Source: Minisyncoccota bacterium | GTDB taxonomy: Bacteria > Patescibacteriota > Minisyncoccia > Moranbacterales > UBA2206 | Reading direction: 5' to 3' | Assembly: GCA_031291955.1 (NCBI GenBank) | Contig: JARLIA010000005.1 | Span: forward strand, 141,224-205,223 | DNA: 64,000 nt | Part shown: positions 1-64,000 of the stretch, one piece after another | How positions within the stretch are numbered: the first letter of the stretch is position 1 | How the letters are laid out: each line of letters starts with the position of its first letter | Made by a program: the position numbers and the translations under genes | Notes under the pieces: generated by a model | The model's input: the letters and a program-made list of their open reading frames with translations, nothing else | Database searches by the model: none | Told to the model about the DNA's origin: nothing

Positions 1-100
1 GACTTTCTATTCCACCGACCTGACGGATAATTTTCAGAAGTTAGGGAGCAAATTTTTCGGGGCTAAGATCGAAGTGAAAAAGGCAAGTTTGAAATAATCG

Positions 101-173
101 TGTCCTTGGGAGGAATCGAACCTCCGACCTTCTGGACCGCAACCAGACGCTCTATCCACTGAGCTACAAGGAC
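101..173 (-). tRNA. tRNA-Arg (anticodon GCG)
   Basis: The reverse complement folds as a cloverleaf: GTCCTTG acceptor, GCTCAGTGGATAGAGC D-arm, anticodon loop TTGCGGT, GGTTCGATTCC T-arm. No CCA is encoded. Confidence 0.8.
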
Positions 174-224
174 ATATTTGGTTTTTACTTTAATAACCTT
201 TACGAACTTTAAAACTGATCTCTG

Positions 225-297
225 TGCGCTTGGCAGGAATCGGACCTGCGGCCTTCTGGACCGGAACCAGACGCTCTATCCACTGAGCTACAAGCGC
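225..297 (-). tRNA. tRNA-Arg (anticodon CCG)
   Basis: The reverse complement reads GCGCTTGTAGCTCAGTGGATAGAGCGTCTGGTTCCGGTCCAG...GGTCCGATTCCTGCCAAGCGCA. Anticodon loop is TTCCGGT. It is a paralog of the neighbouring tRNA-Arg. Confidence 0.8.
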
Positions 298-443
298 TTG
301 GGCGCTAACTTATCTTAAAATACTAACCCAGAAATGGCAATATTGCAAGTCTAGCGGATTCTTGGCAGAATGAGAGAGCAGAGGTAAAATAGATAAATGC
401 CTGGTTCTAAAGTAACAATTCAAAAACCGGGCCGTATTTATAT

Positions 444-1004
444 ATGCCAAAATTTATCACCAAAGGCCGCTTGAACGCGCTGGCTTGCCGGATGCAGCAA
501 GGTGACGTCGAAGCCTCTGGTCGAATTTTTGATTATTTCAGTCCGCTCTTTTTCGGCTATTTTGCCAAGCGGGTGCTGAACCGGGAAGTGGCCGAAGATT
601 TGGTCCAGGAAATCTTTTTGCGGATCATTAAAAATATCCGGAGTTTTGATGAGACTAGTGGAGACTTTTCTTCCTGGGTCTGGCGGATCGCCAAGAACCG
701 GTTGATCGATTATTACCGGGAGAAAAAAAGTATTTCGTTTTGCGATTTGGAAATTCTCAAGGAAGCCAAGGAGACATCTGCAGACGGCGATTGTTTGCAT
801 CATAAAATACTGGCAGAAAACGTATGCCGGATAGTGGGCGACTTTCGGCCGGAAGAGCAATCTGTCTTTACGCTCCGTTTCATTTCTGATTTGAGCTATA
901 AAGAAATGGCGGAGTTGACTGGCAGGTCGGAAGAGTCACTTCGTATCTCGGTTTTTCGTTTGAGAAACAAGCTCAAAAAAATATTCCATGATAAAATCAA
1001 TTAA
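444..1004 (+). CDS. ECF-type sigma-70 family RNA polymerase sigma factor
   Basis: Region 2 motifs (EDLVQEIFLRIIKNIRSFD, FSSWVWRIAKNRLIDYYR) and a region 4 HTH (SYKEMAELTGRSEESLRISVFRLRNKLKK). Size is 186 aa. Confidence 0.8.
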   Translation: MPKFITKGRLNALACRMQQGDVEASGRIFDYFSPLFFGYFAKRVLNREVAEDLVQEIFLRIIKNIRSFDETSGDFSSWVWRIAKNRLIDYYREKKSISFCDLEILKEAKETSADGDCLHHKILAENVCRIVGDFRPEEQSVFTLRFISDLSYKEMAELTGRSEESLRISVFRLRNKLKKIFHDKIN

Positions 1005-1782
1005 AAATTATATCCGTTTTCAGCGGCAGACGCGGCGATTGAAGCGTGCTTTGAAATATGAGTTGAAGCCGCGGCCGGAATTTTTTCGCGCGGCCCGGAA
1101 AAATTTTTTGGCGGAGTTTGAAGAAAAAAATTTTTCTTCCGGGAAAAAAGAAAACGAGCGGCCGCGAGCCACGCGAAAATATTCTTGGCGTTTTGCTTTT
1201 TTGGGAACCGTCCTGGCTTTTTTGGCTGGAGGGGGAGTAATGGCCATGGCCTGCCAGTCGGGCGTTAGTCCTGGCCAGCCGCTTTATTCCGTAAAAAGAG
1301 CCGGAGAAAATGTTCAGCTGGCCCTGGCTTCCAAAAGCCAGGAACCATTCGTGCATTATCAGCTGGCCAAAAACCGGCTGGCTGAAATAAAAGATCTAAA
1401 TGATGAGATAAGCTCGGATCGGGTTTTGGATAGTTCGGGAAATTCATCGTCTCAAGGTGTACCGCTCGCCGGTTCCGCGGATAAAAATCAAGCGGAAATT
1501 GGAAAGCTTGATCGAGAATTTGATGCTCAGATCGACGCGGCCCTCAAAAAGATCGATCAGATAGATGACAGAGTGTCAGATCAGTACGCCGACTTGTCTG
1601 GATCGGACCAAAGAAAAGAGAAGGAGCTCTGCCAAAGTATCGCTGTTACCCTCAAAGAACATAGTTTGATTTTGAGCGATTATGACGCTAATTACAAAGA
1701 AGATTTTTCGACTTGGCAGAAATATTGCGGTCGGACAATGGATGTCTCTCTGGACAGTGTTTCTTTGCCGGTCTGTCATTGA
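988..1782 (+). CDS. Membrane protein, putative anti-sigma factor partner
   Basis: Overlaps the sigma gene by 17 nt (translational coupling). Basic N-terminus, a single TM helix (FAFLGTVLAFLAGGGVMAMA), then a long extracytoplasmic coiled region. Confidence 0.4.
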   Translation: MIKSIKNYIRFQRQTRRLKRALKYELKPRPEFFRAARKNFLAEFEEKNFSSGKKENERPRATRKYSWRFAFLGTVLAFLAGGGVMAMACQSGVSPGQPLYSVKRAGENVQLALASKSQEPFVHYQLAKNRLAEIKDLNDEISSDRVLDSSGNSSSQGVPLAGSADKNQAEIGKLDREFDAQIDAALKKIDQIDDRVSDQYADLSGSDQRKEKELCQSIAVTLKEHSLILSDYDANYKEDFSTWQKYCGRTMDVSLDSVSLPVCH

Positions 1783-1886
1783 TTTTGTGATAAACTAGGA
1801 GAGCCGCATATGCCGAAAACGGATTGGAAAATAAAAGCGCGGTTTTAAAACAGGTTCTTAGAAATAAACTCTAAAACAAGCAAGGC

Positions 1887-3068
1887 ATGGAAAAAAAGTC
1901 TTCAGAAGAAGAGCAGCCAGTGGTTGTTCCGGTAAAGCATTTGCCGAAAAAAAAGCGCAAGAAAATCCGCTGGGCGAGACTTATGGGTCTTGTCGGGTTT
2001 TTGGTTTTGGCTGGAGGGATTCTTTTTCTTAAATTCGATTTGGGAGCGGCGGCGATTTTTACGGACAATGTATTGCGTCCGCTGATTGGCGACAGTCGGG
2101 TCATTTATCTGGAAGGACTTTTCTTCAACACTTCCGACCAAATGCAGCGCTTGGCTTCGCCGCTGGAAAAACCTAAAGCGCCCCAGTTTATCGATCCGGG
2201 AAAAACCAATCTGGAAAGCAGTGGTTTGGATTTGAGTCCGATCAAGCTCGCGAACAATTTTTCGCCGCTGGCCGGCGAAGGAACGTGGCGTGATTATCCG
2301 CTCCAATTGTTTCCGGGCAAAGAAGCGATGGCTTATACTTTTGTCCGACCCGACCCGGCGCGGTCATATGCCATGGTGACGATGGTCCAGCTAGACATGA
2401 GTGTGATGCGGCTGGGGAGCGTCGCTGGCACCCAGCAACCGGGCGGACCGGTCAAAAAACCGGGGCCGGGCGTGGTGCCTAAAGACGTTATAGACAGTGG
2501 AAATCTCATTGCCGCTTTTGACGGCGGTTTCCAATACAAAGACGGCGCGTATGGTATGATTGTCGGCAACACCACTTATCTGCCGCTCAAATATGATCTG
2601 GGAACTTTGGTTGGCTATACCGATGGGACGCTCAAAATAGTCAACTATACCGGGCAATCTTTGGGCAGTAACATCGCTTTTGTCCGCCAGAACTGTCCGT
2701 TGTTGATTGATAATGGAACAATTACAGTGACCGATTCAAAAGACCGGAAACTTTGGGGGCGATTGGCGACCGGGACGGTCGGAATTTACACCTGGCGCTC
2801 CGGCATTGGTCTCTCTAAAAACGGCAATCTCATTTTCGCGGTTGGGAATAATCTCACGCCGGACACTCTGGCGATCGCACTCCAAGCTGCCGGAGCGGTG
2901 AACGCCATCCAGTTGGACATTAATCCGATCTGGGTTCGCTTCAATATTTTTGAACCATCCGGTTCCGGCCAATACACTTCAACTACGCTGACCAAAGATC
3001 TGGCCGACGGAGCCAAACAGTATCTTCATGGCTATCAGAAAGATTTCTTTTATGTTTATAAAAAGTAG
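1887..3068 (+). CDS. Phosphodiester glycosidase-like (DUF2233) membrane-anchored protein
   Basis: N-terminal TM helix. The C-terminal domain has the Gly/Asn-rich NLIFAVGNN and DGGFQYKDG segments typical of DUF2233 exopolysaccharide-related proteins. Confidence 0.4.
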   Translation: MEKKSSEEEQPVVVPVKHLPKKKRKKIRWARLMGLVGFLVLAGGILFLKFDLGAAAIFTDNVLRPLIGDSRVIYLEGLFFNTSDQMQRLASPLEKPKAPQFIDPGKTNLESSGLDLSPIKLANNFSPLAGEGTWRDYPLQLFPGKEAMAYTFVRPDPARSYAMVTMVQLDMSVMRLGSVAGTQQPGGPVKKPGPGVVPKDVIDSGNLIAAFDGGFQYKDGAYGMIVGNTTYLPLKYDLGTLVGYTDGTLKIVNYTGQSLGSNIAFVRQNCPLLIDNGTITVTDSKDRKLWGRLATGTVGIYTWRSGIGLSKNGNLIFAVGNNLTPDTLAIALQAAGAVNAIQLDINPIWVRFNIFEPSGSGQYTSTTLTKDLADGAKQYLHGYQKDFFYVYKK

Positions 3069-3100
3069 ACTACGAGATTAAACCTAGTCTGGTCATAATA

Positions 3101-3135
3101 AAAACTACCTTCATGGGTAGTTTTTGTTTCTATGA
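3101..3135. terminator. Bidirectional intrinsic terminator between convergent genes
   Basis: AAAACTACC-TTCATG-GGTAGTTTT stem-loop flanked by A-run and T-run. Confidence 0.6.
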
Positions 3136-3169
3136 TAAATTCAATATTTGCTTAGTTTGTCTATTTCAA

Positions 3170-4579
3170 TCAATAGACACTTAGACCGGTACATGCGGCA
3201 GGAGTTGTTGCATTGCCCAAAGAAACATATTCATCCGCTCCGATGTCCCAAGCGCCGGTTGCAGGGCGGCTATCGCTATCAATATCAGTAGAAAAAGATA
3301 GATTTGTGTCCGCGGATAGATTGATTCCATCGCCAATGGCCGTTGTGTCAGAAGCGTTGAGGTGATAATCGGCATTGGTCGAATCGGCAAAAGTCAAACT
3401 CGAGTTGTTGGTGGAATTGGTTCCTGGCGCGTCAGAAGACAAGTCGGACAGATTGTTTTGAGAATTGCTATCAAATGTTCCGCCATAGCCAGTTGCACAA
3501 TTTTGGGCAATGTCATTTTTAGCCACAAATGTCCCATTGACACTGTTGTAGCATATATCCTCACCAGCCCCGGCCGAGCCGATGGTTGTATTGTTATAGG
3601 CATAAAGAATATTGGCGCTTCCATCAAGTGATATGCCTCCCTGTAAAAAGCCGTAAATAATATTGTTCCAAGCTTGGTATATTCCAGCGTTGGATATCGT
3701 ACTGATGTTGATCCCGAAATTAGACATGCCATTTACTGGATCGGCCTTGAGGATGGAATTGCTTATTTTGACTTTTCCGGAAGTGTTAGTCAGGTCGATC
3801 GCGTCCGTTCCCATCATAGTGGCGCCGGAAAAAATTTGCAGTCCATCGATCCAAACGTTGGCTGAATTTATGTTCATGGGCGGCCCATTGGTATCGTCAT
3901 CAGAATCCAATCTATATTTACTGTCGTCCCAGGCTCCGTTTGGACGCTGGCTAATCCCAACTTCGGAACTTAGATACGGAGTATATATTTTTATGTAATG
4001 CGTGTCGTCCGTCACCCAGTCAATCGCGCTATTGTTGATGGCTACTCCGGTTGTCAAATCTTCCGCGTCACTGTAACAGGCGATATTCCACTGCTCATCC
4101 GCTGTCACCAAATCTTTTCCGCCAGTCCAGGAATCGAAATCACGAACACTTGCGTCAATGGCCGGATTTTCAAGGCCGGATCCAGTGACGGCATCAGCGA
4201 GAGAGGTGTAAGCCCGGTAAACATTTACGGCGGTACCGGATGGAGCAGCTTGAGGCGCGCCGCCGTCCGCCGCTTGAACGGTATATTGAGTCGAAGATGT
4301 TCGGCTGGAAATAAAAGCCAGATAATAGGTCGAGGAGATTTGATATTGCAAAACATCACCGACGCCTACATTATTGGGCATAGCGCCAGAGAAAGTGACA
4401 GTCGTGCCAGAAATAGTCACGGTTCGGCTATTGGCATTAAGATTGGCAGTATTGCCCGCTCCTACTGAACGATAGATAACCGTCGCCGCGTGAGCGGAAG
4501 AAAAAGAAAATAGACTGCAAAACAAGATTAAGCAAAATAGAAAAATTTTCATTTTATTTTCTATTTTCAAGCCTTTCAT
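3170..4579 (-). CDS. Secreted Thr/Ser/Asn-rich beta-helix-like protein
   Basis: Signal peptide MKIFLFCLILFCSLFSFSSAHA starts at Met-10, so the likely true start is 4552. Repetitive G/N/T/S-rich segments resemble a right-handed beta-helix or pectate-lyase fold. No recognisable catalytic motif. Confidence 0.5.
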   Translation of the reverse strand: MKGLKIENKMKIFLFCLILFCSLFSFSSAHAATVIYRSVGAGNTANLNANSRTVTISGTTVTFSGAMPNNVGVGDVLQYQISSTYYLAFISSRTSSTQYTVQAADGGAPQAAPSGTAVNVYRAYTSLADAVTGSGLENPAIDASVRDFDSWTGGKDLVTADEQWNIACYSDAEDLTTGVAINNSAIDWVTDDTHYIKIYTPYLSSEVGISQRPNGAWDDSKYRLDSDDDTNGPPMNINSANVWIDGLQIFSGATMMGTDAIDLTNTSGKVKISNSILKADPVNGMSNFGINISTISNAGIYQAWNNIIYGFLQGGISLDGSANILYAYNNTTIGSAGAGEDICYNSVNGTFVAKNDIAQNCATGYGGTFDSNSQNNLSDLSSDAPGTNSTNNSSLTFADSTNADYHLNASDTTAIGDGINLSADTNLSFSTDIDSDSRPATGAWDIGADEYVSLGNATTPAACTGLSVY

Positions 4580-4653
4580 AAAATATAAATTTATATGATT
4601 TCATTTGTTAACCCTCCATGTAATAATTATGACAGCTCGATAAAAAAATGCAA

Positions 4654-4690
4654 GTGAAAAAAATCCGCCGAAATATTTTGATTTCGGCGG
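4654..4690 (-). terminator. Intrinsic terminator after the sigma-54 activator gene
   Basis: CCGCCGAAAT-ATTTTG-ATTTCGGCGG 10 bp stem, followed by a T-run on the minus strand. Confidence 0.55.
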
Positions 4691-4702
4691 CAATAATGAT
4701 TG

Positions 4703-5980
4703 CTATTTCATCCAGGAGCCGAACCATAACCCATCTGGATGTTTTATTTTTTGTTCTTTGATCAGCTTTTTAAGCTGGCTGATGCCCACCTGAAGCGCGT
4801 TTGCCGTAGCCCGGAGGGACCAGTTATTTTTCTCCAGCATTTCTATTAACGCACTCTTCTCGTCACCTTCCTTCTTTGGTCTAATGTCGTCGCCCACACC
4901 ATTGACCATACAATGCTTCTGCTCAGGCATAGATTTTAGACCCAATACTTCCATAGTCTCTCTTTCCTTATTCTCTGACGAAAGCGCGGTCTTTTCTTTG
5001 GGGCCATTCCTTCTCCAGCTGGAATGCGTAATTCCAAAATAGTTAATTTTGTAGTTAAGCGTTCGCGGCGTGATCCCGAGCGATATCGCCGCCATTTTTT
5101 GCACCCAGGACGAATCTTGAAGAGCCTGAATAATTCTTTCCCGATCCATTTCTTCAAGCGTTTTTTTACTCCGAAGCGCGGTTTTTTCAGTGAAGAAGTC
5201 TAGGTGCTCCAAATCAAGAATTCCGTTTTCCACAAAAGCCAAGGCGCAGGTGACAACGCTTTTCAATTCCCGGACATTTCCTCTCCACGAGCAAGAAAGC
5301 AAGAATTGTTTAGCTTTTTTGGAAATTTTCACTGCTTCAAACTCCAGCTTATGAAGTTCTTGTGCGATGAAATATTCCGCCAGAGCAACTATGTCCTCCA
5401 ACCTTTCGCGAAGCGGAGGAATATGAATTCTGAAAGTGCCGATCCGATAAAAAAAATCATCCCGAAAAGTTCCTTTTTTTATCTTATCTTCCAGATTACA
5501 GTTGGTGGCAGTCACAATCCTGACATCTGTTTCGCGCGCAGTATCGCTGCCCACCGGAAAAACGATTTTTTCTTCCAGAACGCGGAGAAGCTTTACTTGT
5601 ATTTCAGCGGAAATATCTCCGATCTCATCCAGGAAAAGCGTCCCCTTATGAGCTTGGACAAAAAGACCTTTTCTGTCTCTATTGGCTCCGGTGAATGACC
5701 CCCTAACATGGCCAAACAGCTCACTTTCCAAAACAGAACTGGAGAAAGCCGATACATTGGCCGCTACAAAATGTCCACTGAAACGATTGCTTTTCTGGTG
5801 AATCAGGTTAGCGATCAGCTCTTTTCCTACTCCTGATTCGCCGGTAACAAGAACCGGGACATCGGACCTGGCTATTTTAGCAGACAACCTTTCGATTTCT
5901 TTCATTGCCGGGCTTTCGCAGACGGGAAGTCTGGACACCCGACTGGAAATATTCACGATTTTTCTTGCTTTAATCTCCAT
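4703..5980 (-). CDS. Sigma-54-dependent transcriptional activator, no receiver domain, two tandem Fis-type HTH domains
   Basis: AAA+ sigma-54 interaction domain with Walker A GESGVGKE, GSFTGA (GAFTGA variant), Walker B LFLDEIGD. Two C-terminal Fis-like HTHs (ISLGITPRTLNYKINYFGI and ALQVGISQLKKLIKEQKI). Start chosen at ATG 5980, which has a GGAGGGG Shine-Dalgarno (MEIKARK); the six-frame ORF extends further to 6130. Confidence 0.75.
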   Translation of the reverse strand: MEIKARKIVNISSRVSRLPVCESPAMKEIERLSAKIARSDVPVLVTGESGVGKELIANLIHQKSNRFSGHFVAANVSAFSSSVLESELFGHVRGSFTGANRDRKGLFVQAHKGTLFLDEIGDISAEIQVKLLRVLEEKIVFPVGSDTARETDVRIVTATNCNLEDKIKKGTFRDDFFYRIGTFRIHIPPLRERLEDIVALAEYFIAQELHKLEFEAVKISKKAKQFLLSCSWRGNVRELKSVVTCALAFVENGILDLEHLDFFTEKTALRSKKTLEEMDRERIIQALQDSSWVQKMAAISLGITPRTLNYKINYFGITHSSWRRNGPKEKTALSSENKERETMEVLGLKSMPEQKHCMVNGVGDDIRPKKEGDEKSALIEMLEKNNWSLRATANALQVGISQLKKLIKEQKIKHPDGLWFGSWMK

Positions 5981-6129
5981 ATTACCCCTCCATTCGACTC
6001 GCATAAGAAGAAATTTCATGTGACTTTCGCCACAAATTTTTGACCATTTTAATGTGCTGACCAGATTATACGAAAAGTTATTATAAAAAACAAGGCCCCA
6101 TCCGGTTTCGGATGAAGGCCCCTTAAACA

Positions 6130-6906
6130 TCAGTTAGAGTAAAAAATAATTTCCGCGATTTCGGCCGAGGTTGGCAAGTACGAATAGACATAGGAATAGC
6201 CGTAACTGCCAACGACATTGTTTGGCTGGGCCGTTGTTAGGTCGGCCGACAAATCCACTCTTGCAGTGTTCCACGCGCCATAGTTGGCGGTGCCAAGCCC
6301 CATGGTCACATTGGTCCCTGTTCCGCCCAGGCTGGTGCTTTGAAATTTGTAGATCATGTTTCTTGCGCCCAGTGTGGATGTCAAAGAGAACACGAAGTAG
6401 GGAGTGTTAGCGCCGGAAGCCACTTTATATTTAATCAGGACCTTATGGGCGGCTACCGGTATAGGCGAGATGGCAGTATAATCTGCCGCGCTTCCGGTAC
6501 TGCTGCCGAATGAAGCGACATAGTCCGCCAGGACTGAATCGAAAAGCAAATTGGGCGGGTTGCCCTTCATGATTATCCAGTTGTTGTAATTGGAACCGTC
6601 TTCGATGAAGTTAATGATAAGCTCCGAGCTATAACTGCTTTCGCTGGTCCCATCATAAGCCGTGACGGCCGCATAAATAGTTTGCCCTTTGGGAAGAGAG
6701 GGAATAGTACACTGCGTCACATTTCCCACGTCAAGAGAGGAAGTATAGTTGCCCGTTGAAGTCCCGTAATATACTTTATAGCCAGTAACAGTTGGGTCAG
6801 TACTTGCAGTCCAAGCAACAGTAGCGCTTCCTGCCTGGACAGGATTGGAAAAAATCAGCCCTGCTAAAATAATCAGAACGCCAACAACCAATCTTTTTGT
6901 TTTCAT
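6130..6906 (-). CDS. Secreted protein with fibronectin type III domain
   Basis: Signal peptide MKTKRLVVGVLIILAGLIFSNPVQA. FN3-like segment TVAWTASTDPTVTGYKVYYGTSTGNYTSS...AVTAYDGTSESSYSSEL. Good RBS AAAAGGAG. Confidence 0.5.
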   Translation of the reverse strand: MKTKRLVVGVLIILAGLIFSNPVQAGSATVAWTASTDPTVTGYKVYYGTSTGNYTSSLDVGNVTQCTIPSLPKGQTIYAAVTAYDGTSESSYSSELIINFIEDGSNYNNWIIMKGNPPNLLFDSVLADYVASFGSSTGSAADYTAISPIPVAAHKVLIKYKVASGANTPYFVFSLTSTLGARNMIYKFQSTSLGGTGTNVTMGLGTANYGAWNTARVDLSADLTTAQPNNVVGSYGYSYVYSYLPTSAEIAEIIFYSN

Positions 6907-7096
6907 TTTAAACTCCTTTTCGACCTGATATTTTATTTTTGTTTTACCGAGAGATAATACCCTCGGAAATATAATGTACTGCCCTTAGTATACCACCTAA
7001 TGGCTATGTCTGAAATAGTCATAATGATATTTTTCCATATTCGGGTTTAGTGCTATAATTCACAATAAACCGATTAATCAAATTGAGTTAAAATTT

Positions 7097-9073
7097 ATGC
7101 CTAATCTAGTTGATTCTATCATCATCTTTATCGCTCAGGACCTCATTTGGCTGGTTGTTTTGGCGGCCATCTGGTTTTTTGGGAAATTGCCTTCGAGTGA
7201 AAGAAAACGGGCGATTATTCTCGCAATTATCGCTTTGCCACTCGCTTACATTGCCGGTAAAATTTTGTCCTTGGTCTATTACGATCCGCGTCCATTTGTG
7301 GCCGATCATTTTGCGCCGCTTTTCTCTTATGTAGCCGATAATGGCTTTCCCTCTGATCACGTGCTGCTTTTGGCGGCGATTGCGGCTGTGATTTATTATT
7401 TCAACCAAAAAAAAGGGACACTCTTTTTTTTGGCGGCGGCAGCTGTGGGCACGGCTCGGGTGTTGGCCGGTGTCCACCACCTGGTGGATATTTTAGGCAG
7501 TTTGGTTATTGCTGGCGCGGCAACTTATTTGGTGCAAAAAATGATCTTTCCGCGTTACGCGGAAAAAATTGACAATTTTAAATTTTGTCGGCCGAAAATG
7601 ACCAAAAAGCGCTGGATTATTTTTGGCGCAATTGTTGTTGTGATTGGGGGATTGACCGGAATAACTTTTGCGGAAATAGGAAATGGCCATCTGCCTTGGA
7701 ATAAAATTTACGCGCCTGTTACTGCCAGCGTTTCCAGTAGTCCGGACAACGCTCAGGGCATCCACAAGATCAAACACATCATCGTTATCATGCAGGAGAA
7801 CCGTTCCTTTGACCAATACTTTGGCACTTTCCCGGGGGCTACTGGTATCCCGATGAAAGACGGCGTTCCGACGGTGTGCGTGCCCGACCCAAACACTAAA
7901 ACATGCGTAAAACCTTTTCATGATACCAACTTGGTGGACGCGGGCGGACCACATCAAGCTTCGGATGCGGTGGGGGATATTAATAGCGGCAAGATGGACG
8001 GTTTCATTGCCCAGGAAGAAAAAGCGCTTGTCCAGTCGTGCAAAAATAAAAAAAGCACCGATCCGAATTGCGCTCTTAATAAGAGCGTGCCGGACCTGAT
8101 GGGCTATCACACCAATGCCGAGATTCCCAACTATTGGGCCTACGCCAAAAATTTCGTGCTGAATGATCACATGTTCTCTTCGGCCGCCTCCTGGAGCCTG
8201 GTAGCTCACCTTTATATGGTTTCGGCCTGGTCGGCCAAATGCCAATCTGATGACCCGATGAGCTGTCAAAACCAGTTGGAATATCCGGCCAAGCCCAAAA
8301 CCAATCCGGACTACGCCTGGACCGACATTACGTATTTACTTCACAAATACAACGTCAGCTGGGGGTATTATCTCGGCCAAGGTTATCAGCCGGACTGTGA
8401 TGACGACGAGATGACTTGCGCTCCTTTGCCGCAAAACGTCAAAATTTCCAGCTACTGGAATCCGCTGGTCGATTTTGAAACGGTGAAACAGGATAATCAG
8501 TTGGGGAATATTAAAGATGTTAAGAATTTTTATACCGAAGCTAAGAACGGCACCTTGCCTAGTATTTCTTGGATCGTGCCCAATCAGACCGACAGCGAAC
8601 ACGCGCCGGCCAACATTGCTGATGGACAGGCCTATGTCACCAGTCTCATCAATGCCGTTATGCAAAGTCCGAATTGGAACGACTCGGCTATTTTTCTGGC
8701 TTGGGACGATTGGGGTGGTTTTTATGACCATGTCCAGCCGCCAGTGGTGGATGAGAATGGTTATGGACTGCGCGTTCCGACCATCGTCATCAGTCCGTAC
8801 GCTAAAGCTGGTTACATTGACCACCAAACCCTAAGCTTTGACGCCTACCTGAAATTCATGGAAGATGATTTCATGGGTGGCGCGCGGCTTGATCCGACCA
8901 CTGACGGCCGACCGGATCCGCGGCCGACCGTCCGGGAGAATGTGCCAATTCTTGGCGACTTGACCAAAGATTTTGATTTTTCCCAAACACCCCGGCCGCC
9001 GTTCATTTTGCCAGTCCATCCAACCGCCAATTCCTTTGTCCGATTCTGGGACTGGCTAATCAGCCGATTTTAA
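7097..9073 (+). CDS. Fusion protein: N-terminal PAP2 membrane phosphatase + C-terminal phosphoesterase (phospholipase C / acid phosphatase) domain
   Basis: PAP2 motifs [25 protein letters not shown] (SRx5Hx3D). After a TM segment comes the [28 protein letters not shown] hallmark of the PF04185 phosphoesterase family. Confidence 0.65.
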
Positions 9074-9168
9074 ACATATTAGCATGTCAGCATGTTAACA
9101 TATTAACAAAATGACGCTGGTATGCTAAAATGTTAATATGATTTATAATAATTAATCAATCCAAAATT

Positions 9169-9711
9169 ATGTCAGAAGGAAAAATCGCCGGCTTTGAGAA
9201 AAAAACCGTTCTCATTGTCGTCATAATTGTCGTCGTGGTGCTCGGCGGTTATTATTTTGCCACACACAACAAGAAAAAGAAGAGCGCGAGCAGCAAAGCC
9301 AATGCCTCGGCCCAGTACGTCACTGGAACACTGACGGCCCAAGATGCTAACAGTCTGACCATTAAGATGGCTGATGGCAGTTCTCAAACAGTTGTAGTCA
9401 ACGCCACCACCCGGATGAGCAAAAAAAACAAAGGAGTGCAAGCGTCCAGCCTGCCAATCGGCGATCAGGTGAAAATCAAAGTCAGTGGGACAGGCGGTAA
9501 TCTTTCTGCTATGGTAGTGGAAGACACCAGCATTTCAACTTCAACCAAGACCAAGTCGACAACTGCCGCGCCGGCTACTATCCCCGCCGCAGGTACTGTC
9601 CCGACAACTGGTACGTCCACTACTCCGACCACGGGAACAACCGCTCCAGCTGCTTCTACTGCCAACACAACTGCTCCGGCGGCTACTGCAACTCCGACCC
9701 CGGTCAACTAG
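9169..9711 (+). CDS. Membrane-anchored protein with Thr/Pro/Ala-rich C-terminal tail
   Basis: N-terminal TM (LIVVIIVVVVLGGYYF), small globular region, then a low-complexity T/P/A tail. Similar architecture to the ORF at 22258..22641. Confidence 0.4.
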   Translation: MSEGKIAGFEKKTVLIVVIIVVVVLGGYYFATHNKKKKSASSKANASAQYVTGTLTAQDANSLTIKMADGSSQTVVVNATTRMSKKNKGVQASSLPIGDQVKIKVSGTGGNLSAMVVEDTSISTSTKTKSTTAAPATIPAAGTVPTTGTSTTPTTGTTAPAASTANTTAPAATATPTPVN

Positions 9712-9824
9712 TGCTAACAGATCATGCCCATTAATTTAAACCGGCACCCCAAGGGCGCCGGTTTTGTTTGACAGAAAATCTGTTTTATTTATATGATATA
9801 ATGAATATGCTGGAATATTGATCA

Positions 9825-11509
9825 ATGAAAAAAATTTTCCAAAAAATTCCGCGAAGCGCGCTTATCCTAACCGTCATTGTTTTGGTGGGCGTTTTTTTGC
9901 GCGCTTACAATTTTCATGCTTGGTTGGACTTTGAAAACGACCAGGTTCGGGATGCTAATCTGGTCAGAAGCGTTCTTCAGGGAAAAGCTCTTTGGCCGCT
10001 TCTTGGGCCGGATATGACCGGCTCGGGGCGGTCACATAACAGCGGATTATTCTATGTTGGACCGGCTTACTATTATTTTGAGATCATTAGCGCCAAAATA
10101 TTCGGTGCGAGTCCGGCCGCCGAGGCTTATCCAAATCTGCTTTTTGCCATTCTGTCCATTCCTCTTTTCTATCTTTTTTTAAGCGCTGCTTCGGCGCCAA
10201 TCTGACTTTGGCATTGACCGGGCTTTACGCCATTTCCTATTATGCCATTCTTTATGCCCGTTTCTCCTGGAACTCCAACCCGATTCCGTTTTTCACGCTT
10301 CTATTTTTACTCTCGCTTCATGAATTTCTCGTCAAGAAAGAAAAAACGCATTGGGGCTGGGCGGTCATCCTAGGAATTGCCATTAGGATCGGTTTCCAAC
10401 TCCACCTAATTCTCATGGCGCTTTTTCCGGCGACGGCTTTCTTCGTTTTTCTGTTTCTATTTTTCCAGAATAAAAATATTTGGAAATCGCTGGCGCTGGC
10501 GGTTTTGATTGCTATTGTTCTCAATGCACCACAGATAATCCATGAGGTTCGATATGATTATTCCAATACTCATACTTTTATCAAAGACATGACCGGCAGC
10601 AATCGGATTGATAATTCCAAAAAGGTCGATCTGTCGACCAATCTGGAAAGATCGCTGGATTGTCATGCTGAAGCCAACGCCTTCATGGTGTCTTCGGCTG
10701 GAGACAATGTGTGCGGCTTTTCTTACGTTGGTTTGTTTCACAGTCGTAATCCCGCATATATTAATCTGCTTACCGGAAGCGATCCTTCTATTTTTTTGGC
10801 GCAACTGCGTACTGCGAATTTTTGGATAATTTTGATCGGCGGATTGTTTTTTTCCATTCTTGGCTATGGATTATTTACTCGCCGATGCTTCAAAGAACAG
10901 GATGAAGGAAAGAAATGTTTTTTGTATTTAATCGCTCTCTATCTGATTCTTTCCTTTTTCATTATGACTTCGGTCATTGGCGGCGGGTTCACGGAGTTTC
11001 GCTACTTTATTCATACTTTTTTCGTTCCTTTTTTATTTTTGGGTCTCATCGCTGAATATCTCATAGGGATAAAAAAGTTCCGCCCTGTCTGGATAATTGT
11101 CTGCGTTTTGCTTTTTCTCGGAGTAGCGGTCTTTAACGTGAAAGCTATTGCTTCCCGTTATGAAGCATTGGCGGCCAAAGACGGTAGCAATGAACATTTT
11201 GTGATTCTGGGAGAGGTTGAACCGATGGTTTCTTATCTGATTAATAATTCAGCCGGAAGTAAGGAAGTTCAGTTGGACGGTAATCCGCGCTATCTATCAA
11301 ATTTCTTCAATGCCTTAAATTATCTGGCCGGCAATCAAAACTTCAAACTTATCCGCGTTACCCATCCGAATAAAATTACGGCTGGAAAAACACTTTTTTA
11401 CATCACCATAAACGGGAATAATCCTCTCGATATGAAAGAGGATGGACACAAGATTGGAAGCCGCCGGGATTTCGGACAAGTGACGATCTATCAGCTGGTT
11501 AATCCGTAA
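9825..11509 (+). pseudogene. GT-C fold membrane glycosyltransferase (GT39/ArnT-like) interrupted by a -1 frameshift in a T7 homopolymer
   Basis: ORFs 9825..10205 and 10208..11509 together are collinear with the intact paralog at 16266..17582. Frame 0 matches through LFYLFL, and frame +2 resumes at KRCFGANLTLALTGLYAISYY, which aligns with the paralog's RKYFSQTASLLATAVYAFSY. The switch point is the T-run at 10174-10180; one extra T would restore a single ORF. Confidence 0.6.
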
Positions 11510-11544
11510 TTTTTCAAATTAAAATATTTTCAAAAACAAAAACG

Positions 11545-11572
11545 CGCGGGAATCCGCGCGTTTTAAAATTAT
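11545..11572. terminator. Bidirectional intrinsic terminator
   Basis: AAAACGCGCGG-GAAT-CCGCGCGTTTT perfect hairpin between convergent genes. Confidence 0.65.
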
Positions 11573-11586
11573 ATCGTGTGTAATTC

Positions 11587-12528
11587 TTAGATCTTCTTCT
11601 TCCGGATAACGTACATCGGGCGGCCGATAACTTCTTTTTGGATGTTGGCGATGTAAAAGGAGATGAAGCCCAGTGAAATCAGGATGATGCCGACCAAAAA
11701 GACAGTAAAGACGGCGAGATCCACCACGTTGGAAGAGATGTAGGCGAAATACCAGTGGAAAATATATTTGCCGAGCAGAATGTAAACACCCAAAATGCCT
11801 GAGAGGAGCGTGATGACGGCGCCGAAATAGCCCGCCAGTTTCAGCGGTACCATGCTGAGAGAAATGAAACCATTGAAAGCCAGCTGGGTCAGTTTCCAGA
11901 GGGAATAGCTAGCTTCGCCGTTTAGCCTCTCGTTGGCGTCGAAATAGATGTAGGCGCGCCGAAAACCGAGCCAGTCGATAAGCGCCCGGGTCATACGGTT
12001 GCTTTCGGTGAAACGGTTGAATTCATTGATAACGGCCCGGTCGATGAGGCGGAAATCAGTGGCGCCGGGAATGACTTTCACTTCCGAGATTTTGTTCAGG
12101 ATAGCGTAGAAAGCCTTGGCGCCGAGAGTTTTCAAACCATGTCCGGCGTTGTTTTTCCGGACGCCCACTACCACTTCATATCCTTCTTTCCACTTCTCAA
12201 TGAATTGCGGAATAAGCTCGGCCGGATGCTGGAGATCGGCGTCGATCATCAGGCAGGCGTCGCCGGCGCAATTATTAATTCCGGCCGTGGTGGCGATTTC
12301 TTTGCCGAAGTTGCGGGAAAAATCGATGAATTTGATTTCCGGGTGGATGGCGGCCAGTTTTTCAATTTCTTCTTCTGTTTTGTCCCGGCTGCCGTCATTG
12401 ACAAAAACCAGCTCGAAAGCGTATTTGTTTTTGAGCGGCCCGAAGACGGTCTCTTCAAGTTTTTCATAAAGTGGTGTGATGTTTTTTTCTTCGTTGTAGG
12501 CCGGAACGATAAGAGAAATGGTTTTCAA
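11587..12528 (-). CDS. GT2 family polyprenyl-phosphate glycosyltransferase (DPM1/ArnC/GtrB-like)
   Basis: SLIVPAYNEEKNI and VFVNDGSRDKT motifs, DxD LMIDADLQHP, and C-terminal TM helices typical of lipid-phosphate sugar transferases. Confidence 0.8.
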   Translation of the reverse strand: MKTISLIVPAYNEEKNITPLYEKLEETVFGPLKNKYAFELVFVNDGSRDKTEEEIEKLAAIHPEIKFIDFSRNFGKEIATTAGINNCAGDACLMIDADLQHPAELIPQFIEKWKEGYEVVVGVRKNNAGHGLKTLGAKAFYAILNKISEVKVIPGATDFRLIDRAVINEFNRFTESNRMTRALIDWLGFRRAYIYFDANERLNGEASYSLWKLTQLAFNGFISLSMVPLKLAGYFGAVITLLSGILGVYILLGKYIFHWYFAYISSNVVDLAVFTVFLVGIILISLGFISFYIANIQKEVIGRPMYVIRKKKI

Positions 12529-12612
12529 GAGGATAAGTTTAAGGATTAAGTTTTATTGAATATATTATAATCTCTGATTGGAATAATGCAAAATGAAACA
12601 CGAATTACGGAT

Positions 12613-13398
12613 TTATTCTTCTTTTAGACTTTCGACTTTCACCGGCTGGAATTCCAAGGTGTTTTCTGGCGAAAGGAGGGGCGTTTCAAACGGTTCGGTT
12701 TTTTCTTTTGATTCGGTGAGGTCAAAAAATTCCAAAGTTTTTTCGATGATGAGCGGACTGTAATTGATGACATGGTTGCCGTTGTCGAAATACAGAATTT
12801 CTTTTTTAGAGCTCGAAAGTTTGGGCAGATATTCTTCCAAAGCTCGCCAGTCCGTTACCTTGTCTTTTTTGCTGTGAAGAAAAAGGGCTGGCGTTTCGAC
12901 GCTCCCCAGATTTTCCAAAAAGCGGTTTCGCATATAGCGAACCGACATCTGGGCCGCTCCGAGCGGACTCAGACGCAAGCGGTCGCGCTTTTGCAGATGT
13001 TTCCAGGCGGGATAAATCAAGGGGATGATGACTCTTTGTGCGGCGACCATCAGCTTGAGATTCCTGAGACGGAAGGGCGTGCCTACGCTGGCGATGCCGG
13101 CCAGATTCTTGTTGTTTTTAGCGTGTTCCAAAAGGAGGGCGCCGCCCAGGCTGATGCCGATGCCGAAAACCGTCTCGTTTTTTTCGGAAACTTGGTCGAT
13201 GACTTTGGCTAAATTCCGGATGCACTCATCTTCGGTGAGGCTAGCAAATTCAGTGCGCAGTTTGGGGCCGTAAAAACTAACGGCGGTGACACCGTAACCT
13301 TTTTCACGCAGGATGTCGCGCAACCAAAAAGTTTCTTCGCTATCCGAGGAAAACCCGGCCACCAGAATGAAATGAATTTTTGATTTATCTTTAGTCAT
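12613..13398 (-). CDS. Alpha/beta hydrolase fold esterase
   Basis: GxSxG nucleophile elbow GISLGG; overall size and order fit a catalytic triad. Family not resolved. Confidence 0.5.
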   Translation of the reverse strand: MTKDKSKIHFILVAGFSSDSEETFWLRDILREKGYGVTAVSFYGPKLRTEFASLTEDECIRNLAKVIDQVSEKNETVFGIGISLGGALLLEHAKNNKNLAGIASVGTPFRLRNLKLMVAAQRVIIPLIYPAWKHLQKRDRLRLSPLGAAQMSVRYMRNRFLENLGSVETPALFLHSKKDKVTDWRALEEYLPKLSSSKKEILYFDNGNHVINYSPLIIEKTLEFFDLTESKEKTEPFETPLLSPENTLEFQPVKVESLKEE

Positions 13399-13417
13399 GG
13401 AGATTTCTTAGGGATAG

Positions 13418-14089
13418 TTATGGAGTTGAAATAAGAAACTGGTAGTCTTGGGGGAATATTTTTTTGGCGATTTCAAAAATGGTGTAGGTGATGAAGAAAG
13501 CGGAAAAGACATCGATGGAATAATGGAGATGGCCCAAGATCACGGCCGAGCCAAAGATAACAGTACCGACCAAGGCTGTCCAACGGATTGGTTTGTCATT
13601 CCAGAAAATGAGCGCCAGGAGAAATGGCATGCCAGTGTGGCCGGAAAAAAACAAGTCTTGTCCGCCGGCGATACTGGACAGCCAGTCATTCGGGTTCAGA
13701 TAAGAATGGCTTGGCGGCACTCCGAGGTGAGTCAGGGTGATGAATATCGATCGAATCAAAACAAAAAGAGCCAAGCTTTTAAGAACGAACGGTAGACGCT
13801 GGGGTTTTGCCAGAATAAAAAAAGCTATGATATATATGAACAGGCATAGGACTTCGTTGACAATGAAGTTCACATTGAAGACCGGAATATTGTCCAACAG
13901 GATGTCAGTGACGTAGTTGCTGGCGTGATGGTCGGCATAGAGAGCGGCGAAATTGTCGATAGCCAGACTGGTCAGAAAGAAAAATGCTCCTAAAATTACC
14001 GCTAGCACGAACTTTTTATCGCTGAAATAGTGTCGATAGTCGGCGCAGATTTCCCTAAGACGTTTCCGGGTTAGAATATATTTTTCCAT
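13418..14089 (-). CDS. PAP2-superfamily integral membrane protein
   Basis: Multiple TM helices, PSGH-like FFSGHTG, and a HYSIDV histidine/aspartate motif. Confidence 0.45.
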   Translation of the reverse strand: MEKYILTRKRLREICADYRHYFSDKKFVLAVILGAFFFLTSLAIDNFAALYADHHASNYVTDILLDNIPVFNVNFIVNEVLCLFIYIIAFFILAKPQRLPFVLKSLALFVLIRSIFITLTHLGVPPSHSYLNPNDWLSSIAGGQDLFFSGHTGMPFLLALIFWNDKPIRWTALVGTVIFGSAVILGHLHYSIDVFSAFFITYTIFEIAKKIFPQDYQFLISTP

Positions 14090-14215
14090 AATGGAATATG
14101 GGCTGGAAATAAAACACCGCTATCGTAGCGGCCAGAATCGGTCAAATGCTGTGATATGCTGGTATTATAAGGCTTTGGCGCGTTTTTGGCAAGGGTGGAA
14201 CTTGCTTAAACTCCA

Positions 14216-15097
14216 ATGAAGTTTTATGATTGGTTTATGATTACATATTCTCAAGCGCTCATCATGGGCCTGCTCCAGGGAGTGACGGAACTCTTTCCTA
14301 TTTCCAGTCTGGGGCACACTGTTATCCTGCCGGGGCTTTTGGGCTGGAAAATCCAGCAAAGCAATCCGCTGTTTTTGAATTTTCTGGTCGCCACCCATTT
14401 TGCCACGGCGACCGTTTTGTTTTTGTTTTTTTGGCGCGACTGGTTGAATATTATAAAAGGAATTTTTCGTTCATTGGCTTCCCGAACGATCGCGACAGGG
14501 GACAACTACGCCCGCTTGGGCTGGCTTCTGGTGGTCGGCACTATTCCAGCTGGTCTTATTGGACTGCTATTGGAAAAAAAATTGAGTTTGCTTTTCGCTT
14601 CGCCTTTTCTGGCGGCTGTTTTTCTGGCGGCTAACGGTCTGCTTCTTTTTGTTGCCGAGATTTTGAGAAAAAAGGCGCCGGAAAACAATGATGCTAATAA
14701 TTCTGATCAGCGAGTGGCGAGACTTACTTGGGCACAGTCGCTGAAAATCGGCACCGCCCAGATTATTGCCCTCATTCCCGGTTTTTCCCGTTCCGGCGCC
14801 ACGATGGCCGGTGGACTGATCTTCGGTCTTTCTCATGAAGACGCCATGCGCTTCAGTTTTCTTTTGGCCACTCCGATCATCGGGGCGGCAGCCGTCTTGA
14901 AACTGCCAGCGCTTTTCAAAGTGGAAAATCATGCCATTCTCGGTCCGGCATTCTTGGGGGCGCTGGCGGCGGCGCTCACCGCCTATTTGTCCATCAAATT
15001 TTTGCTCCGGTATTTCCAAACTAACAAACTAACTCCCTTTGCCGTATATTGTCTTTTGGCCGGGGTTGTTTCTTTTCTGGTTTTGTATTTCAAATAA
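14216..15097 (+). CDS. uppP: Undecaprenyl-diphosphate phosphatase UppP/BacA
   Basis: Signature LLQGVTELFPISSLGHTV and the second conserved region PGFSRSGATMAGGL. Eight TM helices. Confidence 0.9.
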   Translation: MKFYDWFMITYSQALIMGLLQGVTELFPISSLGHTVILPGLLGWKIQQSNPLFLNFLVATHFATATVLFLFFWRDWLNIIKGIFRSLASRTIATGDNYARLGWLLVVGTIPAGLIGLLLEKKLSLLFASPFLAAVFLAANGLLLFVAEILRKKAPENNDANNSDQRVARLTWAQSLKIGTAQIIALIPGFSRSGATMAGGLIFGLSHEDAMRFSFLLATPIIGAAAVLKLPALFKVENHAILGPAFLGALAAALTAYLSIKFLLRYFQTNKLTPFAVYCLLAGVVSFLVLYFK

Positions 15098-15113
15098 ATC
15101 AGCGGGACAAGCA

Positions 15114-16203
15114 TATGCGTTTTTCGATGGAGACAATTAAATATCAACCGGAAATGCAAAAGGAGGATATATCCAAAAGAGTTACAGAAAATTCTAAAAA
15201 ACTTGACGCAGAAATAAGGCAAAATCCTCGTTATTCAGAAGAGGAAATAAAAAAATCTTGGAAAGAAGAAGAATGGCAGATTGGCGACATGACCATAAAA
15301 GCCATCGGCGTTTGCCATGTCCCGGAGACATTTTTGGAATTCAGGACTCAGATTGAGGAAGCTATTAAGGAGAGTGATTTGGTGGTCAATGAATTTTCGC
15401 CTGAAGCATTGGGATTTTATGACAGGCCTCAAACAGATAAATTGAAGGGCATTGAGTCACGTTTTAACAAAGATTATAATTTGGAGCAGTTGAGGCAGAC
15501 TTATATTCAGCATGAGCGAGAATCTGGAGCTGGAATTTTCCACCATGAAGTGGAACTTTTAGCAGCCAAATATGGAAAGGATTTGGCTTGCGTGGATCCA
15601 ACCGGCGCCGAGTCCCCGGAGCAGGCGTTACAAAGTTTTTATATCTATCAAAAGTGGGCCGAGCAAGGAGCCGAAGAGAGGAAATTTTTGGAGCAATTGG
15701 GATTGCTTGGGGTTGCCGCTGCATTGGGGGCGGCTGGAGCTGAAACTAAGATAAATAAATCCATGACGCGTCGATCATTTCTAAAAAAGGCAGCGCTTTT
15801 TGGCGCTGCCGCGACAGTGGCTGCTGTTACTCCCAAAATAACCAAGGTTTCATTGACTCCGAAAGAGAAATTATATTCTAATGATAGCGCGATGGATAAA
15901 AACGAGGATTCTTTGCAGAACTTACGTAATCCTTGGATAGCTGAGTCATTGAGAAGATTAAGCCAGATGGGATACAAAAAAGTCGCTTTTATATACGGAG
16001 TAGGACATTTAAAGTGGATTAAAAAGTTTCTAGATGACCAATGGCTTTGCGAAGAAGTCCTCCGGGAGAGTGAGGGTCTTATTGATAAAAATAAATTGAA
16101 TTCTTACGCTTTTCAGATTTTTCATCTTTCCCCCGGTCAAAATAATTCGGAAAAATTTGTTGCTTCCGAAAAGATGGTCTGGAAGAGACTGGAAGAAAAT
16201 TGA
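15114..16203 (+). CDS. TraB/GumN-like family protein with a central hydrophobic/Tat-like segment
   Basis: IKAIGVCHVPETF...VVNEFSPE (GTAHVS-like) N-terminal region and a C-terminal VAFIYGVGHLKWI region resemble the TraB/GumN family. Start chosen at ATG 15114 (MRFSMETIKYQ); the six-frame ORF extends upstream to 15049 and overlaps uppP. Confidence 0.35.
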
Positions 16204-16265
16204 GTAGAAATTGAAGTAAGATTACAAAGAGAAACAAGTTCTTTTTTCTTGCGTATACTTTAAGC

Positions 16266-17582
16266 ATGGTGACATTCCCAACTGAAAATATAAAATCAAA
16301 CTTCCGAAAAAATAAAAAAGTCTGGCCGGCTCTTTTTTTGATTATCCTAGCCGGGATTTTTTTGCGCACCTATGATTTCCGAAAATACCTGACTTTTTCG
16401 CGCGACCAGTTCCGGGATCTGAAAATTGTCCAAGGGATAGTGGAACACAACGCCCCTTGGCCGCTTCTGGGACCGAATATGACCGGCGGACAGGGTTTCC
16501 AGCTGGGCCCGGCTTATTATTGGTTCCAGATCATAAGCGCCAAAATTTTCGGGGTCAATCGGACGCATCAGGCCTATCCGGATGTTTTCTTTTCCATCTT
16601 ATCCATCCCACTCCTGTATTATTTCTTGCGGAAATATTTCAGCCAAACAGCCTCACTCCTGGCTACGGCCGTTTATGCTTTTTCATATTTTGACATCGAA
16701 TATTCACGTTTTGCTTGGAACGTCAACTTGATTCCGTTTTTTGTCCTGATTTTTCTGGTGTCTTTCGGGGAATTCCTGACGGAGAACGAAAAGACTGGCT
16801 GGAGGTGGATTGTTCTGGCTGGATTCGCGCTTGGCATTGGCGTGCAACTTCACGCCATCATTATGCTGCTCTTGCCGGCGGTCGTGTTGGTCGGCTCCGC
16901 CATTCTTTTTTGGACGGATAAGAAAATCGCCTGGAAAAAAATGTCGGTTATACTCCTTATCGCCTTGGCTCTCAACATCACTCAGCCGATCAGTGAACTG
17001 CAAACAAAATTTGCCAACACCAAGGATTTTCAAAAAGCCTTCCTGACGCAATCGACCGAGACGGATCCCGTAAAAGAGTTCATTCTGGACGTGACTTGCA
17101 ACGCCGAAGCCAACACGCACGCCATTTCTTCTTTGGGCGACGAGAAGATGTGCGATTTTCTCTACGCGGACGACTCAAGAGACTCTTCTTATTCTACGCC
17201 ACTGACCCTGGATAAGAATCCGCTGGAACTGACGGGGGAAATAGTCAGTTTGCTGTTTTCGTTTCTGGGGATAGGATTTTTGATTGTTCATTTCGGGAAG
17301 GAGACGGATCGGAGGAGAAAATATTTTCTCGGATTAATAATGTTATATAGCTCCCTTTATTTTCTCATCATGCTGTCGGTGGCTCCCGGTTCCCGGATGC
17401 GTTATTATTTGCCGATCATTTTTTTGTCTTTTGTTTTTCTGGCTTTTATCTTTGATTACTTGATCCGGAAATATCCGCGCCGCTACGTCTTAGCGGTTTC
17501 GGTAATTTTTCTTTTTCTGATCGGCGTTAATCTGGAAACTATTTTCTCCAGATGGCCGCATCTCTGGCAATTGATACGTTGA
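16266..17582 (+). CDS. GT-C fold membrane glycosyltransferase (GT39/ArnT-like), intact paralog
   Basis: About 12 predicted TM helices. First-loop acidic motif FSRDQFRD. Around 45% identical to the frameshifted copy at 9825..11509. Confidence 0.6.
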   Translation: MVTFPTENIKSNFRKNKKVWPALFLIILAGIFLRTYDFRKYLTFSRDQFRDLKIVQGIVEHNAPWPLLGPNMTGGQGFQLGPAYYWFQIISAKIFGVNRTHQAYPDVFFSILSIPLLYYFLRKYFSQTASLLATAVYAFSYFDIEYSRFAWNVNLIPFFVLIFLVSFGEFLTENEKTGWRWIVLAGFALGIGVQLHAIIMLLLPAVVLVGSAILFWTDKKIAWKKMSVILLIALALNITQPISELQTKFANTKDFQKAFLTQSTETDPVKEFILDVTCNAEANTHAISSLGDEKMCDFLYADDSRDSSYSTPLTLDKNPLELTGEIVSLLFSFLGIGFLIVHFGKETDRRRKYFLGLIMLYSSLYFLIMLSVAPGSRMRYYLPIIFLSFVFLAFIFDYLIRKYPRRYVLAVSVIFLFLIGVNLETIFSRWPHLWQLIR

Positions 17583-17627
17583 GGGGATAGTTAGAGCAAT
17601 GTGTGTAAATGGCAATTAAAAAAACAC

Positions 17628-17861
17628 TCAAAAGTGTTTCTTCGTAAATGCCCGGCCGGAACCAGATTTTAGATATTTCTCGAATTCAAAAGCTTTATAC
17701 TTATCTTCAAACGCAATGTAATTTACCAAAGTTATTGGCAATCTTGGTTTTGTTGCTGGTACATACCCATTAGCATGCCGCTTTATCCTTTCTCTTAAAT
17801 CACTGGTGCAGCCAGTATATAGCTTTCCATCGTTACATTTTAATATGTAAACGTAATACAT
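17628..17861 (-). CDS. GIY-YIG nuclease family protein (UPF0213-like)
   Basis: MYYVYILKCNDGKLYTGCTSDLRERIKRHANG is a canonical GIY-YIG motif arrangement. 77 aa. Confidence 0.8.
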   Translation of the reverse strand: MYYVYILKCNDGKLYTGCTSDLRERIKRHANGYVPATKPRLPITLVNYIAFEDKYKAFEFEKYLKSGSGRAFTKKHF

Positions 17862-17932
17862 ACGCGGGAATCCCGCCTTCGCAGGCTACTTAGCGGACTT
17901 TGTCCGCCGTAGCCCGCTACTGCGGGCGAAGG

Positions 17933-18019
17933 CGGAGAGACAGGGATTCGAACCCTGGAAGGGATTTCTCCCTTAGCACATTAGCAGTGTGCTGCTTTCA
18001 GCCACTCAGCCATCTCTCC
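17933..18019 (-). tRNA. tRNA-Ser (anticodon GCT)
   Basis: The reverse complement is GGAGAGATGGCTGAGTGGCTGAAAGCAGCACACTGCTAATGTGCTAAGGGAGAAATCCCTTCCAGGGTTCGAATCCCTGTCTCTCCG. Long variable arm. No CCA encoded. Confidence 0.8.
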
Positions 18020-18035
18020 AAAATATTAAATTGTG

Positions 18036-18122
18036 CGGAAGCGGAGGGATTCGAACCCCCGGTGCCGTTTCCGGCACAACAGTTTTCAAGACTGTCGCCT
18101 TCAACCACTCGGCCACGCTTCC
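18036..18122 (-). tRNA. tRNA-Ser (anticodon TGA)
   Basis: The reverse complement is GGAAGCGTGGCCGAGTGGTTGAAGGCGACAGTCTTGAAAACTGTTGTGCCGGAAACGGCACCGGGGGTTCGAATCCCTCCGCTTCCG. Long variable arm. A TTTACA-N17-TATGAT promoter-like sequence lies just upstream on the minus strand. Confidence 0.8.
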
Positions 18123-18254
18123 CTCGGCTCATCAAATGTCAGCCGTTCGAGTAGTTCCTATCATACCAAGGATAAATATAATTGTAAATATATCAACCCG
18201 GATGTATAATAACAGCGTGACAAAATTCCGATCAAATTATAAAACAAAAATATT

Positions 18255-18821
18255 ATGTACGTAGAAAAACACACCAGCAACGGGCCGCTGCGACCCGGCC
18301 GACGGGAGGAATGGAAAGAGTTGGAGGCGCCACAAGAGCGGCTGATTGAGGAGCATTCTGAAGACGTGATTTTTAGCTGGCGGGCGCCCGAGTTTGAAAA
18401 ATTCGAGCGTGATCGGAAATGGTATTTTGTTGTCGCTCTCATTTTGGCCGCTATCGTATCGTATGCTATCTGGACCAATAGTCCCGTGATGGCCATTACG
18501 TTCATCCTGATCGGCGTAGTCGGCTATGTATATGTGGAAAAAGATCCGCGCGAATTGTATTTTGCCCTTGCTGAAGATGGCATTATCGCCGGGCGGGAAA
18601 TTTATGAATTCAATAATCTGGAATCATTCTGGATTTTTTACGAACCAGGCGATATCAAGGTCATTAGTCTCAAAACCAAAAGCCATCTGGTGCCGTATGT
18701 CCACATTCCGATTCATGATCAGGATCCGGTTGCTATTCGGAAGGTCCTTTTAGATTATATTCCGGAGGAAAAGCATGAACCGGGATTCATAGAGGCGATT
18801 GATCGCTTGTTGAGGCTGTAG
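18255..18821 (+). CDS. Hypothetical membrane protein (2 TM)
   Basis: Preceded by a near-consensus TTGTAA-N17-TATAAT promoter at about 18179-18211. Two TM helices. No recognisable domain. Confidence 0.4.
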   Translation: MYVEKHTSNGPLRPGRREEWKELEAPQERLIEEHSEDVIFSWRAPEFEKFERDRKWYFVVALILAAIVSYAIWTNSPVMAITFILIGVVGYVYVEKDPRELYFALAEDGIIAGREIYEFNNLESFWIFYEPGDIKVISLKTKSHLVPYVHIPIHDQDPVAIRKVLLDYIPEEKHEPGFIEAIDRLLRL

Positions 18822-18943
18822 CTTATGTAATTTAACCGTGTGGTTCGAGCGGCAAACTCGGGCTAGGTTTAATTTGGCAAATCTATTTTTTCTGTTGACT
18901 GTTGCTATAATTTATTATCCGTAATATGATTATTTGAGGCGGG

Positions 18944-19016
18944 CGGGCTGTAGTATACTGGTAGTACGCGTCCATGGGGTGGATGTAGACTGGGTTCGAT
19001 TCCCAGCAGCCCGACC
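18944..19016 (+). tRNA. tRNA-Pro (anticodon GGG), CCA encoded
   Basis: CGGGCTGTAGTATACTGGTAGTACGCGTCCATGGGGTGGATGTAGACTGGGTTCGATTCCCAGCAGCCCGACCA. Confidence 0.75.
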
Positions 19017-19021
19017 AGAAA

Positions 19022-19092
19022 CGGAGTGTGGTATAGTGGTATTACGCACGATTCGGGTTCGTGTAATCCGGGTTCGATTCCCGGCACTCCGA
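19022..19092 (+). tRNA. tRNA-Pro (anticodon CGG)
   Basis: CGGAGTGTGGTATAGTGGTATTACGCACGATTCGGGTTCGTGTAATCCGGGTTCGATTCCCGGCACTCCGA. Its 3' 25 nt are repeated at 21491-21515. Confidence 0.75.
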
Positions 19093-19355
19093 CAAATAAA
19101 GGCTTTACAGAGCTTTTTTTTGTTGGACTGTGACGATATTGTGACAAAAAATCCAAAATAAAGTGTTCAATGACAAAGTTTTTTCAAATTAAAAATGCCC
19201 ATATAAGCCCTTTTAATTTGAAACTAATCATTTACCGATCGGAATATCTTTGGTTGCCCGACCCATTCTTACAAACAAATTCTACCCAGGTCTAATAAGT
19301 TTGCAAGATATTTATACTTTGGTATAATGTAATCATAAGCATTAATACCAAGTTT

Positions 19356-20537
19356 ATGTTCAAAGAAAGGTACTTGCATTCTGCGGTTACCGGTGATCTT
19401 AGAGAAAAGATGGTTTTTATTGGTGGCCCGAGGCAGGTAGGTAAGACCACCCTGGCTCGCCAGATCGGGGAGGGTGATTACAAAAAATACGACTATCTGA
19501 GCTGGGATAACCGACAAGACAGAAAAAGAATAATCGAAGGGCAATTCAAAGCCGACGCCGATCTTCTGATTTTTGACGAGATACACAAGTACCGGCAATG
19601 GAAAAATTATCTCAAGGGAGAATTTGATCAAAACAAAGATAAATTCAACATCCTGGCCACGGGCAGTGCCAGAATGGATGTCTACCGCCGGGGCGGAGAT
19701 TCGCTCATGGGCCGGTACCATTATTATCGCTTGCATCCGTTTACTCTCGCGGAGGCCTCGGGATTAGCACCTGTTCTTACCGTCCTTAAAGAACCTTCCT
19801 TCGTCGATCCAGACAAGAACCATTTGGGCAAAGTATTTTCAGATCTTTTCCGTTTTGGCGGTTTCCCTGAGCCGTTTATAAAGAAGGATCTGATGGAACT
19901 GCGGCGTTTTCACAATGAGCGGCTTGACCGGCTCGTGAAAGAGGACATCCGCGATATTGAACAGATCCGCGATTTATCCGCCCTCCAGGTGTTGGTCGAT
20001 ATACTGCCGGAAAAAGTCGGCTCGCTCCTTTCTTTGAATTCGCTCAAGGAAGATTTGTTGGTGACGCATAAAACTGTCTCTCTCTGGATGAACGTGCTGG
20101 AGCGGTTCTATTATCATTTCCGCATCTATCCGTTCGCAGGCAGTGCCATTCGGTCTTTAAGGAAAGAGCCGAAGATGTATCTCTGGGATTGGTCGCAGCT
20201 GGAAAATGAGGCGGCCAGATTTGAAAATCTCATTGCCTCGCATCTTCTCAAAGTGGCGCATTACTTTTATGACAGGCAAGGACACAAGGTTGAACTTTTT
20301 TTCCTTCGCGACACCGACGGCCGAGAAGTCGACTTTTTGCTTACTGTAAATAGGAAGCCCTGGCTGGCCGTGGAAGCCAAGATGACCGCCAGCGAAAATT
20401 CTAATCATTTGGGTTACTTCTCCACCCGGCTAAAAATACCTTTCTCTTATCAGGTTATTAAAGAAAGCGGAGTTGATTACCTGAAGGACGCTGTTCGTTT
20501 TATCAGCGCCGATAAATTTTTGAGCGGGCTGATGTGA
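19356..20537 (+). CDS. AAA+ ATPase with C-terminal DUF4143 domain (COG1373-like)
   Basis: Walker A GGPRQVGKTT, Walker B LLIFDEIHKY, and a C-terminal DUF4143-like region. Confidence 0.7.
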   Translation: MFKERYLHSAVTGDLREKMVFIGGPRQVGKTTLARQIGEGDYKKYDYLSWDNRQDRKRIIEGQFKADADLLIFDEIHKYRQWKNYLKGEFDQNKDKFNILATGSARMDVYRRGGDSLMGRYHYYRLHPFTLAEASGLAPVLTVLKEPSFVDPDKNHLGKVFSDLFRFGGFPEPFIKKDLMELRRFHNERLDRLVKEDIRDIEQIRDLSALQVLVDILPEKVGSLLSLNSLKEDLLVTHKTVSLWMNVLERFYYHFRIYPFAGSAIRSLRKEPKMYLWDWSQLENEAARFENLIASHLLKVAHYFYDRQGHKVELFFLRDTDGREVDFLLTVNRKPWLAVEAKMTASENSNHLGYFSTRLKIPFSYQVIKESGVDYLKDAVRFISADKFLSGLM

Positions 20538-20651
20538 TGATAGAATTATTTTCTTGGCTCGGAGTGATATAGCAACAATACCCACGCGCCTTTGACGCGT
20601 GGGTATTTGTTTTGTGTCCGATTACCCGGGTCAGTTCTTGTACGCCCGAGC

Positions 20652-20870
20652 TTATCTTATCGGCTCAAAACTTATACTCTTCAAAAATTTTTCCATGTCC
20701 TCTGCTCTGAATCTAATCTGGCCCTGAATCTTGCAGAAAGGAATCTGCCTGCTTTGAACCAGCCGGTAAACGGTTCTTTTAGAAATGCTGAAATACTCGG
20801 CCAATTCCTTGGGATTCATGGCGCTTGGGAGAGGTGTATCCATAACGCTGTTATGCACACAATGGATCAA
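20652..20870 (-). CDS. Excisionase-family HTH_17 DNA-binding protein
   Basis: ELAEYFSISKRTVYRLVQSRQIPFCKIQGQIRFRAEDMEKFL is the Xis/MerR-like HTH_17 pattern. Confidence 0.6.
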   Translation of the reverse strand: MIHCVHNSVMDTPLPSAMNPKELAEYFSISKRTVYRLVQSRQIPFCKIQGQIRFRAEDMEKFLKSISFEPIR

Positions 20871-21032
20871 ACAATCCGTGTTTGATCAAAGATGCTTATT
20901 TAACCAATTAAAAAATACTACATCTAGGATATAGGATGCGCCGGGTGTTTATAAGGAGGGATTATTTGCCGGCCAAAGCAAAATCTGTCAGAAGATAAGT
21001 TCCAACATGCAAGATCAAAAAATAGGAAGGTT

Positions 21033-21242
21033 TTATGTATATTTCTTTATCGGTTCAATGCAGACCTTCCCAAGGTAATCATCCAGATCATCCTGCTTGA
21101 ACCTCAGGACGCCGGCAACCTTATAGAATCGGAACTGTCGTTTGTTTACAAGCCTGTAAAGCGTGGCTTTTGAAACCGACAAAAATTGTGCCACCTCATC
21201 CGGAGTCAATAGTTTGTTGCGTCGAGTTGAATTTGTTTCCAT
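21033..21242 (-). CDS. Excisionase-family HTH_17 DNA-binding protein (paralog)
   Basis: LTPDEVAQFLSVSKATLYRLVNKRQFRFYKVAGVLRFKQDDLDDYL. It shares a C-terminal EPI motif with the neighbouring paralog. Confidence 0.6.
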   Translation of the reverse strand: METNSTRRNKLLTPDEVAQFLSVSKATLYRLVNKRQFRFYKVAGVLRFKQDDLDDYLGKVCIEPIKKYT

Positions 21243-21606
21243 AAAAATAAATTAGAATTTATTACTTTCCACAAACAAAAAGCTGTTGCGAAAGCAGTTG
21301 CCATTTCAGGTGCCTTTACCGCTTCTCCCTATATCGCCAGCGTCACAAAATCTGTGACGCTATTGTGACAAAGAAGTGGCAAGTGCTTTCCTTAGGGGGC
21401 ACTCACAGTCACAGCAGTTTTGCCTTCAGATAAAGTGTAATTGAGATATTCGGCTTCTGCAAGGCCTTATCCGAATGCTTTCCTGACGGTTTCGATTCCC
21501 GGCACTCCGACAAATTGTATGAAATCAGACACAAATCCGGCCGACCAGGCCGGATTTGTGTTTTTTGGAAGGTTGTGCTAAGTTTGATTGTCTTATAGAT
21601 AACTCT

Positions 21607-22110
21607 ATGAAAATCGCGCGGCGACAATTCGACCAGTGGGTGGCCGAGGCCATTGAGATGGTGCCCAAAAAACTGACCCAAAACCTGGGTCGGCTGGTTT
21701 TTGTGGTGGATGACCGGCCGACGTTGGCTATCATCCGAGAATCGCGGCTCCGGCGGGGCTATGCCCTTTTTGGTTACTACCAGGGTTACGAACAGACCGG
21801 CCGGAAAAAACGGGCTGTCGAGCCGGACAAGGTTTATATTTTCCGGCGGTCCATCTGCGAGCAATACAAGACCTTGCGGGCGACTAAGGGTCAGGTGATG
21901 AAAACCGTCTGGCACGAAATTTCCCACCATTTCGGTTCTGATGAAGATGGCGCGCTCCGAGCGGAAAAAAGGATGTTTGAAAGTTATTCCCAGCAGTCCC
22001 TGGCCTACCGGACCAAGAAACGAGAGATGAAAAAGCTCACCCGGGTGAAAAAAATTCGGCAGGGCTACAAACGGAAGACAAAAGTGACTTTCCGGGTGGA
22101 AAAAGTCTAG
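21607..22110 (+). CDS. Zincin-like metallopeptidase family protein (DUF1025-like)
   Basis: C-terminal HExxH (VWHEISHHFGSDEDGA) and an N-terminal region like PF06262 proteins. The six-frame ORF starts at 21556; the probable start is ATG 21607. Confidence 0.55.
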   Translation: MKIARRQFDQWVAEAIEMVPKKLTQNLGRLVFVVDDRPTLAIIRESRLRRGYALFGYYQGYEQTGRKKRAVEPDKVYIFRRSICEQYKTLRATKGQVMKTVWHEISHHFGSDEDGALRAEKRMFESYSQQSLAYRTKKREMKKLTRVKKIRQGYKRKTKVTFRVEKV

Positions 22111-22257
22111 CGGTAAACCCGCGTAACAAAAAGCGGCCAGGGGCGTATAAATAAGAAATGGCAGCTTTGGACAACAAAACTGCTTTTGTTTATTGTATTG
22201 AAACATAATATATTTTATGTTAGTCTGACAGGGTGAATAATTATTAATCAATAATCC

Positions 22258-22641
22258 ATGAATCTCGAAGGAAAAATGATGGGATACAACAAGAAAACCG
22301 TTGTTGTCGCCATTGTCGCTGTTATTCTGGCCGTCGTTATTTTTTACGCCGGTGCGGAATACGAGAAGAACAAAATGATCCGGTTGGGACTGTGCAAAGG
22401 CGGATCCGCTTCTGTATCAGCTACCGGTGGGGCCAAGAAGCATAAGAAAAAAGTGGCGGCTCCGGCCAATGGGATGCCCGGCACTGGCACGACCACTCCC
22501 GCCCAGGGAACTACTTCTGGAACTGACACCACTGGTTCAACTTCCGGTTCAACCACTCCGAGCCAGCCAGGCAGCACGACCACTCCCGCGACTGGCAGCA
22601 TGCCGACCACTCCGACTTCGGCCACCGGCGCGACCAACTAA
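22258..22641 (+). CDS. Membrane-anchored protein with Gly/Thr/Ser-rich tail
   Basis: N-terminal TM VVVAIVAVILAVVIFYAG followed by a T/G/S/P low-complexity tail. Analogous to 9169..9711. Confidence 0.4.
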   Translation: MNLEGKMMGYNKKTVVVAIVAVILAVVIFYAGAEYEKNKMIRLGLCKGGSASVSATGGAKKHKKKVAAPANGMPGTGTTTPAQGTTSGTDTTGSTSGSTTPSQPGSTTTPATGSMPTTPTSATGATN

Positions 22642-22665
22642 GATTTAGTCTCGAGTATTTTTAAA

Positions 22666-22697
22666 AACCCACTTCCGTTTGAAGTGGGTTTTTTGTT
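22666..22697 (+). terminator. Intrinsic terminator
   Basis: AACCCACTTC-CGTTT-GAAGTGGGTT followed by TTTTTGTTT. Confidence 0.7.
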
Positions 22698-22704
22698 TCC
22701 GGAG

Positions 22705-22756
22705 TATGTTATAATAAAAGTACGTACCTTGGTACGTACGCAGAGGTACGTACTTG
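22705..22756 (+). promoter_or_regulatory. Extended -10 promoter with three GTACGTAC palindromic operator-like sites
   Basis: TGTTATAAT at 22705-22713. GTACGTAC sits at 22720, 22732 and 22746 (spacing 12 and 14), immediately upstream of the AbrB/MazE-like gene. Confidence 0.5.
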
Positions 22757-22778
22757 ATAATAAATTAAGAAAAAAAAT

Positions 22779-22943
22779 ATGGAAAAACACGTCAGAAAAT
22801 TGACCAAAACATCAACCCACAGCTTGTATGTCATCATCCCGAAAGATATTCTTGAGAAATACAAATGGCGGGAGAAACAACGGGTTGTCATCGTTGACAA
22901 AGGCCGTGGCAAAATCGAAATTAGCGATTATCGGAGCAAATAG
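22779..22943 (+). CDS. AbrB/MazE/SpoVT-family swapped-hairpin DNA-binding protein (54 aa)
   Basis: Translation is MEKHVRKLTKTSTHSLYVIIPKDILEKYKWREKQRVVIVDKGRGKIEISDYRSK. This fits the AbrB/MazE fold pattern (YxVxIPKxIR...G...V). Not in the supplied ORF track because it is under 60 aa. Confidence 0.5.
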   Translation: MEKHVRKLTKTSTHSLYVIIPKDILEKYKWREKQRVVIVDKGRGKIEISDYRSK

Positions 22944-22953
22944 CGCTTGGTCG

Positions 22954-23754
22954 TTATTTTTTCTTCCCCATTTCCTGCCGGGCGAGAACGAGGGCGTGGA
23001 CTTTTTTGGCGCCGCCGAGTTTCAAAGCGCGGGCGCATTCCAAAAGAGTGGATCCGGTGGTACAGATGTCGTCGACGAGAAGGATGGTTTTTCCTTGCAA
23101 GCCTTCGCCCTCACTCCCAGCCCCTCTCCCGAGTACGGGCGAGGGGGGATTAATAACGAAAGCGCCGGCGAGGTTTTTTTGGCGTTCGCGATAATTTTTT
23201 ATTTTCATCTGCGGCGGCGTATAAATCCGGCGCCGGATGATGTTTTTTCCAATGGGAATAATCATGCCGGGCGCGAGATTTTGGGCTAAATAATCAGCCA
23301 GTCGCTCGGCCTGGTTGAAACCGCGCCAGCGGAGACGCCGCGGGTGGAGCGGGACGGGAACAATTAAATCCGGCAAAGGCAGATCGTTTACAGTGGCCGC
23401 CCTGACCAACAAATTTCCGAGAGGAAGAGAGAGGTCTTGGACGAAGTTATATTTAAAAGCGTGGACCAGGCGCGCCAGATTTCCGTCGGCGTATTTAGCC
23501 GCCACAACTAAACTGTCCAGCGGCGGCTGGTCGTTCTTTTTGAGATAGGATATTTTACAAGCCGGACAAACCGCGCCGGTTTCGGCAAAGACTTTTTCGC
23601 AATAAGGGCAGACCTGGTCGGGGAGGATTTTTATTTTAGAAAAACACTCCGGGCAAAGCCAGACGTCGGGCGCGCCGCAAGATAAACAAGAAATAGGAAA
23701 TAAAGTGTCGAGGATGAAGTTTTTTATTTTGAGTCCAGTCAATTTTTCGGGCAA
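22954..23754 (-). CDS. comFC: ComF family protein (double zinc ribbon + phosphoribosyltransferase domain)
   Basis: N-terminal CxxC pairs (CLSCGAPDVWLCPECF, CPYCEKVF, CPACK) and a PRTase motif ILLVDDICTTGSTL. Confidence 0.7.
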   Translation of the reverse strand: MPEKLTGLKIKNFILDTLFPISCLSCGAPDVWLCPECFSKIKILPDQVCPYCEKVFAETGAVCPACKISYLKKNDQPPLDSLVVAAKYADGNLARLVHAFKYNFVQDLSLPLGNLLVRAATVNDLPLPDLIVPVPLHPRRLRWRGFNQAERLADYLAQNLAPGMIIPIGKNIIRRRIYTPPQMKIKNYRERQKNLAGAFVINPPSPVLGRGAGSEGEGLQGKTILLVDDICTTGSTLLECARALKLGGAKKVHALVLARQEMGKKK

Positions 23755-23821
23755 ATAAAAAAAAGAAATTAGATACGATTAAAATCCAAATTACAAAATT
23801 TGAAATTTGTAATTTATTTGT

Positions 23822-26416
23822 TCAAGATATTTTTATCGATTTGCCCTTAACTTCCGCTCTTATCTTTCCCTCCTTCACTTTACCATAAACAATCATTTCC
23901 GCGATCGGATTTTCCAGCATCTCGCGGACGTTTTTCCGGACCAAGCGGGCGCCTTGGTTGTCTTCGGCGCTTTCCTGGGCGATCAATTTGAGAACTTTGG
24001 GCGAGAAAGCAATTCCAATATTTTGTTTGGCTAATTTTTCTTTGAGTTTTTTCGTTTCCAATGCCGCGATTTTTTCGATGTCGGATTTTTCCAAGAGATT
24101 GAAAACCAAAATATCGTCCAAGCGATTCAGAATCTCCGGTTTAATTTTGCGCTCCAGAACTTTGAGCACGGATTTTTTCGCGCCCTTGCCTTCCTTGGAT
24201 ATTTTTCGGTTCGTTTGATCGGAAAAACCGATCCGGCTGGCGCGCGAAAGTTCGTCCGCCGCGACATTGGCAGTGAGAATGATGATCGTATTTTTGAAAC
24301 TCACTTCCAATCCTTCCGCGTCGGTCAAGATGCCTTCTTCCAGCAGTTGAAGCAGAATATTTAAAACGTCCGGATGGGCTTTTTCCACTTCATCGAAAAG
24401 GACAACTGAATAGGGATTGCGCCGGATTTTTTCGGTCAGGCGTCCGCCTTCGCCGTAGCCGACATATCCCGCGGGCGAGCCGATGAGAGCGGAAATGCTG
24501 TGACGCTCTGACAATTCGCTCATGTCCAACCGGATGAAAGATTCATGTCCGGAAAAAAAATCATGCGCCAGCACTTTGGCGGTGAGAGTTTTTCCGACGC
24601 CCATTGGCCCCAAGAAAAGAAACGATCCCAGCGGCCGGTCGGTGTTTTCCAGGCCCGAATGGGAGCGCAAAAGGGCGCTGGCGATTTTTTTCATGACCTC
24701 TTCCTGACCAATGATTTGCGAGCGCAGGACCCGCGAAATGTTTTTGATTTTTTCGGAACCGCCCCGGGCCAGTTTTTCTTGCGGGATGCCGGTGATGCCG
24801 GCCACGGTTTCGAAAATATGTTCCGCCGTGAGTTCCGGACGATTGTCTTTTTCAAAAATGGCCAGCTGGTCTTTCATAAATTTTATTTTCTCTCGTTCTT
24901 TTTTCTCGAAATTCTGGATCCGGACGGCTTTGGCATAACTTTCGTCGGCGACCAGCTTTTCTTTTTGGGCCGAAATCTCTTCCAATTCATTTTCCAGATC
25001 GGTAATTTTCAAGGACAAATCGGACAGACGGTTGCGGTTTTTGAGACGAGCGGCCGCTTCGTCGATAATGTCGATAGCCTTGTCCGGCAAGAATCTGTTT
25101 TTCACATAACGGTCGGACAGGTCCACGGCCAGGCGTATAATTTCCGGCCGAATGGTTACACTATGGAAATCTTCGTAATAAGTTTTTATTCCTAAGATGA
25201 TTTCATTGGCTTCATCCAAATCGGGTTCTTTGACGGTCACTGGCTGGAAACGCCGTTCCAACGCAGCGTCTTTTTCAATGTGCTTTTTATATTCAGCGTA
25301 AGTCGTAGCACCGATCAGTCGGATGTCTCCCTGGGAAAGAGCCGGCTTCAAAATGTTAGCCAGATCCAAAGAGCCGCTGGCGTTGCCGGCGCCAACGATG
25401 TTATGCACTTCGTCGATAAAAAGAATGATTTTTTTGTTTTCGGAAACTTCCCGCACAATCTCTTTCAGACGCGATTCGAATTCGCCCCGGAAACTGGTGC
25501 CGGCCACCAGCGACGCGATATCCAGACTCATGATAGTTTTTCCAGCGAGCGTCATCGGCGCCGCCCCGGCGTTGATGCGCCGGGCGAGTCCCATGACAAG
25601 CGCGGTTTTGCCCACGCCCGGATGGCCGACCAAAAGCGGATTATTCTTATTCTTCCGGCCCAGGATGTCGATCATGCGCTCAATCTCTTTTTCCCGTCCC
25701 ACTACCGCTTCTTTTTGAGCGGCGGCGCGCTGGTTCAAATTGGCGCAAAACTTTTGAACGTGGGCCAGGGGAGCGACTCTTCTGGTTTTTTGTGTTTCTG
25801 GATGATTGGCGAATCCATCTTGCATCGGCTGGAACGTTTCGGCGAAGTCGGGAGGCAGGATATTGGCAAAATCTTCCGGCAACAGATTCGTGAAATCCGG
25901 CGGCCAGTGGATATTTTTGAAAAATTTTTCCGAGAGTTCTTCCTGTCGGACGCCGGTCCGCTTGAGTTTCCCGGTTTTTTTGACTTTGCTTTTAGCGATA
26001 ATTTTTTGGATTTCAGCGTCCTTGGCTTCCAGGAGGGCATAGATCAGATGCTCGGTGCCGACATAACCGTAATTGAGACGTTTTGCGATCGCCCAGGCGC
26101 GGGTCAGTGTTTTTTTCAATCCCTCGGATAAACCTAAACTTATTTCCCCCCGGTTTTTTTTGCGGGTTTTGGCGCCAGTCGGATTTTTTGGCAAATAGGA
26201 CCTTAAAAAACTTTTTCTAATTCCCAGATCCCGCATAATGATCGAACCCATGCTGCCTTCCTGGGAGAAAATGGCGCAAAAAAGATGCACGTTTCTGATT
26301 TCCGATTGTTCAAAATCCCGGGCGAGGTCGCTGGAACATGAAAACGCGCGGCGAGCGTGGTTGGTCAGTTTTCCGCCCGCTTTTTGCGGAGAAATAAAAT
26401 CGTTGCTTTTTGGCAT
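23822..26416 (-). CDS. Clp/Hsp100 family AAA+ chaperone (ClpC/ClpB-like)
   Basis: Two AAA+ modules (GHPGVGKTAL and GPMGVGKTLTAKVLA, DEVEKAHPDVLNILLQLLEEG). A Clp_N-like N-terminus carries a repeat insertion (LLPEDFANILPPDFAETF). A TTGACA-N17-TAAACT promoter-like sequence lies upstream on the minus strand. Confidence 0.85.
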   Translation of the reverse strand: MPKSNDFISPQKAGGKLTNHARRAFSCSSDLARDFEQSEIRNVHLFCAIFSQEGSMGSIIMRDLGIRKSFLRSYLPKNPTGAKTRKKNRGEISLGLSEGLKKTLTRAWAIAKRLNYGYVGTEHLIYALLEAKDAEIQKIIAKSKVKKTGKLKRTGVRQEELSEKFFKNIHWPPDFTNLLPEDFANILPPDFAETFQPMQDGFANHPETQKTRRVAPLAHVQKFCANLNQRAAAQKEAVVGREKEIERMIDILGRKNKNNPLLVGHPGVGKTALVMGLARRINAGAAPMTLAGKTIMSLDIASLVAGTSFRGEFESRLKEIVREVSENKKIILFIDEVHNIVGAGNASGSLDLANILKPALSQGDIRLIGATTYAEYKKHIEKDAALERRFQPVTVKEPDLDEANEIILGIKTYYEDFHSVTIRPEIIRLAVDLSDRYVKNRFLPDKAIDIIDEAAARLKNRNRLSDLSLKITDLENELEEISAQKEKLVADESYAKAVRIQNFEKKEREKIKFMKDQLAIFEKDNRPELTAEHIFETVAGITGIPQEKLARGGSEKIKNISRVLRSQIIGQEEVMKKIASALLRSHSGLENTDRPLGSFLFLGPMGVGKTLTAKVLAHDFFSGHESFIRLDMSELSERHSISALIGSPAGYVGYGEGGRLTEKIRRNPYSVVLFDEVEKAHPDVLNILLQLLEEGILTDAEGLEVSFKNTIIILTANVAADELSRASRIGFSDQTNRKISKEGKGAKKSVLKVLERKIKPEILNRLDDILVFNLLEKSDIEKIAALETKKLKEKLAKQNIGIAFSPKVLKLIAQESAEDNQGARLVRKNVREMLENPIAEMIVYGKVKEGKIRAEVKGKSIKIS

Positions 26417-26535
26417 AAATAAATTTTTGAATTGGTTATAGTTTATTTTTAAATTGGGCGACTGTCAAGTTTGCGAAATGCGAAAATATAAAAAGAATAA
26501 CGAGCTGTGGATAACTTTTTTCTTTTCCGGAATGG

Positions 26536-27690
26536 TTGCTTTTTAAAATGTGTGGTATAATTTTTTCAGACGCTTGGAGAAGCAGGGAAATAATTCAGAA
26601 AACAAAAATGTTTAATTTTGATTTTGGCAAGAAATCTTTTCTTGGAGTTGACATCGGAGCATCGAACATAAAGATTGTCGAGTTAGGATTAAACAGCGGC
26701 AAGCCTTTTCTCTTGAACTATGCTTGGGCCTCGATTTTCGAAAGCGCTTCTGGCAATCGGCAGGTCGATTCGGAATTTTTCAAAACGGCGCTTCCCGGCT
26801 ACCTTGCAAGTATCATTAAGGAAGCTGATTTTAAAAGTAAGAGCGCGTTTGTCTCCCTTCCGTCTTTCAGCGGACTCTTGACGCTTATCAGTCTCCCTCA
26901 GATTCCAAAAGAAGACATGGAGCAGGCTATCCGGTTCGAAGCGCATAAATATATTCCGACCTCCTTGGATGATGTGGTGTTGAGCTGGGAAATTATCGGT
27001 GAAGATGCATCGACAGCTAATCAAATGGCTGTGAAAAAACAAACTTCTTCCGAAGAGAAAGAGAATGTCCAAGTGCTTTTGGTGGCAGCTTCCAAAAGCG
27101 AGATCAAGTCTTATGAAGAAGTGGTGGGGAAAGCCGGACTGGCCTTGAAGGGAATTGAAATTGAAAATATTTCTATGGTTAACTCGCTGGTCGGGAATGA
27201 TAATGGAAATTTTATTATTGTCGATATCGGGTCAAGGATTTGCAATATTATATATGTTGAAAAAGGAATCATAAAGATCAATAGGAATCTGGATGCCGGC
27301 GGATATGACTTGACCCGTACCATTGCCAAAAGTCTGGGAATTACCGAAGAGCGGGCGGAAAATATGAAACTGTCTGGACAGGATTTTTTCTCTGTTCAAT
27401 CAGAGATCAGATTCCCCGCCGTTGAGATGATTACGGGCGAACTTTCCCGTATATTGTCCATGTTATCCAAGGATGGAGCAGTTGTGGTGGATGCCATCAT
27501 TCTCTCCGGCGGCACAGCTAATTTGAAAGGATTCAGGGAATTCGTTGCTGAGAAGACCGGCTTGAAAACCATTATTGGCGATCCATTTAGCCGGGTGGGT
27601 TATGATAAAAAACTGGAGCCGGTGCTGGATAAGATAAAAACCGGTTTTTCGGTCAGCGTCGGATTGGCGCTTCGAGGTATTAATAAATGA
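26536..27690 (+). CDS. pilM: Type IV pilus assembly protein PilM
   Basis: Actin-like ATPase fold and the FLGVDIGASNIKIVEL motif. The likely true start is ATG 26608 (MFNFDFGKK). Confidence 0.8.
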   Translation: MLFKMCGIIFSDAWRSREIIQKTKMFNFDFGKKSFLGVDIGASNIKIVELGLNSGKPFLLNYAWASIFESASGNRQVDSEFFKTALPGYLASIIKEADFKSKSAFVSLPSFSGLLTLISLPQIPKEDMEQAIRFEAHKYIPTSLDDVVLSWEIIGEDASTANQMAVKKQTSSEEKENVQVLLVAASKSEIKSYEEVVGKAGLALKGIEIENISMVNSLVGNDNGNFIIVDIGSRICNIIYVEKGIIKINRNLDAGGYDLTRTIAKSLGITEERAENMKLSGQDFFSVQSEIRFPAVEMITGELSRILSMLSKDGAVVVDAIILSGGTANLKGFREFVAEKTGLKTIIGDPFSRVGYDKKLEPVLDKIKTGFSVSVGLALRGINK

Positions 27691-27747
27691 TTTCAAAAAG
27701 GAGTTATAAAGTAATTAAAAAATAATCAATAATCAAAACAAAAAAAT

Positions 27748-28320
27748 ATGAGTGATCTCAATTTGGCAACCGGGATGAATGAGCGCGTGCGCGGTCCAAG
27801 GTTGTTTACCGCATCTTTTGTTCTGTCGCTTGTAATTCTAATCATAGTCTTGGCTGTTTGGGGAGGCTTGATTGTTGGTCAGAAATATTTAGGCAGCAAG
27901 ACGGATGCCGCCCAAGCGCAATATCAAGCCGAATACCAAAATTTCCTGGCCGGCAACGCCAAAGAAGTTTTCGATTTTAGCAATCGGATCCAGATTGCAA
28001 ACACTCTTTTGAAAAATCGGGCGGACATGAGTGCGTCTCTTTCCGCCATGGAGAGGGACATTGTTCCGCCGGCCTATCTAACCTCTTTTAAGTATGATGA
28101 TACGGATAACACTTTGACGGTCGAAGGTGTGGCCAATAATTATAACACAGTAGCCAAACAAATTTTGAGTTTTAAGAATGACAATTTGTTTTCATCCGCC
28201 GCACTTGGTAATGGTAATGGCCAGAGTCAACAGGCGCAAAGCGGATCCGGAGATTCGGCTGCCGGTTCTCCTCAAGTCGGATTTTCCATTATCTTGGGTT
28301 TAAAAAATTCAAATAAATAA
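27748..28320 (+). CDS. PilN-like pilus assembly protein
   Basis: Single N-terminal TM followed by a periplasmic coiled/ferredoxin-like region. Position is between pilM and pilO. Confidence 0.5.
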   Translation: MSDLNLATGMNERVRGPRLFTASFVLSLVILIIVLAVWGGLIVGQKYLGSKTDAAQAQYQAEYQNFLAGNAKEVFDFSNRIQIANTLLKNRADMSASLSAMERDIVPPAYLTSFKYDDTDNTLTVEGVANNYNTVAKQILSFKNDNLFSSAALGNGNGQSQQAQSGSGDSAAGSPQVGFSIILGLKNSNK

Positions 28321-28329
28321 TAAAAAAAT

Positions 28330-29088
28330 ATGAAGGTAAAAATACTTTTGATGCCGCTCACGATTGTCATTGCCATCGCACTTCTGATTTGGTATGTCTA
28401 TCCGGCATTTTCCAACGGATCAGACGGCATGCTCGATAAATACGGCCAGCTTAAAAAGGAAAACGCGCAATTGACGGATTTGGAAGGAAAATCTTCCAAT
28501 GTGGACGGCCTGGCGTCTCAATTGGACAGTAACCCCGGCGACAAAACAACTATGATGGAGTTTATTCCTGATCAGATTGAGGAAGAACAGGTTGTGGATA
28601 ACCTGAATTACTTGGCTTCTTCGAATGGATTGGCGGTGTTGAATATTTCTATTTCCCAGCCAACCATCCCGACCGCGACAACTCCGGATTCTTCGGGTGA
28701 TGCCGCTGCGCCGGCAGATTCAAGTGAATCTGCTCCAGTTGCGACCGATTTTAGCGTTAAATATTCAGTTTTTGGAACTTATGACCAAGTGAAAGGTTTG
28801 TTGGGAAAATTAAACAGTTTTGGGCGATATAATGATGTTTCTTCTTTGGACATTGAAAAGCAAACTTCGCAACAAGATTCTTCCGCGGCTACAGACAGCT
28901 TGAAGGCTGATTTGGTTTTGAACTTCAATTATTTTAAACCAGTAGCCCTTTCCAGCGATACTAGTCAGGTGTTTTTGAGCAGTAAATTGGACACCAGTGT
29001 CATAGATCAGATTAAGAGCAGTCAGAATGTTCCGGTGCTGCACTTAAGTGTCGGTCAAATGGGTAAAAGCAATCCGTTTATTCCTTAA
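28330..29088 (+). CDS. PilO-like pilus assembly protein
   Basis: N-terminal TM, a coiled-coil segment, a Ser/Thr/Asp-rich linker. Gene order matches pilM-N-O. Confidence 0.45.
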   Translation: MKVKILLMPLTIVIAIALLIWYVYPAFSNGSDGMLDKYGQLKKENAQLTDLEGKSSNVDGLASQLDSNPGDKTTMMEFIPDQIEEEQVVDNLNYLASSNGLAVLNISISQPTIPTATTPDSSGDAAAPADSSESAPVATDFSVKYSVFGTYDQVKGLLGKLNSFGRYNDVSSLDIEKQTSQQDSSAATDSLKADLVLNFNYFKPVALSSDTSQVFLSSKLDTSVIDQIKSSQNVPVLHLSVGQMGKSNPFIP

Positions 29089-29090
29089 AT

Positions 29091-30812
29091 GTGGAAGTTA
29101 TGAGTTTTCCGTCTAAAAGCGATAAAAATAAATCTGCTAAAAAAATAGATCCGGCGGGGAAAACGTCTTTTTCCGCACCCTTGTCCGCGCCTGGAAAAGA
29201 CGAGAAGGAAAATTCAGTTGCCAGGCTGACGGAAATACCCAAGGACATTTCAACTGGCGTTATCAATCTCATTCCGGAAGAAGTGGCCAAAAAATATAAC
29301 ATTGCCGCTTTTTCCAAAGTCGGGAAGGTGGTCAAGGTGGCCATGCTTGATCCAAGCGACATCAATGCCTTGAATGCCCTCCGATTCGTGGCGGAAAAGG
29401 AGAGGATTGAAATCGAGGTCTATCTGGCGGAGGCGAGAATTCTTGAAGGTATTTTGGGCAAATACAGCGAACCGACAGAAGCGGTCAATCAGGCAGTTAA
29501 GTCTTTCAACAGCAATATTGTTACTGAAAAAGACGAGACGTTGGATTTTGCCAAAAGCAAGTCCCGGGGTGAAATGCTCAAGGAAGCCCCGGTTGCCAAG
29601 CTTGTTGAAGTGATTATAGGTCATGCTATTGACGGGAAAGCCAGCGATATTCATATTGAGCCGATGGACCATGATTACCGGGTGAGATTTCGGGTGGATG
29701 GTATTTTGCATGTCAGCCTTATCATCCCAAAGGAAATCGGGCCAGCGATTATCTCGAGGATAAAAATATTGTCCAACCTGAAAATCGACGAAAAAAGAAA
29801 GCCGCAGGATGGAAGATTCAGAATTACCAATGACGGTCGAGAGGTGGACTTTCGCGTCTCGACGTTGCCGGTGATCACCGGAGAAAAAGTCGTAATGAGA
29901 ATCCTCGACAAGGAGCAAGGGTTGGCCAGCATTGAAGCGCTTGGCCTTTTGGGAACAGCTCTGGAAAACATGGAGAAAGCCATCCAGGAAACTTACGGTA
30001 TGATCCTTTTTACGGGTCCGACTGGCAGCGGAAAATCCACTTCGCTTTACGCTCTCCTTAAAATTTTGAATAATGATGAAAGAAACATTATCACCCTGGA
30101 AGATCCGATCGAGTATGATATCGAAGGTCTGAATCAGAGCCAAATTAAACCTGAGATCGGCTATACTTTTGCGAGCGGTTTACGGACCATCTTGCGTCAG
30201 GACCCGAACGTGATTATGGTCGGAGAAATTCGCGATTCCGAAACGGCCGAGCTGGCCATTCACGCGGCGCTTACCGGGCATTTGATGTTTTCCACTCTTC
30301 ACACTAATACAGCCGTCGGCGCCGTTCCGCGCCTCATGGATATGGGCATTGAACCTTTTTTGCTCTCGTCATCTCTTCGGATAGTAGTGGCGCAGCGGTT
30401 GGTTAGGCGTGTTTGTGATGCGTGCAGGGTTGAAAAGCCCGTACCGGAATCTATCGCAGTCCTTGTTAAGAAAGAATTGGAAAAAGTTTCTCCCAAGGAG
30501 CTGGAAAGGTATAAAGTGGACATTTCCGGCGGCTTGAAATTCTATCATGGCAAGGGTTGCGATGTTTGCAACGGAACCGGACTTAAAGGGCGGGTGGCTA
30601 TTTATGAAGCTGTGCCGGCGAATGAAAACGTAAGAAATATAATTACGGAAAAAAGAGGAAATGAGGATCTCCTGAACAAAGAGAGAGAAGCAATGGGAGC
30701 GCTTACTATTCGACAGGACGGAATCCTGAAAGCTCTCTTGGGTCTCACTACCATTGAAGAGATCGAACGGGTAACAGAGGGGGACATTACATTATTGGAA
30801 GAGAATGACTAA
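29091..30812 (+). CDS. pilB: Type IV pilus assembly ATPase PilB (GspE family)
   Basis: GSPII_E N-terminal domain, Walker A LFTGPTGSGKST, and the tetracysteine motif CDAC...CDVCNGTG. Confidence 0.9.
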   Translation: MEVMSFPSKSDKNKSAKKIDPAGKTSFSAPLSAPGKDEKENSVARLTEIPKDISTGVINLIPEEVAKKYNIAAFSKVGKVVKVAMLDPSDINALNALRFVAEKERIEIEVYLAEARILEGILGKYSEPTEAVNQAVKSFNSNIVTEKDETLDFAKSKSRGEMLKEAPVAKLVEVIIGHAIDGKASDIHIEPMDHDYRVRFRVDGILHVSLIIPKEIGPAIISRIKILSNLKIDEKRKPQDGRFRITNDGREVDFRVSTLPVITGEKVVMRILDKEQGLASIEALGLLGTALENMEKAIQETYGMILFTGPTGSGKSTSLYALLKILNNDERNIITLEDPIEYDIEGLNQSQIKPEIGYTFASGLRTILRQDPNVIMVGEIRDSETAELAIHAALTGHLMFSTLHTNTAVGAVPRLMDMGIEPFLLSSSLRIVVAQRLVRRVCDACRVEKPVPESIAVLVKKELEKVSPKELERYKVDISGGLKFYHGKGCDVCNGTGLKGRVAIYEAVPANENVRNIITEKRGNEDLLNKEREAMGALTIRQDGILKALLGLTTIEEIERVTEGDITLLEEND

Positions 30813-30921
30813 TGATTTACGAACTACGAAAAGAATACGAAATACGAAAATACGAATAGAAATTCAGAAACTGAGAAATTGGAAATTAAGAAAGTTATAA
30901 TTTATAGACTGTGATAAAATT

Positions 30922-31302
30922 ATGCCTGAACGAAATAAAAAGACTATAATGATAGTTGAGGATGATATTTTTGTGATGGATATTTATCAAACGAAAGTGA
31001 CCCAAGAGGGCTTTGACGTGGTGACGGCTGAAAACGGACTGGAAGCGATTAAGAAGTTGGAAGGCGGGGCGAAGCCCGATTTGATGCTTTTGGATATTTT
31101 GATGCCGTATATGGATGGGTTGACATTTCTAAAAAAGAAGAATCAGAACGACGCCTGGAAGGATATCCCGACTATTCTTCTGACCAATTTGAGCCAGAGG
31201 GAAGAGATTGAAGAAGGCTTCGAATTGGGAGCGAAGGACTATATCATCAAATCGCATTTTACGCCGTCGGAGGTGATGGAAAAGATTAATAAATATTTAT
31301 AG
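30922..31302 (+). CDS. Stand-alone response regulator receiver domain (CheY-like)
   Basis: Acidic pocket IVEDD, phospho-acceptor LLDILMPYMDG, conserved T (LLTN) and K (YIIKSHF). 126 aa with no output domain. Confidence 0.8.
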   Translation: MPERNKKTIMIVEDDIFVMDIYQTKVTQEGFDVVTAENGLEAIKKLEGGAKPDLMLLDILMPYMDGLTFLKKKNQNDAWKDIPTILLTNLSQREEIEEGFELGAKDYIIKSHFTPSEVMEKINKYL

Positions 31303-31310
31303 CGACATTT

Positions 31311-32402
31311 ATGGCACACGAAGAACAAAGGATAAAAAACCTTCTCCGGTTAGCGGCCCAACAAGGGGCGTCCGATTTGCACTTGGGAGTCGGGCGGCAT
31401 CCGATTTTCCGGGTGGACGGGAAGCTTTATCCGCTGACCGAAGAGGAGGTGTTGACGCCGGCCGTCACAGCTGCCATGTGTGATGCTGTTATCGCAGAGG
31501 AAAAGAAAAAGATATTCGAGGATGAGGGACAGGTGGACTTTTCTTATAACTTCGAAGACAAGGTTCGTTTCCGGGTGAACGCTTTTTTCCAGCAAGGTTA
31601 TGTCAGTCTGGCTTTTCGGTTGGTTTCCAGCGAAATCAGGACACTTGAGGAGCTTGGCATGCCCGAAATTCTCTATGATTTTACCCGAGTGACCCAAGGT
31701 TTATTTCTGATAGTCGGCCCGGTCGGCCATGGAAAATCAACTACTCTTGCCGCCCTCATCAATGAAATCAACCACAACCAGGAGAAGAATATTATTACCA
31801 TCGAAGATCCGATTGAATATGTTTATGAGCAGGATCGCTCAATCGTCAGTCAGCGGGAAGTGTACCAGGACTCAAAATCGTTTCAATTGGCGCTTCGCGG
31901 GGTTTTTCGAGAAGATGCCAATGTGGTTTTGATCGGCGAGCTGCGAGATTTGGACACCATTTCCACAGCACTCACCGCGGCCGAAACAGGACACCTCATC
32001 TTTGCCACTCTTCACACCAATGATTCGCCGCAAACAATCGATCGTATTATTGATGTTTTCCCAGCTCATCAGCAAAACCAAGTGCGGTCTCAGTTGGCCA
32101 ATGTGCTTCTGGCGGTTGTGTCCCAAAGGCTTATTCCGAAGATTGACGGCGGTCGGATTCCAGCTGTGGAAATAATGATAAAAAACCACGCCGTAGAGAA
32201 TCTGATTCGGGAAAATAAGTCATATCAATTGGACAATGTCATTGAAACCGGATCGGAATTGGGAATGATTTCCTTGGACAAATCCATGGCAGGTCTCGTG
32301 AAAAGCGGTGTAGTTTCCATGGAAGCGGCGTCCCCTTATGCCAAAGATCTCAAAAATTTCCAGGCCCTTGTCAAAGATGACGTGTGGCGGCAGTCGCATT
32401 GA
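31311..32402 (+). CDS. pilT: Twitching motility ATPase PilT
   Basis: Walker A GPVGHGKSTT, and REDANVVLIGELRDLDTISTALTAAETGHLIFATLHTN. Confidence 0.9.
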   Translation: MAHEEQRIKNLLRLAAQQGASDLHLGVGRHPIFRVDGKLYPLTEEEVLTPAVTAAMCDAVIAEEKKKIFEDEGQVDFSYNFEDKVRFRVNAFFQQGYVSLAFRLVSSEIRTLEELGMPEILYDFTRVTQGLFLIVGPVGHGKSTTLAALINEINHNQEKNIITIEDPIEYVYEQDRSIVSQREVYQDSKSFQLALRGVFREDANVVLIGELRDLDTISTALTAAETGHLIFATLHTNDSPQTIDRIIDVFPAHQQNQVRSQLANVLLAVVSQRLIPKIDGGRIPAVEIMIKNHAVENLIRENKSYQLDNVIETGSELGMISLDKSMAGLVKSGVVSMEAASPYAKDLKNFQALVKDDVWRQSH

Positions 32403-32466
32403 TTAGACAGACCAAACAGATGTGGTATAATAAATCTGACGATTAAAACAAAATTTAAAAAAAAGC

Positions 32467-33675
32467 ATGAAGTATAATTTCAAAGCAAAAAATCAAGCTG
32501 GAGAAGAAAGGGAAGGAGTGATTGAGGCCAGCTCGAAAGAGGCCGCCTTGGGCGTTCTCCAAAAAAACAATCTTTTCCCGTTGAGCATCGAGGGTGAGGA
32601 TTCGAACGATCTTACCAGAACCATTTTGAAATATTACGACCGGGTGACGGACAAAGAATTGGTGGTTTTTTTCCGCCAGCTTTCCATCCTGATTGAAGCC
32701 CGGGTGCCGATCGTTTCGTCACTCAACGCCATCAAGGACCAGACCACCAGTAACTATATGGTCAAGGTCGTTTCCCAGATGGTGAACGACATCGAGGATG
32801 GTATGTCTTTTTCGGCTTCCATGGAAAAACACTCGGATGTGTTTTCCGCTCTCACGGTCAATATCATGAAGGCAGGTGAAGCTTCGGGCAGTCTCAAAAA
32901 ATCCATCGACTATGTGGCCGCCAATATCGAGAAGAACTACACCTTATCCCAACGCGTGATATCAGCCTTGATGTATCCGATGATCGTGATGATTGTTTTT
33001 TTCATAATCGGTTTTTTGGTGATTTCTTTCATTCTGCCCAAACTCACTCAAGTCATCAAAGATCTCAACGCCGATGTTCCCTGGTATACTCAATTGATGA
33101 TGAGTCTCGGCGACTTCATGTCCAAATATTGGTGGGCGGCAGCCATCATCATTCTTGGTTTTGCCGGCGCGGTGGTCTATTATCTCAAAACCGAAGACGG
33201 CAAAAAAGAGTGGGACCAGGTCAAGATCAATCTGCCGATTGTCGGTCCGATTTTTCGCTATGTCTACATCACGCGCTTCTCGGAAAATCTTGAGGTTCTT
33301 CTGGCCGGCGGCATTCCGATCATTCGGGCGCTCACTATTGTCAGTGCGGTGGTCAATAATGTGGTTTATGAAGATATATTTTTGAAAGCGGCCGAGGAAA
33401 TCAAGCGGGGAGGAAACATGAGCACTGTTTTTCAGCGGAATCCGCTCATTCCGCCGATGGTGTCGCACATGATAAAAATCGGGGAAGATTCGGGGCAGAT
33501 TGATTCTGTTTTGGGACACATTTCCAAATTCTACGACCAGGAAACGGAAATTATGACCAAAAATCTCTCGACACTGCTTGAGCCGATCCTGATGGTCATC
33601 ATTGGTATCGCAGTCGGGTTTATGGCGGTTTCCATTCTCTTGCCGATCTATAACATTGCGGGGCAGATCCGATAG
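32467..33675 (+). CDS. pilC: Type IV pilus platform protein PilC (GspF family)
   Basis: Two GspF repeats, three TM segments. 402 aa. Confidence 0.85.
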   Translation: MKYNFKAKNQAGEEREGVIEASSKEAALGVLQKNNLFPLSIEGEDSNDLTRTILKYYDRVTDKELVVFFRQLSILIEARVPIVSSLNAIKDQTTSNYMVKVVSQMVNDIEDGMSFSASMEKHSDVFSALTVNIMKAGEASGSLKKSIDYVAANIEKNYTLSQRVISALMYPMIVMIVFFIIGFLVISFILPKLTQVIKDLNADVPWYTQLMMSLGDFMSKYWWAAAIIILGFAGAVVYYLKTEDGKKEWDQVKINLPIVGPIFRYVYITRFSENLEVLLAGGIPIIRALTIVSAVVNNVVYEDIFLKAAEEIKRGGNMSTVFQRNPLIPPMVSHMIKIGEDSGQIDSVLGHISKFYDQETEIMTKNLSTLLEPILMVIIGIAVGFMAVSILLPIYNIAGQIR

Positions 33676-33772
33676 GCGGGGAGCGTGAAACAAAATAAGG
33701 CAATCAAAACGCCAGAGGACGGTTTTAGTATAATATAAAAAATAAACATAAAAATAGAAAGGACGGTGAAAT

Positions 33773-34195
33773 ATGAAAAAGAAAAAAACAACCAAAAGGG
33801 TGACCAAAAATAAATCGGTAAAGAAAAATAAAAAGGGTTTCACCTTGATCGAACTTTTGATTGTTATTGCCATTATTGGTATTTTGGCATCGATCGTTTT
33901 GGTCAGTTTAAGTAGTGCCCGGAAAAGAGCTAAGATGGCAGAGTTTAAGTCTACGGCTTCCAGTTATAACGCGGCATTAGTAAATGATTGCGACACGGTT
34001 CAGGACGGAGACACTACTATTTCATGGACATCTACTGATTCTGGTAGTCTTACCGCCATAGGAACATGCACAAGTGGAGAGATATCAGGCGGCAGCGCCG
34101 ATTCTAATGATGTGGTTGCTGGAACAGATTGCACGGCAACCTTTGGTCAAACGGGGGTGACGTTTACTCCCGGAGCTACTAATGGAGGATGCTAA
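33773..34195 (+). CDS. Type IV pilin (major pilin candidate) with long Lys-rich leader
   Basis: Class III signal: 22-aa leader [22 protein letters not shown], then cleavage before [20 protein letters not shown] (F+1, E+5). A TATAAT-like box lies upstream at about 33733. Confidence 0.85.
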
Positions 34196-34259
34196 TACAG
34201 AATTTCAAAAAAAGATTAATTGAGGATAAATAAATAAAAATAGAAAGGAAGGTGATAAA

Positions 34260-34706
34260 ATGAAAAAGAAAAAAACAACTAAAAAGGTGACCAAAAAGAA
34301 AGTGGTAAAGAAAAATAAAAAAGGTTTCACCTTGATCGAACTTTTGATTGTTATCGCCATCATTGGCATCTTGGCGTCGATTGTTTTGGTCAGTTTAAGT
34401 TCAGCTAGAGATAGGGCAAAAATGGCCGAATTTAAATCCGTAGCTGCTAGCATACAGCCGGCATTGATAACTGCCTGTGATTCTGGTGTGGCCTCTGATT
34501 TGCCAACCTGGCCAGCCAACGAAACCGATGTAGGCGGCCTCAGTGCGGCGTTTACATTGGCCAATGCCTGTACTAGTGCCTCTGGAGGAGCCGATGTAAG
34601 TACGGCAATTACAGCCACATCATTAGCTCCAACGGGATCAACGACATGTAAAGCTAGTTTCACTCAAACAGGAGTAAATTTCACTCCTGGAGCGGGCGGT
34701 TGCTAG
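34260..34706 (+). CDS. Type IV pilin paralog (tandem duplicate, divergent C-terminus)
   Basis: Leader, N-terminal helix and the 5' UTR are about 90% identical at the nucleotide level to the upstream pilin. The C-terminal half is divergent. Confidence 0.85.
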
Positions 34707-34718
34707 TTGAATTTTTTT

Positions 34719-34748
34719 ATGCTTGCCAATCTGCATATGCATTGGCAA
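34719..34748 (+). terminator. Strong hairpin after the pilin genes
   Basis: GCTTGCCAAT-CTGCATATGC-ATTGGCAAGC 10 bp stem, followed by a second imperfect 16 bp inverted repeat CCCCCGGACCAACTTT/AAGGTTGGTGCGGGGG. Confidence 0.5.
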
Positions 34749-34833
34749 GCCCCCGGACCAACTTTGATAAAATAGAAAATATTTTATTTAAAATCAAAAA
34801 GGTTGGTGCGGGGGTGAATAAAATTTTTTAAAT

Positions 34834-35205
34834 ATGGGTTGGAAAACGAAAAATCTGGTTTTATTTGTATTTAGTTTGGCGTTGCTGGGAGCAACGCTTT
34901 TTGTTCAGGTGCCATCGCATAATGCCGAAGAACTGAAAAAAATAAACTTTGGCTATCCTTTGGCGTTCATTTCCCAAAATCATTCTTCCTATTATTCTTT
35001 TTTATATTTTCCCACTTGGGACAAATTCAATTTCCGGGACGTGAAAAACATAAACGGTTTTTCTCCGCTGAATCTGGCGGCTTCTTTAGTTTTGATTTTC
35101 ATCGCTCTGGAAATCGCCATCTGGTTTTTGGAAACGCTGGATTTTTGGGTTCGGCGGAAAATTTTCGGCGGGGAAGACAAGACGGGGGATAATATTTTAG
35201 AATAA
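34834..35205 (+). CDS. Hypothetical membrane protein
   Basis: Two to three TM helices. No recognisable domain. Confidence 0.3.
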   Translation: MGWKTKNLVLFVFSLALLGATLFVQVPSHNAEELKKINFGYPLAFISQNHSSYYSFLYFPTWDKFNFRDVKNINGFSPLNLAASLVLIFIALEIAIWFLETLDFWVRRKIFGGEDKTGDNILE

Positions 35206-35295
35206 AAGTTAATTATAAACGGAAATATATATGTTTCCAAAAGCGGGCGCGGTGACGCGCTTTTGTTTTTTTGGAAATTGTAGTAATATAAAAGC

Positions 35296-35589
35296 ATGGA
35301 AAACCAGGCAATCAAAAACAAGATAATTCCCATTCTGAAACGCCAGGGCGCGACCAAGGCGGCGATTTTTGGTTCGTTCGCGCGAGGTGAAGAGAATAAA
35401 AATAGCGATCTGGATTTACTGGTAGAGTTCAAAAAAAGTAAGAGCCTTTTGGAAATGATAAGAATTCAGTTTGAAATCGAAAAAAAAATAGGCCGGAAAG
35501 TCGATCTTCTTACGTATAATGGTATCAATCATCGTTTGAAAGACATTATCCTAAAAGAGCAAAAAGTTATTTATGAAAAAAGAAACTGA
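35296..35589 (+). CDS. Nucleotidyltransferase-domain antitoxin (MntA-like)
   Basis: GSFARGEENKNSDLDLLVEF is the Pol-beta superfamily GS-x9-DxD motif. Overlaps the next gene by 17 nt. Confidence 0.7.
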   Translation: MENQAIKNKIIPILKRQGATKAAIFGSFARGEENKNSDLDLLVEFKKSKSLLEMIRIQFEIEKKIGRKVDLLTYNGINHRLKDIILKEQKVIYEKRN

Positions 35590-35902
35590 AATTTTTCTTG
35601 GACATATCCTTGACAGCATTGAAATTATCGAAAAACATTCGAAAAAGATGACCAAGGAAAAATTTTCAAAGGATCTGAAAACCCAAGATGCGGTTATTCG
35701 TCGAATTGAAATCATCGGAGAAGCGGCCAGAAGTATTTCAGCAGATTTCAGAAAAAGCCACCGGGAAACAGAGTGGAAAGAAATAGCCGGAATGCGAGAC
35801 AAATTGATTCATGAATATTTCGGAGTGGATATAGATGTTGTCTGGAAAACCTTGAAAAAAGACATTCCGAAACTGAAAAAACAAATTTTAAAATTATTAT
35901 AA
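35573..35902 (+). CDS. HEPN-domain toxin (HepT/DUF86-like)
   Basis: Rx4H HEPN motif (RDKLIHEY). Its partner is the upstream MNT gene. Confidence 0.65.
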   Translation: MKKETEIFLGHILDSIEIIEKHSKKMTKEKFSKDLKTQDAVIRRIEIIGEAARSISADFRKSHRETEWKEIAGMRDKLIHEYFGVDIDVVWKTLKKDIPKLKKQILKLL

Positions 35903-35912
35903 AAAAACAAAA

Positions 35913-36710
35913 ATGATCATCCTCATCTTTCTCGTCCTCGGTCTCATTGTCGGAAGTTTTCTGAATGTTTTGGTCTATCGCTTGCACACGGCCGAAGACA
36001 TTGTCTGGGATCGCTCGCGCTGTCCGCGCTGCCACCATGTTATCGGCTGGTATGATAATGTTCCGGTTGTCAGTTTCGTCCTTCTGAAGGCCCGTTGCCG
36101 GAATTGCAAGAAAAAAATTTCCTGGCAATATCCGCTGGTGGAAATCGGCACCGGAGTCATGTTCGCTTTGGCTGGGGCGTATTTTTTCAATGTTGGAGAT
36201 CCCGCCAGTTGGGGGCCGGTCATTTATCTTCTAGGCGTTCTTTTCGCGCTCGTCGCCATTTTTGTTTATGACGCTCTCTACCTTGAAATTCCAGACATTG
36301 TTCTTTGGCCGGCCGTGGTTTGGGTTCTGGCTTTTGGTTTCTTTTTCAGCTGGAACATGGTCAGCCTCAAAGAAAATATTTTCGACATTGCGATGCTCTC
36401 GCGCTTTTTGGGCGCGGCGGCGGCTTTCGCTTTTTTCTGGCTGATGGCCAGAGTGTCGCGCGAGAAATGGATGGGGATGGGCGACGCCTGGTTGGTGCTT
36501 CTTCTCGGGCTCATTCTGGGTTGGCCGCGGATTCTCTTGGCGCTTTTCTTGGCATTTCTCATCGGCTCAATTTATGGTATAATGCTTATAGCGGTTGGCA
36601 AGTATACTTTGAAAAGCCGGGTGCCGTTCGCGCCGTTTCTCGTTCTCGGCACGCTGATTGCTCTTTTCTTCTACGCGCCGATCGTTGGTTGGTACTTGGG
36701 GCTGTTCTAG
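35913..36710 (+). CDS. pilD: Prepilin peptidase PilD (A24 family)
   Basis: N-terminal zinc-binding CPRCHHV...CRNCKKK, catalytic Asp motifs, and GMGDAWLV. Confidence 0.9.
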   Translation: MIILIFLVLGLIVGSFLNVLVYRLHTAEDIVWDRSRCPRCHHVIGWYDNVPVVSFVLLKARCRNCKKKISWQYPLVEIGTGVMFALAGAYFFNVGDPASWGPVIYLLGVLFALVAIFVYDALYLEIPDIVLWPAVVWVLAFGFFFSWNMVSLKENIFDIAMLSRFLGAAAAFAFFWLMARVSREKWMGMGDAWLVLLLGLILGWPRILLALFLAFLIGSIYGIMLIAVGKYTLKSRVPFAPFLVLGTLIALFFYAPIVGWYLGLF

Positions 36711-36731
36711 CCACGAAACGCGAAACAAGAT

Positions 36732-37280
36732 ATGTTTTATAAAGATAAAAAAATGGAAAATAAGAAAGCCGATGCTTCGTGCCGCGGTTTCACTTTCATT
36801 GAAGTGATGATGGTGATCACCATCATGAGCATCATGGCGGTCGTGGCTGTGGTCTCTTTAAATTCGGCTCGTTCCAATGCCGCTTTGGAATCTTCCACGC
36901 GACAAATCGCTTCTGCCATCCAGTTGGCCCGCAGTTATGCCCTTCAGGGTAAAATGGAAAATGGATCCGCAGTTTGCGGTTTTGGAGTTAGAATTACGAA
37001 CGCTAACCCACCACAATACAAGATTTATTACAATGCTCTAAGCGGTTATAATGATTGTTCGACTGAGAATGGAAAGATATCAGATTCGGATGGAACTAAA
37101 GATTCTGATTATGTTTTGCCAAACGGGGTTACTTTCAGTGATACTTCGGTGGATAAACATTTTTATTTCACCGTTCCTTCCGCAGACTTTTTGGGTTCTT
37201 CGAGTATGGAGTTGGACTACGCGGGAAGTTCTAAGATCATAAACGTAAGCAGCAATGGCGTGGTCACTGTAGTAAACTAA
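36732..37280 (+). CDS. Minor pilin / pseudopilin
   Basis: Prepilin N-terminus ASCRGFTFIEVMMVITIMSIMAVVAVV (G-F cleavage, E+5). Confidence 0.7.
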   Translation: MFYKDKKMENKKADASCRGFTFIEVMMVITIMSIMAVVAVVSLNSARSNAALESSTRQIASAIQLARSYALQGKMENGSAVCGFGVRITNANPPQYKIYYNALSGYNDCSTENGKISDSDGTKDSDYVLPNGVTFSDTSVDKHFYFTVPSADFLGSSSMELDYAGSSKIINVSSNGVVTVVN

Positions 37281-37287
37281 AACTAAA

Positions 37288-37866
37288 ATGAAAAATTTTT
37301 TTCAAAAAACAAAAAGGAAATTTTTTCAGCGATCAGCCAAGGCGGGTTTTTCTTTCATTGAGGTGATAGTGTCGGTTTTTTTGCTGTCGTTCGGCCTGAT
37401 TGTTGTCATTCAGCTGATGTCTGGCAACCTCGAGCAGACGCTCGACAGCCGAAACCAGGTCATTGCCGTCGAACTGGCCCAGGAAGGAATCGAGCTGGTG
37501 CGGAATGTCCGGGACAGCAATTGGATGTCCGGGGCGGCGGATAGTTTTGCTAATTTTCCAAGTGGCAGTGAGAGTGATTGCCGGATTGATTATAAATATA
37601 CATCCGGTAGCAGCTTGCCATGCGACGGAGACTTTAACTTGACGAAATCAAATGGGTTTTATATTTCTACTGTGTCCAGCTCCGCCGTTTTTAAACGGAA
37701 AATAACCATTTCTTACGATACTGGCTCAAGTTCAACAGCGAACAGTATGACTGTAACTAGTATTGTCACTTGGGGAGGATTGAATTTTCCGTCAACTACG
37801 AATTGCACCACTGCTACCAAATGCGCCTACGCGCAAACGACTTTGACCAGATGGGGAGGGAAATAG
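37288..37866 (+). CDS. Minor pilin / pseudopilin (PilV-like)
   Basis: KAGFSFIEVIVSVFLLSFGLIVVIQL prepilin signal. Confidence 0.7.
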   Translation: MKNFFQKTKRKFFQRSAKAGFSFIEVIVSVFLLSFGLIVVIQLMSGNLEQTLDSRNQVIAVELAQEGIELVRNVRDSNWMSGAADSFANFPSGSESDCRIDYKYTSGSSLPCDGDFNLTKSNGFYISTVSSSAVFKRKITISYDTGSSSTANSMTVTSIVTWGGLNFPSTTNCTTATKCAYAQTTLTRWGGK

Positions 37867-37930
37867 TTTCCGCCAGAGGCGGATCAGCCTTTGGCTGAAA
37901 AAGTTAAAAATGAAAAGTTAAAAGTAAAAA

Positions 37931-38530
37931 ATGAAGAATAAAAAGAAAAAAAATAAATTGGCAGGTTTTTCGCTCATTGAGATGATTGTGGCGATGGCGA
38001 TCGCCGTTATTATCATGCTGGCGGTCGTAGCGGCCTTTGCCGGCATGGTAAAAACCAGAAACACCGTCCGGGACGAACAGCAGGATCTGGAAAACGCGCG
38101 GAACGCCATGGACACAATGGCCAAGGAATTGAGGTTCAGTTCCGATGTCTCGATAAATGGAAGTGGCGGATCTGGTAAGGAAATTGCTTTTTATGACAAC
38201 TCTTCTCTTAAGTGCACAATTTATAGACTTGCTAGCGGAAAAATTCAAATGGCCGAAGCGGATCCCGTTTCGACAGCTACCGATCCTAATCAATTCTGCC
38301 ACAATGGTGGCTCGAACTCTATTGCATATTTCAATGCTAGTGGTACATATAGAGACCTCACTTCCGTTAATTCCGGCGGCATGACTATTAGCAATCTTCC
38401 CGGCTTAGGCAGCCTTGAGTTCAATCTCGATCCGCAAGCGTCGACTCATGTCGGCAAGGCTACCATACTAATGACTGTGGATGGATACAGTCTTCAAACA
38501 ACAGTCTCATTCCGCAACTATTCCGATTAA
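37931..38530 (+). CDS. Minor pilin / pseudopilin (PilW-like)
   Basis: LAGFSLIEMIVAMAIAVIIMLAVV prepilin signal. Confidence 0.7.
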   Translation: MKNKKKKNKLAGFSLIEMIVAMAIAVIIMLAVVAAFAGMVKTRNTVRDEQQDLENARNAMDTMAKELRFSSDVSINGSGGSGKEIAFYDNSSLKCTIYRLASGKIQMAEADPVSTATDPNQFCHNGGSNSIAYFNASGTYRDLTSVNSGGMTISNLPGLGSLEFNLDPQASTHVGKATILMTVDGYSLQTTVSFRNYSD

Positions 38531-38565
38531 TAATTAATTAATTTATTTAATTGATATAAAAAAAT

Positions 38566-39375
38566 ATGAAAATGAAAAAAAATAAGGCCTCGGTGTTGGC
38601 AGTGTCGCTCATAATTTTGGGTATCGTCTTGGTGAGCGCTCTCACTTTCTCACTGGCCACGCTTGAGCAAAGGAAGGCTTCCATCGGTTCGTCCCATTCC
38701 GACCAAGCCTATCAAAACGCCGAGTCGGGCGTGGAGGAAGCTATGAGTGTGATTTTGGAATTTCCAAGTAGTTCAGTTGGAAGCCTGGGTTATAGTTGTT
38801 CGGGTAGTGGCAGTATTGCAACTTACACATCCAGCGCTAATCACTATATAATACAGTTGAAAAAAAGCGATTCCAGTGGTGAAAGCTATATAACGGATTG
38901 TAGCACGAAAGCCAGCGAGGTGGCTGATATAAAATCTGTCGGCATGGACATTGCCAGTCAGAACACGCGGGCGATCGAGGCGGCGGTGGCAATGGGAACA
39001 TGCAGCTCGGGAATCTATCAGGGAAAAACAAGCCCTCACAACGGAGCGGCGGGTGGATACACCGGAGCCAATAATCTCTGCAGCCAAGCTTTCCCATCAA
39101 TATCAGGTATCCATGTTTGCAGTGCCAATGAAATTTTGAACAGCATTAACTGCGGAGGTAAACCCTTGGATTCTGGTTGGTATTCTGCTGGTACGTTCGG
39201 AGTTAACTCTGGTGCTAAAAATGAATTTGATGATTGTGTTGGGTGGACTTCTAGCGCTTCTAGCCCTGATTCTGGTTATGGTGCGGTGGGATTTTTCTGG
39301 AATACCAGCAAAGGAGATGGCTATCCGGATAGAGATGATTGCAATCAGACTCATTCTTTTTTATGTTGTAAATAA
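38566..39375 (+). CDS. PilX-like pilus-associated protein, Cys-rich C-terminus
   Basis: N-terminal hydrophobic anchor without a G-F site (KASVLAVSLIILGIVLVSA). Cys-rich C-terminus (CNQTHSFLCCK). Last gene of the minor pilin cluster. Confidence 0.45.
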   Translation: MKMKKNKASVLAVSLIILGIVLVSALTFSLATLEQRKASIGSSHSDQAYQNAESGVEEAMSVILEFPSSSVGSLGYSCSGSGSIATYTSSANHYIIQLKKSDSSGESYITDCSTKASEVADIKSVGMDIASQNTRAIEAAVAMGTCSSGIYQGKTSPHNGAAGGYTGANNLCSQAFPSISGIHVCSANEILNSINCGGKPLDSGWYSAGTFGVNSGAKNEFDDCVGWTSSASSPDSGYGAVGFFWNTSKGDGYPDRDDCNQTHSFLCCK

Positions 39376-39415
39376 TTGAATCGTCTTTTTCAATTCAGCT
39401 TTTGTTAATGAAATT

Positions 39416-39444
39416 AAAAAAACGGATCCAATCCGTTTTTTTAT
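39416..39444 (+). terminator. Intrinsic terminator, followed by a ligA promoter
   Basis: AACGGAT-CCA-ATCCGTT then T7. After it, TTGGAA-N16-TATAAT ends 6 nt before the ligA ATG, which suggests a leaderless transcript. Confidence 0.6.
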
Positions 39445-39475
39445 TTGGAAATTAGCGTACTTGGGGTATAATTAA

Positions 39476-41593
<2,118 letters not shown>

Positions 41594-41607
41594 AGAGATT
41601 TGGGTTA

Positions 41608-41907
41608 TTGGGGAAATTAAATTTTATGTTATCCAAAGACGAAGTAAAACATATCGCCGCTCTGGCCCGGGTCGGGTTGTCAGAAGTTGACATTGAGAAG
41701 TTTCAAAAAGACTTGTCGGGCATTTTGGATTTTGTCGAACAGCTGAAAGAGGTGGATGTTGACGGCGTCGAGCCAGCCGCCCACATCACGGGACTCACGA
41801 ATCGCACGAGAGAAGACAGGGCTGAAAATTTTGAGAACAAGGAAGGGATCGTGAAATTGTTTCCGGAGGAGAAGGACGGGTATGACAAAGTTAAGTCGGT
41901 ACTTTAA
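41608..41907 (+). CDS. gatC: Asp/Glu-tRNA amidotransferase subunit C
   Basis: VKHIAALARVGLSEVDIEKFQKDLSGILDFVEQL. 99 aa. Confidence 0.85.
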   Translation: MGKLNFMLSKDEVKHIAALARVGLSEVDIEKFQKDLSGILDFVEQLKEVDVDGVEPAAHITGLTNRTREDRAENFENKEGIVKLFPEEKDGYDKVKSVL

Positions 41908-42032
41908 ATTTCTAATTTTCAATTTCTAATTTCTAAACAATTTCCAATTTATCAATGAATAAAATTTTAATTTTAAAATTGTATCATTGAAAATTGTTTG
42001 AAAATTGAAAATTGTGAATTGAAAATTACAGT
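41905..42032. repeat. Heptamer-repeat inverted-repeat intergenic element, copy A
   Basis: Left arm AATTTCTAATTTTCAATTTCTAATTTCTAAACAATTTCCAAT. An inverted, degenerate right arm TGAAAATTGTTTGAAAATTGAAAATTG. Fills the gatC-gatA spacer. Confidence 0.7.
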
Positions 42033-43514
42033 ATGATCCGTGAGCTGCACGAAAAATTAATCAATAAAGAAACGACTTCGGTGAAACTTACGGAAGAATA
42101 TTTTGCCACGATCGAAAAGAAGGACAAAGATATTTTTGCCTATTTGACACTCACCAAAGACTTGGCGATGGAACAGGCGGCGCGAGTGGACGAGAAGATT
42201 AAAAATGGCGAAGAAATAAATTTGCTCGAGGGTATTCCTGGGGCCGTAAAAGACGTGCTTTGCACCAAAGGTGTCAGGACGACGGCCGGCTCGAAAATTC
42301 TGGACAATTACATCGCGCCCTACGACGCGACGGCGGTGGCGAAACTGAAAGAAGCCGGCGCGGTCATCTTGGGAAAAACCAATTGCGACGAGTTTGCCAT
42401 GGGCTCCAGCACCGAAAACAGCGCCTATGGTCCGACCAAAAACCCGCACGATCTATCCCGCGTCCCGGGCGGATCTTCTGGCGGTTCGGCGGCGGCCGTG
42501 GCGGCCGGCGAGGCCGTTTGGGCGCTGGGAACCGACACGGGCGGCTCAATTCGCCAGCCCGCTCACTTTTGCGGTGTGGTGGGGCTGAAGACCACTTACG
42601 GTCGGGTGTCTCGCTCGGGCCTCATGGCCATGGCTTCCAGTTTCGATTCAGTCGGAACGTTTGCCAAAACGGTGGAAGACGCGGCCATTGTGCTTTCGGC
42701 TATTTCTGGCCGCGACAAATACGATGCCACCTCCGGGGATAGTTTCGACAAAAGATTCGAGGACTATCTGACTGGGGACGTGAAAGACATGAAAATCGGT
42801 GTTGTCCAAGAATATTTTGCCAATTTGGAATTGGGCATGAAAAAGAAAATGGAAGAAGTGGTTGAGCGGTACAAAAAAATGGGCGCGGAAATCATTGATA
42901 TTGAATTGCCGTATGCCAAATACGCCCTGCCAGCCTATTATGTTATCCAGCCATGTGAAGTCAGTTCCAACTTGGCGCGCTTTGACGGCATCAAATATGG
43001 CATGCGTGCAGATGATGAGAATCGTTCGGAGTTAGGGAAGTTAGGGAGTTTGGGGCTAGAGGGATTGCCGCGGACGCTGCTGGAAGCATATCTTGATACG
43101 CGGGAATATTTCCTTGGGTCCGAACCGAAAAGGCGGATTATGCTTGGCACCTATGCTTTGAGTTCCGGCTATTATGATGCCTATTATCTTCGGGCTCAGA
43201 AAGTCCGGGCACTGATCAAAAAAGATTTTGAGAAAGCTTTCAAGAATGTCGATATGGTGCTGATGCCAACCGCGCCGACACCGGCCTTCAAATTGGGCGA
43301 GAAGACGGATGATCCACTGGAGATGTATCTATCCGATATTTTCACCATCACTGCCAACATTATTGGAGCGCCGGCCATCTCTGTTCCGTGTGGCACGCTT
43401 GAAACGGATGGTAAGGATCTGCCGGTCGGTTTCCAACTTCTGGGAAAATGGTTCGACGAGGAAAATATGCTTCGGGCGGCCGACGCCTATGAAAAATCAA
43501 ATCTCAAAATATAA
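42033..43514 (+). CDS. gatA: Glu-tRNA(Gln) amidotransferase subunit A
   Basis: Amidase signature GGSSGGSAAAVAAGEA. Carries about a 16-aa insertion (ELGKLGSLGLEGLPRT) encoded by a G-run repeat at 43025-43063. Confidence 0.9.
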   Translation: MIRELHEKLINKETTSVKLTEEYFATIEKKDKDIFAYLTLTKDLAMEQAARVDEKIKNGEEINLLEGIPGAVKDVLCTKGVRTTAGSKILDNYIAPYDATAVAKLKEAGAVILGKTNCDEFAMGSSTENSAYGPTKNPHDLSRVPGGSSGGSAAAVAAGEAVWALGTDTGGSIRQPAHFCGVVGLKTTYGRVSRSGLMAMASSFDSVGTFAKTVEDAAIVLSAISGRDKYDATSGDSFDKRFEDYLTGDVKDMKIGVVQEYFANLELGMKKKMEEVVERYKKMGAEIIDIELPYAKYALPAYYVIQPCEVSSNLARFDGIKYGMRADDENRSELGKLGSLGLEGLPRTLLEAYLDTREYFLGSEPKRRIMLGTYALSSGYYDAYYLRAQKVRALIKKDFEKAFKNVDMVLMPTAPTPAFKLGEKTDDPLEMYLSDIFTITANIIGAPAISVPCGTLETDGKDLPVGFQLLGKWFDEENMLRAADAYEKSNLKI

Positions 43515-43520
43515 AAATCA

Positions 43521-44054
43521 ATGGACATCGTCAGTATCTTAATCAGTCTTGGCCAATGGATCGTGAGTTTTTATTATTCGCCGTTTTTCGCGGTGATAAA
43601 ATTTCTTTTGGGAATCTATGCCGTGGTTCTGCTGGCCGACATTGTCCTGATGCTCATCCAGCGGGGCTTGGGCGGAGATATCCGCGACACGCTCGTGGGC
43701 ATGAACGTGCCAGCCGAACTGACCACCAAGAGAAATCGCTTGGCCAAACGCTGGAGCAAGATCAGCGAAAAGATGAAAAGCGATAGCGAGTCGGCCTGGA
43801 AAGTGGCCATCATTGAAGCGGACAACATCATTGATGACTTGATAAAGCGAATGAGGTATCCCGGTGAGAATATGAGCGAACGCCTGGCTGGCATCAATCC
43901 CGGGCAGGTTGAAAATATCGAAGAATTGAGGCATGCCCACGAAGTCCGGAACCGCATCATCCACGAAGATGATTTAAAATTGACACGGGAACTCGCTGAC
44001 GAGACGATGGCAGCTTACGAAAATTTCCTTAAATATTTCGAGGTGCTGGAATAG
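43521..44054 (+). CDS. Hypothetical membrane protein
   Basis: Two N-terminal TM helices and a charged helical C-terminal region. No recognisable domain. Confidence 0.35.
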   Translation: MDIVSILISLGQWIVSFYYSPFFAVIKFLLGIYAVVLLADIVLMLIQRGLGGDIRDTLVGMNVPAELTTKRNRLAKRWSKISEKMKSDSESAWKVAIIEADNIIDDLIKRMRYPGENMSERLAGINPGQVENIEELRHAHEVRNRIIHEDDLKLTRELADETMAAYENFLKYFEVLE

Positions 44055-44164
44055 GAGAGATATTGATAAGAAACTCAGGTTGACATTGTATTATAATTCG
44101 GTTAGGATAGTAAATAGCTTGTTAACGTAAAATCGAATGTATATTCGATGTGTTGTTATATTGC

Positions 44165-44238
44165 AGCGGGGTAGAGCAGTCTGGTAGCTCGGGTGGCTCA
44201 TAACCACCAGGTCGTGGGTTCGAATCCCACCCCCGCAA
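44165..44238 (+). tRNA. tRNA-Met (anticodon CAT), possible initiator (1:72 A-A mismatch)
   Basis: AGCGGGGTAGAGCAGTCTGGTAGCTCGGGTGGCTCATAACCACC...GTGGGTTCGAATCCCACCCCCGCA. Position 1 and position 72 do not pair. No CCA encoded. Confidence 0.7.
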
Positions 44239-44252
44239 CATAGTTTATTTTT

Positions 44253-44326
44253 GCCAGGGTAGCTCAGCTGGCTAGAGCGCAGCACTCATAACGCTGAGGT
44301 CGAGAGTTCGAGTCTCTCCCCTGGTA
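44253..44326 (+). tRNA. tRNA with CAT anticodon (elongator Met or lysidine-modified Ile2)
   Basis: GCCAGGGTAGCTCAGCTGGCTAGAGCGCAGCACTCATAACGCTGAGGTCGAGAGTTCGAGTCTCTCCCCTGGTA. G1-U72 wobble. No CCA encoded. Confidence 0.7.
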
Positions 44327-44330
44327 CGCG

Positions 44331-44452
44331 AATGAAATTTTCAATTATCAATTTACAATTTTCAATGAACGCATAATTTCTTAATTTTTAATTTTGAAAT
44401 TAAATTATTAAAAATTGTTTAAAAATTAAAAATTGGAAATTCGAAATTTAAT
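44331..44452. repeat. Heptamer-repeat inverted-repeat element, copy B
   Basis: GAAATTTTCAATTATCAATTTACAATTTTCAATG ... AAAATTGTTTAAAAATTAAAAATTGGAAATTCGAAATTTA. The reverse complement of the right arm matches the canonical left arm. Lies between two tRNA genes. Confidence 0.65.
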
Positions 44453-44455
44453 CAT

Positions 44456-44532
44456 GGGGGCGTAGCTCAGTTGGTTAGAGCGACTGCCTGTCACGCAGTA
44501 GGTCGCCGGTTCGAGTCCGGTCGTCCCCGCCA
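44456..44532 (+). tRNA. tRNA-Asp (anticodon GTC), CCA encoded
   Basis: GGGGGCGTAGCTCAGTTGGTTAGAGCGACTGCCTGTCACGCAGTAGGTCGCCGGTTCGAGTCCGGTCGTCCCCGCCA. Followed by an AACCC-TTCAGT-GGGTT hairpin and a T-run (terminator at about 44534-44562). Confidence 0.8.
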
Positions 44533-44631
44533 GATAACCCTTCAGTGGGTTATTTTTTTGTGGCCGCTCGCTTGCCAGTCGCAAAATTTAAAAGCTATTG
44601 ACTTTTTTGCGATCTTGCCGGAAAATAGATA

Positions 44632-44976
44632 GTGGTTGCATGTAAGACACAATTTATGGAAGATAAAAATCCCGTCCGGGAAAAAAGCGGCAAAGAGGAG
44701 GGCGGGGAAACGAGAGCGCCATGGTGGCAGCCTGGTTTGGTACTTTTCACGAAACTTTCCGGCTGGATCGCCGTCCCGGTGGTGATTGCGGTTTTTCTGG
44801 GGGGGTGGCTCGACAAAAAGTTCGGCACGGCTCCTTGGTTGTTCCTGGCGACCGTCGGCGCGGCTTTTTTTCTGTCTATGTTTGGAATCGTGAGGGATGC
44901 AATGCAAGAGATGAAGAGGATTGAGAAAGAAACGGAAAACAAAAAATCAAAAGCTCAAAGACGAAATGTCAAATAA
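44632..44976 (+). CDS. AtpZ/AtpI-like small membrane protein preceding the atp operon
   Basis: Two TM helices (WIAVPVVIAVFLGGWLD, WLFLATVGAAFFLSMFGI) and its position immediately upstream of atpB. The likely start is ATG 44656. Confidence 0.5.
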   Translation: MVACKTQFMEDKNPVREKSGKEEGGETRAPWWQPGLVLFTKLSGWIAVPVVIAVFLGGWLDKKFGTAPWLFLATVGAAFFLSMFGIVRDAMQEMKRIEKETENKKSKAQRRNVK

Positions 44977-45048
44977 AATCAAAAGTCCAAATGACAAATA
45001 TTTTGAACTTTGATCTTTGAGCTTGATTTGAAATTTGGTCTTTGAATT

Positions 45049-45897
45049 TTGAAATTTATGTCAGCAATTACCGCCCAACCAAATACTCAAACTCAGGAGA
45101 CCCAGTCGCCTTTGTATGCCGAGCCGATCGCCAAAGCCGGCAACTTTACCATCACCAACTCTCTCCTTTCCAGCTGGCTGGCCGTGGCGATTCTGGTCAT
45201 TTTTTTTGTCGTCATCGGGCGGAAGGTGAAAAAGATTCCCGGCACACTCCAAAGTATTTTTGAGATTATCCTGGAAGAAGCTCTCAAGTTGGCCGACGGC
45301 GTGACTGGTAGCCGCAAAAAATCGGAGAAATTTCTGCCGGTCACCCTGGCTATTTTTTTGTTTGTTCTGGTCAACAATTGGCTGGGTCTGCTGCCAGGAT
45401 ATGGCAGCATCGGTTTTTTCCAGCATGAGGGTGGTCAATCGGCTTTTGTGCCGCTTCTCCGGGGCGGAGCGGCCGATCTCAACTTTACTCTGGCTTTAGG
45501 AATTTTTTCCGTAGTCATTTCCAATGTTTTGGGCATCATCATGGTTGGCACCTGGGAACATTTCAATAAGTTTGTCAACATGAAAGCGTTCCTTTCCATT
45601 CCGAGACAGATGAAAGAGGATATGTCGGTGCTCTTGGTCAATCCCATTAAAGCTTTCGTGGGACTGGTCGAGATCATCGGAGAAATCGCCAAAGTGGCTT
45701 CGCTGTCCTTCCGGTTGTTCGGCAACGTTTTCGCCGGCGAAGTGCTCCTGGCTTCGATGGCCGCCCTTTTCGCCTATTTCCTGCCGCTACCGTTCATGTT
45801 TTTGGAAATTGTCGTGGGGGTGATCCAGGCGCTCATTTTTGCCGTCCTGACGCTGGTTTATATGACCATCGCCACCCAAAACCACTCGGAACACTAA
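45049..45897 (+). CDS. atpB: F-type ATP synthase subunit a
   Basis: Conserved LSFRLFGNVFAGEVLL with the essential Arg. Confidence 0.9.
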   Translation: MKFMSAITAQPNTQTQETQSPLYAEPIAKAGNFTITNSLLSSWLAVAILVIFFVVIGRKVKKIPGTLQSIFEIILEEALKLADGVTGSRKKSEKFLPVTLAIFLFVLVNNWLGLLPGYGSIGFFQHEGGQSAFVPLLRGGAADLNFTLALGIFSVVISNVLGIIMVGTWEHFNKFVNMKAFLSIPRQMKEDMSVLLVNPIKAFVGLVEIIGEIAKVASLSFRLFGNVFAGEVLLASMAALFAYFLPLPFMFLEIVVGVIQALIFAVLTLVYMTIATQNHSEH

Positions 45898-45965
45898 AGG
45901 TAATTTTGATAATTAATTTAATTTAACTGCCAAGACGACGTTAAAAATCACACACCGTCGATTAA

Positions 45966-46193
<228 letters not shown>

Positions 46194-46234
46194 TATTTTT
46201 ATCCAGCTCCTCCGGATTTCAGGGAGCTGGAATA

Positions 46235-46393
46235 AGAATATTATTGAAATTTTCAATTTTCAATTTACAATTTTTCTGGCTACGCCAGATCTCGCGAAGC
46301 GAGACAAACAATTTCCAATGATTCAATTTTCAATTTAGAAATTTAGTCATTAGGGAATTGTTTAGAAATTAGAAATTGAAAATTAGAAATTAC
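46235..46393. repeat. Heptamer-repeat inverted-repeat element, copy C (with GC-rich hairpin inserts)
   Basis: ATTGAAATTTTCAATTTTCAATTTACAATTTTTC ... GAATTGTTTAGAAATTAGAAATTGAAAATTAGAAATTAC. Internal hairpins CTGGC-TAC-GCCAG and TCTCGC-GAA-GCGAGA. Preceded by a CCAGCTCC...GGAGCTGG hairpin after atpE. Confidence 0.65.
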
Positions 46394-46888
46394 TTTTCTA
46401 TGGGACAACTAATCTCCACATTTCACATCGAACTAAGCCAGTTGATCGCCCAGTTGGTTAATTTTGGCATTGTTCTTCTGGTGCTCTATCGCTTTGCCTA
46501 CCGGCCGGTGTTGAAAACTCTGAATGAGCGGACCAGAAAAATTGAAAAAGGAATAAAGGACGCCGAAGACGCCAAGAAAAAAATGGTCGAAATCGCCGAA
46601 GAGGAAAAAGCGGTTTTGGTGGCGGCCCGGAAAGAGGCGCAGGCCATCATCACCCAAGCCGAAAAGACGGCCGAAAAGGACGCTGAACTGATTGTCATCG
46701 CTGCGAAAGACCAGACGGAAAAACTTCTGGCCGACGCCCAAAAAGCCATCAAGCAAGAGAAAGAAAAAATGATCAGTGAAATCCGGGCGGACATCGCGGA
46801 GTTGGTGGTGGCGGCGACGGGGAAGATTATTTCGGAAAAAATGGATATATCAAAAGACAAGGAGTTGATTGAGTCCGCGTTGAAATAA
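46376..46888 (+). CDS. atpF: F-type ATP synthase subunit b
   Basis: Single TM then a long charged coiled coil. The likely start is ATG 46402 (MGQLIST); the six-frame ORF start lies inside the repeat element. Confidence 0.8.
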   Translation: MKIRNYFSMGQLISTFHIELSQLIAQLVNFGIVLLVLYRFAYRPVLKTLNERTRKIEKGIKDAEDAKKKMVEIAEEEKAVLVAARKEAQAIITQAEKTAEKDAELIVIAAKDQTEKLLADAQKAIKQEKEKMISEIRADIAELVVAATGKIISEKMDISKDKELIESALK

Positions 46889-46923
46889 GAAACTTAGGAA
46901 GCTTAAGAAACTTAGAAAAAAGC

Positions 46924-47325
46924 ATGAAGGTCACCCCGACACAATACGCCGACGCGCTATACGAAGCGACCAAAGACAAATCTCAGGAAGAGGTTGGTGG
47001 TTTTGCAGCTAACCTGGCTAAAGTTTTGGCGCATAACAACCAGCTGAGATTAAAAGACAAGATAATCGCTAAATTTTCCGAAATATACAACCGTGAAAAT
47101 TCCATCGTGGAAGCGGAAGTGATCAGTCGGGAAAAATTGGATGAAGAAGTACGTACCAAAGTACGTACTTCGTTAATGATTAAATACGGCGCCAAAGAAG
47201 TGATTTTGAATAATATTATTGACCCGAATATCAAAGGCGGAATTATTATAAAAGTCGGGGATGATGTGATGGACGGGACGGTTGATCGGCAATTGGCGGA
47301 GTTGAAAAGCTGTCTGAACCACTGA
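46924..47325 (+). CDS. atpH: F-type ATP synthase subunit delta (OSCP), short form
   Basis: OSCP-like helices. 133 aa. Contains a GAAGTACGTAC-CAAA-GTACGTACTTC palindrome at 47148-47174. Its last codons overlap the 23 nt atp repeat. Confidence 0.7.
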
Positions 47326-47334
47326 TTAACACAT
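47312..47334 (+). repeat. 23 nt exact repeat GTCTGAACCACTGATTAACACAT, copy 1
   Basis: Identical to 49885-49907. Overlaps the atpH stop codon, 36 nt upstream of the atpA start. Confidence 0.8.
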
Positions 47335-47369
47335 ATTCATTTAAAATTTTAAATTTCAAATTAAAAATT

Positions 47370-48878
47370 ATGAACAAGGATTACATCATCGAACAACTCA
47401 AAAAACAAATCGAAGGTTTTGAGGTGGCGGCCAAGACCGAGAAAGTTGGGACGGTTTCCGAGATCGGGGATGGCGTGGCGCGGATCACGGGACTCGGCGA
47501 CGCCATGGCTTCGGAAATGTTGGAATTTGAAAACGGGGCCGTGGGCGTGGCGTTGAACTTGGAAGAAGACCGGGTGGGCGCCATGGTGCTCGGAGAATAC
47601 ACCGACATCAAAGAAGGCGACCAAGTGAAATCGACCGGCCAGATTTTGTCCGTGCCTGTTGGAGAAAATTTCATTGGAAGAGTGATTAATCCACTGGGGA
47701 AACCTTTGGATGGCAAAGGCGATATCAAGAGCGAAAAATCATATCCGATTGAAAAGATTGCGCCGGGTGTCATCACTCGCCAGAAAGTGAACCAGCCGGT
47801 CCAGACTGGCATCAAAGCCATTGACGCCATGATTCCGATCGGTCGCGGCCAGCGCGAACTCATCATTGGCGACCGGCAAACCGGGAAGACGGCCGTGGCT
47901 ATCGACACGATCATCAACCAGAAAGGTCAAGATATGATCTGTATCTATGTCGCCATCGGCCAGAAGGAATCGAAAGTGGCCAGGATTGTCTCTGAACTCG
48001 AAAAGCACGGCGCCATGGAATATACGACCGTTGTTTTGGCCGGCGCGGCCGATCCGGCGCCGCTGTCGTTCATTGCGCCGTATGCCGGTTGCGCGCTCGG
48101 AGAATATTTTATGGACAAAGGCCAGGATGTTCTCATCGTTTATGATGATTTGTCCCGTCACGCCTGGAGCTATCGCCAAGTGTCGCTCATCTTGCGTCGT
48201 CCGCCGGGTCGCGAAGCTTATCCGGGCGACATTTTCTATCTTCATTCAAGACTTCTCGAGCGGAGCGCGAAGCTCTCAAAAGATTTCGGCGGCGGATCAA
48301 TCACCGCTCTTCCTATTATTGAAACGCAAGCCGGCGACGTTTCAGCTTACATTCCGACCAACGTCATTTCGATTACCGACGGCCAGATCTATCTGGAAGC
48401 GGATTTATTCTACAAAGGCGTGCGGCCGGCTTTGAACGTCGGCATTTCTGTCTCGCGCGTCGGCTCGGATGCTCAGACTAAAGCTATGAAAAAAGTGGCC
48501 GGCAAGCTCAAGCTGGATATGGCCCAGTTCCGGGAATTGGAAGCTTTTGCCCAATTCGGCTCAGACTTGGACGAAAAGACCAAGACGACTATAGAGCGCG
48601 GCAAACGGACGGTGGAAGTTTTGAAACAGGGACAGTATGAACCGATGGCGATGGAAAACGAAGTGGCCATCATCTATGCCGCTACCAACGGATTCTTGGA
48701 TGACGTCGCAGTGGAAAAAGTCGGCGCCTGGGAGCGTGATTTTCAAAAATATCTGAACAGTTCGGCCAAAGCCGTTTTAGATCTGATCCGGGAAAAGAAA
48801 GAATTGTCTAAAGAAGTTGTTTTGAAATTGGAAAAAGCGATTAAGGAATTTAAGGAAGTTTATCAGAACGGAAACTAA
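47370..48878 (+). CDS. atpA: F-type ATP synthase subunit alpha
   Basis: Walker [10 protein letters not shown]. 502 aa with full-length alpha architecture. Confidence 0.95.
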
Positions 48879-48910
48879 GAATCGCAATGATTATTGATAA
48901 TTGATATCTT

Positions 48911-49885
48911 ATGGCTAACAATACCCGAGAAATTAGACGTCGCATAAAATCCATCAACAGTACGCGAAAAATTACGCGTGCGATGGAGATGGTTTCGGCC
49001 GCCAAAATGAGGCGCGCGGTGGCGGCAGTATTGGCCATTCGGCCTTACGCCCACAGTGCTTGGAGCGTCCTGACCAATCTTGCCCGGGCTTTCGAGCAGT
49101 ACGGCGGACACGGTATGCTGGAAGTGCGAGAAGTCAAAAGTATCCTGATGATTGTGGTTTCCAGCAACCGAGGTCTTTGCGGCGCTTTCAACACTAACAT
49201 TGCCCGAAAGATCAGATATGAGTTGGATCATCCCGAGCGGCTCAAGATGAACCGGATCGGCAACAAAAAGATCGAATCGACAGTCAAGGATGGCGAGCTG
49301 AAAGTGGACTACATTACTATCGGCCGGAAAGCGGCCGAGATAATCGCCCGGGTGGACGGAAGCGACGCGCATGTCATCGCGAGTTTTGCCCATCTGACCT
49401 ATCAGCCGAAAGCCGAAGAAGTGCGGCCGCTGGCCAAATTGGTGATGGACGAATATCTCAAGAAAAATTATGACAAAGTGGTGATTGTTTATACCGATTA
49501 TGTTTCCGCCATCAACCAACAAACCAAAATTCGCCAAGTGCTGCCGATTTCCAAAGTGGATATCGAAAAGCAGATCGCCGAAATCGACCAACACGCCAAA
49601 GAATATGGACTCGTTGGACCGAAAGTAGAATACAAGATCGAACCGAGCCCGCGGGAAGTTTTGGAATTCATTTTTCCGCGCCTCATTGAAATGCAGATTT
49701 TCCACGCTATCGAAGAGTCGAATGCCTCCAAAGAATCGGCCCGCATGATCGCCATGCAAAACGCCACCGACGCGGCCGGCGACATGGCCCACAGTTTCAC
49801 CCTGGCCTACAACCAGATCAGGCAACAGAAGATCACTCAGGAGATCGCGGAAATTTCGGCGGGCGCGGCGGCGATCGAAAGTTAG
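48911..49885 (+). CDS. atpG: F-type ATP synthase subunit gamma
   Basis: N-terminal IRRRIKSINSTRKITRAMEMVSAAKMRRA and the C-terminal helix. Confidence 0.9.
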   Translation: MANNTREIRRRIKSINSTRKITRAMEMVSAAKMRRAVAAVLAIRPYAHSAWSVLTNLARAFEQYGGHGMLEVREVKSILMIVVSSNRGLCGAFNTNIARKIRYELDHPERLKMNRIGNKKIESTVKDGELKVDYITIGRKAAEIIARVDGSDAHVIASFAHLTYQPKAEEVRPLAKLVMDEYLKKNYDKVVIVYTDYVSAINQQTKIRQVLPISKVDIEKQIAEIDQHAKEYGLVGPKVEYKIEPSPREVLEFIFPRLIEMQIFHAIEESNASKESARMIAMQNATDAAGDMAHSFTLAYNQIRQQKITQEIAEISAGAAAIES

Positions 49886-49907
49886 TCTGAACCACTGATT
49901 AACACAT
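49885..49907 (+). repeat. 23 nt exact repeat GTCTGAACCACTGATTAACACAT, copy 2
   Basis: Begins at the G of the atpG stop codon. 66 nt upstream of the atpD start. Confidence 0.8.
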
Positions 49908-49963
49908 GAGGGCACGTGATTTCACTGAAATTTAACTGAAGTAAGTAAATTATTTTAAACTAG

Positions 49964-51379
<1,416 letters not shown>

Positions 51380-51395
51380 TAATTGCTTAACTTCG

Positions 51396-51524
51396 GAATT
51401 TCTAATTTTCAATTTCTAATTTCTAAACAATTTCCAATGTTTCAATGACTAAATTTTTTAACGTTTGATAAATTAAAAAATTATTGAATTGTTTGAAAAT
51501 TGAAAATTGAAAATTGAAAATTGG
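51396..51524. repeat. Heptamer-repeat inverted-repeat element, copy D
   Basis: GAATTTCTAATTTTCAATTTCTAATTTCTAAACAATTTCCAATGTTTCAATGACTAAATTTTTT ... TTGAATTGTTTGAAAATTGAAAATTGAAAATTGAAAATTGG. Fills the atpD-atpC spacer. Confidence 0.7.
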
Positions 51525-51947
51525 CTACCAATGTCAGATCTAACCATACAATTCAAAATAGTTACTCCAGAAAGAACTGTTTTCGAAGATACCGTCGATC
51601 AGGCTACTTTGCCAGTGACCGATGGAGAAGTGACGATTTTGCCGAATCACCGGAGCTATATCGCTAGCATGAAAGCCGGCGAGATCATGATTAAGAAAGG
51701 CGGAGAGGAAATTTTGCTTTCCACCTCTGGCGGCTTTTTGGAGTTTGCCGGAAATGAGTTGGTGATTTTGGCCGACACGGCCGAGCGGGCGGAAGAGATT
51801 GATTTGAAACGCGCCGAAGAAGCCAAAGCGCGGGCCGAGAAATTGAAAGGCGAAGCGACAGTGGCGGCGGCTATCCAAAAACACGCGGCCCGGATTCAAG
51901 TGGCGCGGAAACATTATACGAAAAAAGGAATAAGGATGGGAGAATAG
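51507..51947 (+). CDS. atpC: F-type ATP synthase subunit epsilon
   Basis: Beta-sandwich plus helical hairpin (LPVTDGEVTILPNHRSYIASMKAGEIMIK). The probable true start is ATG 51531 (MSDLTIQ). Confidence 0.85.
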   Translation: MKIENWLPMSDLTIQFKIVTPERTVFEDTVDQATLPVTDGEVTILPNHRSYIASMKAGEIMIKKGGEEILLSTSGGFLEFAGNELVILADTAERAEEIDLKRAEEAKARAEKLKGEATVAAAIQKHAARIQVARKHYTKKGIRMGE

Positions 51948-51952
51948 CATTA

Positions 51953-52077
51953 AAATTTCTAATTTTCAATTTCTAATTTCTAAACAATTTCCAATGTTTT
52001 AATGATTAAATTTTCAAACAAAAGCTTAGTTGAAAATTGATGACTTGAAGAATTGTTTAAAAATTAAAAATTATCGA
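51953..52077. repeat. Heptamer-repeat inverted-repeat element, copy E
   Basis: The left arm is identical over about 46 nt to copies A and D (AATTTCTAATTTTCAATTTCTAATTTCTAAACAATTTCCAATGTTT). Right arm GAATTGTTTAAAAATTAAAAATTATCG. Confidence 0.7.
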
Positions 52078-52084
52078 GTCTATT

Positions 52085-52531
52085 ATGAAAACATCATTCA
52101 AATTCAAAGATGTCCACGCTTGCGACGCGGTCGTGCTGACTTGTATCGACTTTCGTTTTTGGAAAGAGACGGTTGAATTTATTGAAAAAGAGCTGGGAAT
52201 CAAGTCTTTCGATTTTCCGTCGCTCCCCGGGGCGGCCAAAGCGATAAATGATTGCTTGGTTGATACGGATGTCGCTATGCAGTGCATTGGTGTGCCATGC
52301 AATCTTCACCACGCCAAAAAAATTGTGATCGTCAACCACCAGGACTGCGGCGCTTACGGCGGATCGGGAAAGTTTAATGGCGACGACGCGGAAGAACAGA
52401 AATTTCACGAGAGCGAACTCGCGAAAGCCAAAGAGAAAATCGCCACCAAGTTTTCGGAAAAAGAATTTGTTTTAATATACGCTAAATTGACCGACGACAA
52501 GGAAAATATTGAGTTCTTGACAGTCGGTTAA
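52085..52531 (+). CDS. Hypothetical protein with beta-carbonic-anhydrase-like CxDxR / HxxCG motifs
   Basis: CIDFR and VNHQDCGAYGG are spaced as in beta-CA zinc ligands, but the protein is only 148 aa and lacks other beta-CA signatures. Assignment is tentative. Confidence 0.25.
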   Translation: MKTSFKFKDVHACDAVVLTCIDFRFWKETVEFIEKELGIKSFDFPSLPGAAKAINDCLVDTDVAMQCIGVPCNLHHAKKIVIVNHQDCGAYGGSGKFNGDDAEEQKFHESELAKAKEKIATKFSEKEFVLIYAKLTDDKENIEFLTVG

Positions 52532-52602
52532 TTTTGGTGTAATATAGAAAGTTCGCATGGGGCGGACTTGATTTGTTGTTGTACTTTTAATCGGAGGGGA
52601 AA

Positions 52603-53190
52603 ATGCATTATCTGAAAGATGAAGAGCGTTCGTTCGTTCGCGATCTAAAAGTTGCTGATATCCTTAGGGAATATAAGATGGGTGAGCTCAAGGGTATTAC
52701 AAAAAACGGAGGCGTTGCCTTTTTCTGTGGAGATGGAGATATCGATGTGAGAAATTATCACGAAAAAACGATATCGCGAAGACCTCACGGGCAATCTCTG
52801 TTTGGCGGTGTACTCATTTATTCTCGGTTTTATCGAGGGTACAAAGGCAGCTTTGCTGCTGATTCTATCGAGAATGCTCTACTCGGCCTCAACGCTAAGG
52901 AGACTAAAACCGCATTCCTCTACCCGCATTATCCCTGTGGAATGGCTACGTATTTTGAGCACACCATCGAGGAAGTTTTTTTGATGGCGGCCGACACTCA
53001 TCTGCGTTTCATTTCCGAGTTCGGGTTTACGCCTGATAAAACCCACTCCTTTTTTCACGTGAAGCGCCTAAACAAAGGCGCTCGGGAGGAGCAAAATACT
53101 TATATTTTCGATGTAAAAAAGTATTTGGCTTTGATCGGAGCACCTATAATCACGCTCGGTCAGGCCTATATCTTGAAGCTTGCAGCGTAG
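52603..53190 (+). CDS. Hypothetical protein
   Basis: ORF with reasonable codon usage. No recognisable motifs. Confidence 0.3.
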   Translation: MHYLKDEERSFVRDLKVADILREYKMGELKGITKNGGVAFFCGDGDIDVRNYHEKTISRRPHGQSLFGGVLIYSRFYRGYKGSFAADSIENALLGLNAKETKTAFLYPHYPCGMATYFEHTIEEVFLMAADTHLRFISEFGFTPDKTHSFFHVKRLNKGAREEQNTYIFDVKKYLALIGAPIITLGQAYILKLAA

Positions 53191-53244
53191 TTCCCGCCTT
53201 TTTCAAAACGGCATCTCCGGCCATGTTTTTCCGGAAATGCCGTT

Positions 53245-53664
53245 TTATTTTTCCCGCCCGATTTTCCAAATAATAATTTGCAAATAAGAAGCGACACCGG
53301 CCAAGGCTAAAATTCCCAAGAAAATGATTCCGCCGGGAATTAAAAGATAAATATAGCTGACAAGAAGCGCCGTCCAAACGCCGGTGCACCAGGGACAATT
53401 TATCAAGTTGGAAAGTATCTCTCGCGGACCGGTGGAAAATTGCTTGAGGTAATCCCGGATGAAAGCCGTCACGCTGTCGTAGGTGAAAAGGCGAATGAGG
53501 CGGAAAGCCGCCAAAATCAGAATCAGAAAATGGGAAAGCGGAATGTTTTCCGGCCGGATGCCTACCGACCAAGCCAGAAAAGAAAGTCCGGCCGCCAACA
53601 CCAGAAAGACAACCGAGCTGATTACGTACCATTGATCCCGTTTGTGCATTAATAATCTTTCCAT
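53245..53664 (-). CDS. DUF1360-like integral membrane protein
   Basis: Three to four TM helices; FRLIRLFTYD and CPWCTGVW motifs. Confidence 0.4.
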   Translation of the reverse strand: MERLLMHKRDQWYVISSVVFLVLAAGLSFLAWSVGIRPENIPLSHFLILILAAFRLIRLFTYDSVTAFIRDYLKQFSTGPREILSNLINCPWCTGVWTALLVSYIYLLIPGGIIFLGILALAGVASYLQIIIWKIGREK

Positions 53665-53742
53665 ATTTTTTACTTTGTCTTAGCTTTTTAATTTTTCAAA
53701 AATTAGTACAAGGTGAGAATACTTTTATTCTTGGGATTTTTT

Positions 53743-53782
53743 GGAGGTACGTAATTAATTACGTAATTAGTTACGTACGTGG
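53743..53782. promoter_or_regulatory. TACGTA palindrome cluster in a divergent promoter region
   Basis: GGAGGTACGTAATTAATTACGTAATTAGTTACGTACGTGG has three TACGTA cores spaced 13 and 12 nt, including the 18 bp perfect palindrome TACGTAATTAATTACGTA. Lies between the DUF1360 gene and leuS. Confidence 0.45.
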
Positions 53783-53834
53783 AAAAGATGCCGTCGGCTT
53801 GAAAAAAGGGCGAGAATAGGTTAAAGTAGAGAAT

Positions 53835-56681
53835 ATGGATAAATATAACCCGAAATTCATTGAACCGAAGTGGCAGAAGTTCTGGGAAGAAGTGCGGATT
53901 TATAAGGATTATTCACGAAAAAAGAAGTTTTACGCTTTGGATATGTTTCCGTACCCATCCGGCGCAGGTTTGCATGTCGGTCATCCCAAAGGATACATTG
54001 CCACGGATGTCATTTCCCGTTTCAAGCTGCTGCAAGGCGCGAGCGTCCTTCACTCGATGGGCTGGGACGCTTTCGGTCTGCCGGCCGAGAACTACGCCCT
54101 CAAAAACAAGGTCCATCCCAGAGCGGCAGTTGAAGAAAATATCCAGACTTTCAAACGCCAGCTGGAACTGTTCGGCTTCACTTACGATTGGGATCGCGAA
54201 ATAAACACGACCGATCCGGAATTTTACAAATGGACCCAGTGGATATTTCTTAAAATGTTTGAAAAAGGCTTGGCCTATGAATCATCCGAACCGGTCAATT
54301 GGTGCCCGAGCTGCAAAACTGTTTTGGCCAACGAGGATTTGGAAAAAGGTCTTTGCGAACGGTGTGGCTCGCAGGTGATCCAGAAAAAATTGCGCCAGTG
54401 GGTTTTGAAAATGACTGATTATGCCGATCGGTTGCTTTGGGATTTGGATAATCCCGGTTTGGAATGGGAAGAAATGATTAAGGATCAGCAACGGAATTGG
54501 ATCGGGCGGAGCGAAGGCGTCCAATTCGCGCTGAAAATAAAAAATACGGAGGAAAAAATCGAAGTCTACACGACCCGGATTGACACGGTTTTTGGTATGA
54601 CCTACGCCGTGGTAGCGCCAGAGCATGAAATTATTGAAAAATTAAAAGGCCAGATTGAAAACTATCCGGAAGTCAAAGAATATATTATCCAATCGCAAAC
54701 GAAAACGGAACTTGAGCGGACGGAACTCCAGAAAGAAAAAACCGGCAAGGAACTCAAAGGATTAAAAATTATTAATCCTTTCAACAACGAAGAGCTGCCT
54801 CTTTATGTCGCGGATTACGTCCTTGGTTTTTACGGCACCGGTGCGGTGATGGCTGTCCCGGCGCATGACGAACGGGACTGGGAATTTGCGAAGAAATATA
54901 ATTTGACGATAAAACAAGTGATTGCTCCGTATTTCTATGATAGTGAAAATCCGCCCCGAAGTGATAAGAAAAAAGTAAACAGAACGGTTGTGCAGGGTAT
55001 CGTAAGAAATGGCGATCAGGTCTTACAAATCCGTTGGAAAAAATTCCCATGGAAAACCTTTGTAATTGGCGGAGCAGAAAAAGGTGAAACACTAGAGGAA
55101 GCGGTAAAACGTGAAGTGCAAGAAGAAACTGGCTACAAAAATTTCAAATCAGTTGAGCGTCTTGGCATGGAAATGCGTTCAGAATGGTTTGCTATTCATA
55201 AAGACGAAAATCGATACGCACATATGAACGCGTTTGTTTTAGAATTGGAAAATAAAGAAAAAGATGAGATCAGTGACCAAGAAAAGGCTATTCATGAAGT
55301 GGCCTGGGTATCGTTTGAAGATATCCCCTTTGGTTTTGCTCCAGTAGGAGAGCTACAATATTTTTGGCATGAACTTAATAATTTACCCTCGCCGTTTGTC
55401 CAGGATGGTGTAACGATTAATTCTGGTGAATTTTCAGAATTGAAATCTACGGAGGCCCGCGAAAAAATGACCGCGTGGCTGGAAGAAAATAATTTAGGGA
55501 AAAGAAAAGTAAATTACAAGATGCGCGACTGGGTTTTTTCGCGGCAGAGATATTGGGGCGAGCCGATTCCGATCATCCATTGCGAAAAATGCGGAACTGT
55601 CGCGGTGCCGGAGGATGAGCTGCCGGTGAAATTGCCGGAAGTGGAGAAGTACGAACCGACCGGAACGGGCGAGTCGCCGCTGGCCAATATTTCCGAGTGG
55701 GTGAATGTCAAATGTCCGCAGTGCGGCGGACCGGGAAAACGCGAGACCAACACCATGCCGCAGTGGGCCGGTTCCAGCTGGTATTATTTGCGATACATCG
55801 ACCCGAAAAATAGCGCGGCTCTTATCGATAAGGAAAAGGAAAAAGAATGGATGCCGGTTGATCTCTATATCGGTGGCATCGAACACGCGACGCGCCATCT
55901 TTTGTATGCGCGCTTTTGGCATAAATTTTTGTTTGATCTCGGCGTCGTGTCGACTGACGAGCCGTTCAAAAAACTGGTTCACGTCGGATTGATTTTGGCG
56001 GAAGACGGGCGCAAAATGTCCAAGCGCTGGGGAAATGTTATCAATCCTGACGAAGTAATCGTCCGTTTCGGGGCGGACGCCATGCGGCTTTATGAAATGT
56101 TCATGGGGCCGTTCACGCAAAGCATCGCCTGGAGCACGAACGGAGTGATTGGGATGTATCGGTTTTTAGAAAAAGTGTGGAAATTACGATCAAAGATCAG
56201 TGAACAAGAAGCAGTAAACAATAAAATGCAGAGCTTGGTGCATAAAACCATCAAGAAAGTTACGGAGGACATTGAAGCGATGCGGTTTAATACGGCCATC
56301 AGCCAGCTGATGATTTTGGCCAACGCTTTTGAGAAAGAAACTGAAATCAGTTTGCTTCATTATTCTTGCTTCTTGCTTCTGCTGGGTCCTTTCGCGCCGC
56401 ATATCGCCGAAGAGCTTTGGAACCAATTGGGACACAAAGAAAGTATTTTCAAAGAAAGCTGGCCGGCATATGACCCGGAATTTATAGTGGACGAAGAAAT
56501 CGAATTAGTCGTCCAGATCAATGGCAAAGTGAGGGACCGATTGAAAGTGGCGGCCGATATTTCCGAAGACAAAGCGAAAGAGCTGGCGCTCGGGAGGGAG
56601 AAGATTAAATCATTTATTGACGAAAAAGAAATCAAGAAAATTATTTATGTTAAAGGACGGTTGGTAAGTATCGTTATATAA
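53835..56681 (+). CDS. leuS: Leucyl-tRNA synthetase with a Nudix hydrolase domain inserted in the CP1 editing domain
   Basis: HIGH (HVGHPKGY), KMSKS (KMSKRWGN), and the CP1 editing domain (Thr-rich VYTTRIDT, GTGAVMAVPAHDERD). Between KYNLTIKQVIAP and DGVTINSGEF lies about a 150-aa insert with a perfect Nudix box GGAEKGETLEEAVKREVQEETGY (nt 55068-55136). Confidence 0.9.
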   Translation: MDKYNPKFIEPKWQKFWEEVRIYKDYSRKKKFYALDMFPYPSGAGLHVGHPKGYIATDVISRFKLLQGASVLHSMGWDAFGLPAENYALKNKVHPRAAVEENIQTFKRQLELFGFTYDWDREINTTDPEFYKWTQWIFLKMFEKGLAYESSEPVNWCPSCKTVLANEDLEKGLCERCGSQVIQKKLRQWVLKMTDYADRLLWDLDNPGLEWEEMIKDQQRNWIGRSEGVQFALKIKNTEEKIEVYTTRIDTVFGMTYAVVAPEHEIIEKLKGQIENYPEVKEYIIQSQTKTELERTELQKEKTGKELKGLKIINPFNNEELPLYVADYVLGFYGTGAVMAVPAHDERDWEFAKKYNLTIKQVIAPYFYDSENPPRSDKKKVNRTVVQGIVRNGDQVLQIRWKKFPWKTFVIGGAEKGETLEEAVKREVQEETGYKNFKSVERLGMEMRSEWFAIHKDENRYAHMNAFVLELENKEKDEISDQEKAIHEVAWVSFEDIPFGFAPVGELQYFWHELNNLPSPFVQDGVTINSGEFSELKSTEAREKMTAWLEENNLGKRKVNYKMRDWVFSRQRYWGEPIPIIHCEKCGTVAVPEDELPVKLPEVEKYEPTGTGESPLANISEWVNVKCPQCGGPGKRETNTMPQWAGSSWYYLRYIDPKNSAALIDKEKEKEWMPVDLYIGGIEHATRHLLYARFWHKFLFDLGVVSTDEPFKKLVHVGLILAEDGRKMSKRWGNVINPDEVIVRFGADAMRLYEMFMGPFTQSIAWSTNGVIGMYRFLEKVWKLRSKISEQEAVNNKMQSLVHKTIKKVTEDIEAMRFNTAISQLMILANAFEKETEISLLHYSCFLLLLGPFAPHIAEELWNQLGHKESIFKESWPAYDPEFIVDEEIELVVQINGKVRDRLKVAADISEDKAKELALGREKIKSFIDEKEIKKIIYVKGRLVSIVI

Positions 56682-56685
56682 AAAT

Positions 56686-57438
56686 ATGCAAGTTGTGATT
56701 TTGGCGGCTGGTCGCGGAAAACGCATGAAAGGTCTCACGCGCGCCACGACCAAGCCGATGCTAAAAATCAAAGGTAAGCCGATTCTCGAGCACAAGCTCA
56801 ACGCATTGCCGAAAAAAATAAAGGAGGTGATTTTCATCGTGGGCTACCGGAACGAAGACATCCTCAATCATTTTAAAAGATATTTTGGCGGCCGGCGCAT
56901 CATCTATGTTTTCCAGACAAATCTGAACGGAACCGGGGGAGCGCTTCATCTTGCCCGGAGCGTTTTAAAAGATAAATTCTTGGTAATGATGGGCGACGAT
57001 TTGTATCATAAAAAAGATTTGGCCGAAATCATAAAGCACGATGTAGCGATCATGGGATATGAAGTGTCCGATCCCAGTCTGTTCGGTGTCATTCGCACTA
57101 ATGGAAACGGCACGATGGCCGATGTCATTGAAAAACCGAAAAACTCGAGATGCAAACTGGCCCGCCAGCATCGCTATGCCAGCCCGCATGACTCGCGTCA
57201 GCGTGTCTGGCGGGCGAAGCATTGCGGGCTGGCCAACACCGGTGTCTATGTCCTCAACAAAAAATTCTTCGACTATGAACTGGCTCCGATCGGCGCCGGC
57301 GAGTTTGGTCTGCCGCAAACGCTTGCTAAAATGGCCAAGGATCATGAGGTTAAAGTTTTGCAAGCCCGCGCTTGGCATCCGATCGGAAATCCGGAAGACT
57401 TGAAAGAAGCGGAAAAAGTTTTGAGTAAGTTTGTTTAG
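56686..57438 (+). CDS. Sugar-phosphate nucleotidyltransferase (NTP_transferase family)
   Basis: VVILAAGRGKRMKGLTRATTKPML N-terminal motif, as in GlmU, RmlA or ManC. Confidence 0.7.
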   Translation: MQVVILAAGRGKRMKGLTRATTKPMLKIKGKPILEHKLNALPKKIKEVIFIVGYRNEDILNHFKRYFGGRRIIYVFQTNLNGTGGALHLARSVLKDKFLVMMGDDLYHKKDLAEIIKHDVAIMGYEVSDPSLFGVIRTNGNGTMADVIEKPKNSRCKLARQHRYASPHDSRQRVWRAKHCGLANTGVYVLNKKFFDYELAPIGAGEFGLPQTLAKMAKDHEVKVLQARAWHPIGNPEDLKEAEKVLSKFV

Positions 57439-57448
57439 TTTATAAATT

Positions 57449-58477
57449 ATGCAGACCAAAAATGTCGTAACAATCGGCGGGGGAACAGGCAGTTTTATGC
57501 TTCTGACCGGCCTCAAGAAATACCCGATCAATATTTCGGCTATTGTTTCTATGGCGGACGACGGCGGCTCGACCGGCGTTTTGCGCGACGAGCTGGGGGT
57601 TTTGCCGCCGGGAGACGTCCGACAGTGTTTGGTGGCGCTCAGCGAATCTTCTGACATGCTTCGCGAGCTGATGAGCTATCGTTTCGAAGGCGGCGGACTG
57701 AAAGGCCACAGCTTTGGCAATCTCTTGCTTTCGGCGCTCCAAAAGATAAATGGCAGTTTTAACGCTGGCGTAAAAGAGGCGTCTAAAATATTAAATGTCA
57801 AAGGAGAGGTGGTTCCTGTGACTGGACATGACGCTCATCTTTATATAAAACTCAAGAACGAGAAGATTCTCAAAGGAGAGGATGAAATCAATCATGCTTT
57901 CGATATCGAGCAAGAAGGAATTAAAAAGATTTATTTTTCTCCGAAGGTCAAGGCTAATCCGAAAGCGATTGACTGTATTATGAGCGCGAATCTTGTCGCT
58001 ATCGGGCCGGGAAATTTTTATTGCAGTATTTTACCCAACCTGATAGTTCCGGAAATTGCCAAAGCGCTCAAAGAAACGAAAGCGAAAATCGTGTTTAACT
58101 GTAATTTGGTCAACAAAAAAGGCCACACGGAAAAATTTACCTTGGATGATTATGTGGATGTTGTTGAAAGATATATCGGACGCGGTAAGGTTGATTTTGT
58201 CACCTTTAACACTAAAAAACCCAGCCAGAAACTGGTTTCGAAATATGAGAATAAAAAAGAGCTTCTGGTCGCTTTCAAAAAAGACATAAAGAAAGACCGT
58301 CATTGCCGAATTGTTCAGGCGGATGTTTTGAGTAATGTCTGTCCCCAATATAGCAAGTCGGATGTCCTTGCGTCCAAAAGAGCTTTTATCCGCCACGACG
58401 CGGACAAGTTGGCCAAAATTCTGATGATGATTATGGAATTGGGTGAATATGAAAATATCATCAAGGAAATTATATGA
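57449..58477 (+). CDS. YvcK/CofD family protein (UPF0052, gluconeogenesis factor-like)
   Basis: VVTIGGGTGSFMLLTGLK and SMADDGGSTGVLRDELGVLPPGDVRQCL motifs. Confidence 0.75.
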   Translation: MQTKNVVTIGGGTGSFMLLTGLKKYPINISAIVSMADDGGSTGVLRDELGVLPPGDVRQCLVALSESSDMLRELMSYRFEGGGLKGHSFGNLLLSALQKINGSFNAGVKEASKILNVKGEVVPVTGHDAHLYIKLKNEKILKGEDEINHAFDIEQEGIKKIYFSPKVKANPKAIDCIMSANLVAIGPGNFYCSILPNLIVPEIAKALKETKAKIVFNCNLVNKKGHTEKFTLDDYVDVVERYIGRGKVDFVTFNTKKPSQKLVSKYENKKELLVAFKKDIKKDRHCRIVQADVLSNVCPQYSKSDVLASKRAFIRHDADKLAKILMMIMELGEYENIIKEII

Positions 58478-59127
58478 AAATTTTTGTCGATTTTGACGAC
58501 GTCATCTTCAATGCCAAAAGATTTAAGAATGATTTCATCCGGGTTTTTGCGCGAAACGGCATAACCCGGAGCGAGTTCGAAAATTCCTACTATACTTTCC
58601 AAAAGAAAGCCCAAATGGAGGGGAGATATTACGATCCCAAAAAGCAGGTTGAAGTCCTTCGGCGGCGAAACCGCATTGATCACGAAAAGTTGGCTCGGGA
58701 CATTGACGCCTTTATGTCCGACTTGGAAAAATATGTTTTCCGGGATGTTTCGAATTTTTTGGGAAATTTCAAAAAGAAAGATCTTTATCTCATAAGCTAC
58801 GGGCACGTCAAACATCAAAAAGCCAAGATCAAAGGTTCGGGCGTCAGAAAATATTTCAAAAAGGTTGTCATCTCCAAAGACCGGAAAATAAACATTATAA
58901 AGGAAGTCATCCGGAAAGATAATTTTTCCCCAAATGAGAGCGTAATCCTGATTGACGACCGGCCGGAGCAGTTGGAGCGGGCCGAGAAAGAAAGAAAAAG
59001 CGTGGTGACTTTTCATATGTGCCGACCGGAAGGGCGATACTCCGATCTCATCTGCACAGCCATGGATTACGAAGTGAAAAACCTGAAAGAAGCGGCTGGA
59101 ATAATCAAGAAAGAGGGAATGAAATAA
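58474..59127 (+). CDS. HAD-like hydrolase family protein (tentative)
   Basis: N-terminal DFDDVIF (DxD-like motif I) and C-terminal VILIDDRPEQ (motif IV-like). Confidence 0.35.
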   Translation: MKIFVDFDDVIFNAKRFKNDFIRVFARNGITRSEFENSYYTFQKKAQMEGRYYDPKKQVEVLRRRNRIDHEKLARDIDAFMSDLEKYVFRDVSNFLGNFKKKDLYLISYGHVKHQKAKIKGSGVRKYFKKVVISKDRKINIIKEVIRKDNFSPNESVILIDDRPEQLERAEKERKSVVTFHMCRPEGRYSDLICTAMDYEVKNLKEAAGIIKKEGMK

Positions 59128-59159
59128 CTCTTCAGCGCATAATTGGAAAACAAAATAAA

Positions 59160-60629
59160 ATGGATAACCTACCGACAAATACGACTGGAGATCCGACAGC
59201 CAAAAAGGAAAATTTTTTCACGCTTTCCCAAATGAGGCGCGAGTTGGACATTCCCCTTATCGTGGCCAAGAAGCTCATTGTTACCGGTCAGGTGCGGGCC
59301 ATCCGGACGGTGGATGGTACGCTCCGAGTGGCGGAATCGGAGATTTTGGGCGTGAAAGAGCTGATCGAACATCCTTGGGAAAAAACCAAATTATTTTTCC
59401 GGGCCTTGGGACCGGGTCTGATCACCGGCGCCTCGGATGATGATCCGGGTGGTATTGGCACTTATTCTTCGGTCGGCGCCCAGTTCGGCCTCGGTCTTCT
59501 TTGGATGGCAGCCTGGCTTTTGCCGATGATGTTGGCCATCCAGGAAGTCTGCGCCCGGATCGGCATCATTACTAACCAAGGCTTGGCCGGAGTTTTGGAA
59601 AAGCATTACCGAAAAACAATCGTGATGTCGGCGGTGATCCTTTTGATCATTGCCAACGTAGTAAACATCGGCGCCGATCTGGGAGCGATGGCGGCCTCGC
59701 TCCAAATGTTGACCGGAATAAATTTCATCGTAGGGGCGGTCTTTTTCGCCCTGATCTCAATTATCGTCGAAGTGAAAGTCGGCTATCATGTCTATGTAAA
59801 ATTTTTGAAATGGCTGACCGTTTCAGTGCTGGCCTATGTGGTCGCCGGTTTCATCATTCATCCGCAGTGGCTTTCGATTTTCAGGCGCGCTTTCGTACCG
59901 CAGATAAATTTTTCCAGTGCTTATGTTTTCGGAATCATTGCCGTCTTCGGGACATCTATCACGCCTTATCTTTTCTTCTGGCAGACTTCGGAGGAAGTGG
60001 AAGAGAATAAGATCGGGCATAAATTTTATTTCAAAAACAAGAATAAGATCCATGACCGCATCTCCCGGATGCGGACTGACGTGAAAGCCGGGATGCTCTT
60101 GGCCAACATCGTTTTCTTTTTCATTGTTGTGACCACGGCCCAAACCTTGTTCAATCATGGTATCACCACGATCGGCAGCGCTCAGGAGGCCGCCCTGGCA
60201 TTGAAACCTCTGGCCGGACAATACGCGTTTTTGCTATTTGCGGCCGGGATCATCGGCACCGGTCTTCTGGCGGTTCCCATTCTGGCCGGATCCGGCGCCT
60301 ACGCCTTGGCTGAAATCATGAAGTGGCAGGAAGGGCTGGAGCTGAAATATAGTCAAGCCAAGGGGTTTTACGCGGTCATTATCCTTTCCATCCTGGTTGG
60401 TCTGGGGTTGAATTTTATCGGAGTCAACCCCATCATGGCTTTGTATTATTCAGCTTATCTCAACGGTATCATCGCCTTGCCGCTTCTGATTGTCATTATG
60501 ATTGTGGGCAATGACAAAAATATTATGGGTGCGGAAACGCATCCGGGCTGGGTCAAATTTTTCGGCTGGCTGGCGGTGGTCTTTATGGCGCTGGCGGTGG
60601 CAGTTTCTATATACCTCGGTCTTTTTTAA
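59160..60629 (+). CDS. NRAMP family divalent metal transporter with N-terminal cytoplasmic HTH_17-like extension
   Basis: GPGLITGASDDDPGGIGTYSSVGAQFGLGLLW is the Nramp signature. About 11 TM helices. A roughly 75-aa N-terminus (TLSQMRRELDIPLIVAKKLIVTGQVRAIRTVDGTLRV) resembles excisionase/MerR-type HTHs. The six-frame ORF begins at 59019; the likely start is ATG 59160. Confidence 0.7.
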   Translation: MDNLPTNTTGDPTAKKENFFTLSQMRRELDIPLIVAKKLIVTGQVRAIRTVDGTLRVAESEILGVKELIEHPWEKTKLFFRALGPGLITGASDDDPGGIGTYSSVGAQFGLGLLWMAAWLLPMMLAIQEVCARIGIITNQGLAGVLEKHYRKTIVMSAVILLIIANVVNIGADLGAMAASLQMLTGINFIVGAVFFALISIIVEVKVGYHVYVKFLKWLTVSVLAYVVAGFIIHPQWLSIFRRAFVPQINFSSAYVFGIIAVFGTSITPYLFFWQTSEEVEENKIGHKFYFKNKNKIHDRISRMRTDVKAGMLLANIVFFFIVVTTAQTLFNHGITTIGSAQEAALALKPLAGQYAFLLFAAGIIGTGLLAVPILAGSGAYALAEIMKWQEGLELKYSQAKGFYAVIILSILVGLGLNFIGVNPIMALYYSAYLNGIIALPLLIVIMIVGNDKNIMGAETHPGWVKFFGWLAVVFMALAVAVSIYLGLF

Positions 60630-60631
60630 TT

Positions 60632-60958
60632 ATGGATATTCGCGCCATCAAAAACGACCGGGGGTGTTTTTGGACCAACCATGCCAAATATAAACTGCTT
60701 GAATATGGCTTGAGTCCGACGGCGGTCAAAAATGTCATCCGGCGGCCGGAACGGACCGAGGCCGGCATCGCGCCCAATACAACCGCCGTCATGCGCCGGA
60801 AAGATACGAAGAAAACCAAGCGCGAGGTTTGGGCCATGTATCAGAAACTCGGAACGAAGATAAAAATAATTTCCGCCTGGATTTATCCAGGAGTGAGTCC
60901 GGAAGGGAAGGAGTTTTTCATTCCGGAGGATGTGTGGGAAGAAATAAATCAAGGATAG
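60632..60958 (+). CDS. Hypothetical protein
   Basis: 108-aa ORF whose start overlaps the Nramp stop by a few nt. No recognisable domain. Confidence 0.3.
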   Translation: MDIRAIKNDRGCFWTNHAKYKLLEYGLSPTAVKNVIRRPERTEAGIAPNTTAVMRRKDTKKTKREVWAMYQKLGTKIKIISAWIYPGVSPEGKEFFIPEDVWEEINQG

Positions 60959-61153
60959 TTTTATATTTCCCAATATTTCGCATTGCTATATTTTGAGAAT
61001 TTGGGTGAGAAAATAACAAAAAATACTTTATTTTAGCCAAAAATATGATGCGTGACTGAAGAAGATGAGATACATAGGTAACACTCTGGATTTAGTAAAA
61101 TTAAAGGATTTTGCTAAAATTCAAAGTTAATTTACCTAAACTATCTCATTTCA

Positions 61154-62213
61154 ATGAATACGCTTAACCGACCGATCTGGTTTTTCCCTGCCCAGCCGCT
61201 TAAACTATTAGATGAATATGACCGTTGGCGGCAAGTAGCCAAAATACTCAAATTATCCAAAGAGGCCTGCCTCCGGCTGGAATGGATCATCTATTATTGC
61301 GAAGGCCACGCCGCCACCTCGACTGCCAGGCATTATGGCATTTCCCGAAAGACTTTTTACAAATGGTTCAAAGTTTTTGATCGGGATAATTTGTATAGCC
61401 TCTATCAACTGGAAGACAAATCCAAGGCTCCCAAAAAAACCAGACAGCGGGAAATCACTCCCATTCAGGAACAGAGAATTATCCAGTTAAGAAAACGGTA
61501 TATCCGTTGGGGCAAAGAGAAGTTAGCGGTCATTTACCAGGAAGAATTTGGAGAAAAGATATCCGCTTGGAAAATCCAGAAAGTGATTGAGAATTGGAAG
61601 CTGTATTATCACCCGCAAAAAGCCTACAAAAACAAGCTCAAAAGAAGAAAAAACAAAAAGAAAAAGCGGATTACCGAACTTAAATTGGACAAAAAGGTTT
61701 CAGTTCCAGAAGAAAGCCGGCTACATCGTCTGCCTGGACACGGTGGAAGCAAGATGGAACAGTTTGAAAAGATATATTTTTACCGCCGTGGATAAATACG
61801 GCAAAGTGGCTTACGCCCGTATGTACAAAAACAAAAGTTCCAGTAACGGTGAAGATTTCCTCTATCGGTTGCATTTTCTTTTAGATGGCAAGATTCCAAG
61901 AGTTGGTCACGATAACGGATCTGAATTTGAAAAGTGTTTCCGGTCCGCCTGCGAGAAACTGAAAATCGAGCAATATTACTCTCGTGTGAGAACCCCCAAA
62001 GACAATCCCAACAACGAAAGATTTAATCGGACGCTGCGGGAAGAATTTATCGCCCTGGGGAATTTCCATTCCGACCCGGAAGTATTCAACAAACATCTGA
62101 CGGAGTGGCTCATCGAATACAATTTCAAAAGGCCTCATGAGGCTCTGGGATATCGGACGCCCATGAAAGCCAGCCACTTGTCACCTATGTACTCATCTTG
62201 TACAGTGACTTGA
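61154..62213 (+). mobile_element. IS481-like insertion sequence with the transposase split by a +1 frameshift in an A-rich run
   Basis: orfA (61154..61795) has an N-terminal HTH. orfB (61587..62213) has an rve DDE core (YIVCLDTVE..., GHDNGSEF, NNERFNRTLREEF). The frame switch falls in AGAAAAAACAAAAAGAAAAAG at about 61650-61670. Terminal inverted repeats were not identified. Confidence 0.65.
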
Positions 62214-62281
62214 CAAAAAGATGTTTTGGGTGTATGGTGGCTAGTCAGTATAGTTCTTTTATTTTTTACATATATTATGAA

Positions 62282-62340
62282 TCATTGCAGCTTTGAGGAA
62301 GTTTGGAATAAATTTTTTTGAAGCTGCAATGATAATTAGT
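62282..62340. other. Perfect 13 bp inverted repeat (ATCATTGCAGCTT...AAGCTGCAATGAT) with about a 30 nt spacer
   Basis: Seen directly in the sequence between the IS and the DGR target gene. Could be a terminator or regulatory hairpin. Confidence 0.4.
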
Positions 62341-62402
62341 GAGTCTTGATGCCGGCATAGGGCTGGTATAAGGACAATCTAAACAAGAGAAAGGGACTGA
62401 CC

Positions 62403-63041
62403 ATGAAAGACATGCTCGGTACGTTGGTACGAAAGATTGTGGACCTCCCGCTGGATGTGATTCGGGTGCTCTGCGATCTGGTGGAAAAGCTGTCAGGTGA
62501 GGCAGGTCAGCAATGGCTTGCTGAACTCAAAAATTTTCTCCGTAAAGAAAATTGCTGGACTGGCGTTGTCGTGGAGACCATTCTGCGACTAATATCTATT
62601 GGTGAGTCACTCGTCCTCGACGCTGCGGATGGCAAAGAAATTCTGGCAAAGGCGAAGGATGTATTTGCCTACATCGATCCCGATTTCAAAAATTGGGGTG
62701 CTGATGAACCCGGATCGGCAACTGGCGAAATGCCAGTTGCTGTCTATGAGATGACGCAGGACGGCACTTTTGCGCATATATTCGGTTCACTGAATGCCGA
62801 TGTGTACAAGCTTTGCTTCACACAGGCCCAGATCAAGGCCTTTGTGAAAAAGCACCGCCGTTGGCTTCGAACTGATGGCTATGGAACATTTTTCCTGTTC
62901 CGGTCACATGGTGAAGTCTTCGTTGCCGACGTCAACTTCATCTCTGGTGCTTCGCTGAGAGTCCACGTCTACCGGTTCGGGTACGACTATGTCTGGAATG
63001 TCGCCTATCGTCCTCGCGTGGTAGTTCCGCAACTGGCTTGA
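62403..63041 (+). CDS. DGR target protein (variable C-terminus)
   Basis: The 212-aa ORF's last ~38 codons (about 115 nt) form the VR partner of the downstream TR. The N-terminal region has no recognisable domain. Confidence 0.7.
   Translation: MKDMLGTLVRKIVDLPLDVIRVLCDLVEKLSGEAGQQWLAELKNFLRKENCWTGVVVETILRLISIGESLVLDAADGKEILAKAKDVFAYIDPDFKNWGADEPGSATGEMPVAVYEMTQDGTFAHIFGSLNADVYKLCFTQAQIKAFVKKHRRWLRTDGYGTFFLFRSHGEVFVADVNFISGASLRVHVYRFGYDYVWNVAYRPRVVVPQLA
62917..63033 (+). repeat. DGR variable repeat (VR)
   Basis: 117 nt aligned with the TR at 63346-63462. Across the core, all 15 mismatches are positions where the TR has A and the VR has G, C or T. The 3' ends diverge in an IMH-like way. Confidence 0.85.
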
Positions 63042-63073
63042 ACCTTTCTCTCTCTGTTATTTTGACTCTTTGT

Positions 63074-63121
63074 CCCTCGGATTCTTTGACACTTGGAATC
63101 CGGGGGATTTTTTTGTATAAT
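63074..63121 (+). terminator. Intrinsic terminator after the target gene, then an extended -10 promoter TGTATAAT
   Basis: CCCTCGGATTC-TTTGACACTTG-GAATCCGGGGG with T7. TGTATAAT at 63114-63121 could drive the TR transcript. Confidence 0.5.
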
Positions 63122-63345
63122 AAAAATGCAGCCAGGAAAACTTCGCGGCTACGGCTTCGGGCCAAGGTTGCTGAAAATTGCCATTCGGGAGTTTCGCCGG
63201 ATATGTCTTGCGAAAGAGAGGATGCCTTTTTCAAATAAAAAAAATAGCCAGTTGGTGCGGTAAGCTGGAGGACTTCGATGTCCCGAATAAGATACAATCC
63301 CGAGAGTATTCAAGGGATGGTGGAACAGATGGCTTATCGCACATT

Positions 63346-63462
63346 TCTTCGTTGCCAACGTCAACTTCAACTCTGATGATTCGCTGAAAGTCAACGTCAA
63401 CCGGTTCGAGAACGACAATGTCTGGAATGTCGACAATCGTCATCGCGTGGTAGTTCCGAAAC
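63346..63462 (+). repeat. DGR template repeat (TR)
   Basis: Read in the VR frame, the TR encodes VANVNFNSDDSLKVNVNRFENDNVWNVDNRHRVVVPKLAN, rich in AAC and AAT codons. This is the hallmark of DGR templates. Confidence 0.85.
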
Positions 63463-63480
63463 TTGCTAATTTTCTCCCGT

Positions 63481-63840
63481 TCATTTGGCGGGAGTTTTCT
63501 TTTGTTTTTCGATTAGTCCTTTTTTCCAACCGCCGAGCTGGCGCCCGATCTCTTCCAGTTTTTGGGAAAGTTCGATATATTTTTCCGTCGGAATGAGTTT
63601 GTTTTCCCAGGTGATTTGCGCGAAGAATTTCAAAATATCGTGGCGGGGAATGATTTTTCCCAAAAGAATTATCTTTTTATCCACTGGCAGATAGGCGGCG
63701 GTAAAAGTGTATTCCAGAATTTGGATGAAAAGTTGGGAAATTTTTTGTCCCAGACTAAAACGCTCCGCTTTGGGCATGTCGCGGTTAATAATTTGCCAAT
63801 ATCGATATGCCTCTTTTTCTTTTTGGATAACGGCGGGCAA
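63481..63840 (-). CDS. Four-helix-bundle protein, Avd-like DGR accessory variability determinant (PF05635-like)
   Basis: 119-aa basic helical protein. The C-terminal half (DILKFFAQITWENKLIPTEKYIELSQKLEEIGRQLGGWKKGL) matches the four-helix-bundle/Avd family pattern. It sits between the TR and the RT but on the opposite strand. Confidence 0.45.
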   Translation of the reverse strand: MPAVIQKEKEAYRYWQIINRDMPKAERFSLGQKISQLFIQILEYTFTAAYLPVDKKIILLGKIIPRHDILKFFAQITWENKLIPTEKYIELSQKLEEIGRQLGGWKKGLIEKQKKTPAK

Positions 63841-63872
63841 CTCCCTTGGGGGGGGGCGTTAAAGGGTTGTAA

Positions 63873-64000
63873 TTTTTGTTATGAAAATTCAATTGGCCCA
63901 TAAATTTGAAGATATTGTTAGTGTTGAAAATCTGCTGGAAGCGTGGAAGGAATTTATTTGCGGCAAGAAGAATAAAAAAGATGTGCAAGAATTTCCACTT
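63873..64000 (+). CDS. DGR-type reverse transcriptase, N-terminal fragment (runs off window)
   Basis: MKIQLAHKFEDIVSVENLLEAWKEFICGKKNKKDVQEF closely parallels the N-terminus of DGR RTs (compare bRT ...ITTWENLLDAYRKTSHGKRRTWGYLEF). Confidence 0.7.

Follow-up and report, generated by a model that had tools for sequence, protein, structure and literature searches.

Cis-mobilizable elements (CIMEs), known from the ICE/IME systems of streptococci, have kept attL and attR but lost their integration and transfer genes; they derive by decay from an ICE or an IME, and are mobilised either via tandem integration (accretion) or by an integrase that is supplied to them (Guedon et al. 2017, PMC5704250). 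The islet analyzed here, 2.4 kb of DNA between two cores at a tRNA-Pro gene of a bacterium of the Patescibacteria (candidate phyla radiation, CPR), resembles CIMEs in being bounded by the attL and attR of a site-specific element at a tRNA 3′ end, in having no integrase, and in having relatives that stand in tandem with integrase-bearing elements, as at locus L122. Patescibacteria, whose genomes are very small, live attached to other cells, and to our knowledge little is known about their mobile elements. "CIME" in the strict sense of ICE/IME decay is not an exact fit, however, because the parent elements of the islet show no conjugation or mobilisation genes and are not demonstrably ICEs or IMEs. 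The islet further differs in keeping two excisionase-family genes and in its host, and its mobilisation is putative, the tandem array of L122 being the only structural precedent.

Three other kinds of system invite comparison. Like lambda-type islands linked to tRNA genes, the islet has a core that corresponds to a tRNA 3′ end and direct-repeat arm-type sites in both arms; its parent family shares an HTH_17 gene directly upstream of int with tRNA-linked islands of the tyrosine-integrase/Xis type, and a defence-type cargo with tRNA-linked defence islands. In contrast to such integrase islands, the copy studied here has no int, no integrase of the phage and plasmid collections that were searched reaches 32% identity with that of the family, and one arm-type site of the family lies inside the last int codons. 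Among the marks of an autonomous tyrosine-integrase element, tRNA-end repeats and homologous arms are thus present and an internal recombinase is absent. With phage satellites (PICIs, P4-like elements) the islet shares its small size, its tRNA-type site, and its dependence on the functions of another element, but its three ORFs include no replication, packaging, capsid-redirecting, or repressor genes, and scans of IMG/VR with the core 25-mer, the arm 20-mer, and the ATPase described below returned no relative. Described phage satellite families, as far as we know, generally encode their own integrase. Two IMG/VR candidates were rejected, L092 because it is an array of phage tRNA genes in which tRNA-Pro(TGG) has the same 20-nt 3′ end, and L118 because it is a chance 17-mer match. 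Finally, the ATPase matches model PDLC04790 of the PADLOC candidate system PDC-S01 (single-gene AAA_14 + DUF4143) over nearly its full length (residues 5–353, E = 2.4e-50), a likeness that covers the cargo of the islet and not the islet itself.

The islet was analyzed within a window of 64 kb, the whole stretch of DNA under study, whose relevant features are collected in Table 1. A preliminary description of this DNA had proposed that the 3′ end of tRNA-Pro(CGG) is duplicated exactly over 25 nt, and this is indeed the case: the 25-mer TTCGATTCCCGGCACTCCGACAAAT occurs exactly twice in the window, the count stays at two with up to three mismatches, and shuffled sequences gave no match. In agreement with the T-arm, acceptor strand, and five flanking nucleotides originally named, it takes in the T-loop with the 3′ half of the T-stem, then the 3′ acceptor strand with the discriminator base, and, downstream of these, five bases (CAAAT); with one mismatch, the similarity reaches 29 nt (direct repeat D2). 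The hairpin beyond attR probably once served as terminator of the tRNA-Pro pair, from which the islet now separates it, and the chromosomal neighbour on that side is a Zincin_1 gene. The GC contents of the islet and the window are nearly alike (43.5% vs 45.6%), so base composition offers no useful anomaly. When the islet was searched with Rfam, the only passing models were the two tRNAs, and the sub-threshold matches overlap a tRNA or a terminator.

Table 1. Features of the islet and its immediate surroundings, in positions of the 64-kb window
Feature	Position	Strand	Evidence
tRNA-Pro(GGG), upstream neighbour in the pair, outside the islet	18944-19017	+	ARAGORN; Rfam tRNA 53 bits
tRNA-Pro(CGG), intact target gene, 3′ end = attL	19022-19093	+	ARAGORN; Rfam tRNA 62.4 bits
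attL core, 25-nt identity segment	19073-19097	+	exact duplicate of 21491-21515
Shortened P′ arm remnant	19098-19267		T-run after core; D5, I17; 20-mer
Arm-type site CTGTGACGATATTGTGACAAAAAA in P′ remnant	19128-19151		direct repeat D5
13-bp inverted repeat in P′ remnant	19182-19223		I17
ATPase cassette, promoter + gene	19268-20537	+	Pfam, PADLOC, promoter scan, DNA similarity to L123
AAA_14 + DUF4143 ATPase gene	19356-20537	+	Pfam AAA_14 1.8e-25, DUF4143 1.3e-22
Terminator-like hairpin, 12-bp stem, between convergent ATPase and HTH_A genes	20577-20607		terminator scan, matches on both strands
HTH_A, excisionase-family HTH_17	20652-20870	-	Pfam HTH_17 2.7e-15, 56.8 bits; TIGR01764 "excise"
HTH_B, excisionase-family HTH_17, 69 aa	21033-21242	-	Pfam HTH_17 53.6 bits; TIGR01764; paralogue of HTH_A
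P arm	21243-21490		homology to L104 + 12 other loci; alignments A1, A2
Conserved P-arm block	about 21310-21390		homology to family loci
Conserved hairpin on HTH-gene strand	21313-21385	-	RNAalifold, covariation; outer stem 21373-21385 with 21313-21325
Arm-type 20-mer in P arm	21353-21372		second copy of TGTGACGNTATTGTGACAAA
attR core, displaced copy of tRNA-Pro(CGG) 3′ end	21491-21515	+	exact duplicate of 19073-19097
Perfect 14-bp hairpin + T-run	21529-21561	+	inverted repeat I12, 100% complementary; in chromosomal flank B′

An empty attB site would read ...CCGGGTTCGATTCCCGGCACTCCGACAAATTGTATGAAATCAGACACAAATCC, and a circular attP form ...GCTTTCCTGACGGTTTCGATTCCCGGCACTCCGACAAATAAAGGCTTTACAGAGC. 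In three sequencing runs, neither an empty tRNA-Pro site nor a circular junction was found, and all contigs of the same population carry the islet. Exact-protein look-ups with the flanking genes and the ATPase led to the same strain only, always with the islet in place, and a scan of a genome collection with the neighbouring ClpC-like protein gave no close relative among the matches listed, which were dominated by a universal AAA+ peptide.

That the islet holds no integrase or recombinase, as reported at the outset, was upheld by every search made. Pfam found no site-specific recombinase among the three islet ORFs, and only housekeeping genes and one IS630-like fragment among 40 ORFs of the window. 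The best match of the integrase of L104, one of the related elements introduced below, against the window by tblastn had an E-value of 4.8, and a profile HMM built from nine diverse tyrosine integrases, run with filters off on all window ORFs of at least 40 aa, reached 1.1 at best; no tyrosine recombinase was detected within 64 kb. In translation, about seven final codons of the lost integrase, CHNIVTV, remain in the P′ remnant, where their coincidence with the arm site is the sole reason for their survival. An integrase pseudogene at 19098–19355 was considered and rejected, since the match is limited to these codons.

The DNA next to the cores connects the islet to integrase-bearing elements. 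Each arm holds one copy of the 20-mer TGTGACGNTATTGTGACAAA, both copies point the same way, and the 64 kb contain no third; 0.02 occurrences would be expected. The right arm (21316–21466) shares 83% identity over 151 nt with the P arm of L104, and its central block (21322–21378) is about 90% identical over 55–76 nt to at least 12 other loci that have a tyrosine integrase, an HTH_17 gene, and a tRNA 3′ fragment. This homology adds to the repeat itself and strengthens the attL/attR reading first given to it. The perfect palindromes noticed earlier do exist, with coordinates about 1 nt off a naive reading, but they are not isolated and belong to the conserved arm region: the halves GCGTCACA (21340–21347) and TGTGACGC (21353–21360) lie within the conserved P-arm block, and ATTCGG (21448–21453) and CCGAAT (21471–21476) form a second hairpin region of the P arm. 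For the hairpin on the HTH-gene strand, RNAalifold predicts 26 pairs; 89.5% of the alignment cells are paired vs 43–65% when the partners are slid, double changes occur in four pairs, G.U outnumbers C.A by 34 to 5, and the fold of this region as it stands in the window has a z-score of −4.86. We regard this covarying hairpin as a candidate leader RNA or protein-binding platform. The left arm has fared less well. Because it is shortened, with 35 nt between core and 20-mer vs about 100–125 nt in the family, and lacks the clear terminator hairpin of the family, attL may be defective.

The parent family became apparent from a metagenome scan with the 20-mer as the query, which returned 25 loci, 14 of which share an extra block that the query did not require and that is about 90% identical to 21322–21378. 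The full layout, seen in nine loci (L094/L116, L103, L104, L106, L108, L112, L119, L121, and L124/L125), consists of a block of ~55 nt, ~115 nt of further sequence, a tRNA 3′ fragment, a terminator, the 20-mer within the 3′ end of int, the gene for a tyrosine integrase of ~360 aa, and an HTH_17 gene upstream of it, and is read as P arm, core, P′ arm, int, and xis. If the window islet were circularised at its cores, that very order would result; we read the islet as the integrated form of the family layout minus the integrase. Two loci (L093, L097) have the attR form, with P arm, core, and flank in succession, and L104 has the same order of P arm, HTH_B-like gene, and HTH_A-like gene as the window. 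The family integrases combine Phage_int_SAM_3 and Phage_integrase domains (for L104, PF00589 at 5.6e-34 plus PF14659), and close relatives of the integrase are spread over distant phyla: one member of the cluster is named Syntrophobacteraceae, others Patescibacteria. SIR2-HerA, caspase-helicase, and toxin–antitoxin pairs make up the cargo of L104 and L124, and the gene tables of L104, L121, L122, and L124 contain no relaxase or type IV secretion genes.

Integrase-less islets recur in the family, since L122, a Patescibacteria contig of 376 kb, holds one in tandem with an integrase-bearing element: a tRNA-Thr gene is followed by an element of 9.6 kb that carries int and HTH_17, then by a core, a 1-kb integrase-less islet with an NYN gene, and another core, and arm-type repeats lie at the 3′ end of the integrase gene and next to each of the two distal cores. 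L104 also contains an integrase-less left module. Many relatives came to light as attP-like junctions, in some cases within very large contigs (5.3 Mb for L119, 196 kb for L125); neither a tRNA nor a second core was found within 10 kb of them, and we read them as putative junctions of tandem arrays.

As first described, the cargo consists of an AAA ATPase with a DUF4143 domain and two paralogous HTH_17 genes, all recognized by Pfam. The ATPase has its own predicted promoter (TTGCAA-16-TATAAT, 19301–19328), and similarity to the DNA of L123 (79%) covers exactly 19268–20537 and ends at both edges. Homologues stand alone in four contexts (L007, L008, L010, L123), which led us to reject a conserved association between ATPase and HTH_17 genes. 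Because these homologues are solitary and the DNA similarity stops at both edges, the cassette is, on sequence evidence, cargo gained as an independent, separate mobile module. The ATPase family is unusually uniform, being 65–70% identical across many Patescibacteria lineages in varied contexts, which suggests horizontal movement. One homologue (L008) adjoins the 3′ end of a tRNA-Leu gene; a tRNA-end repeat was looked for around this ATPase copy and not found. With its nuclease-like C-terminal DUF4143 domain, the ATPase is a candidate anti-phage gene with predicted defence activity. It matched neither a solved structure in a sequence search of the PDB nor an NCBIfam model, nor anything in PHROGs, where both HTH proteins matched excisionase or HTH families only.

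The two HTH proteins are 42% identical over 55 aa, and both pass the cutoff of the excisionase model TIGR01764 (46.1 bits for HTH_A and 45.9 bits for HTH_B; cutoff 28.8). The longest ORF of HTH_A encodes 72 aa, while gene callers start at the ATG at 20819 and obtain 55 aa. The gene at the equivalent position beside the P arm of L104 is 72.6% identical to HTH_A, and HTH_B shares 55–59% identity with the HTH_17 genes that lie immediately upstream of the L104 and L112 integrases; such a placement is likewise seen in L104 (61–273, followed by int at 277–1362), L120, L121, and L124. By analogy with these homologues, HTH_A and HTH_B would act with a cognate integrase to direct excision. In a word-indexed search with HTH_B, which covered 5.8 billion proteins, HTH_B itself was the only match and no close relatives appeared, so the exact islet is not widespread; a PDB sequence search with HTH_B gave nothing useful.

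We consider it probable that the islet is a non-autonomous, integrase-less, CIME-like derivative of a family of tRNA-targeting integrative islands, carrying an independently mobile ATPase cassette. This reading is built on the observed repeats and homology, on the lack of an integrase, and on the tandem arrays seen in relatives. Family elements would insert into a tRNA 3′ end by means of the tyrosine integrase and its HTH_17 excisionase-family partner. In the case of the islet, the core of an ancestral attP would have recombined with the last 20 nt of tRNA-Pro(CGG) and the five bases downstream, so that the tRNA gene was rebuilt at attL and the displaced copy, together with the old terminator, was left at attR. 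The integrase and any xis gene beside it would have been lost later, the simplest route being a deletion between two direct copies of the 20-mer, because the break coincides exactly with the arm-type 20-mer where the stop region of the integrase overlaps it. The bases that support this route are few: GAT and AAA resemble an internal block copy, and an upstream "ggac" resembles P′. The deletion route, like the binding targets of the 20-mer and of the HTH proteins and any present-day mobility, is something we infer. The islet retains both cores, one arm-type site per arm, a conserved P arm, the two excisionase-family genes in intact form, and the self-promoted ATPase cassette. Alone, the islet would be immobile, and it could be excised only with a cognate integrase in trans or with a second element in tandem. 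Of the decayed, trans-mobilised, and satellite-like elements among which the preliminary description had left the choice, the last is disfavoured by the missing replication, packaging, and repressor genes, and the data fit the first two alike. Counting against the preferred reading are the failure to find an empty site or a circular junction, the shortened P′ arm, the missing conjugation and mobilisation genes of the parent elements, and the attP-like junctions with neither a tRNA nor a second core within 10 kb. The islet is a known kind of element, a familiar kind of remnant in an unusual host.

It is possible, although we think it unlikely, that the islet is instead actively maintained, selection keeping its cores, arm sites, HTH genes, and P arm while related integrases shuttle the defence gene between tRNA sites. 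The cores are identical at 25 of 25 positions, the left 20-mer persists between two flanks of which neither is related to the family, the ORFs of both HTH proteins are intact, with HTH_A still close to its L104 counterpart, and the P-arm block is as well conserved as in integrase-bearing elements; the recurrence of integrase-less islets (the NYN islet of L122, the left module of L104) and the spread of close integrase relatives between Syntrophobacteraceae and Patescibacteria point the same way. Recent decay would, however, leave equally intact-looking features, and the 64 kb contain no visible helper integrase, the three sequencing runs no empty site or circle; moreover, the P′ arm is shortened and the exact islet is not widespread, as judged by the isolation of HTH_B. 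The broader proposition that integrase-less mini-islands of the family are selected hitchhikers, which retain cores, arm-type sites, Xis-like genes, and a structured P-arm leader and move single defence cassettes between tRNA sites with the integrases of related defence islands, including between Patescibacteria and unrelated large-genome bacteria with near-identical arm DNA, is one that we hold as still more doubtful.

The remaining explanations dispense with a decayed integrative element altogether. HTH_17 proteins also occur in defence systems, both of those in the islet weakly match MAD1 of MADS, and the ATPase has its PADLOC match, so the three genes might form a defence locus in which the HTH_17 proteins are regulators with no role in mobility, and the repeat might be a local duplication of the tRNA end. 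We find this very improbable, as the scores against the MAD1 equivalog NF047737 (~51 bits each) fall below its 80-bit cutoff whereas those against the excisionase domain model lie above its own, the HTH genes share homology, as does the arm beside them, with xis–int modules of integrative elements, and the ATPase is self-promoted, convergent with the HTH genes across a terminator, and free of HTH_17 neighbours in its four other contexts. Were the ATPase itself the mobility enzyme, its uniformity in varied contexts and the position of the L008 homologue beside a tRNA-Leu 3′ end would be accounted for, with the 25-nt repeat as a target-site duplication; yet that copy has no flanking repeat, the four contexts examined show no conserved terminal repeats or target duplications, the similarity of the cassette ends at the promoter and the stop codon, and the duplicated segment is bounded by arms homologous to tyrosine-integrase attP arms, which leaves this idea scarcely credible. 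As for a chimeric join at the repeated tRNA sequence, Logan contigs do often break inside the tRNA pair, where L001 starts and L004 ends. The junctions were checked in independent Logan contigs from three SRA runs and in one NCBI MAG: L006 and L001 run continuously from the tRNAs through attL into the islet, and L002 and L091 from the islet through attR into the Zincin_1 gene, with sequence identical to the window. As different runs and a separate NCBI assembly yielded these spanning sequences, the junctions are no artefacts of assembly, and the probability that we attach to such an origin is negligible.

The integrase-less derivative of a tRNA-targeting island that we favour does not overturn current ideas. 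The locus shows that a widespread, uncharacterised family of tRNA-targeting, defence-carrying islands reaches Patescibacteria, that the family sheds integrase-less derivatives, and that a candidate defence ATPase moves about as a cassette in its own right. Its value is that of a clean, documented example and of an entry point to the family, which offers a compact and well-defined attP: a core between two arms that each carry the 20-mer site, together with a covarying hairpin.

The 3' end of tRNA-Pro(CGG) is duplicated across the islet as an exact 25-nt repeat that takes in the T-loop, the T-stem's 3' half, the acceptor 3' strand and the discriminator base, together with five bases downstream. 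Exactly two copies are present in the 64 kb, a count that is unchanged with up to three mismatches, and shuffled sequences give zero matches. The hairpin that immediately follows the distal copy is apparently the terminator that originally served the tRNA-Pro pair. Because both islet junctions are crossed without a break by independent Logan contigs (three SRA runs) and by an NCBI MAG, the arrangement is real; among these same-population contigs, neither an empty tRNA-Pro site nor a circular form was found. The duplication and the gene content reported in the preliminary description, namely a DUF4143 AAA+ ATPase and two HTH_17 genes between the repeats, are both confirmed.

Features of the islet and its surroundings (window positions)
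Feature	Position	Strand	Remarks
Sigma-54-dependent activator	4703-6130	-	Sigma54_activat at 1.6e-62; HTH_8
GIY-YIG nuclease-domain protein	17628-17861	-	77 aa, stand-alone; adjoins tRNA-Ser pair
tRNA-Ser pair	17931-18122		
tRNA-Pro(GGG)	18944-19017	+	Rfam 53 bits
tRNA-Pro(CGG)	19022-19093	+	Rfam 62 bits; adjoins tRNA-Pro(GGG)
25-mer, attL core	19073-19097		TTCGATTCCCGGCACTCCGACAAAT
P' arm (left remnant)	19098-19267		
24-nt repeat, left	19128-19151		CTGTGACGATATTGTGACAAAAAA; 20-mer at 19129-19148
Promoter	19301-19328		TTGCAA-16-TATAAT
AAA_14 + DUF4143 ATPase	19356-20537	+	
Hairpin	20577-20607		between ATPase and HTH genes
HTH_A (HTH_17 gene)	20652-20870	-	
HTH_B (HTH_17 gene)	21033-21242	-	
P arm (right arm)	21243-21490		
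P-arm hairpin block	21313-21385	-	
24-nt repeat, right	21352-21375		CTGTGACGCTATTGTGACAAAGAA
25-mer, attR core	21491-21515		TTCGATTCCCGGCACTCCGACAAAT
Hairpin	21529-21561		perfect 14 bp, then T-run; directly after distal 25-mer
MazE/AbrB-type antitoxin-like gene	22779-22943	+	54 aa; ~1.3 kb downstream of attR
Overlapping ORFs	61154-61795, 61587-62213		first with HTH_32/HTH_28/HTH_23

The surroundings of the tRNA genes include a GIY-YIG protein and a MazE/AbrB-type gene, the latter with no recognisable toxin partner beside it. Eight tRNA genes form an array on a phage contig (L092:2535-4394, IMGVR_UViG_3300029288_000128); one of them, tRNA-Pro(TGG), has a 20-nt 3' end identical to that of the window tRNA-Pro(CGG). 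The contig shows no relationship to the islet.

The 24-nt direct repeat found near the islet ends contains a 20-nt core that occurs in the window at these two sites only, compared to 0.02 expected. A metagenome search with this 20-mer returned 25 loci, some of them unrelated to the islet, where a rough estimate, made for 19 fixed bases against a collection this large, predicts a few chance matches. Common to 14 of the 25, however, is an extra block not demanded by the search, ~90% identical to window 21322-21378, with the pattern ...cacYtctccctatatcgccagcNNcacaaaaNc-20mer-gaRgtg.... The full junction order (block, ~115 nt spacer, tRNA 3' fragment, hairpin terminator, ~90 nt spacer, second 20-mer) is seen in loci L094/L116, L103, L104, L106, L108, L112, L119, L121 and L124/L125, with a source tRNA that differs between elements. 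The second 20-mer lies inside the last codons of a ~360-codon tyrosine integrase gene (PF00589 at 5.6e-34, also PF14659), 3-20 nt ahead of which stands an HTH_17 gene. From block to HTH_17 gene, the family layout is therefore one of P arm, core, P' arm, int and xis, and circularisation of the islet at its two cores would reproduce the order P arm-core-P' arm. Two further loci, L093 and L097, show the integrated right-end form (P arm, core, then flank). Homologues of the family integrase number more than 2,500 at E<=1e-30; they come from Patescibacteria and Babeliales, among others, as well as from a 5.3-Mb genome, and a close cluster member carries the name Syntrophobacteraceae.

The attL/attR integration reading of the preliminary description holds, as the islet arms are homologous to those of integrase-bearing relatives. 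The closest of these is the metagenomic element L104: over 151 nt its P arm has 83% identity to that of the islet, and beside it stand, as in the window, first an HTH_B-like gene (truncated in L104) and then a homologue of HTH_A (72.6% identical). Equally, the statement of the preliminary description that no integrase or recombinase is present stands for the 64-kb window. No match was obtained by tblastn with the L104 integrase (best E 4.8), a search that detects integrases merely 21-28% identical in other loci, or with a tyrosine-integrase profile built from nine diverse sequences and run with filters off on all window ORFs of at least 40 aa (best E 1.1). Among the 40 window ORFs scanned with Pfam, all hits were to housekeeping genes (sigma factors, type IV pilus, ATP synthase, ClpC-like, ComF-like), save for one HTH fragment of IS630-like type at 61.1-62.2 kb. 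HTH_32, HTH_28 and HTH_23 are typical of IS630-like transposase N-termini, so the overlapping ORFs there may be an insertion sequence that has decayed or suffered a frameshift; they are the sole mobile-element trace in the window besides the islet. The window of this Patescibacteria genome also encodes a sigma-54-dependent activator.

What is left of the integrase is seven codons coinciding with the arm-type site (CHNIVTV in the islet, CCHNSVTV in L104), and no integrase-like sequence was found left of the 20-mer there. The core-to-20-mer distance is 35 nt in the islet compared to ~100-125 nt in relatives. The left 20-mer has GAT and a following AAA as in an internal block copy of L104, while the upstream 'ggac' resembles P' sites; these few bases suggest that a deletion between two direct 20-mers may have removed int and xis.

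Between the two HTH_17 proteins identity is 42%, and the window contains no further relative of either; both pass TIGR01764, and neither reaches the MAD1 cutoff. The ATPase gene converges with the HTH genes. Its product matches PDC-S01, a candidate system in PADLOC, at 2.4e-50; it has a Walker A motif (GPRQVGKT) and a Walker B motif (LLIFDE), and near its C-terminus shows a D...E-x-K pattern of the kind typical for restriction-endonuclease-like domains. The protein is deposited under Candidatus Pacebacteria / Paceibacterota bacterium, a Patescibacteria (CPR) genome, and homologues 65-70% identical (proteins P0002-P0120) occur across many Patescibacteria lineages. In loci L007, L008, L010 and L123 the homologues are solitary and their contexts unrelated, and DNA similarity to L123 (1161-2433) is limited to 19268-20537, from ahead of the promoter to the stop codon. 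The ATPase therefore appears to be an independent single-gene cassette with its own promoter, lodged in the islet. Among the homologues on long contigs the closest, at 77% identity, is that of L007:1-8185 (ERZ21831019 ctg28536l); the region around it is plasmid- or ICE-like and encodes ParA, ParB, a Replic_Relax protein and a coupling protein of the TrwB/TraG type.

The P-arm block folds into a long hairpin on the HTH-gene strand. RNAalifold predicts 26 pairs for 13 family copies; in the specified stems, 89.5% of cells are paired, compared to 43-65% with the partners slid. Both-side changes occur in four pairs, and none of 500 shuffles reaches the covariation score. Non-Watson-Crick transitions on this strand comprise 34 G.U and 5 C.A, an asymmetry more in keeping with RNA than with a plain DNA palindrome, although the sequences are related and their counts not independent. 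The window copy has a folding energy of -41 kcal/mol (z = -4.86), and no Rfam family matches. As it includes the arm-type 20-mer, the hairpin may act as a leader RNA, as a platform for protein binding, or in both roles.

Integrase-less islets recur within the parent family. In the 376-kb Patescibacteria contig L122 (Ga0265297_10000069), the integrase (10001-11119; 53% identity to the L104 enzyme) converges with tRNA-Thr (c11171-11244), the terminal 27 nt of which are repeated at 1544-1570 with 96% identity and at 529-555 with 85%. An arm-type repeat, CTTGGCCACAATATGGCCACAAT, occurs within the 3' end of the integrase gene and next to each distal core. By these repeats, L122:529-11244 comprises a 9.6-kb autonomous element (int and HTH_17) and, in tandem, an islet of 1 kb with an NYN gene alone and no integrase, a layout that fits the accretion pattern described for cis-mobilizable elements (CIMEs; PMC5704250). 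Junctions of attP-like form, in which a P block is followed by a tRNA 3' fragment, the P' 20-mer and int, occur at L119:11020-11400, L125:10950-11500 and L121:8660-8980. These sites, on very long contigs (5.3 Mb, 196 kb and 59 kb, respectively), have neither a tRNA nor a second core within 10 kb and are probably tandem-array junctions. Their neighbours are defence-type genes (SIR2-HerA, caspase-helicase, PIN/Phd, Fic, RHS).

In the best-supported account, a family integrase would have inserted the element site-specifically at tRNA-Pro(CGG), int would then have been lost, and the non-autonomous islet would have persisted with its att sites and excisionase-family genes intact. By its sequence, the locus appears to be a CIME-like, integrase-less member of a tRNA-targeting defence-island type, one not described before yet ordinary in kind, here in a CPR bacterium.

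Follow-up and report, generated by a model that had tools for sequence, protein, structure and literature searches.

The stretch of DNA analysed here, a window of 64,000 nt from a Minisyncoccota contig, carries five palindromic repeats of about 115-145 nt and about 16-19% GC in the spacers gatC/gatA, tRNA-Met/tRNA-Asp, atpE/atpF, atpD/atpC and atpC/next gene. All five had been reported, with these locations, in a first-pass annotation of the sequence, and their limits have now been refined by a profile search. Copy A (41907-42027, plus strand; 70.8 bits), an ORF-less hairpin of the rRNA intervening-sequence (IVS) type, fills the gatC/gatA spacer, its first base lying within the gatC stop codon and 5 nt separating its end from the ATG of gatA. 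Copy B (44336-44448) is degenerate, occupies the spacer between tRNA-Met (44253-44327) and tRNA-Asp (44456-44532), and is ambiguous as to strand (49.8 bits on one, 49.3 bits on the other). Copies C (46248-46391, plus strand; 75.6 bits) and D (51397-51522, plus strand; 77.3 bits) lie in the atpE/atpF and atpD/atpC spacers, each 8 nt 5' of the ATG of the downstream gene (atpF and atpC, respectively), while copy E (51954-52077, plus strand; 61.9 bits), located in the spacer that separates atpC from a Pro_CA_2 gene, shows erosion of the right arm.

The window copies have in common the left arm AATTTCTAATTTTCAATTTCTAATTTCTAAACAATTTCCAAT, and their arms are built of AATT-NNN heptads in which the AATT part is nearly invariant. 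With up to 2 mismatches permitted, six occurrences of the core motif AAACAATTTCCAATNNTNNAAT were counted (0.03 expected from shuffles). The left arm had been described as identical over 46 nt in three copies; we find that A, D and E are identical along 42 nt, and that a run of 46 nt is common to D and E alone. The inverted right arm (AATTGTTTGAAAATTGAAAATTG...) was confirmed, the two arms measuring 22-42 nt with 79-91% complementarity, and being able to form the long terminal stem that is characteristic of IVSs, in decayed form in B and E. Structure prediction for each copy showed that A (arms of 42 nt, 79% complementary; -27.8 kcal/mol, z -4.5), C (-49.8 kcal/mol, z -9.5) and D (arms of 36 nt, 83% complementary; z -3.9) fold better than their shuffles, and that B (z -1.3) and E (z -0.6) do not. 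The suggestion that the repeats are co-transcribed with the operons and can form long imperfect hairpins is supported, with the reservation that the stems of B and E have decayed. In copy C the outer heptad arms enclose, in addition to an inner core hairpin, the two GC mini-hairpins noticed earlier (46276-46288 and 46290-46304), and similar GC mini-hairpins also flank copies of the family carried in rRNA.

The stems consist of A/U only, almost every heptad carrying a conserved C·A mismatch together with a U·G pair. Since RNAalifold returned no consensus structure for 41 aligned copies, the pairing of the arms was imposed by hand; covariation measured in this way was marginal (84.0% of cells paired versus 83.5% in shuffles, with only the pair-type count above all shuffles), and we accordingly make no claim of structure-driven selection. 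The strand asymmetry of the arms (the 5' one lacks G, the 3' one lacks C) was considered as a signal of transcript sense and rejected, because in a palindrome it is invariant under reverse complementation.

Could the copies represent a single repeated locus that was misassembled or misbinned, as the first-pass annotation had itself allowed? A short-read assembly does break 20 nt upstream of copy D. Each copy, however, has unique flanks that continue intact genes, loop and right arm differ among copies, and window positions 51376-58574, which include both D and E, recur with 100% identity in the NCBI contig JARLIB010000061.1 of a different assembly. Given this independent identical contig, and profile copies in many unrelated assemblies, we regard an artefact as refuted, its remaining probability being close to nil.

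Two further elements were found in the window. A sixth, degenerate copy (copy F, 41122-41221, plus strand; profile E 5.5e-8, model positions 1-121), absent from the earlier list and detected by the profile search, lies in frame in ligA, its heptad arrays being translated within the HhH domain of LigA. The LigA encoded here has 16-20 residues more than solved LigA structures, and an insertion at the same point is carried by 54 of 120 close homologues, the others being without it. The distribution of the LigA insertion is patchy on an NJ tree that is itself poorly resolved (30 changes versus 39.8 in shuffles), and its heptads are homogenized by species, being all AATTTTC, all AATTTCC or all AAATTCC. 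Hairpin G (44939-45061, plus strand; 60-nt arms, 70% complementary; fold z -3.1) lies in the atpZ/atpB spacer, with a left arm that codes for the final residues and stop codon of an atpZ-like ORF. Its architecture is the same, here with the heptad period TTTGANC, yet it represents another sequence family; heptads of its AAATGACAAAT type were found again in L201/L202 and L149.

Beyond the window, related copies are found in dozens of other genomes, a search of related genomes having been proposed in the first-pass annotation. Over the window and the fetched loci, the profile search recovered at least 86 non-overlapping copies in about 45 loci or more, figures that are minimum and biased estimates given that a single 22-nt motif served as seed for the genome scan. 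The copies come almost all from Patescibacteria MAGs (the titles of some records, for example that of L034, 'Gammaproteobacteria', conflict with this assignment, and we judge them to be mislabelled from protein similarity only) and occur at differing sites in both orientations, with sharply conserved termini (AATTT…AAATT) and unrelated flanks. One locus (L059) has copies adjoining tmRNA and a tRNA, and in-frame copies were also found in pyruvate kinase, O-antigen-ligase-like proteins and prepilin peptidase (NFQFSISNFQTISN, arm plus core read in frame). Among confident calls there is a modest bias towards the sense strand (about 14:4). An Rfam scan of positions 38000-56000 at E up to 1 matched tRNAs alone, and in the search for carriage by phages there was no exact match for the 21-nt core, the 22 matches to a degenerate motif all failing the profile. 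A literature search on MITEs and palindromic elements in Patescibacteria, Parcubacteria and Moranbacteria returned nothing relevant.

A period of seven is not peculiar to this family: lag 7 is the best periodicity in 31 of 51 AT-rich long spacers (2 of 51 after shuffling), and many unrelated sequence families share the heptad-hairpin architecture. This, together with the homogenization of heptads within the LigA arrays and the variation in repeat number among Coxiella strains (PMC4990558), would fit an origin of each repeat in situ, heptads arising by replication slippage, palindromes by template switching and mutual likeness by gene conversion, with no mobile element involved. Yet full-length copies are 78-90% identical, loop included, at unrelated loci of species that share only 57-70% AtpC identity, and neither the sharply conserved termini nor the relationship between ORF-bearing and ORF-less forms (see below) is readily accommodated. 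We therefore consider a purely local origin very unlikely; slippage probably contributes to the turnover of the arrays but leaves their dispersal unexplained.

Members of the family also reside in rRNA genes. The copy at L034:7703-7832 interrupts the 23S rRNA gene at the helix 25 tip, directly behind LSU model position ~583, and that at L036:7636-7814 lies within a 225-nt insertion in the loop of 16S helix 40. The classical sites of 23S IVSs are helices 9, 25 and 45. Interruption of rRNA genes at helix tips, as in IVSs, is thus a property of the family, the window copies themselves lying outside rRNA; the tandem heptamers reported from the stem region of the Coxiella IVS likewise have their counterpart in the AATT-NNN units and the dominance of lag 7.

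Moreover, the family has a coding member. At L037:5920-6394, arms of the same family (family 1) enclose a PF05635 gene for an rRNA intervening-sequence protein (IVP; E 5.7e-19), and all 11 PF05635 genes examined (8 in fetched loci and 3 more) lie between heptad-periodic inverted repeats of 27-59 nt set about 350-490 nt apart. The ORF that some IVSs carry is found in L037 and L225-L227 and, within other sequence families, in L117, L057, L099, L058, L126 and L139. Forms with and without the ORF exist side by side in three different sequence families (L037 and the window; L117 plus L057 and the L196 atpZ-atpB spacer; L099 and L194). Both ends of the L037 element have counterparts in copies D, E and A, the alignment taking in CAATGACnAAnTTTCAAAC, where the IVP gene starts, as well as the junction of TAG and arm, and copy E keeps remnants of the first ~8 IVP codons (TAATGATTAAATTTTCAAACAAAAGC) and of the stop-codon region (TAGTTGAAAATT). 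Since the alignment takes in both the start and stop regions of the gene, we interpret the window copies as internal-deletion derivatives. The arms of L037 share only about 75% identity with the window copies, and at this one locus the IVP gene could conceivably be a nested insertion into a pre-existing hairpin. As a separate observation, the window contains a DGR, with its RT and Avd, at 62403-64000.

The first-pass annotation had proposed a MITE/REP-like family. Its description as dispersed, non-autonomous palindromic repeats stands. The copies are indeed short, AT-rich, non-coding and multi-copy; their termini are defined, their arms inverted, and orthologous sites are polymorphic for their presence, all of which would suit a MITE whose terminal inverted repeats are recognized as double-stranded DNA by an IS transposase acting in trans, hairpin potential being incidental; the systematic difference between the arms of most copies (TCT versus TTC heptads), as if derived from a master sequence without selection for pairing, points the same way. 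On the other hand, no target-site duplication was consistent among 33 full-length copies (a palindromic AATT duplication would, however, look like the termini), no transposase was found between matching arms in ~1.9 Mb of fetched sequence, where every long version carries a PF05635 gene, and copies sit at rRNA helix tips. Considering that neither a consistent target-site duplication nor a transposase partner was found, and considering the PF05635 relatives and the copies inside 23S and 16S rRNA, neither the transposase-type MITE label nor the REP label seems appropriate, and mobilization by an IS transposase appears unlikely.

The same annotation had thought it likely that the repeats act in setting the stoichiometry of atp subunits. 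Across relatives the atpD/atpC spacer measures 0-30 nt or else is filled and 100-160 nt long, about half of these spacers being long, and in many copies the element ends 5-10 nt from the downstream start codon. Together with the modest sense-strand bias and the slight excess of covariation, these features could be taken to indicate host-selected intercistronic hairpins that control processing, stability and translation, and hence the ratios of atp subunits. Occupancy of a given atp spacer nonetheless varies even among relatives with 84-90% AtpC identity, in which it may be empty, hold a shorter copy or hold another sequence family; some relatives have atp spacers of just 0-12 nt, and the stems of copies B and E have decayed. 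Moreover, because the same element is found between tRNAs, beside tmRNA, in gatCA and inside coding sequences, as well as in rRNA, a dedicated atp role is unsupported, and we regard selection for cis-regulation as quite improbable. Most likely, the elements are neutral or mildly consequential passengers rather than dedicated regulators.

The best explanation of these findings, and in our view the probable one, is that the repeats are ORF-less internal-deletion derivatives of an IVS-type palindromic selfish element that is widespread in Patescibacteria. In its full-length form such an element comprises two imperfect inverted arms of tandem AATT-NNN heptads and, between them, a gene for a four-helix-bundle protein of ~121 aa (PF05635, 23S_rRNA_IVP), homologous to the DGR protein Avd; short copies have retained the arms with remnants of the start and stop regions of the IVP gene. 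The family inserts into transcribed DNA, namely rRNA helix tips, spacers adjacent to tRNA or tmRNA and very short co-directional operon spacers, and occasionally coding sequences, where presumably only arrays capable of being read through survive, as in-frame peptide insertions. After transcription the arms would pair to form a long AU-rich stem, which may then be cleaved by RNase III. Excision of 23S rRNA IVSs by RNase III was shown experimentally (PMC4990558), and RNase III genes are present in the element-bearing loci L034, L043 and L061; purely by analogy, processing of mRNA-borne copies is plausible. Within operons, cleavage would split the polycistronic RNA between cistrons, and the A/G-rich 3' arm would stay behind as a leader without structure, 5-10 nt ahead of the following start codon. 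Such a leader should be tolerated, since the lineage makes almost no use of Shine-Dalgarno sites: a canonical site precedes only 1 of 66 window genes, and the 16S rRNA of L036 ends in GGAUUAUUUCAAAA, without CCUCC. The idea that the elements displace or replace Shine-Dalgarno sites was rejected on the same grounds, the entire window being practically devoid of them.

It is conceivable, though we consider it a long shot, that IVSs form a general class of transcript-resident mobile hairpins, in which an Avd-like protein serves as mobility factor, the hairpin RNA excised by RNase III is reverse-transcribed by a resident reverse transcriptase and re-inserted, and ORF-less copies are mobilized in trans. 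Such a cycle would explain the preference for transcribed sites and for helix or loop tips, the absent target duplications and the sense-strand bias, as well as the spread of one family across rRNA, tRNA and tmRNA spacers, operon spacers and ORFs.

An IVS family that behaves as a dispersed system of autonomous and non-autonomous elements offers a comparative handle on the origin, mobility and function of IVSs, for which numerous occupied sites, along with empty ones, deletion derivatives and an Avd-homologous ORF, now provide comparable material. The elements account for a large part of the long spacers that are unexpected in genomes otherwise so streamlined, and for part of the well-known rRNA insertions, explain recurrent low-complexity peptide insertions (of the NFQFSISNFQTISN kind) in conserved proteins, and break short-read assemblies. 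They also lead to a prediction for bacteria in which translation starts independently of Shine-Dalgarno sites: their operon transcripts may be punctuated by RNase III.

Finally, the family may be set against known systems. TIGR arrays, CRISPR-like arrays and REP/RAYT systems were considered and rejected for mismatched anatomy. Like REP/BIME, ERIC, BOX and MIRU sequences, the present elements are intergenic, transcribed, structured repeats within operons, and MIRUs too occupy very short operon spacers, but size, composition and partner genes differ: REP/BIME elements are GC-rich imperfect palindromes of 20-40 nt associated with RAYT, a Y1 transposase, whereas the window copies measure 115-145 nt at 16-19% GC, and no RAYT was seen. 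We know of no report of REP/BIME, ERIC, BOX or MIRU in rRNA helices or linked to PF05635. The Correia elements of Neisseria (NEMIS/CREE) are inverted repeats of ~100-155 bp near or between genes, co-transcribed with them, and their cleavage by RNase III alters transcript stability; they are the closest functional model for a possible action of operon-borne copies, although their 26-bp TIRs, TA target duplication, IHF site and frequent promoters were not found in the present family. Rickettsia palindromic elements (RPEs), reportedly described by Ogata et al. in 2000, are said to be palindromic repeats of ~100-150 nt in a reduced genome, at intergenic and RNA-gene sites and in frame in conserved proteins. 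The peptide-adding in-frame insertions in LigA, pyruvate kinase, prepilin peptidase and O-antigen-ligase-like proteins resemble them, in behaviour only; to our knowledge, RPEs are not associated with a PF05635 gene, rRNA helix tips or heptad-repeat arms. The rRNA IVSs, known with their four-helix-bundle ORF for more than 30 years (PMC4990558), share several traits with the family. For the Coxiella IVS, heptamers repeated in tandem a varying number of times, a terminal stem of 28 bp, an S23p ORF and excision by RNase III have been reported (PMC4990558). As in the IVSs of Salmonella, Leptospira, Coxiella and others, the present elements have terminal inverted repeats forming a long stem, an optional PF05635 ORF in the loop, tandem heptamers, a selfish character and, in L034, residence at a helix-25-type site of 23S rRNA. 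In contrast to those IVSs, most present copies are ORF-less and lie outside rRNA, in operon and tRNA/tmRNA spacers and in frame within ORFs, their stems are almost purely A/U with periodic mismatches, and they constitute a multi-copy family dispersed over many genomes across the Patescibacteria.

We show that the AT-rich inverted repeats studied here belong to a palindromic family of the rRNA intervening sequence (IVS) type, which has members with and without an ORF. In many Patescibacteria genomes the family is scattered over transcribed sites, and at orthologous sites its copies turn over. The five repeats reported by the first-pass annotation are all present in the window, with profile-based limits of 41907–42027 (copy A, gatC|gatA spacer), 44336–44448 (copy B, tRNA-Met|tRNA-Asp spacer), 46248–46391 (copy C, atpE|atpF spacer), 51397–51522 (copy D, atpD|atpC spacer) and 51954–52077 (copy E, between atpC and the next gene). 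A left arm said to be identical over about 46 nt in three copies proved to share 42 identical bases in A, D and E, and 46 only in D and E; the inverted arms are 79–91% complementary. The window contains six occurrences of the core motif, where chance would give 0.03. Hairpin folding of the RNA, proposed for all copies, is far better than in shuffled sequences for A, C and D (z −4.5, −9.5 and −3.9) but not for B and E (z −1.3 and −0.6); B and E are decayed hairpins. Rfam recognized only tRNAs, and no RNA family for the copies. The repeats are not an assembly artefact: window 51376–58574, D and E included, recurs with 100% identity in contig JARLIB010000061.1 of another assembly.

An nhmmer profile made from the window copies was used to find further members, and also matched, in frame, a stretch inside ligA (copy F, 41122–41221; E 5.5e-8). 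With a single genome taken per species, a search for a 22-nt core motif gave at least 114 loci; about 45 of those listed hold true copies, nearly all in Patescibacteria MAGs, the carriers among them including Moranbacteria, Parcubacteria, Zambryskibacteria, Harrisonbacteria, Campbellbacteria and others. Some of these copies match window copies at 78–90% identity along the whole ~125 nt, and the window and the loci examined together yield at least 86 non-overlapping copies. Element termini are sharp (AATTT…AAATT) and the flanking sequences are unrelated to one another; comparison of these flanks revealed no consistent target-site duplication. The usual site is a very short spacer between co-directional genes, which the element nearly fills, its downstream end typically lying 5–10 nt from the next start codon. 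Both orientations are found, the confident calls favouring the sense strand by about 14:4, and a search for phage carriage of the elements detected none.

In an alignment of 41 copies the arms are built of AATT-NNN heptads with an almost invariant AATT, the NNN being dominated by pyrimidines in the 5′ arm and by purines in the 3′ arm, and the core AAACAATTTCCAAT(G)nTTCAATGAC is conserved 3′ of the 5′ arm. With arm pairing set by hand for a covariation count, 84.0% of cells were paired, compared with 83.5% in shuffles; nearly every heptad has a conserved C·A mismatch beside a U·G or C·G pair, and the pair-type count was the only one above all shuffles (37 vs 30.2). Since pairing is close to that of shuffles and RNAalifold found no consensus structure in the aligned copies, there is at best weak support for selection on arm pairing; the copies resemble the progeny of a master sequence whose arms were slightly asymmetric. 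Heptad periodicity is a general feature of such spacers: among 51 long AT-rich ones, 31 have their best autocorrelation lag at 7, compared with 2 of 51 shuffles.

Three independent results identify the family as IVS-type, namely a PF05635 ORF, apparent deletion derivatives and residence in rRNA. In L037, a locus from outside the window, a 121-aa gene between family-type arms matches PF05635, ‘23S rRNA-intervening sequence protein’ (E 5.7e-19). The examined loci have eight PF05635 homologues, every one bracketed by inverted repeats of 27–59 nt with heptad periodicity and several situated in atp operon spacers; three more, found via the protein index, have AATTTCC-type arms on both sides. ORF-bearing and ORF-less forms both occur in three different arm families. 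Copies D, E and A align with both ends of the L037 element, including the first ~8 codons of its gene (CAATGACnAAnTTTCAAAC) and the junction of stop codon and arm, and judged from this alignment the short copies are probably deletion derivatives of an ORF-bearing element. In the 23S gene of locus L034 a family copy (L034:7703–7832) sits directly 3′ of LSU model position ~583, in helix 25, a classical IVS site, and in locus L036 another (L036:7636–7814) lies in the 16S gene, within 225 nt inserted into the loop of helix 40. Both rRNA-borne copies have small GC hairpins on either side; copies in a further locus, L059, adjoin one tmRNA and one tRNA gene. Besides its helix-25 element, the L034 23S gene (L034:6890–8000) has other insertions that the bacterial LSU model lacks, of 115 nt near position 228, ~55 nt near 282 and ~30 nt near 313. 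A group I intron (L089:5498–5846; Rfam, 77.7 bits) directly follows a tRNA match in a tRNA cluster of a Moraniibacteriota MAG.

Across 80 AtpC-anchored metagenome loci the length of the atpD|atpC spacer is bimodal (0–30 or 100–160 nt). Filled spacers hold the window-type family (L123, L128, L134, L149), heptad-periodic hairpins of other families or GC-rich hairpin modules, and spacer occupancy over the atp operon as a whole is patchy between genomes. Close relatives were located through the protein index. In L196 (AtpC 90% identical) most atp spacers have different hairpins, including a ~55-nt CAATGAA hairpin in atpB|atpE, the window counterpart of which is ‘empty’; at the D site, L197–L200 (AtpC 87%) and the window have a left flank in common, but the element that L197–L200 carry there is 62 nt long; and in L201/L202 (AtpC 84%) the E site is occupied by another family. 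The hairpins had been credited with setting atp subunit stoichiometry; occupancy and family change between close relatives, and such turnover at orthologous spacers speaks against their being fixed regulators at particular atp junctions. Other passengers of these spacers are a PDDEXK_3 (GxxExxY-type) gene in atpD|atpC of L145 and recurrent GC-rich hairpin modules, GTCATTCCCGCGAAAGCGGGAATGAC and TGTCATCCTGAAC…GTTCAGGATGACA, in L118, L120, L121, L142, L158 and L169. A small hairpin, GACGACGTTAAAAATCACACACCGTCG, 5′ of atpE in the atpB|atpE spacer (window 45934–45961), keeps its sequence and position in L196, is recognizable in L115, L118, L120 and L116, and may be a conserved atpE leader structure separate from the mobile hairpins. 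The short repeat ACACATGAGGGCACGTGATTTCACTGAA of the atpG|atpD spacer (window 49902–49929) is found in L196 at the border of an 871-nt insert of the atpH|atpA spacer, which holds a 115-aa reverse-strand ORF without Pfam match.

Elements also survive within proteins. The window LigA has 16–20 residues in its HhH domain without counterpart in solved LigA structures, and 54 of 120 close homologues have an insertion at exactly the same point. These inserts are heptad arrays translated in frame, giving EFSIFNFQFS from (AATTTTC)n, EFPISNFQFP from (AATTTCC)n and EIPNSKFQIP from (AAATTCC)n; some have extra segments like the GC mini-hairpins of copy C, and the insertion is patchy on an NJ tree (30 changes vs 39.8 when shuffled). 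Arm plus core in frame (NFQFSISNFQTISN) was found in one pyruvate kinase, two O-antigen-ligase-like membrane proteins and one prepilin peptidase of other MAGs. The (GAAAATT)n right arm has TGA in all three frames, which fits the in-frame survivors having left-arm-type arrays only. In L227 two element-like stretches (L227:818–1062) lie within a single prepilin peptidase gene (LIFNFQFSIFNKFSIINFQTIQ…), with an IVP-bearing element directly 3′ of it and, after another 1.4 kb, a second ORF with a PF05635/bAvd domain. The 5′ part of the window ligA (39793–39828) has a second translated heptad-like run, AAAAAATTCAAAATTCAAAATTCAAAATTTGAAA, just upstream of the adenylation motif, and since the length of LigA homologues varies between 680 and 843 aa, there may be further points of insertion. 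Hairpin G (44939–45061, atpZ|atpB spacer) has the same architecture in another sequence family; its left arm (44939–44976) encodes the last ~12 codons and stop of an AtpZ/ATPase_gene1-like ORF (44632–44976), and insertion therefore appears to have remodelled the protein C terminus.

We suggest that the transcribed arms may pair into a stem that RNase III would cut; genes for RNase III occur in element-bearing loci. In rRNA the cut would remove the element, and in operons it would part the cistrons, leaving an A/G-rich unstructured leader before the next gene. Such a leader should be harmless in this lineage, because almost no use is made of Shine–Dalgarno (SD) sites. A canonical SD motif precedes 1 of 66 predicted window genes, the upstream regions being A/T-rich, and the 16S rRNA of a related MAG (L036:7252–7290) ends GGAUUAUUUCAAAA, without the CCUCC anti-SD; the lineage appears to start translation without SD pairing.

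Other heptad-type sequences of the window, all of other families, comprise a CATATTA/GCATGTT hairpin (9074–9168, z −4.2), the small hairpin AAATTACAAAATTTG (23755–23821), a solo purine-rich arm of TACGAAA and GAAATTN heptads without partner (30813–30921), and two GC mini-hairpins followed by AAAAGTT heptads (37867–37930). A complete-looking diversity-generating retroelement (DGR) occupies 62403–64000. Its target gene (62403–63041) contains the VR (62917–63038), 88% identical to the TR (63346–63467), with 14 of the ~15 mismatches at TR adenines. An ORF for an Avd-like four-helix bundle (63840–63481) lies on the minus strand, and an ORF without Pfam match starts at 63881 and runs off the window end; its N terminus, MKIQLAHKFEDIVSVENLLEAWKEF…, resembles that of a DGR-type reverse transcriptase such as the Bordetella phage enzyme.

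PF05635 is itself homologous to Avd of DGRs (PMC10053308). The Coxiella IVS, 428 nt in helix 45 with a 28-bp terminal stem, has an S23p ORF, is removed by RNase III and contains tandem heptameric repeats that differ in number between strains (PMC4990558). The family matches IVSs in every testable feature (rRNA helix-tip site, terminal stem, optional PF05635 ORF and heptameric repeats); unlike them, it resides mostly outside rRNA and has a large non-autonomous membership. In-frame insertion is behaviour shared with the Rickettsia palindromic elements, and Correia elements may be a model for action in operon transcripts. As to the MITE/REP-like affinity proposed in the first-pass annotation, the family probably differs from classical MITEs, since about 1.9 Mb of sequence showed no transposase with these termini and 33 full-length copies showed no consistent target duplication; it does not resemble REPs. 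In the literature we searched, elements of this sort are not described for Patescibacteria. The origin and function of IVSs are still called unclear, an old proposal being that the ORF serves mobility (PMC4990558), and the present family turns this old IVS/S23p problem into a comparative one.

What the first reader, a model, noticed from the sequence alone, without database searches (positions are those of the whole stretch)
54930..55390. Leucyl-tRNA synthetase carrying a complete Nudix hydrolase domain inside its CP1 editing domain
LeuRS is otherwise canonical (HIGH, KMSKS, Thr-rich editing region, conserved editing Asp in AHDERD). Between the conserved KYNLTIKQVIAP and DGVTINSGEF segments, where E. 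coli has about 20 residues, there are about 150 residues with a perfect Nudix box GX5EX7REUXEEXGU (GGAEKGETLEEAVKREVQEETGY). A Nudix pyrophosphohydrolase fused into an aaRS editing module suggests hydrolysis of aminoacyl-adenylate, Ap4A or another dinucleotide by-product, or a moonlighting role. I do not know of a described LeuRS-Nudix fusion.
Basis: partly seen in the sequence, partly recalled or inferred. Interest (0 to 1): 0.75.

Follow-up and report, generated by a model that had tools for sequence, protein, structure and literature searches.

The report
Nudix hydrolase nested inside leucyl-tRNA synthetase
The essential enzyme that charges tRNA with leucine in this ultra-small (CPR) bacterium really does carry a complete, apparently active Nudix nucleotide-hydrolase domain inside its proofreading domain; the architecture is common in these bacteria, is swapped between close relatives like a cassette, and no description of it turned up in the searchable literature.

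Summary
Observation confirmed. The ORF at 53835-56681 (+) is an intact bacterial LeuRS (TIGR00396, 1052 bits). A 155-aa Nudix module (aa 365-519, nt 54927-55391; PF00293 E=1e-16; AF2 pLDDT 88.7) replaces a 12-residue surface loop of the CP1 editing domain. It is not an assembly artefact. Dozens of independent Parcubacteria LeuRS carry it, and 68 of 80 sampled members of this Nudix family are embedded in LeuRS. All three catalytic glutamates are kept in 221 of 228 modules.

Beyond the finding:
- The loop is an insertion hot spot. It carries two unrelated Nudix lineages, NTase-like domains, an unknown 110-aa module, or nothing.
- LeuRS cores 93% identical in DNA carry cassettes only 32% identical. 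In this window the cassette is compositionally foreign (GC3 0.32 vs 0.55). This indicates recombinational exchange.
- The same Nudix family occurs at other LeuRS sites (up to three copies), directly upstream of leuS as a separate gene, inside ProRS of probable DPANN archaea, and fused to a degenerate CP1 in gut Mollicutes-like bacteria.

The substrate is unknown. The family matches no curated Nudix subfamily. My best guess is aaRS-derived dinucleoside polyphosphates (Ap4A type). Verdict: new variant of a known kind, interest about 0.7.

The parts
53835..56681 (+). leuS ORF, 948 aa: bacterial-type leucyl-tRNA synthetase carrying the nested Nudix module
   Evidence: ORF. TIGR00396 scores 1052 bits. 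E=4e-226 to T. thermophilus LeuRS 1h3n. Neighbourhood is syntenic with related genomes.
53973..53984 (+). HIGH signature (HVGH, aa 47-50)
   Evidence: Motif search.
54495..54926 (+). CP1 editing domain, N-terminal part (aa 221-364)
   Evidence: PF13603 E=6e-61. The CP1 half of the model matches isolated LeuRS CP1 structures with target-normalised TM 0.86-0.91.
54570..54587 (+). Thr-rich editing motif TTRIDT (aa 246-251)
   Evidence: Conserved in 75 of 75 insert-bearing homologs.
54834..54878 (+). Editing-site motif GTGAVMAVPAHDERD (aa 334-348), including the conserved editing Asp
   Evidence: Conserved in 74 of 75 insert-bearing homologs.
54885..55469 (+). Low-GC3 tract (codons ~351-545): the inferred horizontally exchanged segment, made of the Nudix module plus most of the C-terminal CP1 segment
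   Evidence: GC3 is 0.24-0.44 here, 0.55 for the rest of leuS and 0.47-0.57 in neighbouring genes. Codon-usage distance is 0.606 against 0.435 +/- 0.035 for same-size chunks. The tract coincides with the divergent tract in near-identical homolog pairs.
54927..55391 (+). Nudix module (aa 365-519): N-terminal extension, Nudix alpha/beta/alpha fold and C-terminal helices
   Evidence: PF00293 E=1.4e-16. AF2 pLDDT 88.7, pTM 0.84. Foldseek hits Nudix hydrolases with probability 1.00.
55068..55136 (+). Nudix box GGAEKGETLEEAVKREVQEETGY (aa 412-434); the metal-binding glutamates are E427, E430 and E431
   Evidence: The three Glu are invariant in 66 of 66 close homologs and kept in 221 of 228 family modules.
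55185..55214 (+). X-loop region downstream of the box (W451 F452 ... K456 .. N459 R460): family-specific aromatic pair and K..NR motif, candidate substrate-specificity determinants
   Evidence: Across the family, +17 is F/Y in 211 of 228, +18 is Y/F in 215 of 228, K+22 in 225 of 228, N+25 in 209, R+26 in 200. The X-loop concept is from PMC5389931.
55392..55514 (+). CP1 editing domain, C-terminal part (aa 520-560), returning to the catalytic core at RDWVFSRQRYWG
   Evidence: Alignment to Tt LeuRS 376 onward.
56013..56027 (+). KMSKS signature (KMSKR, aa 727-731)

Best explanation
This is the organism's housekeeping LeuRS, made bifunctional by a nested accessory enzyme.

Shown:
- An intact LeuRS with complete synthetic and editing motifs has, in a surface loop of CP1 about 20 residues after the editing Asp, a complete Nudix pyrophosphohydrolase module.
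- The module belongs to a distinct family whose members are mostly embedded in LeuRS of Parcubacteria.
- The catalytic glutamates are under strong purifying selection.
- The module is predicted to pack against CP1 as a defined two-domain unit.
- The module, together with the last ~40 residues of CP1, is exchanged between lineages by recombination. In this window it came from a lower-GC donor.
- The same family is also found as a gene abutting leuS, at other LeuRS sites, and in ProRS of probable DPANN archaea.

Inferred:
- The Nudix domain is catalytically active and works alongside the synthetase, not as part of the editing reaction.
- Its most likely substrates are dinucleoside polyphosphates (Ap4A, Ap3A and relatives) that aaRSs make when the enzyme-bound aminoacyl-adenylate is attacked by ATP or ADP.
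- Tethering the hydrolase to the synthetase would destroy these by-products at source and return ATP, ADP and AMP to the pool. That would help organisms believed unable to make nucleotides de novo.
- LeuRS aminoacylation and editing proceed as usual.
For: Architecture and integrity. Fold: pLDDT 88.7 for the module. The CP1+Nudix unit has pLDDT 88.3 and pTM 0.83, with the N-terminal connector at about 93. The CP1 half superposes on solved CP1 domains.

Catalytic conservation: E427, E430, E431 and G412 are invariant in 66 of 66. All three Glu are kept in 221 of 228 modules, although mean pairwise identity among the close in-CP1 inserts is only 34%.

Family is aaRS-associated: 68 of 80 loci sampled from metagenomes are LeuRS-embedded. 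Local architecture mapping of 149 representatives shows sites before CP1, in CP1, in tandem and in the C-terminal catalytic half. Free-standing members P0184, P0172 and P0194 lie 2-10 nt upstream of leuS, two of them next to... specifically P0194 next to an insert-less leuS. P0199 lies near leuS together with another Nudix 4 nt upstream of it. The same family is inserted in ProRS (183 bits). A second, unrelated Nudix lineage (N2) occupies the same loop.

Substrate hints: the X-loop has an aromatic F/Y-Y/F pair at +17/+18, where ApnA hydrolases have Tyr, and lacks the ADP-ribose Pro and the NADH SQPWPFPQS markers. Aquifex Ap4A hydrolase 3i7u is among the best sequence-profile and fold matches. 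Weak best curated hits are RppH (an ApnA/RNA pyrophosphohydrolase) and NudC. The modules are acidic, with mean net charge -3 to -6, which favours a small-molecule substrate over an RNA substrate.

Cassette exchange.
Against: No substrate was tested. All matches to characterised Nudix enzymes are generic: 20-24% identity and far below every NCBIfam cutoff. The window's own X-loop has Trp-Phe, not Tyr. LeuRS is historically a poor Ap4A producer compared with LysRS or PheRS (own knowledge), so why LeuRS is the favoured host is unexplained. Close relatives do without the insert or carry a non-Nudix domain, so the activity is dispensable or replaceable. None of 12 free-standing family genes in the metagenome sample has an aaRS within the flanks fetched, which were up to about 4 kb per side and much shorter for some short contigs. 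I could not measure where the Nudix active site lies relative to the editing or synthetic sites, because no coordinates were available.
Confidence: 0.4

Rival explanations
1. Hitch-hiking housecleaning enzyme. The Nudix is a generic nucleotide-pool sanitiser or salvage enzyme with no mechanistic link to aminoacylation. It has lodged in permissive loops of a highly conserved, constitutively expressed essential gene, and it spreads because recombination between conserved leuS flanks carries it along.
For: Presence, absence and type vary among near-identical LeuRS cores. The insert occurs at several different sites, so no precise geometry is required. Most free-standing members sampled have unrelated neighbours. 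L013 places Nudix genes with TatD and an HD/YfbR-like nucleotidase, a nucleotide-salvage flavour. The domain is acidic.
Against: 68 of 80 family members are inside LeuRS. Insertion has happened repeatedly and independently into LeuRS at three or more sites and into ProRS. A second Nudix lineage sits at the very same loop. Several free-standing members are translationally abutted to leuS. Confident domain packing (pTM 0.83) is more than a neutral passenger would need.
Confidence: 0.25
2. tRNA- or RNA-end-directed Nudix. Tethered to tRNA-binding domains (CP1, or the ProRS anticodon-binding domain), the hydrolase removes a pyrophosphate-linked group from tRNA ends. Candidates are a 5'-triphosphate, an NAD/Np4A-type cap, or a 3'-pyrophosphate or nucleotide adduct placed on the CCA end by toxins.
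For: The weak best curated matches are RNA pyrophosphohydrolase RppH and NudC, both RNA-decapping enzymes. The host domains bind tRNA. The standalone forms retain a CP1-like domain (P0001 family) or a stretch aligning to the ProRS anticodon-binding region (P0211; possibly a truncated gene call) next to the Nudix.
Against: The modules are acidic, with no sign of a basic RNA-binding surface at the level of net charge. The CP1 remnant of the standalone family has lost the residues that form the A76/editing pocket (TTRxDT, GTG, AHD). Insertion sites within LeuRS are diverse. All similarity scores are far below family cutoffs.
Confidence: 0.15
3. Conflict or immunity cassette. The CP1 loop is a slot where populations swap accessory nucleotide-acting enzymes (Nudix lineages, NTase-like domains, others). 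These would counter a variable threat aimed at LeuRS or tRNALeu, such as adenylate-mimic antibiotics or nucleotide-transferring toxins from hosts, competitors or phages.
For: The turnover pattern is extreme. Cores are 93% identical in DNA while cassettes are 32% identical or of a different fold. The alternative inserts have NTase-fold signatures (PF14907, PF10706). The cassette in the window has foreign composition. NCBIfam lists an IleRS with a GNAT domain (NF040702) as a precedent for an aaRS carrying a small-molecule-modifying domain.
Against: There is no match to known defence systems beyond a weak generic Nudix hit. No relatives were found in viral contigs. No toxin, antitoxin or mobile-element genes flank leuS in the window. 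No flanking repeats were found. Turnover can also arise from ordinary recombination of a dispensable segment.
Confidence: 0.15
4. Non-catalytic structural or regulatory domain. The Nudix fold would serve only as a nucleotide sensor or as an extra tRNA- or protein-binding surface.
For: Non-enzymatic Nudix domains exist (PMC5389931). A sub-clade has a variant box (E7 to Q, R15 to A/M/T).
Against: The three metal-binding glutamates are kept in 221 of 228 modules, including the variant-box clade.
Confidence: 0.04
5. Assembly chimera or mis-join that created the apparent fusion.
For: The window comes from a metagenome-assembled genome. Some variant alleles sit on short contigs.
Against: The identical protein is on a 274-kb contig. 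Homologs with the same architecture are on contigs of 123-970 kb from independent projects. The reading frame is continuous. The flanks of variant alleles differ by synonymous changes on both sides (93% nt identity), so they are separate lineages and not joins.
Confidence: 0.01

Closest known systems
Canonical bacterial LeuRS (T. thermophilus 1H3N/2BYT, E. coli 4AQ7/4ARI)
   Same: Same domain order, HIGH/KMSKS signatures, CP1 editing domain with Thr-rich and GTG...AHDxRD motifs. E=4e-226. The CP1 fold superposes.
   Different: A 155-aa Nudix domain replaces a 12-16-residue surface loop of CP1. No solved LeuRS has a domain there. A 2026 survey of domain insertions records the LeuRS editing domain only as an inserted module, never as a host (PMC13114784).
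Nudix ApnA hydrolases / RppH (E. coli NudH, Aquifex Ap4A hydrolase 3I7U)
   Same: Nudix fold and box. Aromatic residue about 17 aa downstream of the box. Among the best profile and fold matches.
   Different: About 21% identity and 23-40 bits against cutoffs of 116-259. Has its own N-terminal extension and a K..NR motif. Usually nested in an aaRS. Activity untested.
NudC (NAD(H) diphosphatase / NAD-RNA decapping)
   Same: Best single NCBIfam hit (32 bits) and a high-ranking Foldseek match.
   Different: Lacks SQPWPFPQS and the N-terminal zinc-binding domain. Score is far below the cutoff of 158.
aaRSs carrying accessory enzyme domains, e.g. NCBIfam NF040702 'isoleucine--tRNA ligase, N-acetyltransferase domain-containing'
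   Same: A class Ia synthetase fused to a small-molecule-modifying enzyme domain. The family name appears.
   Different: Different accessory fold and host. I did not examine that family's architecture. Nothing indicates cassette-like exchange there.
Free-standing aaRS editing-domain homologs (AlaX, YbaK/ProX, ThrRS-ed; own knowledge)
   Same: The ~280-aa P0001-like proteins are free-standing derivatives of an aaRS editing domain.
   Different: They derive from LeuRS CP1. I know of no natural free-standing CP1 (own knowledge). They have lost the editing residues and carry a Nudix domain with an intact box.
Bifunctional NadM-Nudix (NMN adenylyltransferase + ADP-ribose pyrophosphatase; own knowledge, NADM_SYNY3 is mentioned in PMC5389931)
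   Same: A Nudix hydrolase fused to an ATP-consuming adenylyl-transfer enzyme.
   Different: That is an end-to-end fusion, has the ADP-ribose-type X-loop, and is not nested within another domain.

Membership tests
Bacterial leucyl-tRNA synthetase (TIGR00396 leuS_bact) | Whole-protein score above the curated cutoff | tested here: met
   1052 bits against a cutoff of 548.4.
Bacterial leucyl-tRNA synthetase (TIGR00396 leuS_bact) | Class I signatures HIGH and KMSKS | tested here: met
   HVGH at aa 47-50 and KMSKR at aa 727-731.
Bacterial leucyl-tRNA synthetase (TIGR00396 leuS_bact) | CP1 editing domain with Thr-rich motif and conserved editing Asp | tested here: met
   PF13603 E=6e-61. TTRIDT and GTGAVMAVPAHDERD are present. 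The fold matches solved CP1 domains with TM 0.86-0.91.
Bacterial leucyl-tRNA synthetase (TIGR00396 leuS_bact) | Leucylation of tRNALeu and hydrolysis of mischarged tRNA | not testable with these tools
   Needs biochemistry.
Nudix hydrolase superfamily (PF00293) | Pfam score above the gathering threshold | tested here: met
   55.5 bits in the full protein and 61.1 bits for the insert alone, against 21.1.
Nudix hydrolase superfamily (PF00293) | Nudix box GX5EX7REUXEEXGU with the metal-binding glutamates | tested here: met
   aa 412-434. Only the final U is non-canonical (Tyr). E427, E430 and E431 are present and conserved.
Nudix hydrolase superfamily (PF00293) | Alpha/beta/alpha sandwich fold | tested here: met
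   AF2 pLDDT 88.7. Foldseek probability 1.00 to many Nudix structures.
Nudix hydrolase superfamily (PF00293) | Metal-dependent pyrophosphohydrolase activity | not testable with these tools
   Needs an enzyme assay.
Dinucleoside polyphosphate (ApnA) hydrolase subfamily / RppH | Tyr about 17 residues downstream of the Nudix box (Dunn 1999, as summarised in PMC5389931) | tested here: inconclusive
   In the family, +17 is F in 166 and Y in 45, and +18 is Y in 119 and F in 96, of 228. The window has W451-F452.
Dinucleoside polyphosphate (ApnA) hydrolase subfamily / RppH | Score above the curated equivalog cutoff (NF001934-NF001938) | tested here: not met
   17-40 bits against cutoffs of 116-259.
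NADH/NAD diphosphatase NudC | SQPWPFPxS motif downstream of the box; NF001299 cutoff | tested here: not met
   The motif is absent. 27-32 bits against a cutoff of 158.
ADP-ribose diphosphatase | Conserved Pro in the X-loop about 16 residues downstream | tested here: not met
   Positions +15/+16 are S/A and E/H/K. TIGR00052 scores 17 bits against 79.6.
MutT 8-oxo-dGTPase | TIGR00586 / NF008044 cutoff | tested here: not met
   18-21 bits against 97.9 and 148.
Intein or other self-splicing / homing insertion | Hint/intein or homing-endonuclease domain; flanking repeats | tested here: not met
   No such Pfam hit in the ORF. Only short, chance-level repeats at the boundaries.
Known anti-phage defence systems (PADLOC) | Significant match to a defence-system protein model | tested here: not met
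   Only a 19-bit hit to the candidate PDC-S07. No viral relatives.

The most novel reading that the evidence does not exclude
The CP1 loop of Parcubacteria LeuRS is a recombinational cassette slot inside an essential gene, functioning like a miniature variable island. Populations shuffle alternative nucleotide-acting enzymes there: at least two Nudix lineages, NTase-fold domains and unknown modules. The aaRS-associated Nudix family has moved between CPR bacteria, DPANN archaea and gut Mollicutes-like bacteria. Under this reading the cassettes are weapons or shields in a conflict centred on tRNA charging. For example, they might remove nucleotide or pyrophosphate adducts from tRNA 3' ends, or destroy adenylate-mimic inhibitors. 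They would not be housekeeping enzymes.
Probability: 0.15. Interest if true: 0.9.

Novelty: new variant of a known kind. Interest (0 to 1): 0.7.

Why it matters
Aminoacyl-tRNA synthetases are among the most conserved enzymes known. Their appended domains in eukaryotes have revealed many non-translational functions. This case has four unusual features. First, a bacterial synthetase carries a second, apparently active enzyme nested inside its proofreading domain, which is a double nesting, because CP1 is itself an insertion. Second, the association recurs as a neighbouring gene, at several insertion sites and in a second synthetase. That is classic Rosetta-stone evidence for a functional link between a Nudix hydrolase and tRNA charging. 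Third, the segment turns over between near-identical genes, which is rarely seen inside an essential enzyme. Fourth, it is distributed across three lineages of genome-reduced, host-dependent microbes. If the substrate is Ap4A-type by-products, this would be a direct physical link between alarmone synthesis by aaRSs and alarmone removal. If the substrate is something on tRNA, it would point to a new tRNA repair or defence activity. Either way the module is small, folds confidently and is easy to test. The CP1 loop is also shown to be a naturally permissive site for engineering domain insertions into LeuRS.

Tried and rejected
1. Assembly chimera. Rejected because of many independent long contigs, a continuous frame, and synonymous divergence on both flanks.
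2. Intein or homing element. No Hint or endonuclease domain and no meaningful flanking repeats.
3. Assignment to a characterised Nudix subfamily (NudC, ADPRase, MutT, RppH, NudI). All fall far below curated cutoffs, and the X-loop markers for NADH and ADP-ribose are absent.
4. Universal operon linkage of free-standing family members with leuS. Not supported. Three lie directly upstream of leuS and two near an aaRS, but P0253 and 12 of 12 sampled free-standing loci have no aaRS within the fetched flanks.
5. Phage carriage of the family. None found in IMG/VR with two motif patterns.
6. Known defence system. Only a weak generic hit.
7. The idea that the 145-aa Nudix abutting leuS in L013 belongs to the N2 lineage. 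The similarity is only generic (31% identity, E=1e-7).
8. RNA-binding surface inferred from charge. The modules are acidic.
9. Profile-based scans of genome and metagenome collections with broad alignments failed for lack of a conserved 7-10-column stretch. I used a single protein and a 4-sequence alignment instead.
10. Measuring the distance between the Nudix and editing active sites. Not possible, because model coordinates are not exposed. Only pLDDT and pTM were available.


Full report
OBSERVATION. Window 53835-56681 (+) is one uninterrupted ORF of 948 aa. Pfam finds class I catalytic domains, the LeuRS editing domain (PF13603, aa 220-372, E=6e-61), the anticodon-binding domain, and NUDIX PF00293 at aa 383-498 (E=7.9e-15). 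The excised segment 54930-55390 alone gives E=1.4e-16. NCBIfam TIGR00396 (leuS_bact) scores 1052 bits against a cutoff of 548. Against T. thermophilus LeuRS (1h3n), residues 1-364 align to Tt 1-363 and residues 520-725 to Tt 376-582. So about 155 residues (aa 365-519, nt 54927-55391) replace a 12-residue loop of CP1. HIGH, KMSKS, the Thr-rich motif and GTGAVMAVPAHDERD are all present. The Nudix box GGAEKGETLEEAVKREVQEETGY (aa 412-434) is canonical except that the last hydrophobic position is Tyr. It is the only such box in the window.

NOT AN ARTEFACT, AND NOT UNIQUE. A 100% identical protein (MDR3558991.1) is deposited as 'class I tRNA ligase family protein', from a Candidatus Pacebacteria/Paceibacterota MAG on a 274-kb contig. 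Of the 120 closest LeuRS homologs, all from Moranbacteria, Parcubacteria or Patescibacteria assemblies of many projects, about 65 carry PF00293. The spacing between PAHDxRD and RDWxFSRQRYWG falls into classes: 74-80 aa (no insert), 90-125 (small inserts), 148-182, and 205-232 (Nudix). leuS sits in a conserved neighbourhood (ATP synthase ... leuS, NTP_transferase, CofD) shared with related genomes. That is consistent with it being the housekeeping copy.

THE DOMAIN LOOKS ACTIVE. In 66 close homologs the inserts average only about 34% pairwise identity, yet G412, E427, E430 and E431 are invariant. Across 228 modules of the family, 221 keep all three metal-binding glutamates. AlphaFold2 models the module as a Nudix fold (pLDDT 88.7, pTM 0.84). 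The whole CP1+Nudix unit models at pLDDT 88.3 and pTM 0.83, with the N-terminal connector at about 93. This suggests a defined packing rather than a floppy tether. The CP1 half superposes on solved CP1 domains (target-normalised TM 0.86-0.91), and no solved LeuRS covers the other half. LeuRS synthetic and editing motifs are as intact in insert-bearing homologs (KMSKS and Thr-rich 75 of 75; editing-Asp motif 74 of 75) as in insert-less ones.

WHICH NUDIX? None that is characterised. Profile search of the PDB and Foldseek give generic matches at about 20-24% identity: uncharacterised MutT/nudix 2azw and 3smd, Aquifex Ap4A hydrolase 3i7u, NudI/YfaO, NudC and MTH1. NCBIfam best hits (NudC 32 bits, RppH 17-40 bits) are far below their cutoffs. 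Srouji et al. 2017 (PMC5389931) summarise specificity markers in the 'X-loop' about 17 residues after the box: Tyr for ApnA hydrolases, Pro for ADP-ribose diphosphatases, SQPWPFPQS for NADH diphosphatases. This family has a conserved aromatic pair (+17 is F in 166 and Y in 45; +18 is Y in 119 and F in 96, of 228). It has no Pro and no SQPWPFPQS. It also has its own near-invariant K(+22)..N(+25)R(+26) motif. The window itself has W451-F452. The modules are acidic, with mean net charge -3 to -6.

THE LOOP IS AN INSERTION HOT SPOT WITH SWAPPABLE CASSETTES. At the same loop other homologs carry different things:
- A second, unrelated Nudix lineage, N2. It scores 15-18 bits against the profile of the main lineage, versus 170-200 for members. 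Its weak best hits are MutT/NudI-type.
- About 150-aa NTase-fold inserts, with weak PF14907 and PF10706 hits.
- A 110-aa module with no family match.
- Assorted small inserts.

On a neighbour-joining tree of the LeuRS core these states are interleaved. Over 1711 pairs, core identity and insert identity are uncorrelated (r=0.06). P0017 and P0039 are 96% identical in the core but 32% identical in the insert. In 20-residue windows, identity is 95-100% in both flanks and 15-55% across the insert. The same step profile appears for Nudix vs Nudix, Nudix vs small insert, Nudix vs NTase and U110 vs small insert pairs. At the DNA level the flanks of L004 and L007 are about 93% identical, with scattered synonymous differences on both sides. 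The segment from just after 'LPIK' to 'KVNYKMRDW' is unalignable. This rules out a chimeric join and points to homologous recombination with crossovers in the most conserved motifs. The window carries its own trace of this. Codons ~351-545 have GC3 0.24-0.44, against 0.55 for the rest of leuS and 0.47-0.57 for neighbouring genes. The insert's codon usage lies about 5 SD outside same-size chunks of the gene. No flanking repeats, intein or endonuclease signatures were found.

AN aaRS-ASSOCIATED NUDIX FAMILY. An exhaustive profile search of 1.84 billion representatives gave 176 proteins at E<=1e-30 and 598 at E<=1e-10. Mapping LeuRS pieces onto the top 149 shows the module in several places:
- In CP1 (the majority).
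- Between the N-terminal catalytic half and CP1, sometimes two in tandem.
- In tandem within CP1.
- In the C-terminal catalytic half.

This gives LeuRS with up to three Nudix domains. In such proteins the copies are only 23-43% identical. In the five proteins carrying two modules ahead of CP1, a canonical box is always paired with a variant one: 'GQT...AxxE' in four and 'NDT...AQKE' in one. These are therefore distinct subfamilies and not recent duplicates.

Free-standing 160-190-aa members also exist. P0184 ends 2 nt before a Nudix-bearing leuS. P0172 ends 10 nt before leuS. P0194 ends 3 nt before an insert-less leuS. P0199 lies 2.4 kb upstream of an insert-less leuS that has yet another Nudix gene 4 nt upstream, with TatD, an HD/YfbR-like gene and MetRS nearby. 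P0220 lies two genes upstream of a ProRS that has the same Nudix family inserted between its anticodon-binding and C-terminal domains (183 bits). Five such ProRS clusters exist, and their nearest named relatives are Nanoarchaeota and Woesearchaeota, that is, DPANN archaea.

The linkage is not universal. P0253 has no aaRS nearby. In a motif-seeded sample of 80 metagenome loci, 68 were LeuRS-embedded (12 with 2-3 copies) and 12 were free-standing. None of those 12 had leuS or proS within the fetched flanks. On a tree of 228 modules, the standalone, pre-CP1 and in-CP1 contexts are intermixed, which implies repeated transitions.

A further form is a conserved family of ~280-aa proteins (P0001 and seven other representatives) in gut Mollicutes-like Bacilli (Acholeplasmataceae, Ca. 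Pelethosoma). These consist of a degenerate CP1 with the Nudix at the same junction motif (KQVIAPYFY). The editing residues are lost: TTRxDT becomes xELIYGA, GTG is lost, and AHD becomes AH[I/N/E]. The Nudix box is intact in all but one of the eight.

INTERPRETATION. The following are shown:
- The architecture.
- Its wide occurrence.
- Purifying selection on the catalytic residues.
- Cassette exchange.
- Repeated association of one Nudix family with aaRS genes, by fusion at several sites and by adjacency.

This Rosetta-stone pattern argues for a functional link to aminoacylation in general (LeuRS, and ProRS in DPANN) rather than to the editing reaction in particular. My best-supported mechanism, at about 0.4, is an active pyrophosphohydrolase that removes a nucleotide by-product of aaRS chemistry. 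The most likely substrates are dinucleoside polyphosphates, formed when the aminoacyl-adenylate reacts with ATP or ADP. Hydrolysis would recycle adenine nucleotides in organisms regarded as unable to synthesise them (own knowledge of CPR and DPANN physiology). The X-loop aromatic residue, the Ap4A-hydrolase and RppH resemblances and the acidic surface fit this reading, but all are weak evidence.

The rivals are a hitch-hiking housecleaning enzyme (0.25), a tRNA/RNA-end-directed activity (0.15), a conflict or immunity cassette (0.15) and a non-catalytic role (0.04). The striking turnover of the cassette, and its replacement by NTase-fold domains, is not explained by the housekeeping models. That keeps the conflict reading alive, although I found no defence-system or phage signal.

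NOVELTY. Eight full-text searches found no description of a Nudix domain in, or genetically linked to, LeuRS or any aaRS. A 2026 census of domain insertions lists the LeuRS editing domain as an insertion-exclusive module with 'zero instances of host function' (PMC13114784). The sequences themselves have been public since at least the 2015 groundwater Moranbacteria genomes and carry automatic Pfam annotation. So this is an undescribed variant of known parts, not a new kind of system: new variant of a known kind, interest about 0.7.

Noticed in passing
Same CP1 loop in homologs P0073, P0078, P0063, P0105 (equivalent to window aa ~365-519): About 150-170-aa non-Nudix inserts with NTase-fold signatures (G[GS]...D[IL]D). 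Weak hits to PF14907 'uncharacterised nucleotidyltransferase' (E=5e-6) and PF10706 aminoglycoside-2''-adenylyltransferase. Their LeuRS cores are close to Nudix-bearing ones; for example P0063 vs P0024 has 95-100% identical flanks.
   Followed up: partly
Same CP1 loop in homologs P0062, P0074, P0077, P0084; also P0100: A shared ~110-aa module (NNFIG..WYIHSEG..KILFH) with no Pfam or PADLOC match. P0100 has a different ~70-aa insert with a weak Peptidase_M14 hit (E=0.0017). Identity unknown.
   Followed up: partly
Same CP1 loop in homologs P0042, P0047, P0048, P0058, P0076, P0085, P0114: A second, shorter Nudix lineage (N2, 141 aa, weakly MutT/NudI-like), unrelated to the main family beyond superfamily level. 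This is an independent acquisition of a Nudix at the same site.
   Followed up: yes
Representatives P0122-P0130, P0082, P0119, P0134, P0167, P0140; loci L036, L038, L052, L058, L059, L066, L083, L084, L095: LeuRS proteins of 1100-1300 aa with two or three divergent Nudix modules (before CP1, in CP1, in tandem, or in the C-terminal catalytic half). In proteins with two modules ahead of CP1, a canonical box is paired with a variant box (mostly 'GQT...AxxE').
   Followed up: partly
Representatives P0136, P0146, P0151, P0183, P0192, P0196, P0216, P0261, P0262, P0268 (site before CP1) and P0142, P0150, P0157, P0159, P0160, P0205, P0213 (C-terminal catalytic half): Many CPR LeuRS have further unlabelled insertions of ~130-350 aa at other positions. 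CPR LeuRS appears unusually rich in domain insertions.
   Followed up: no
L019:2762-4693 (ProRS, 643 aa) and P0274, P0275, P0247, P0276: Archaeal-type ProRS, probably from DPANN archaea, with the same Nudix family inserted between the anticodon-binding and C-terminal domains. A free-standing family member (P0220) and a P-loop kinase-like gene lie just upstream.
   Followed up: partly
P0356 (716 aa) and P0373 (722 aa), ProRS homologs: ProRS relatives carrying a PF03483 (B3_4, PheRS-beta editing-type) domain. This is another unusual aaRS domain combination in the same lineage.
   Followed up: no
L001-L003, L014-L018 (P0001 family, e.g. L001:6001-6846): Free-standing ~280-aa 'degenerate CP1 + Nudix' proteins in gut Acholeplasmataceae-like Bacilli. 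They have their own conserved motif (PELIYGA) in place of the Thr-rich editing motif. Neighbours include SMC, an HD-domain protein, an ABC-F protein and peptide deformylase. Whether the LeuRS of these genomes retains CP1 was not checked.
   Followed up: partly
P0211, P0237, P0182 (230-250 aa): Proteins aligning to the ProRS anticodon-binding domain plus Nudix (43-60% identity to ProRS aa ~292-551). They may be standalone analogues of the CP1-Nudix proteins, or truncated gene calls.
   Followed up: partly
Pairwise LeuRS comparisons, equivalent to window aa ~220-260 and ~800-900: Besides the CP1 loop, two further short patches show sharp identity drops between otherwise near-identical LeuRS: the start of CP1, and a segment in the anticodon-binding/C-terminal region. 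The window also has a GC3 dip at codons ~251-311.
   Followed up: no
L009:3932-4327: A PDDEXK_3 nuclease-family gene is inserted between leuS and CofD in one relative. It is absent from the syntenic loci L004 and the window.
   Followed up: no
L013:1482-10389: A cluster of MetRS, unknown gene, TatD, Nudix (P0199), two small ORFs, HD/YfbR-like nucleotidase, unknown gene, Nudix (145 aa), leuS. Translation and nucleotide-housecleaning genes are interleaved.
   Followed up: partly
window 100-297, 17931-18122, 18944-19093, 44165-44532: tRNA genes occur as adjacent pairs (Arg-Arg, Ser-Ser, Pro-Pro, Met-Met plus Asp). No tRNA-Leu gene lies in the window.
   Followed up: no
window 51200-51650 and 51800-52250: Two short stretches of markedly low GC (0.30-0.36, against a window mean of 0.46), downstream of the ATP synthase beta gene. 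Not examined.
   Followed up: no
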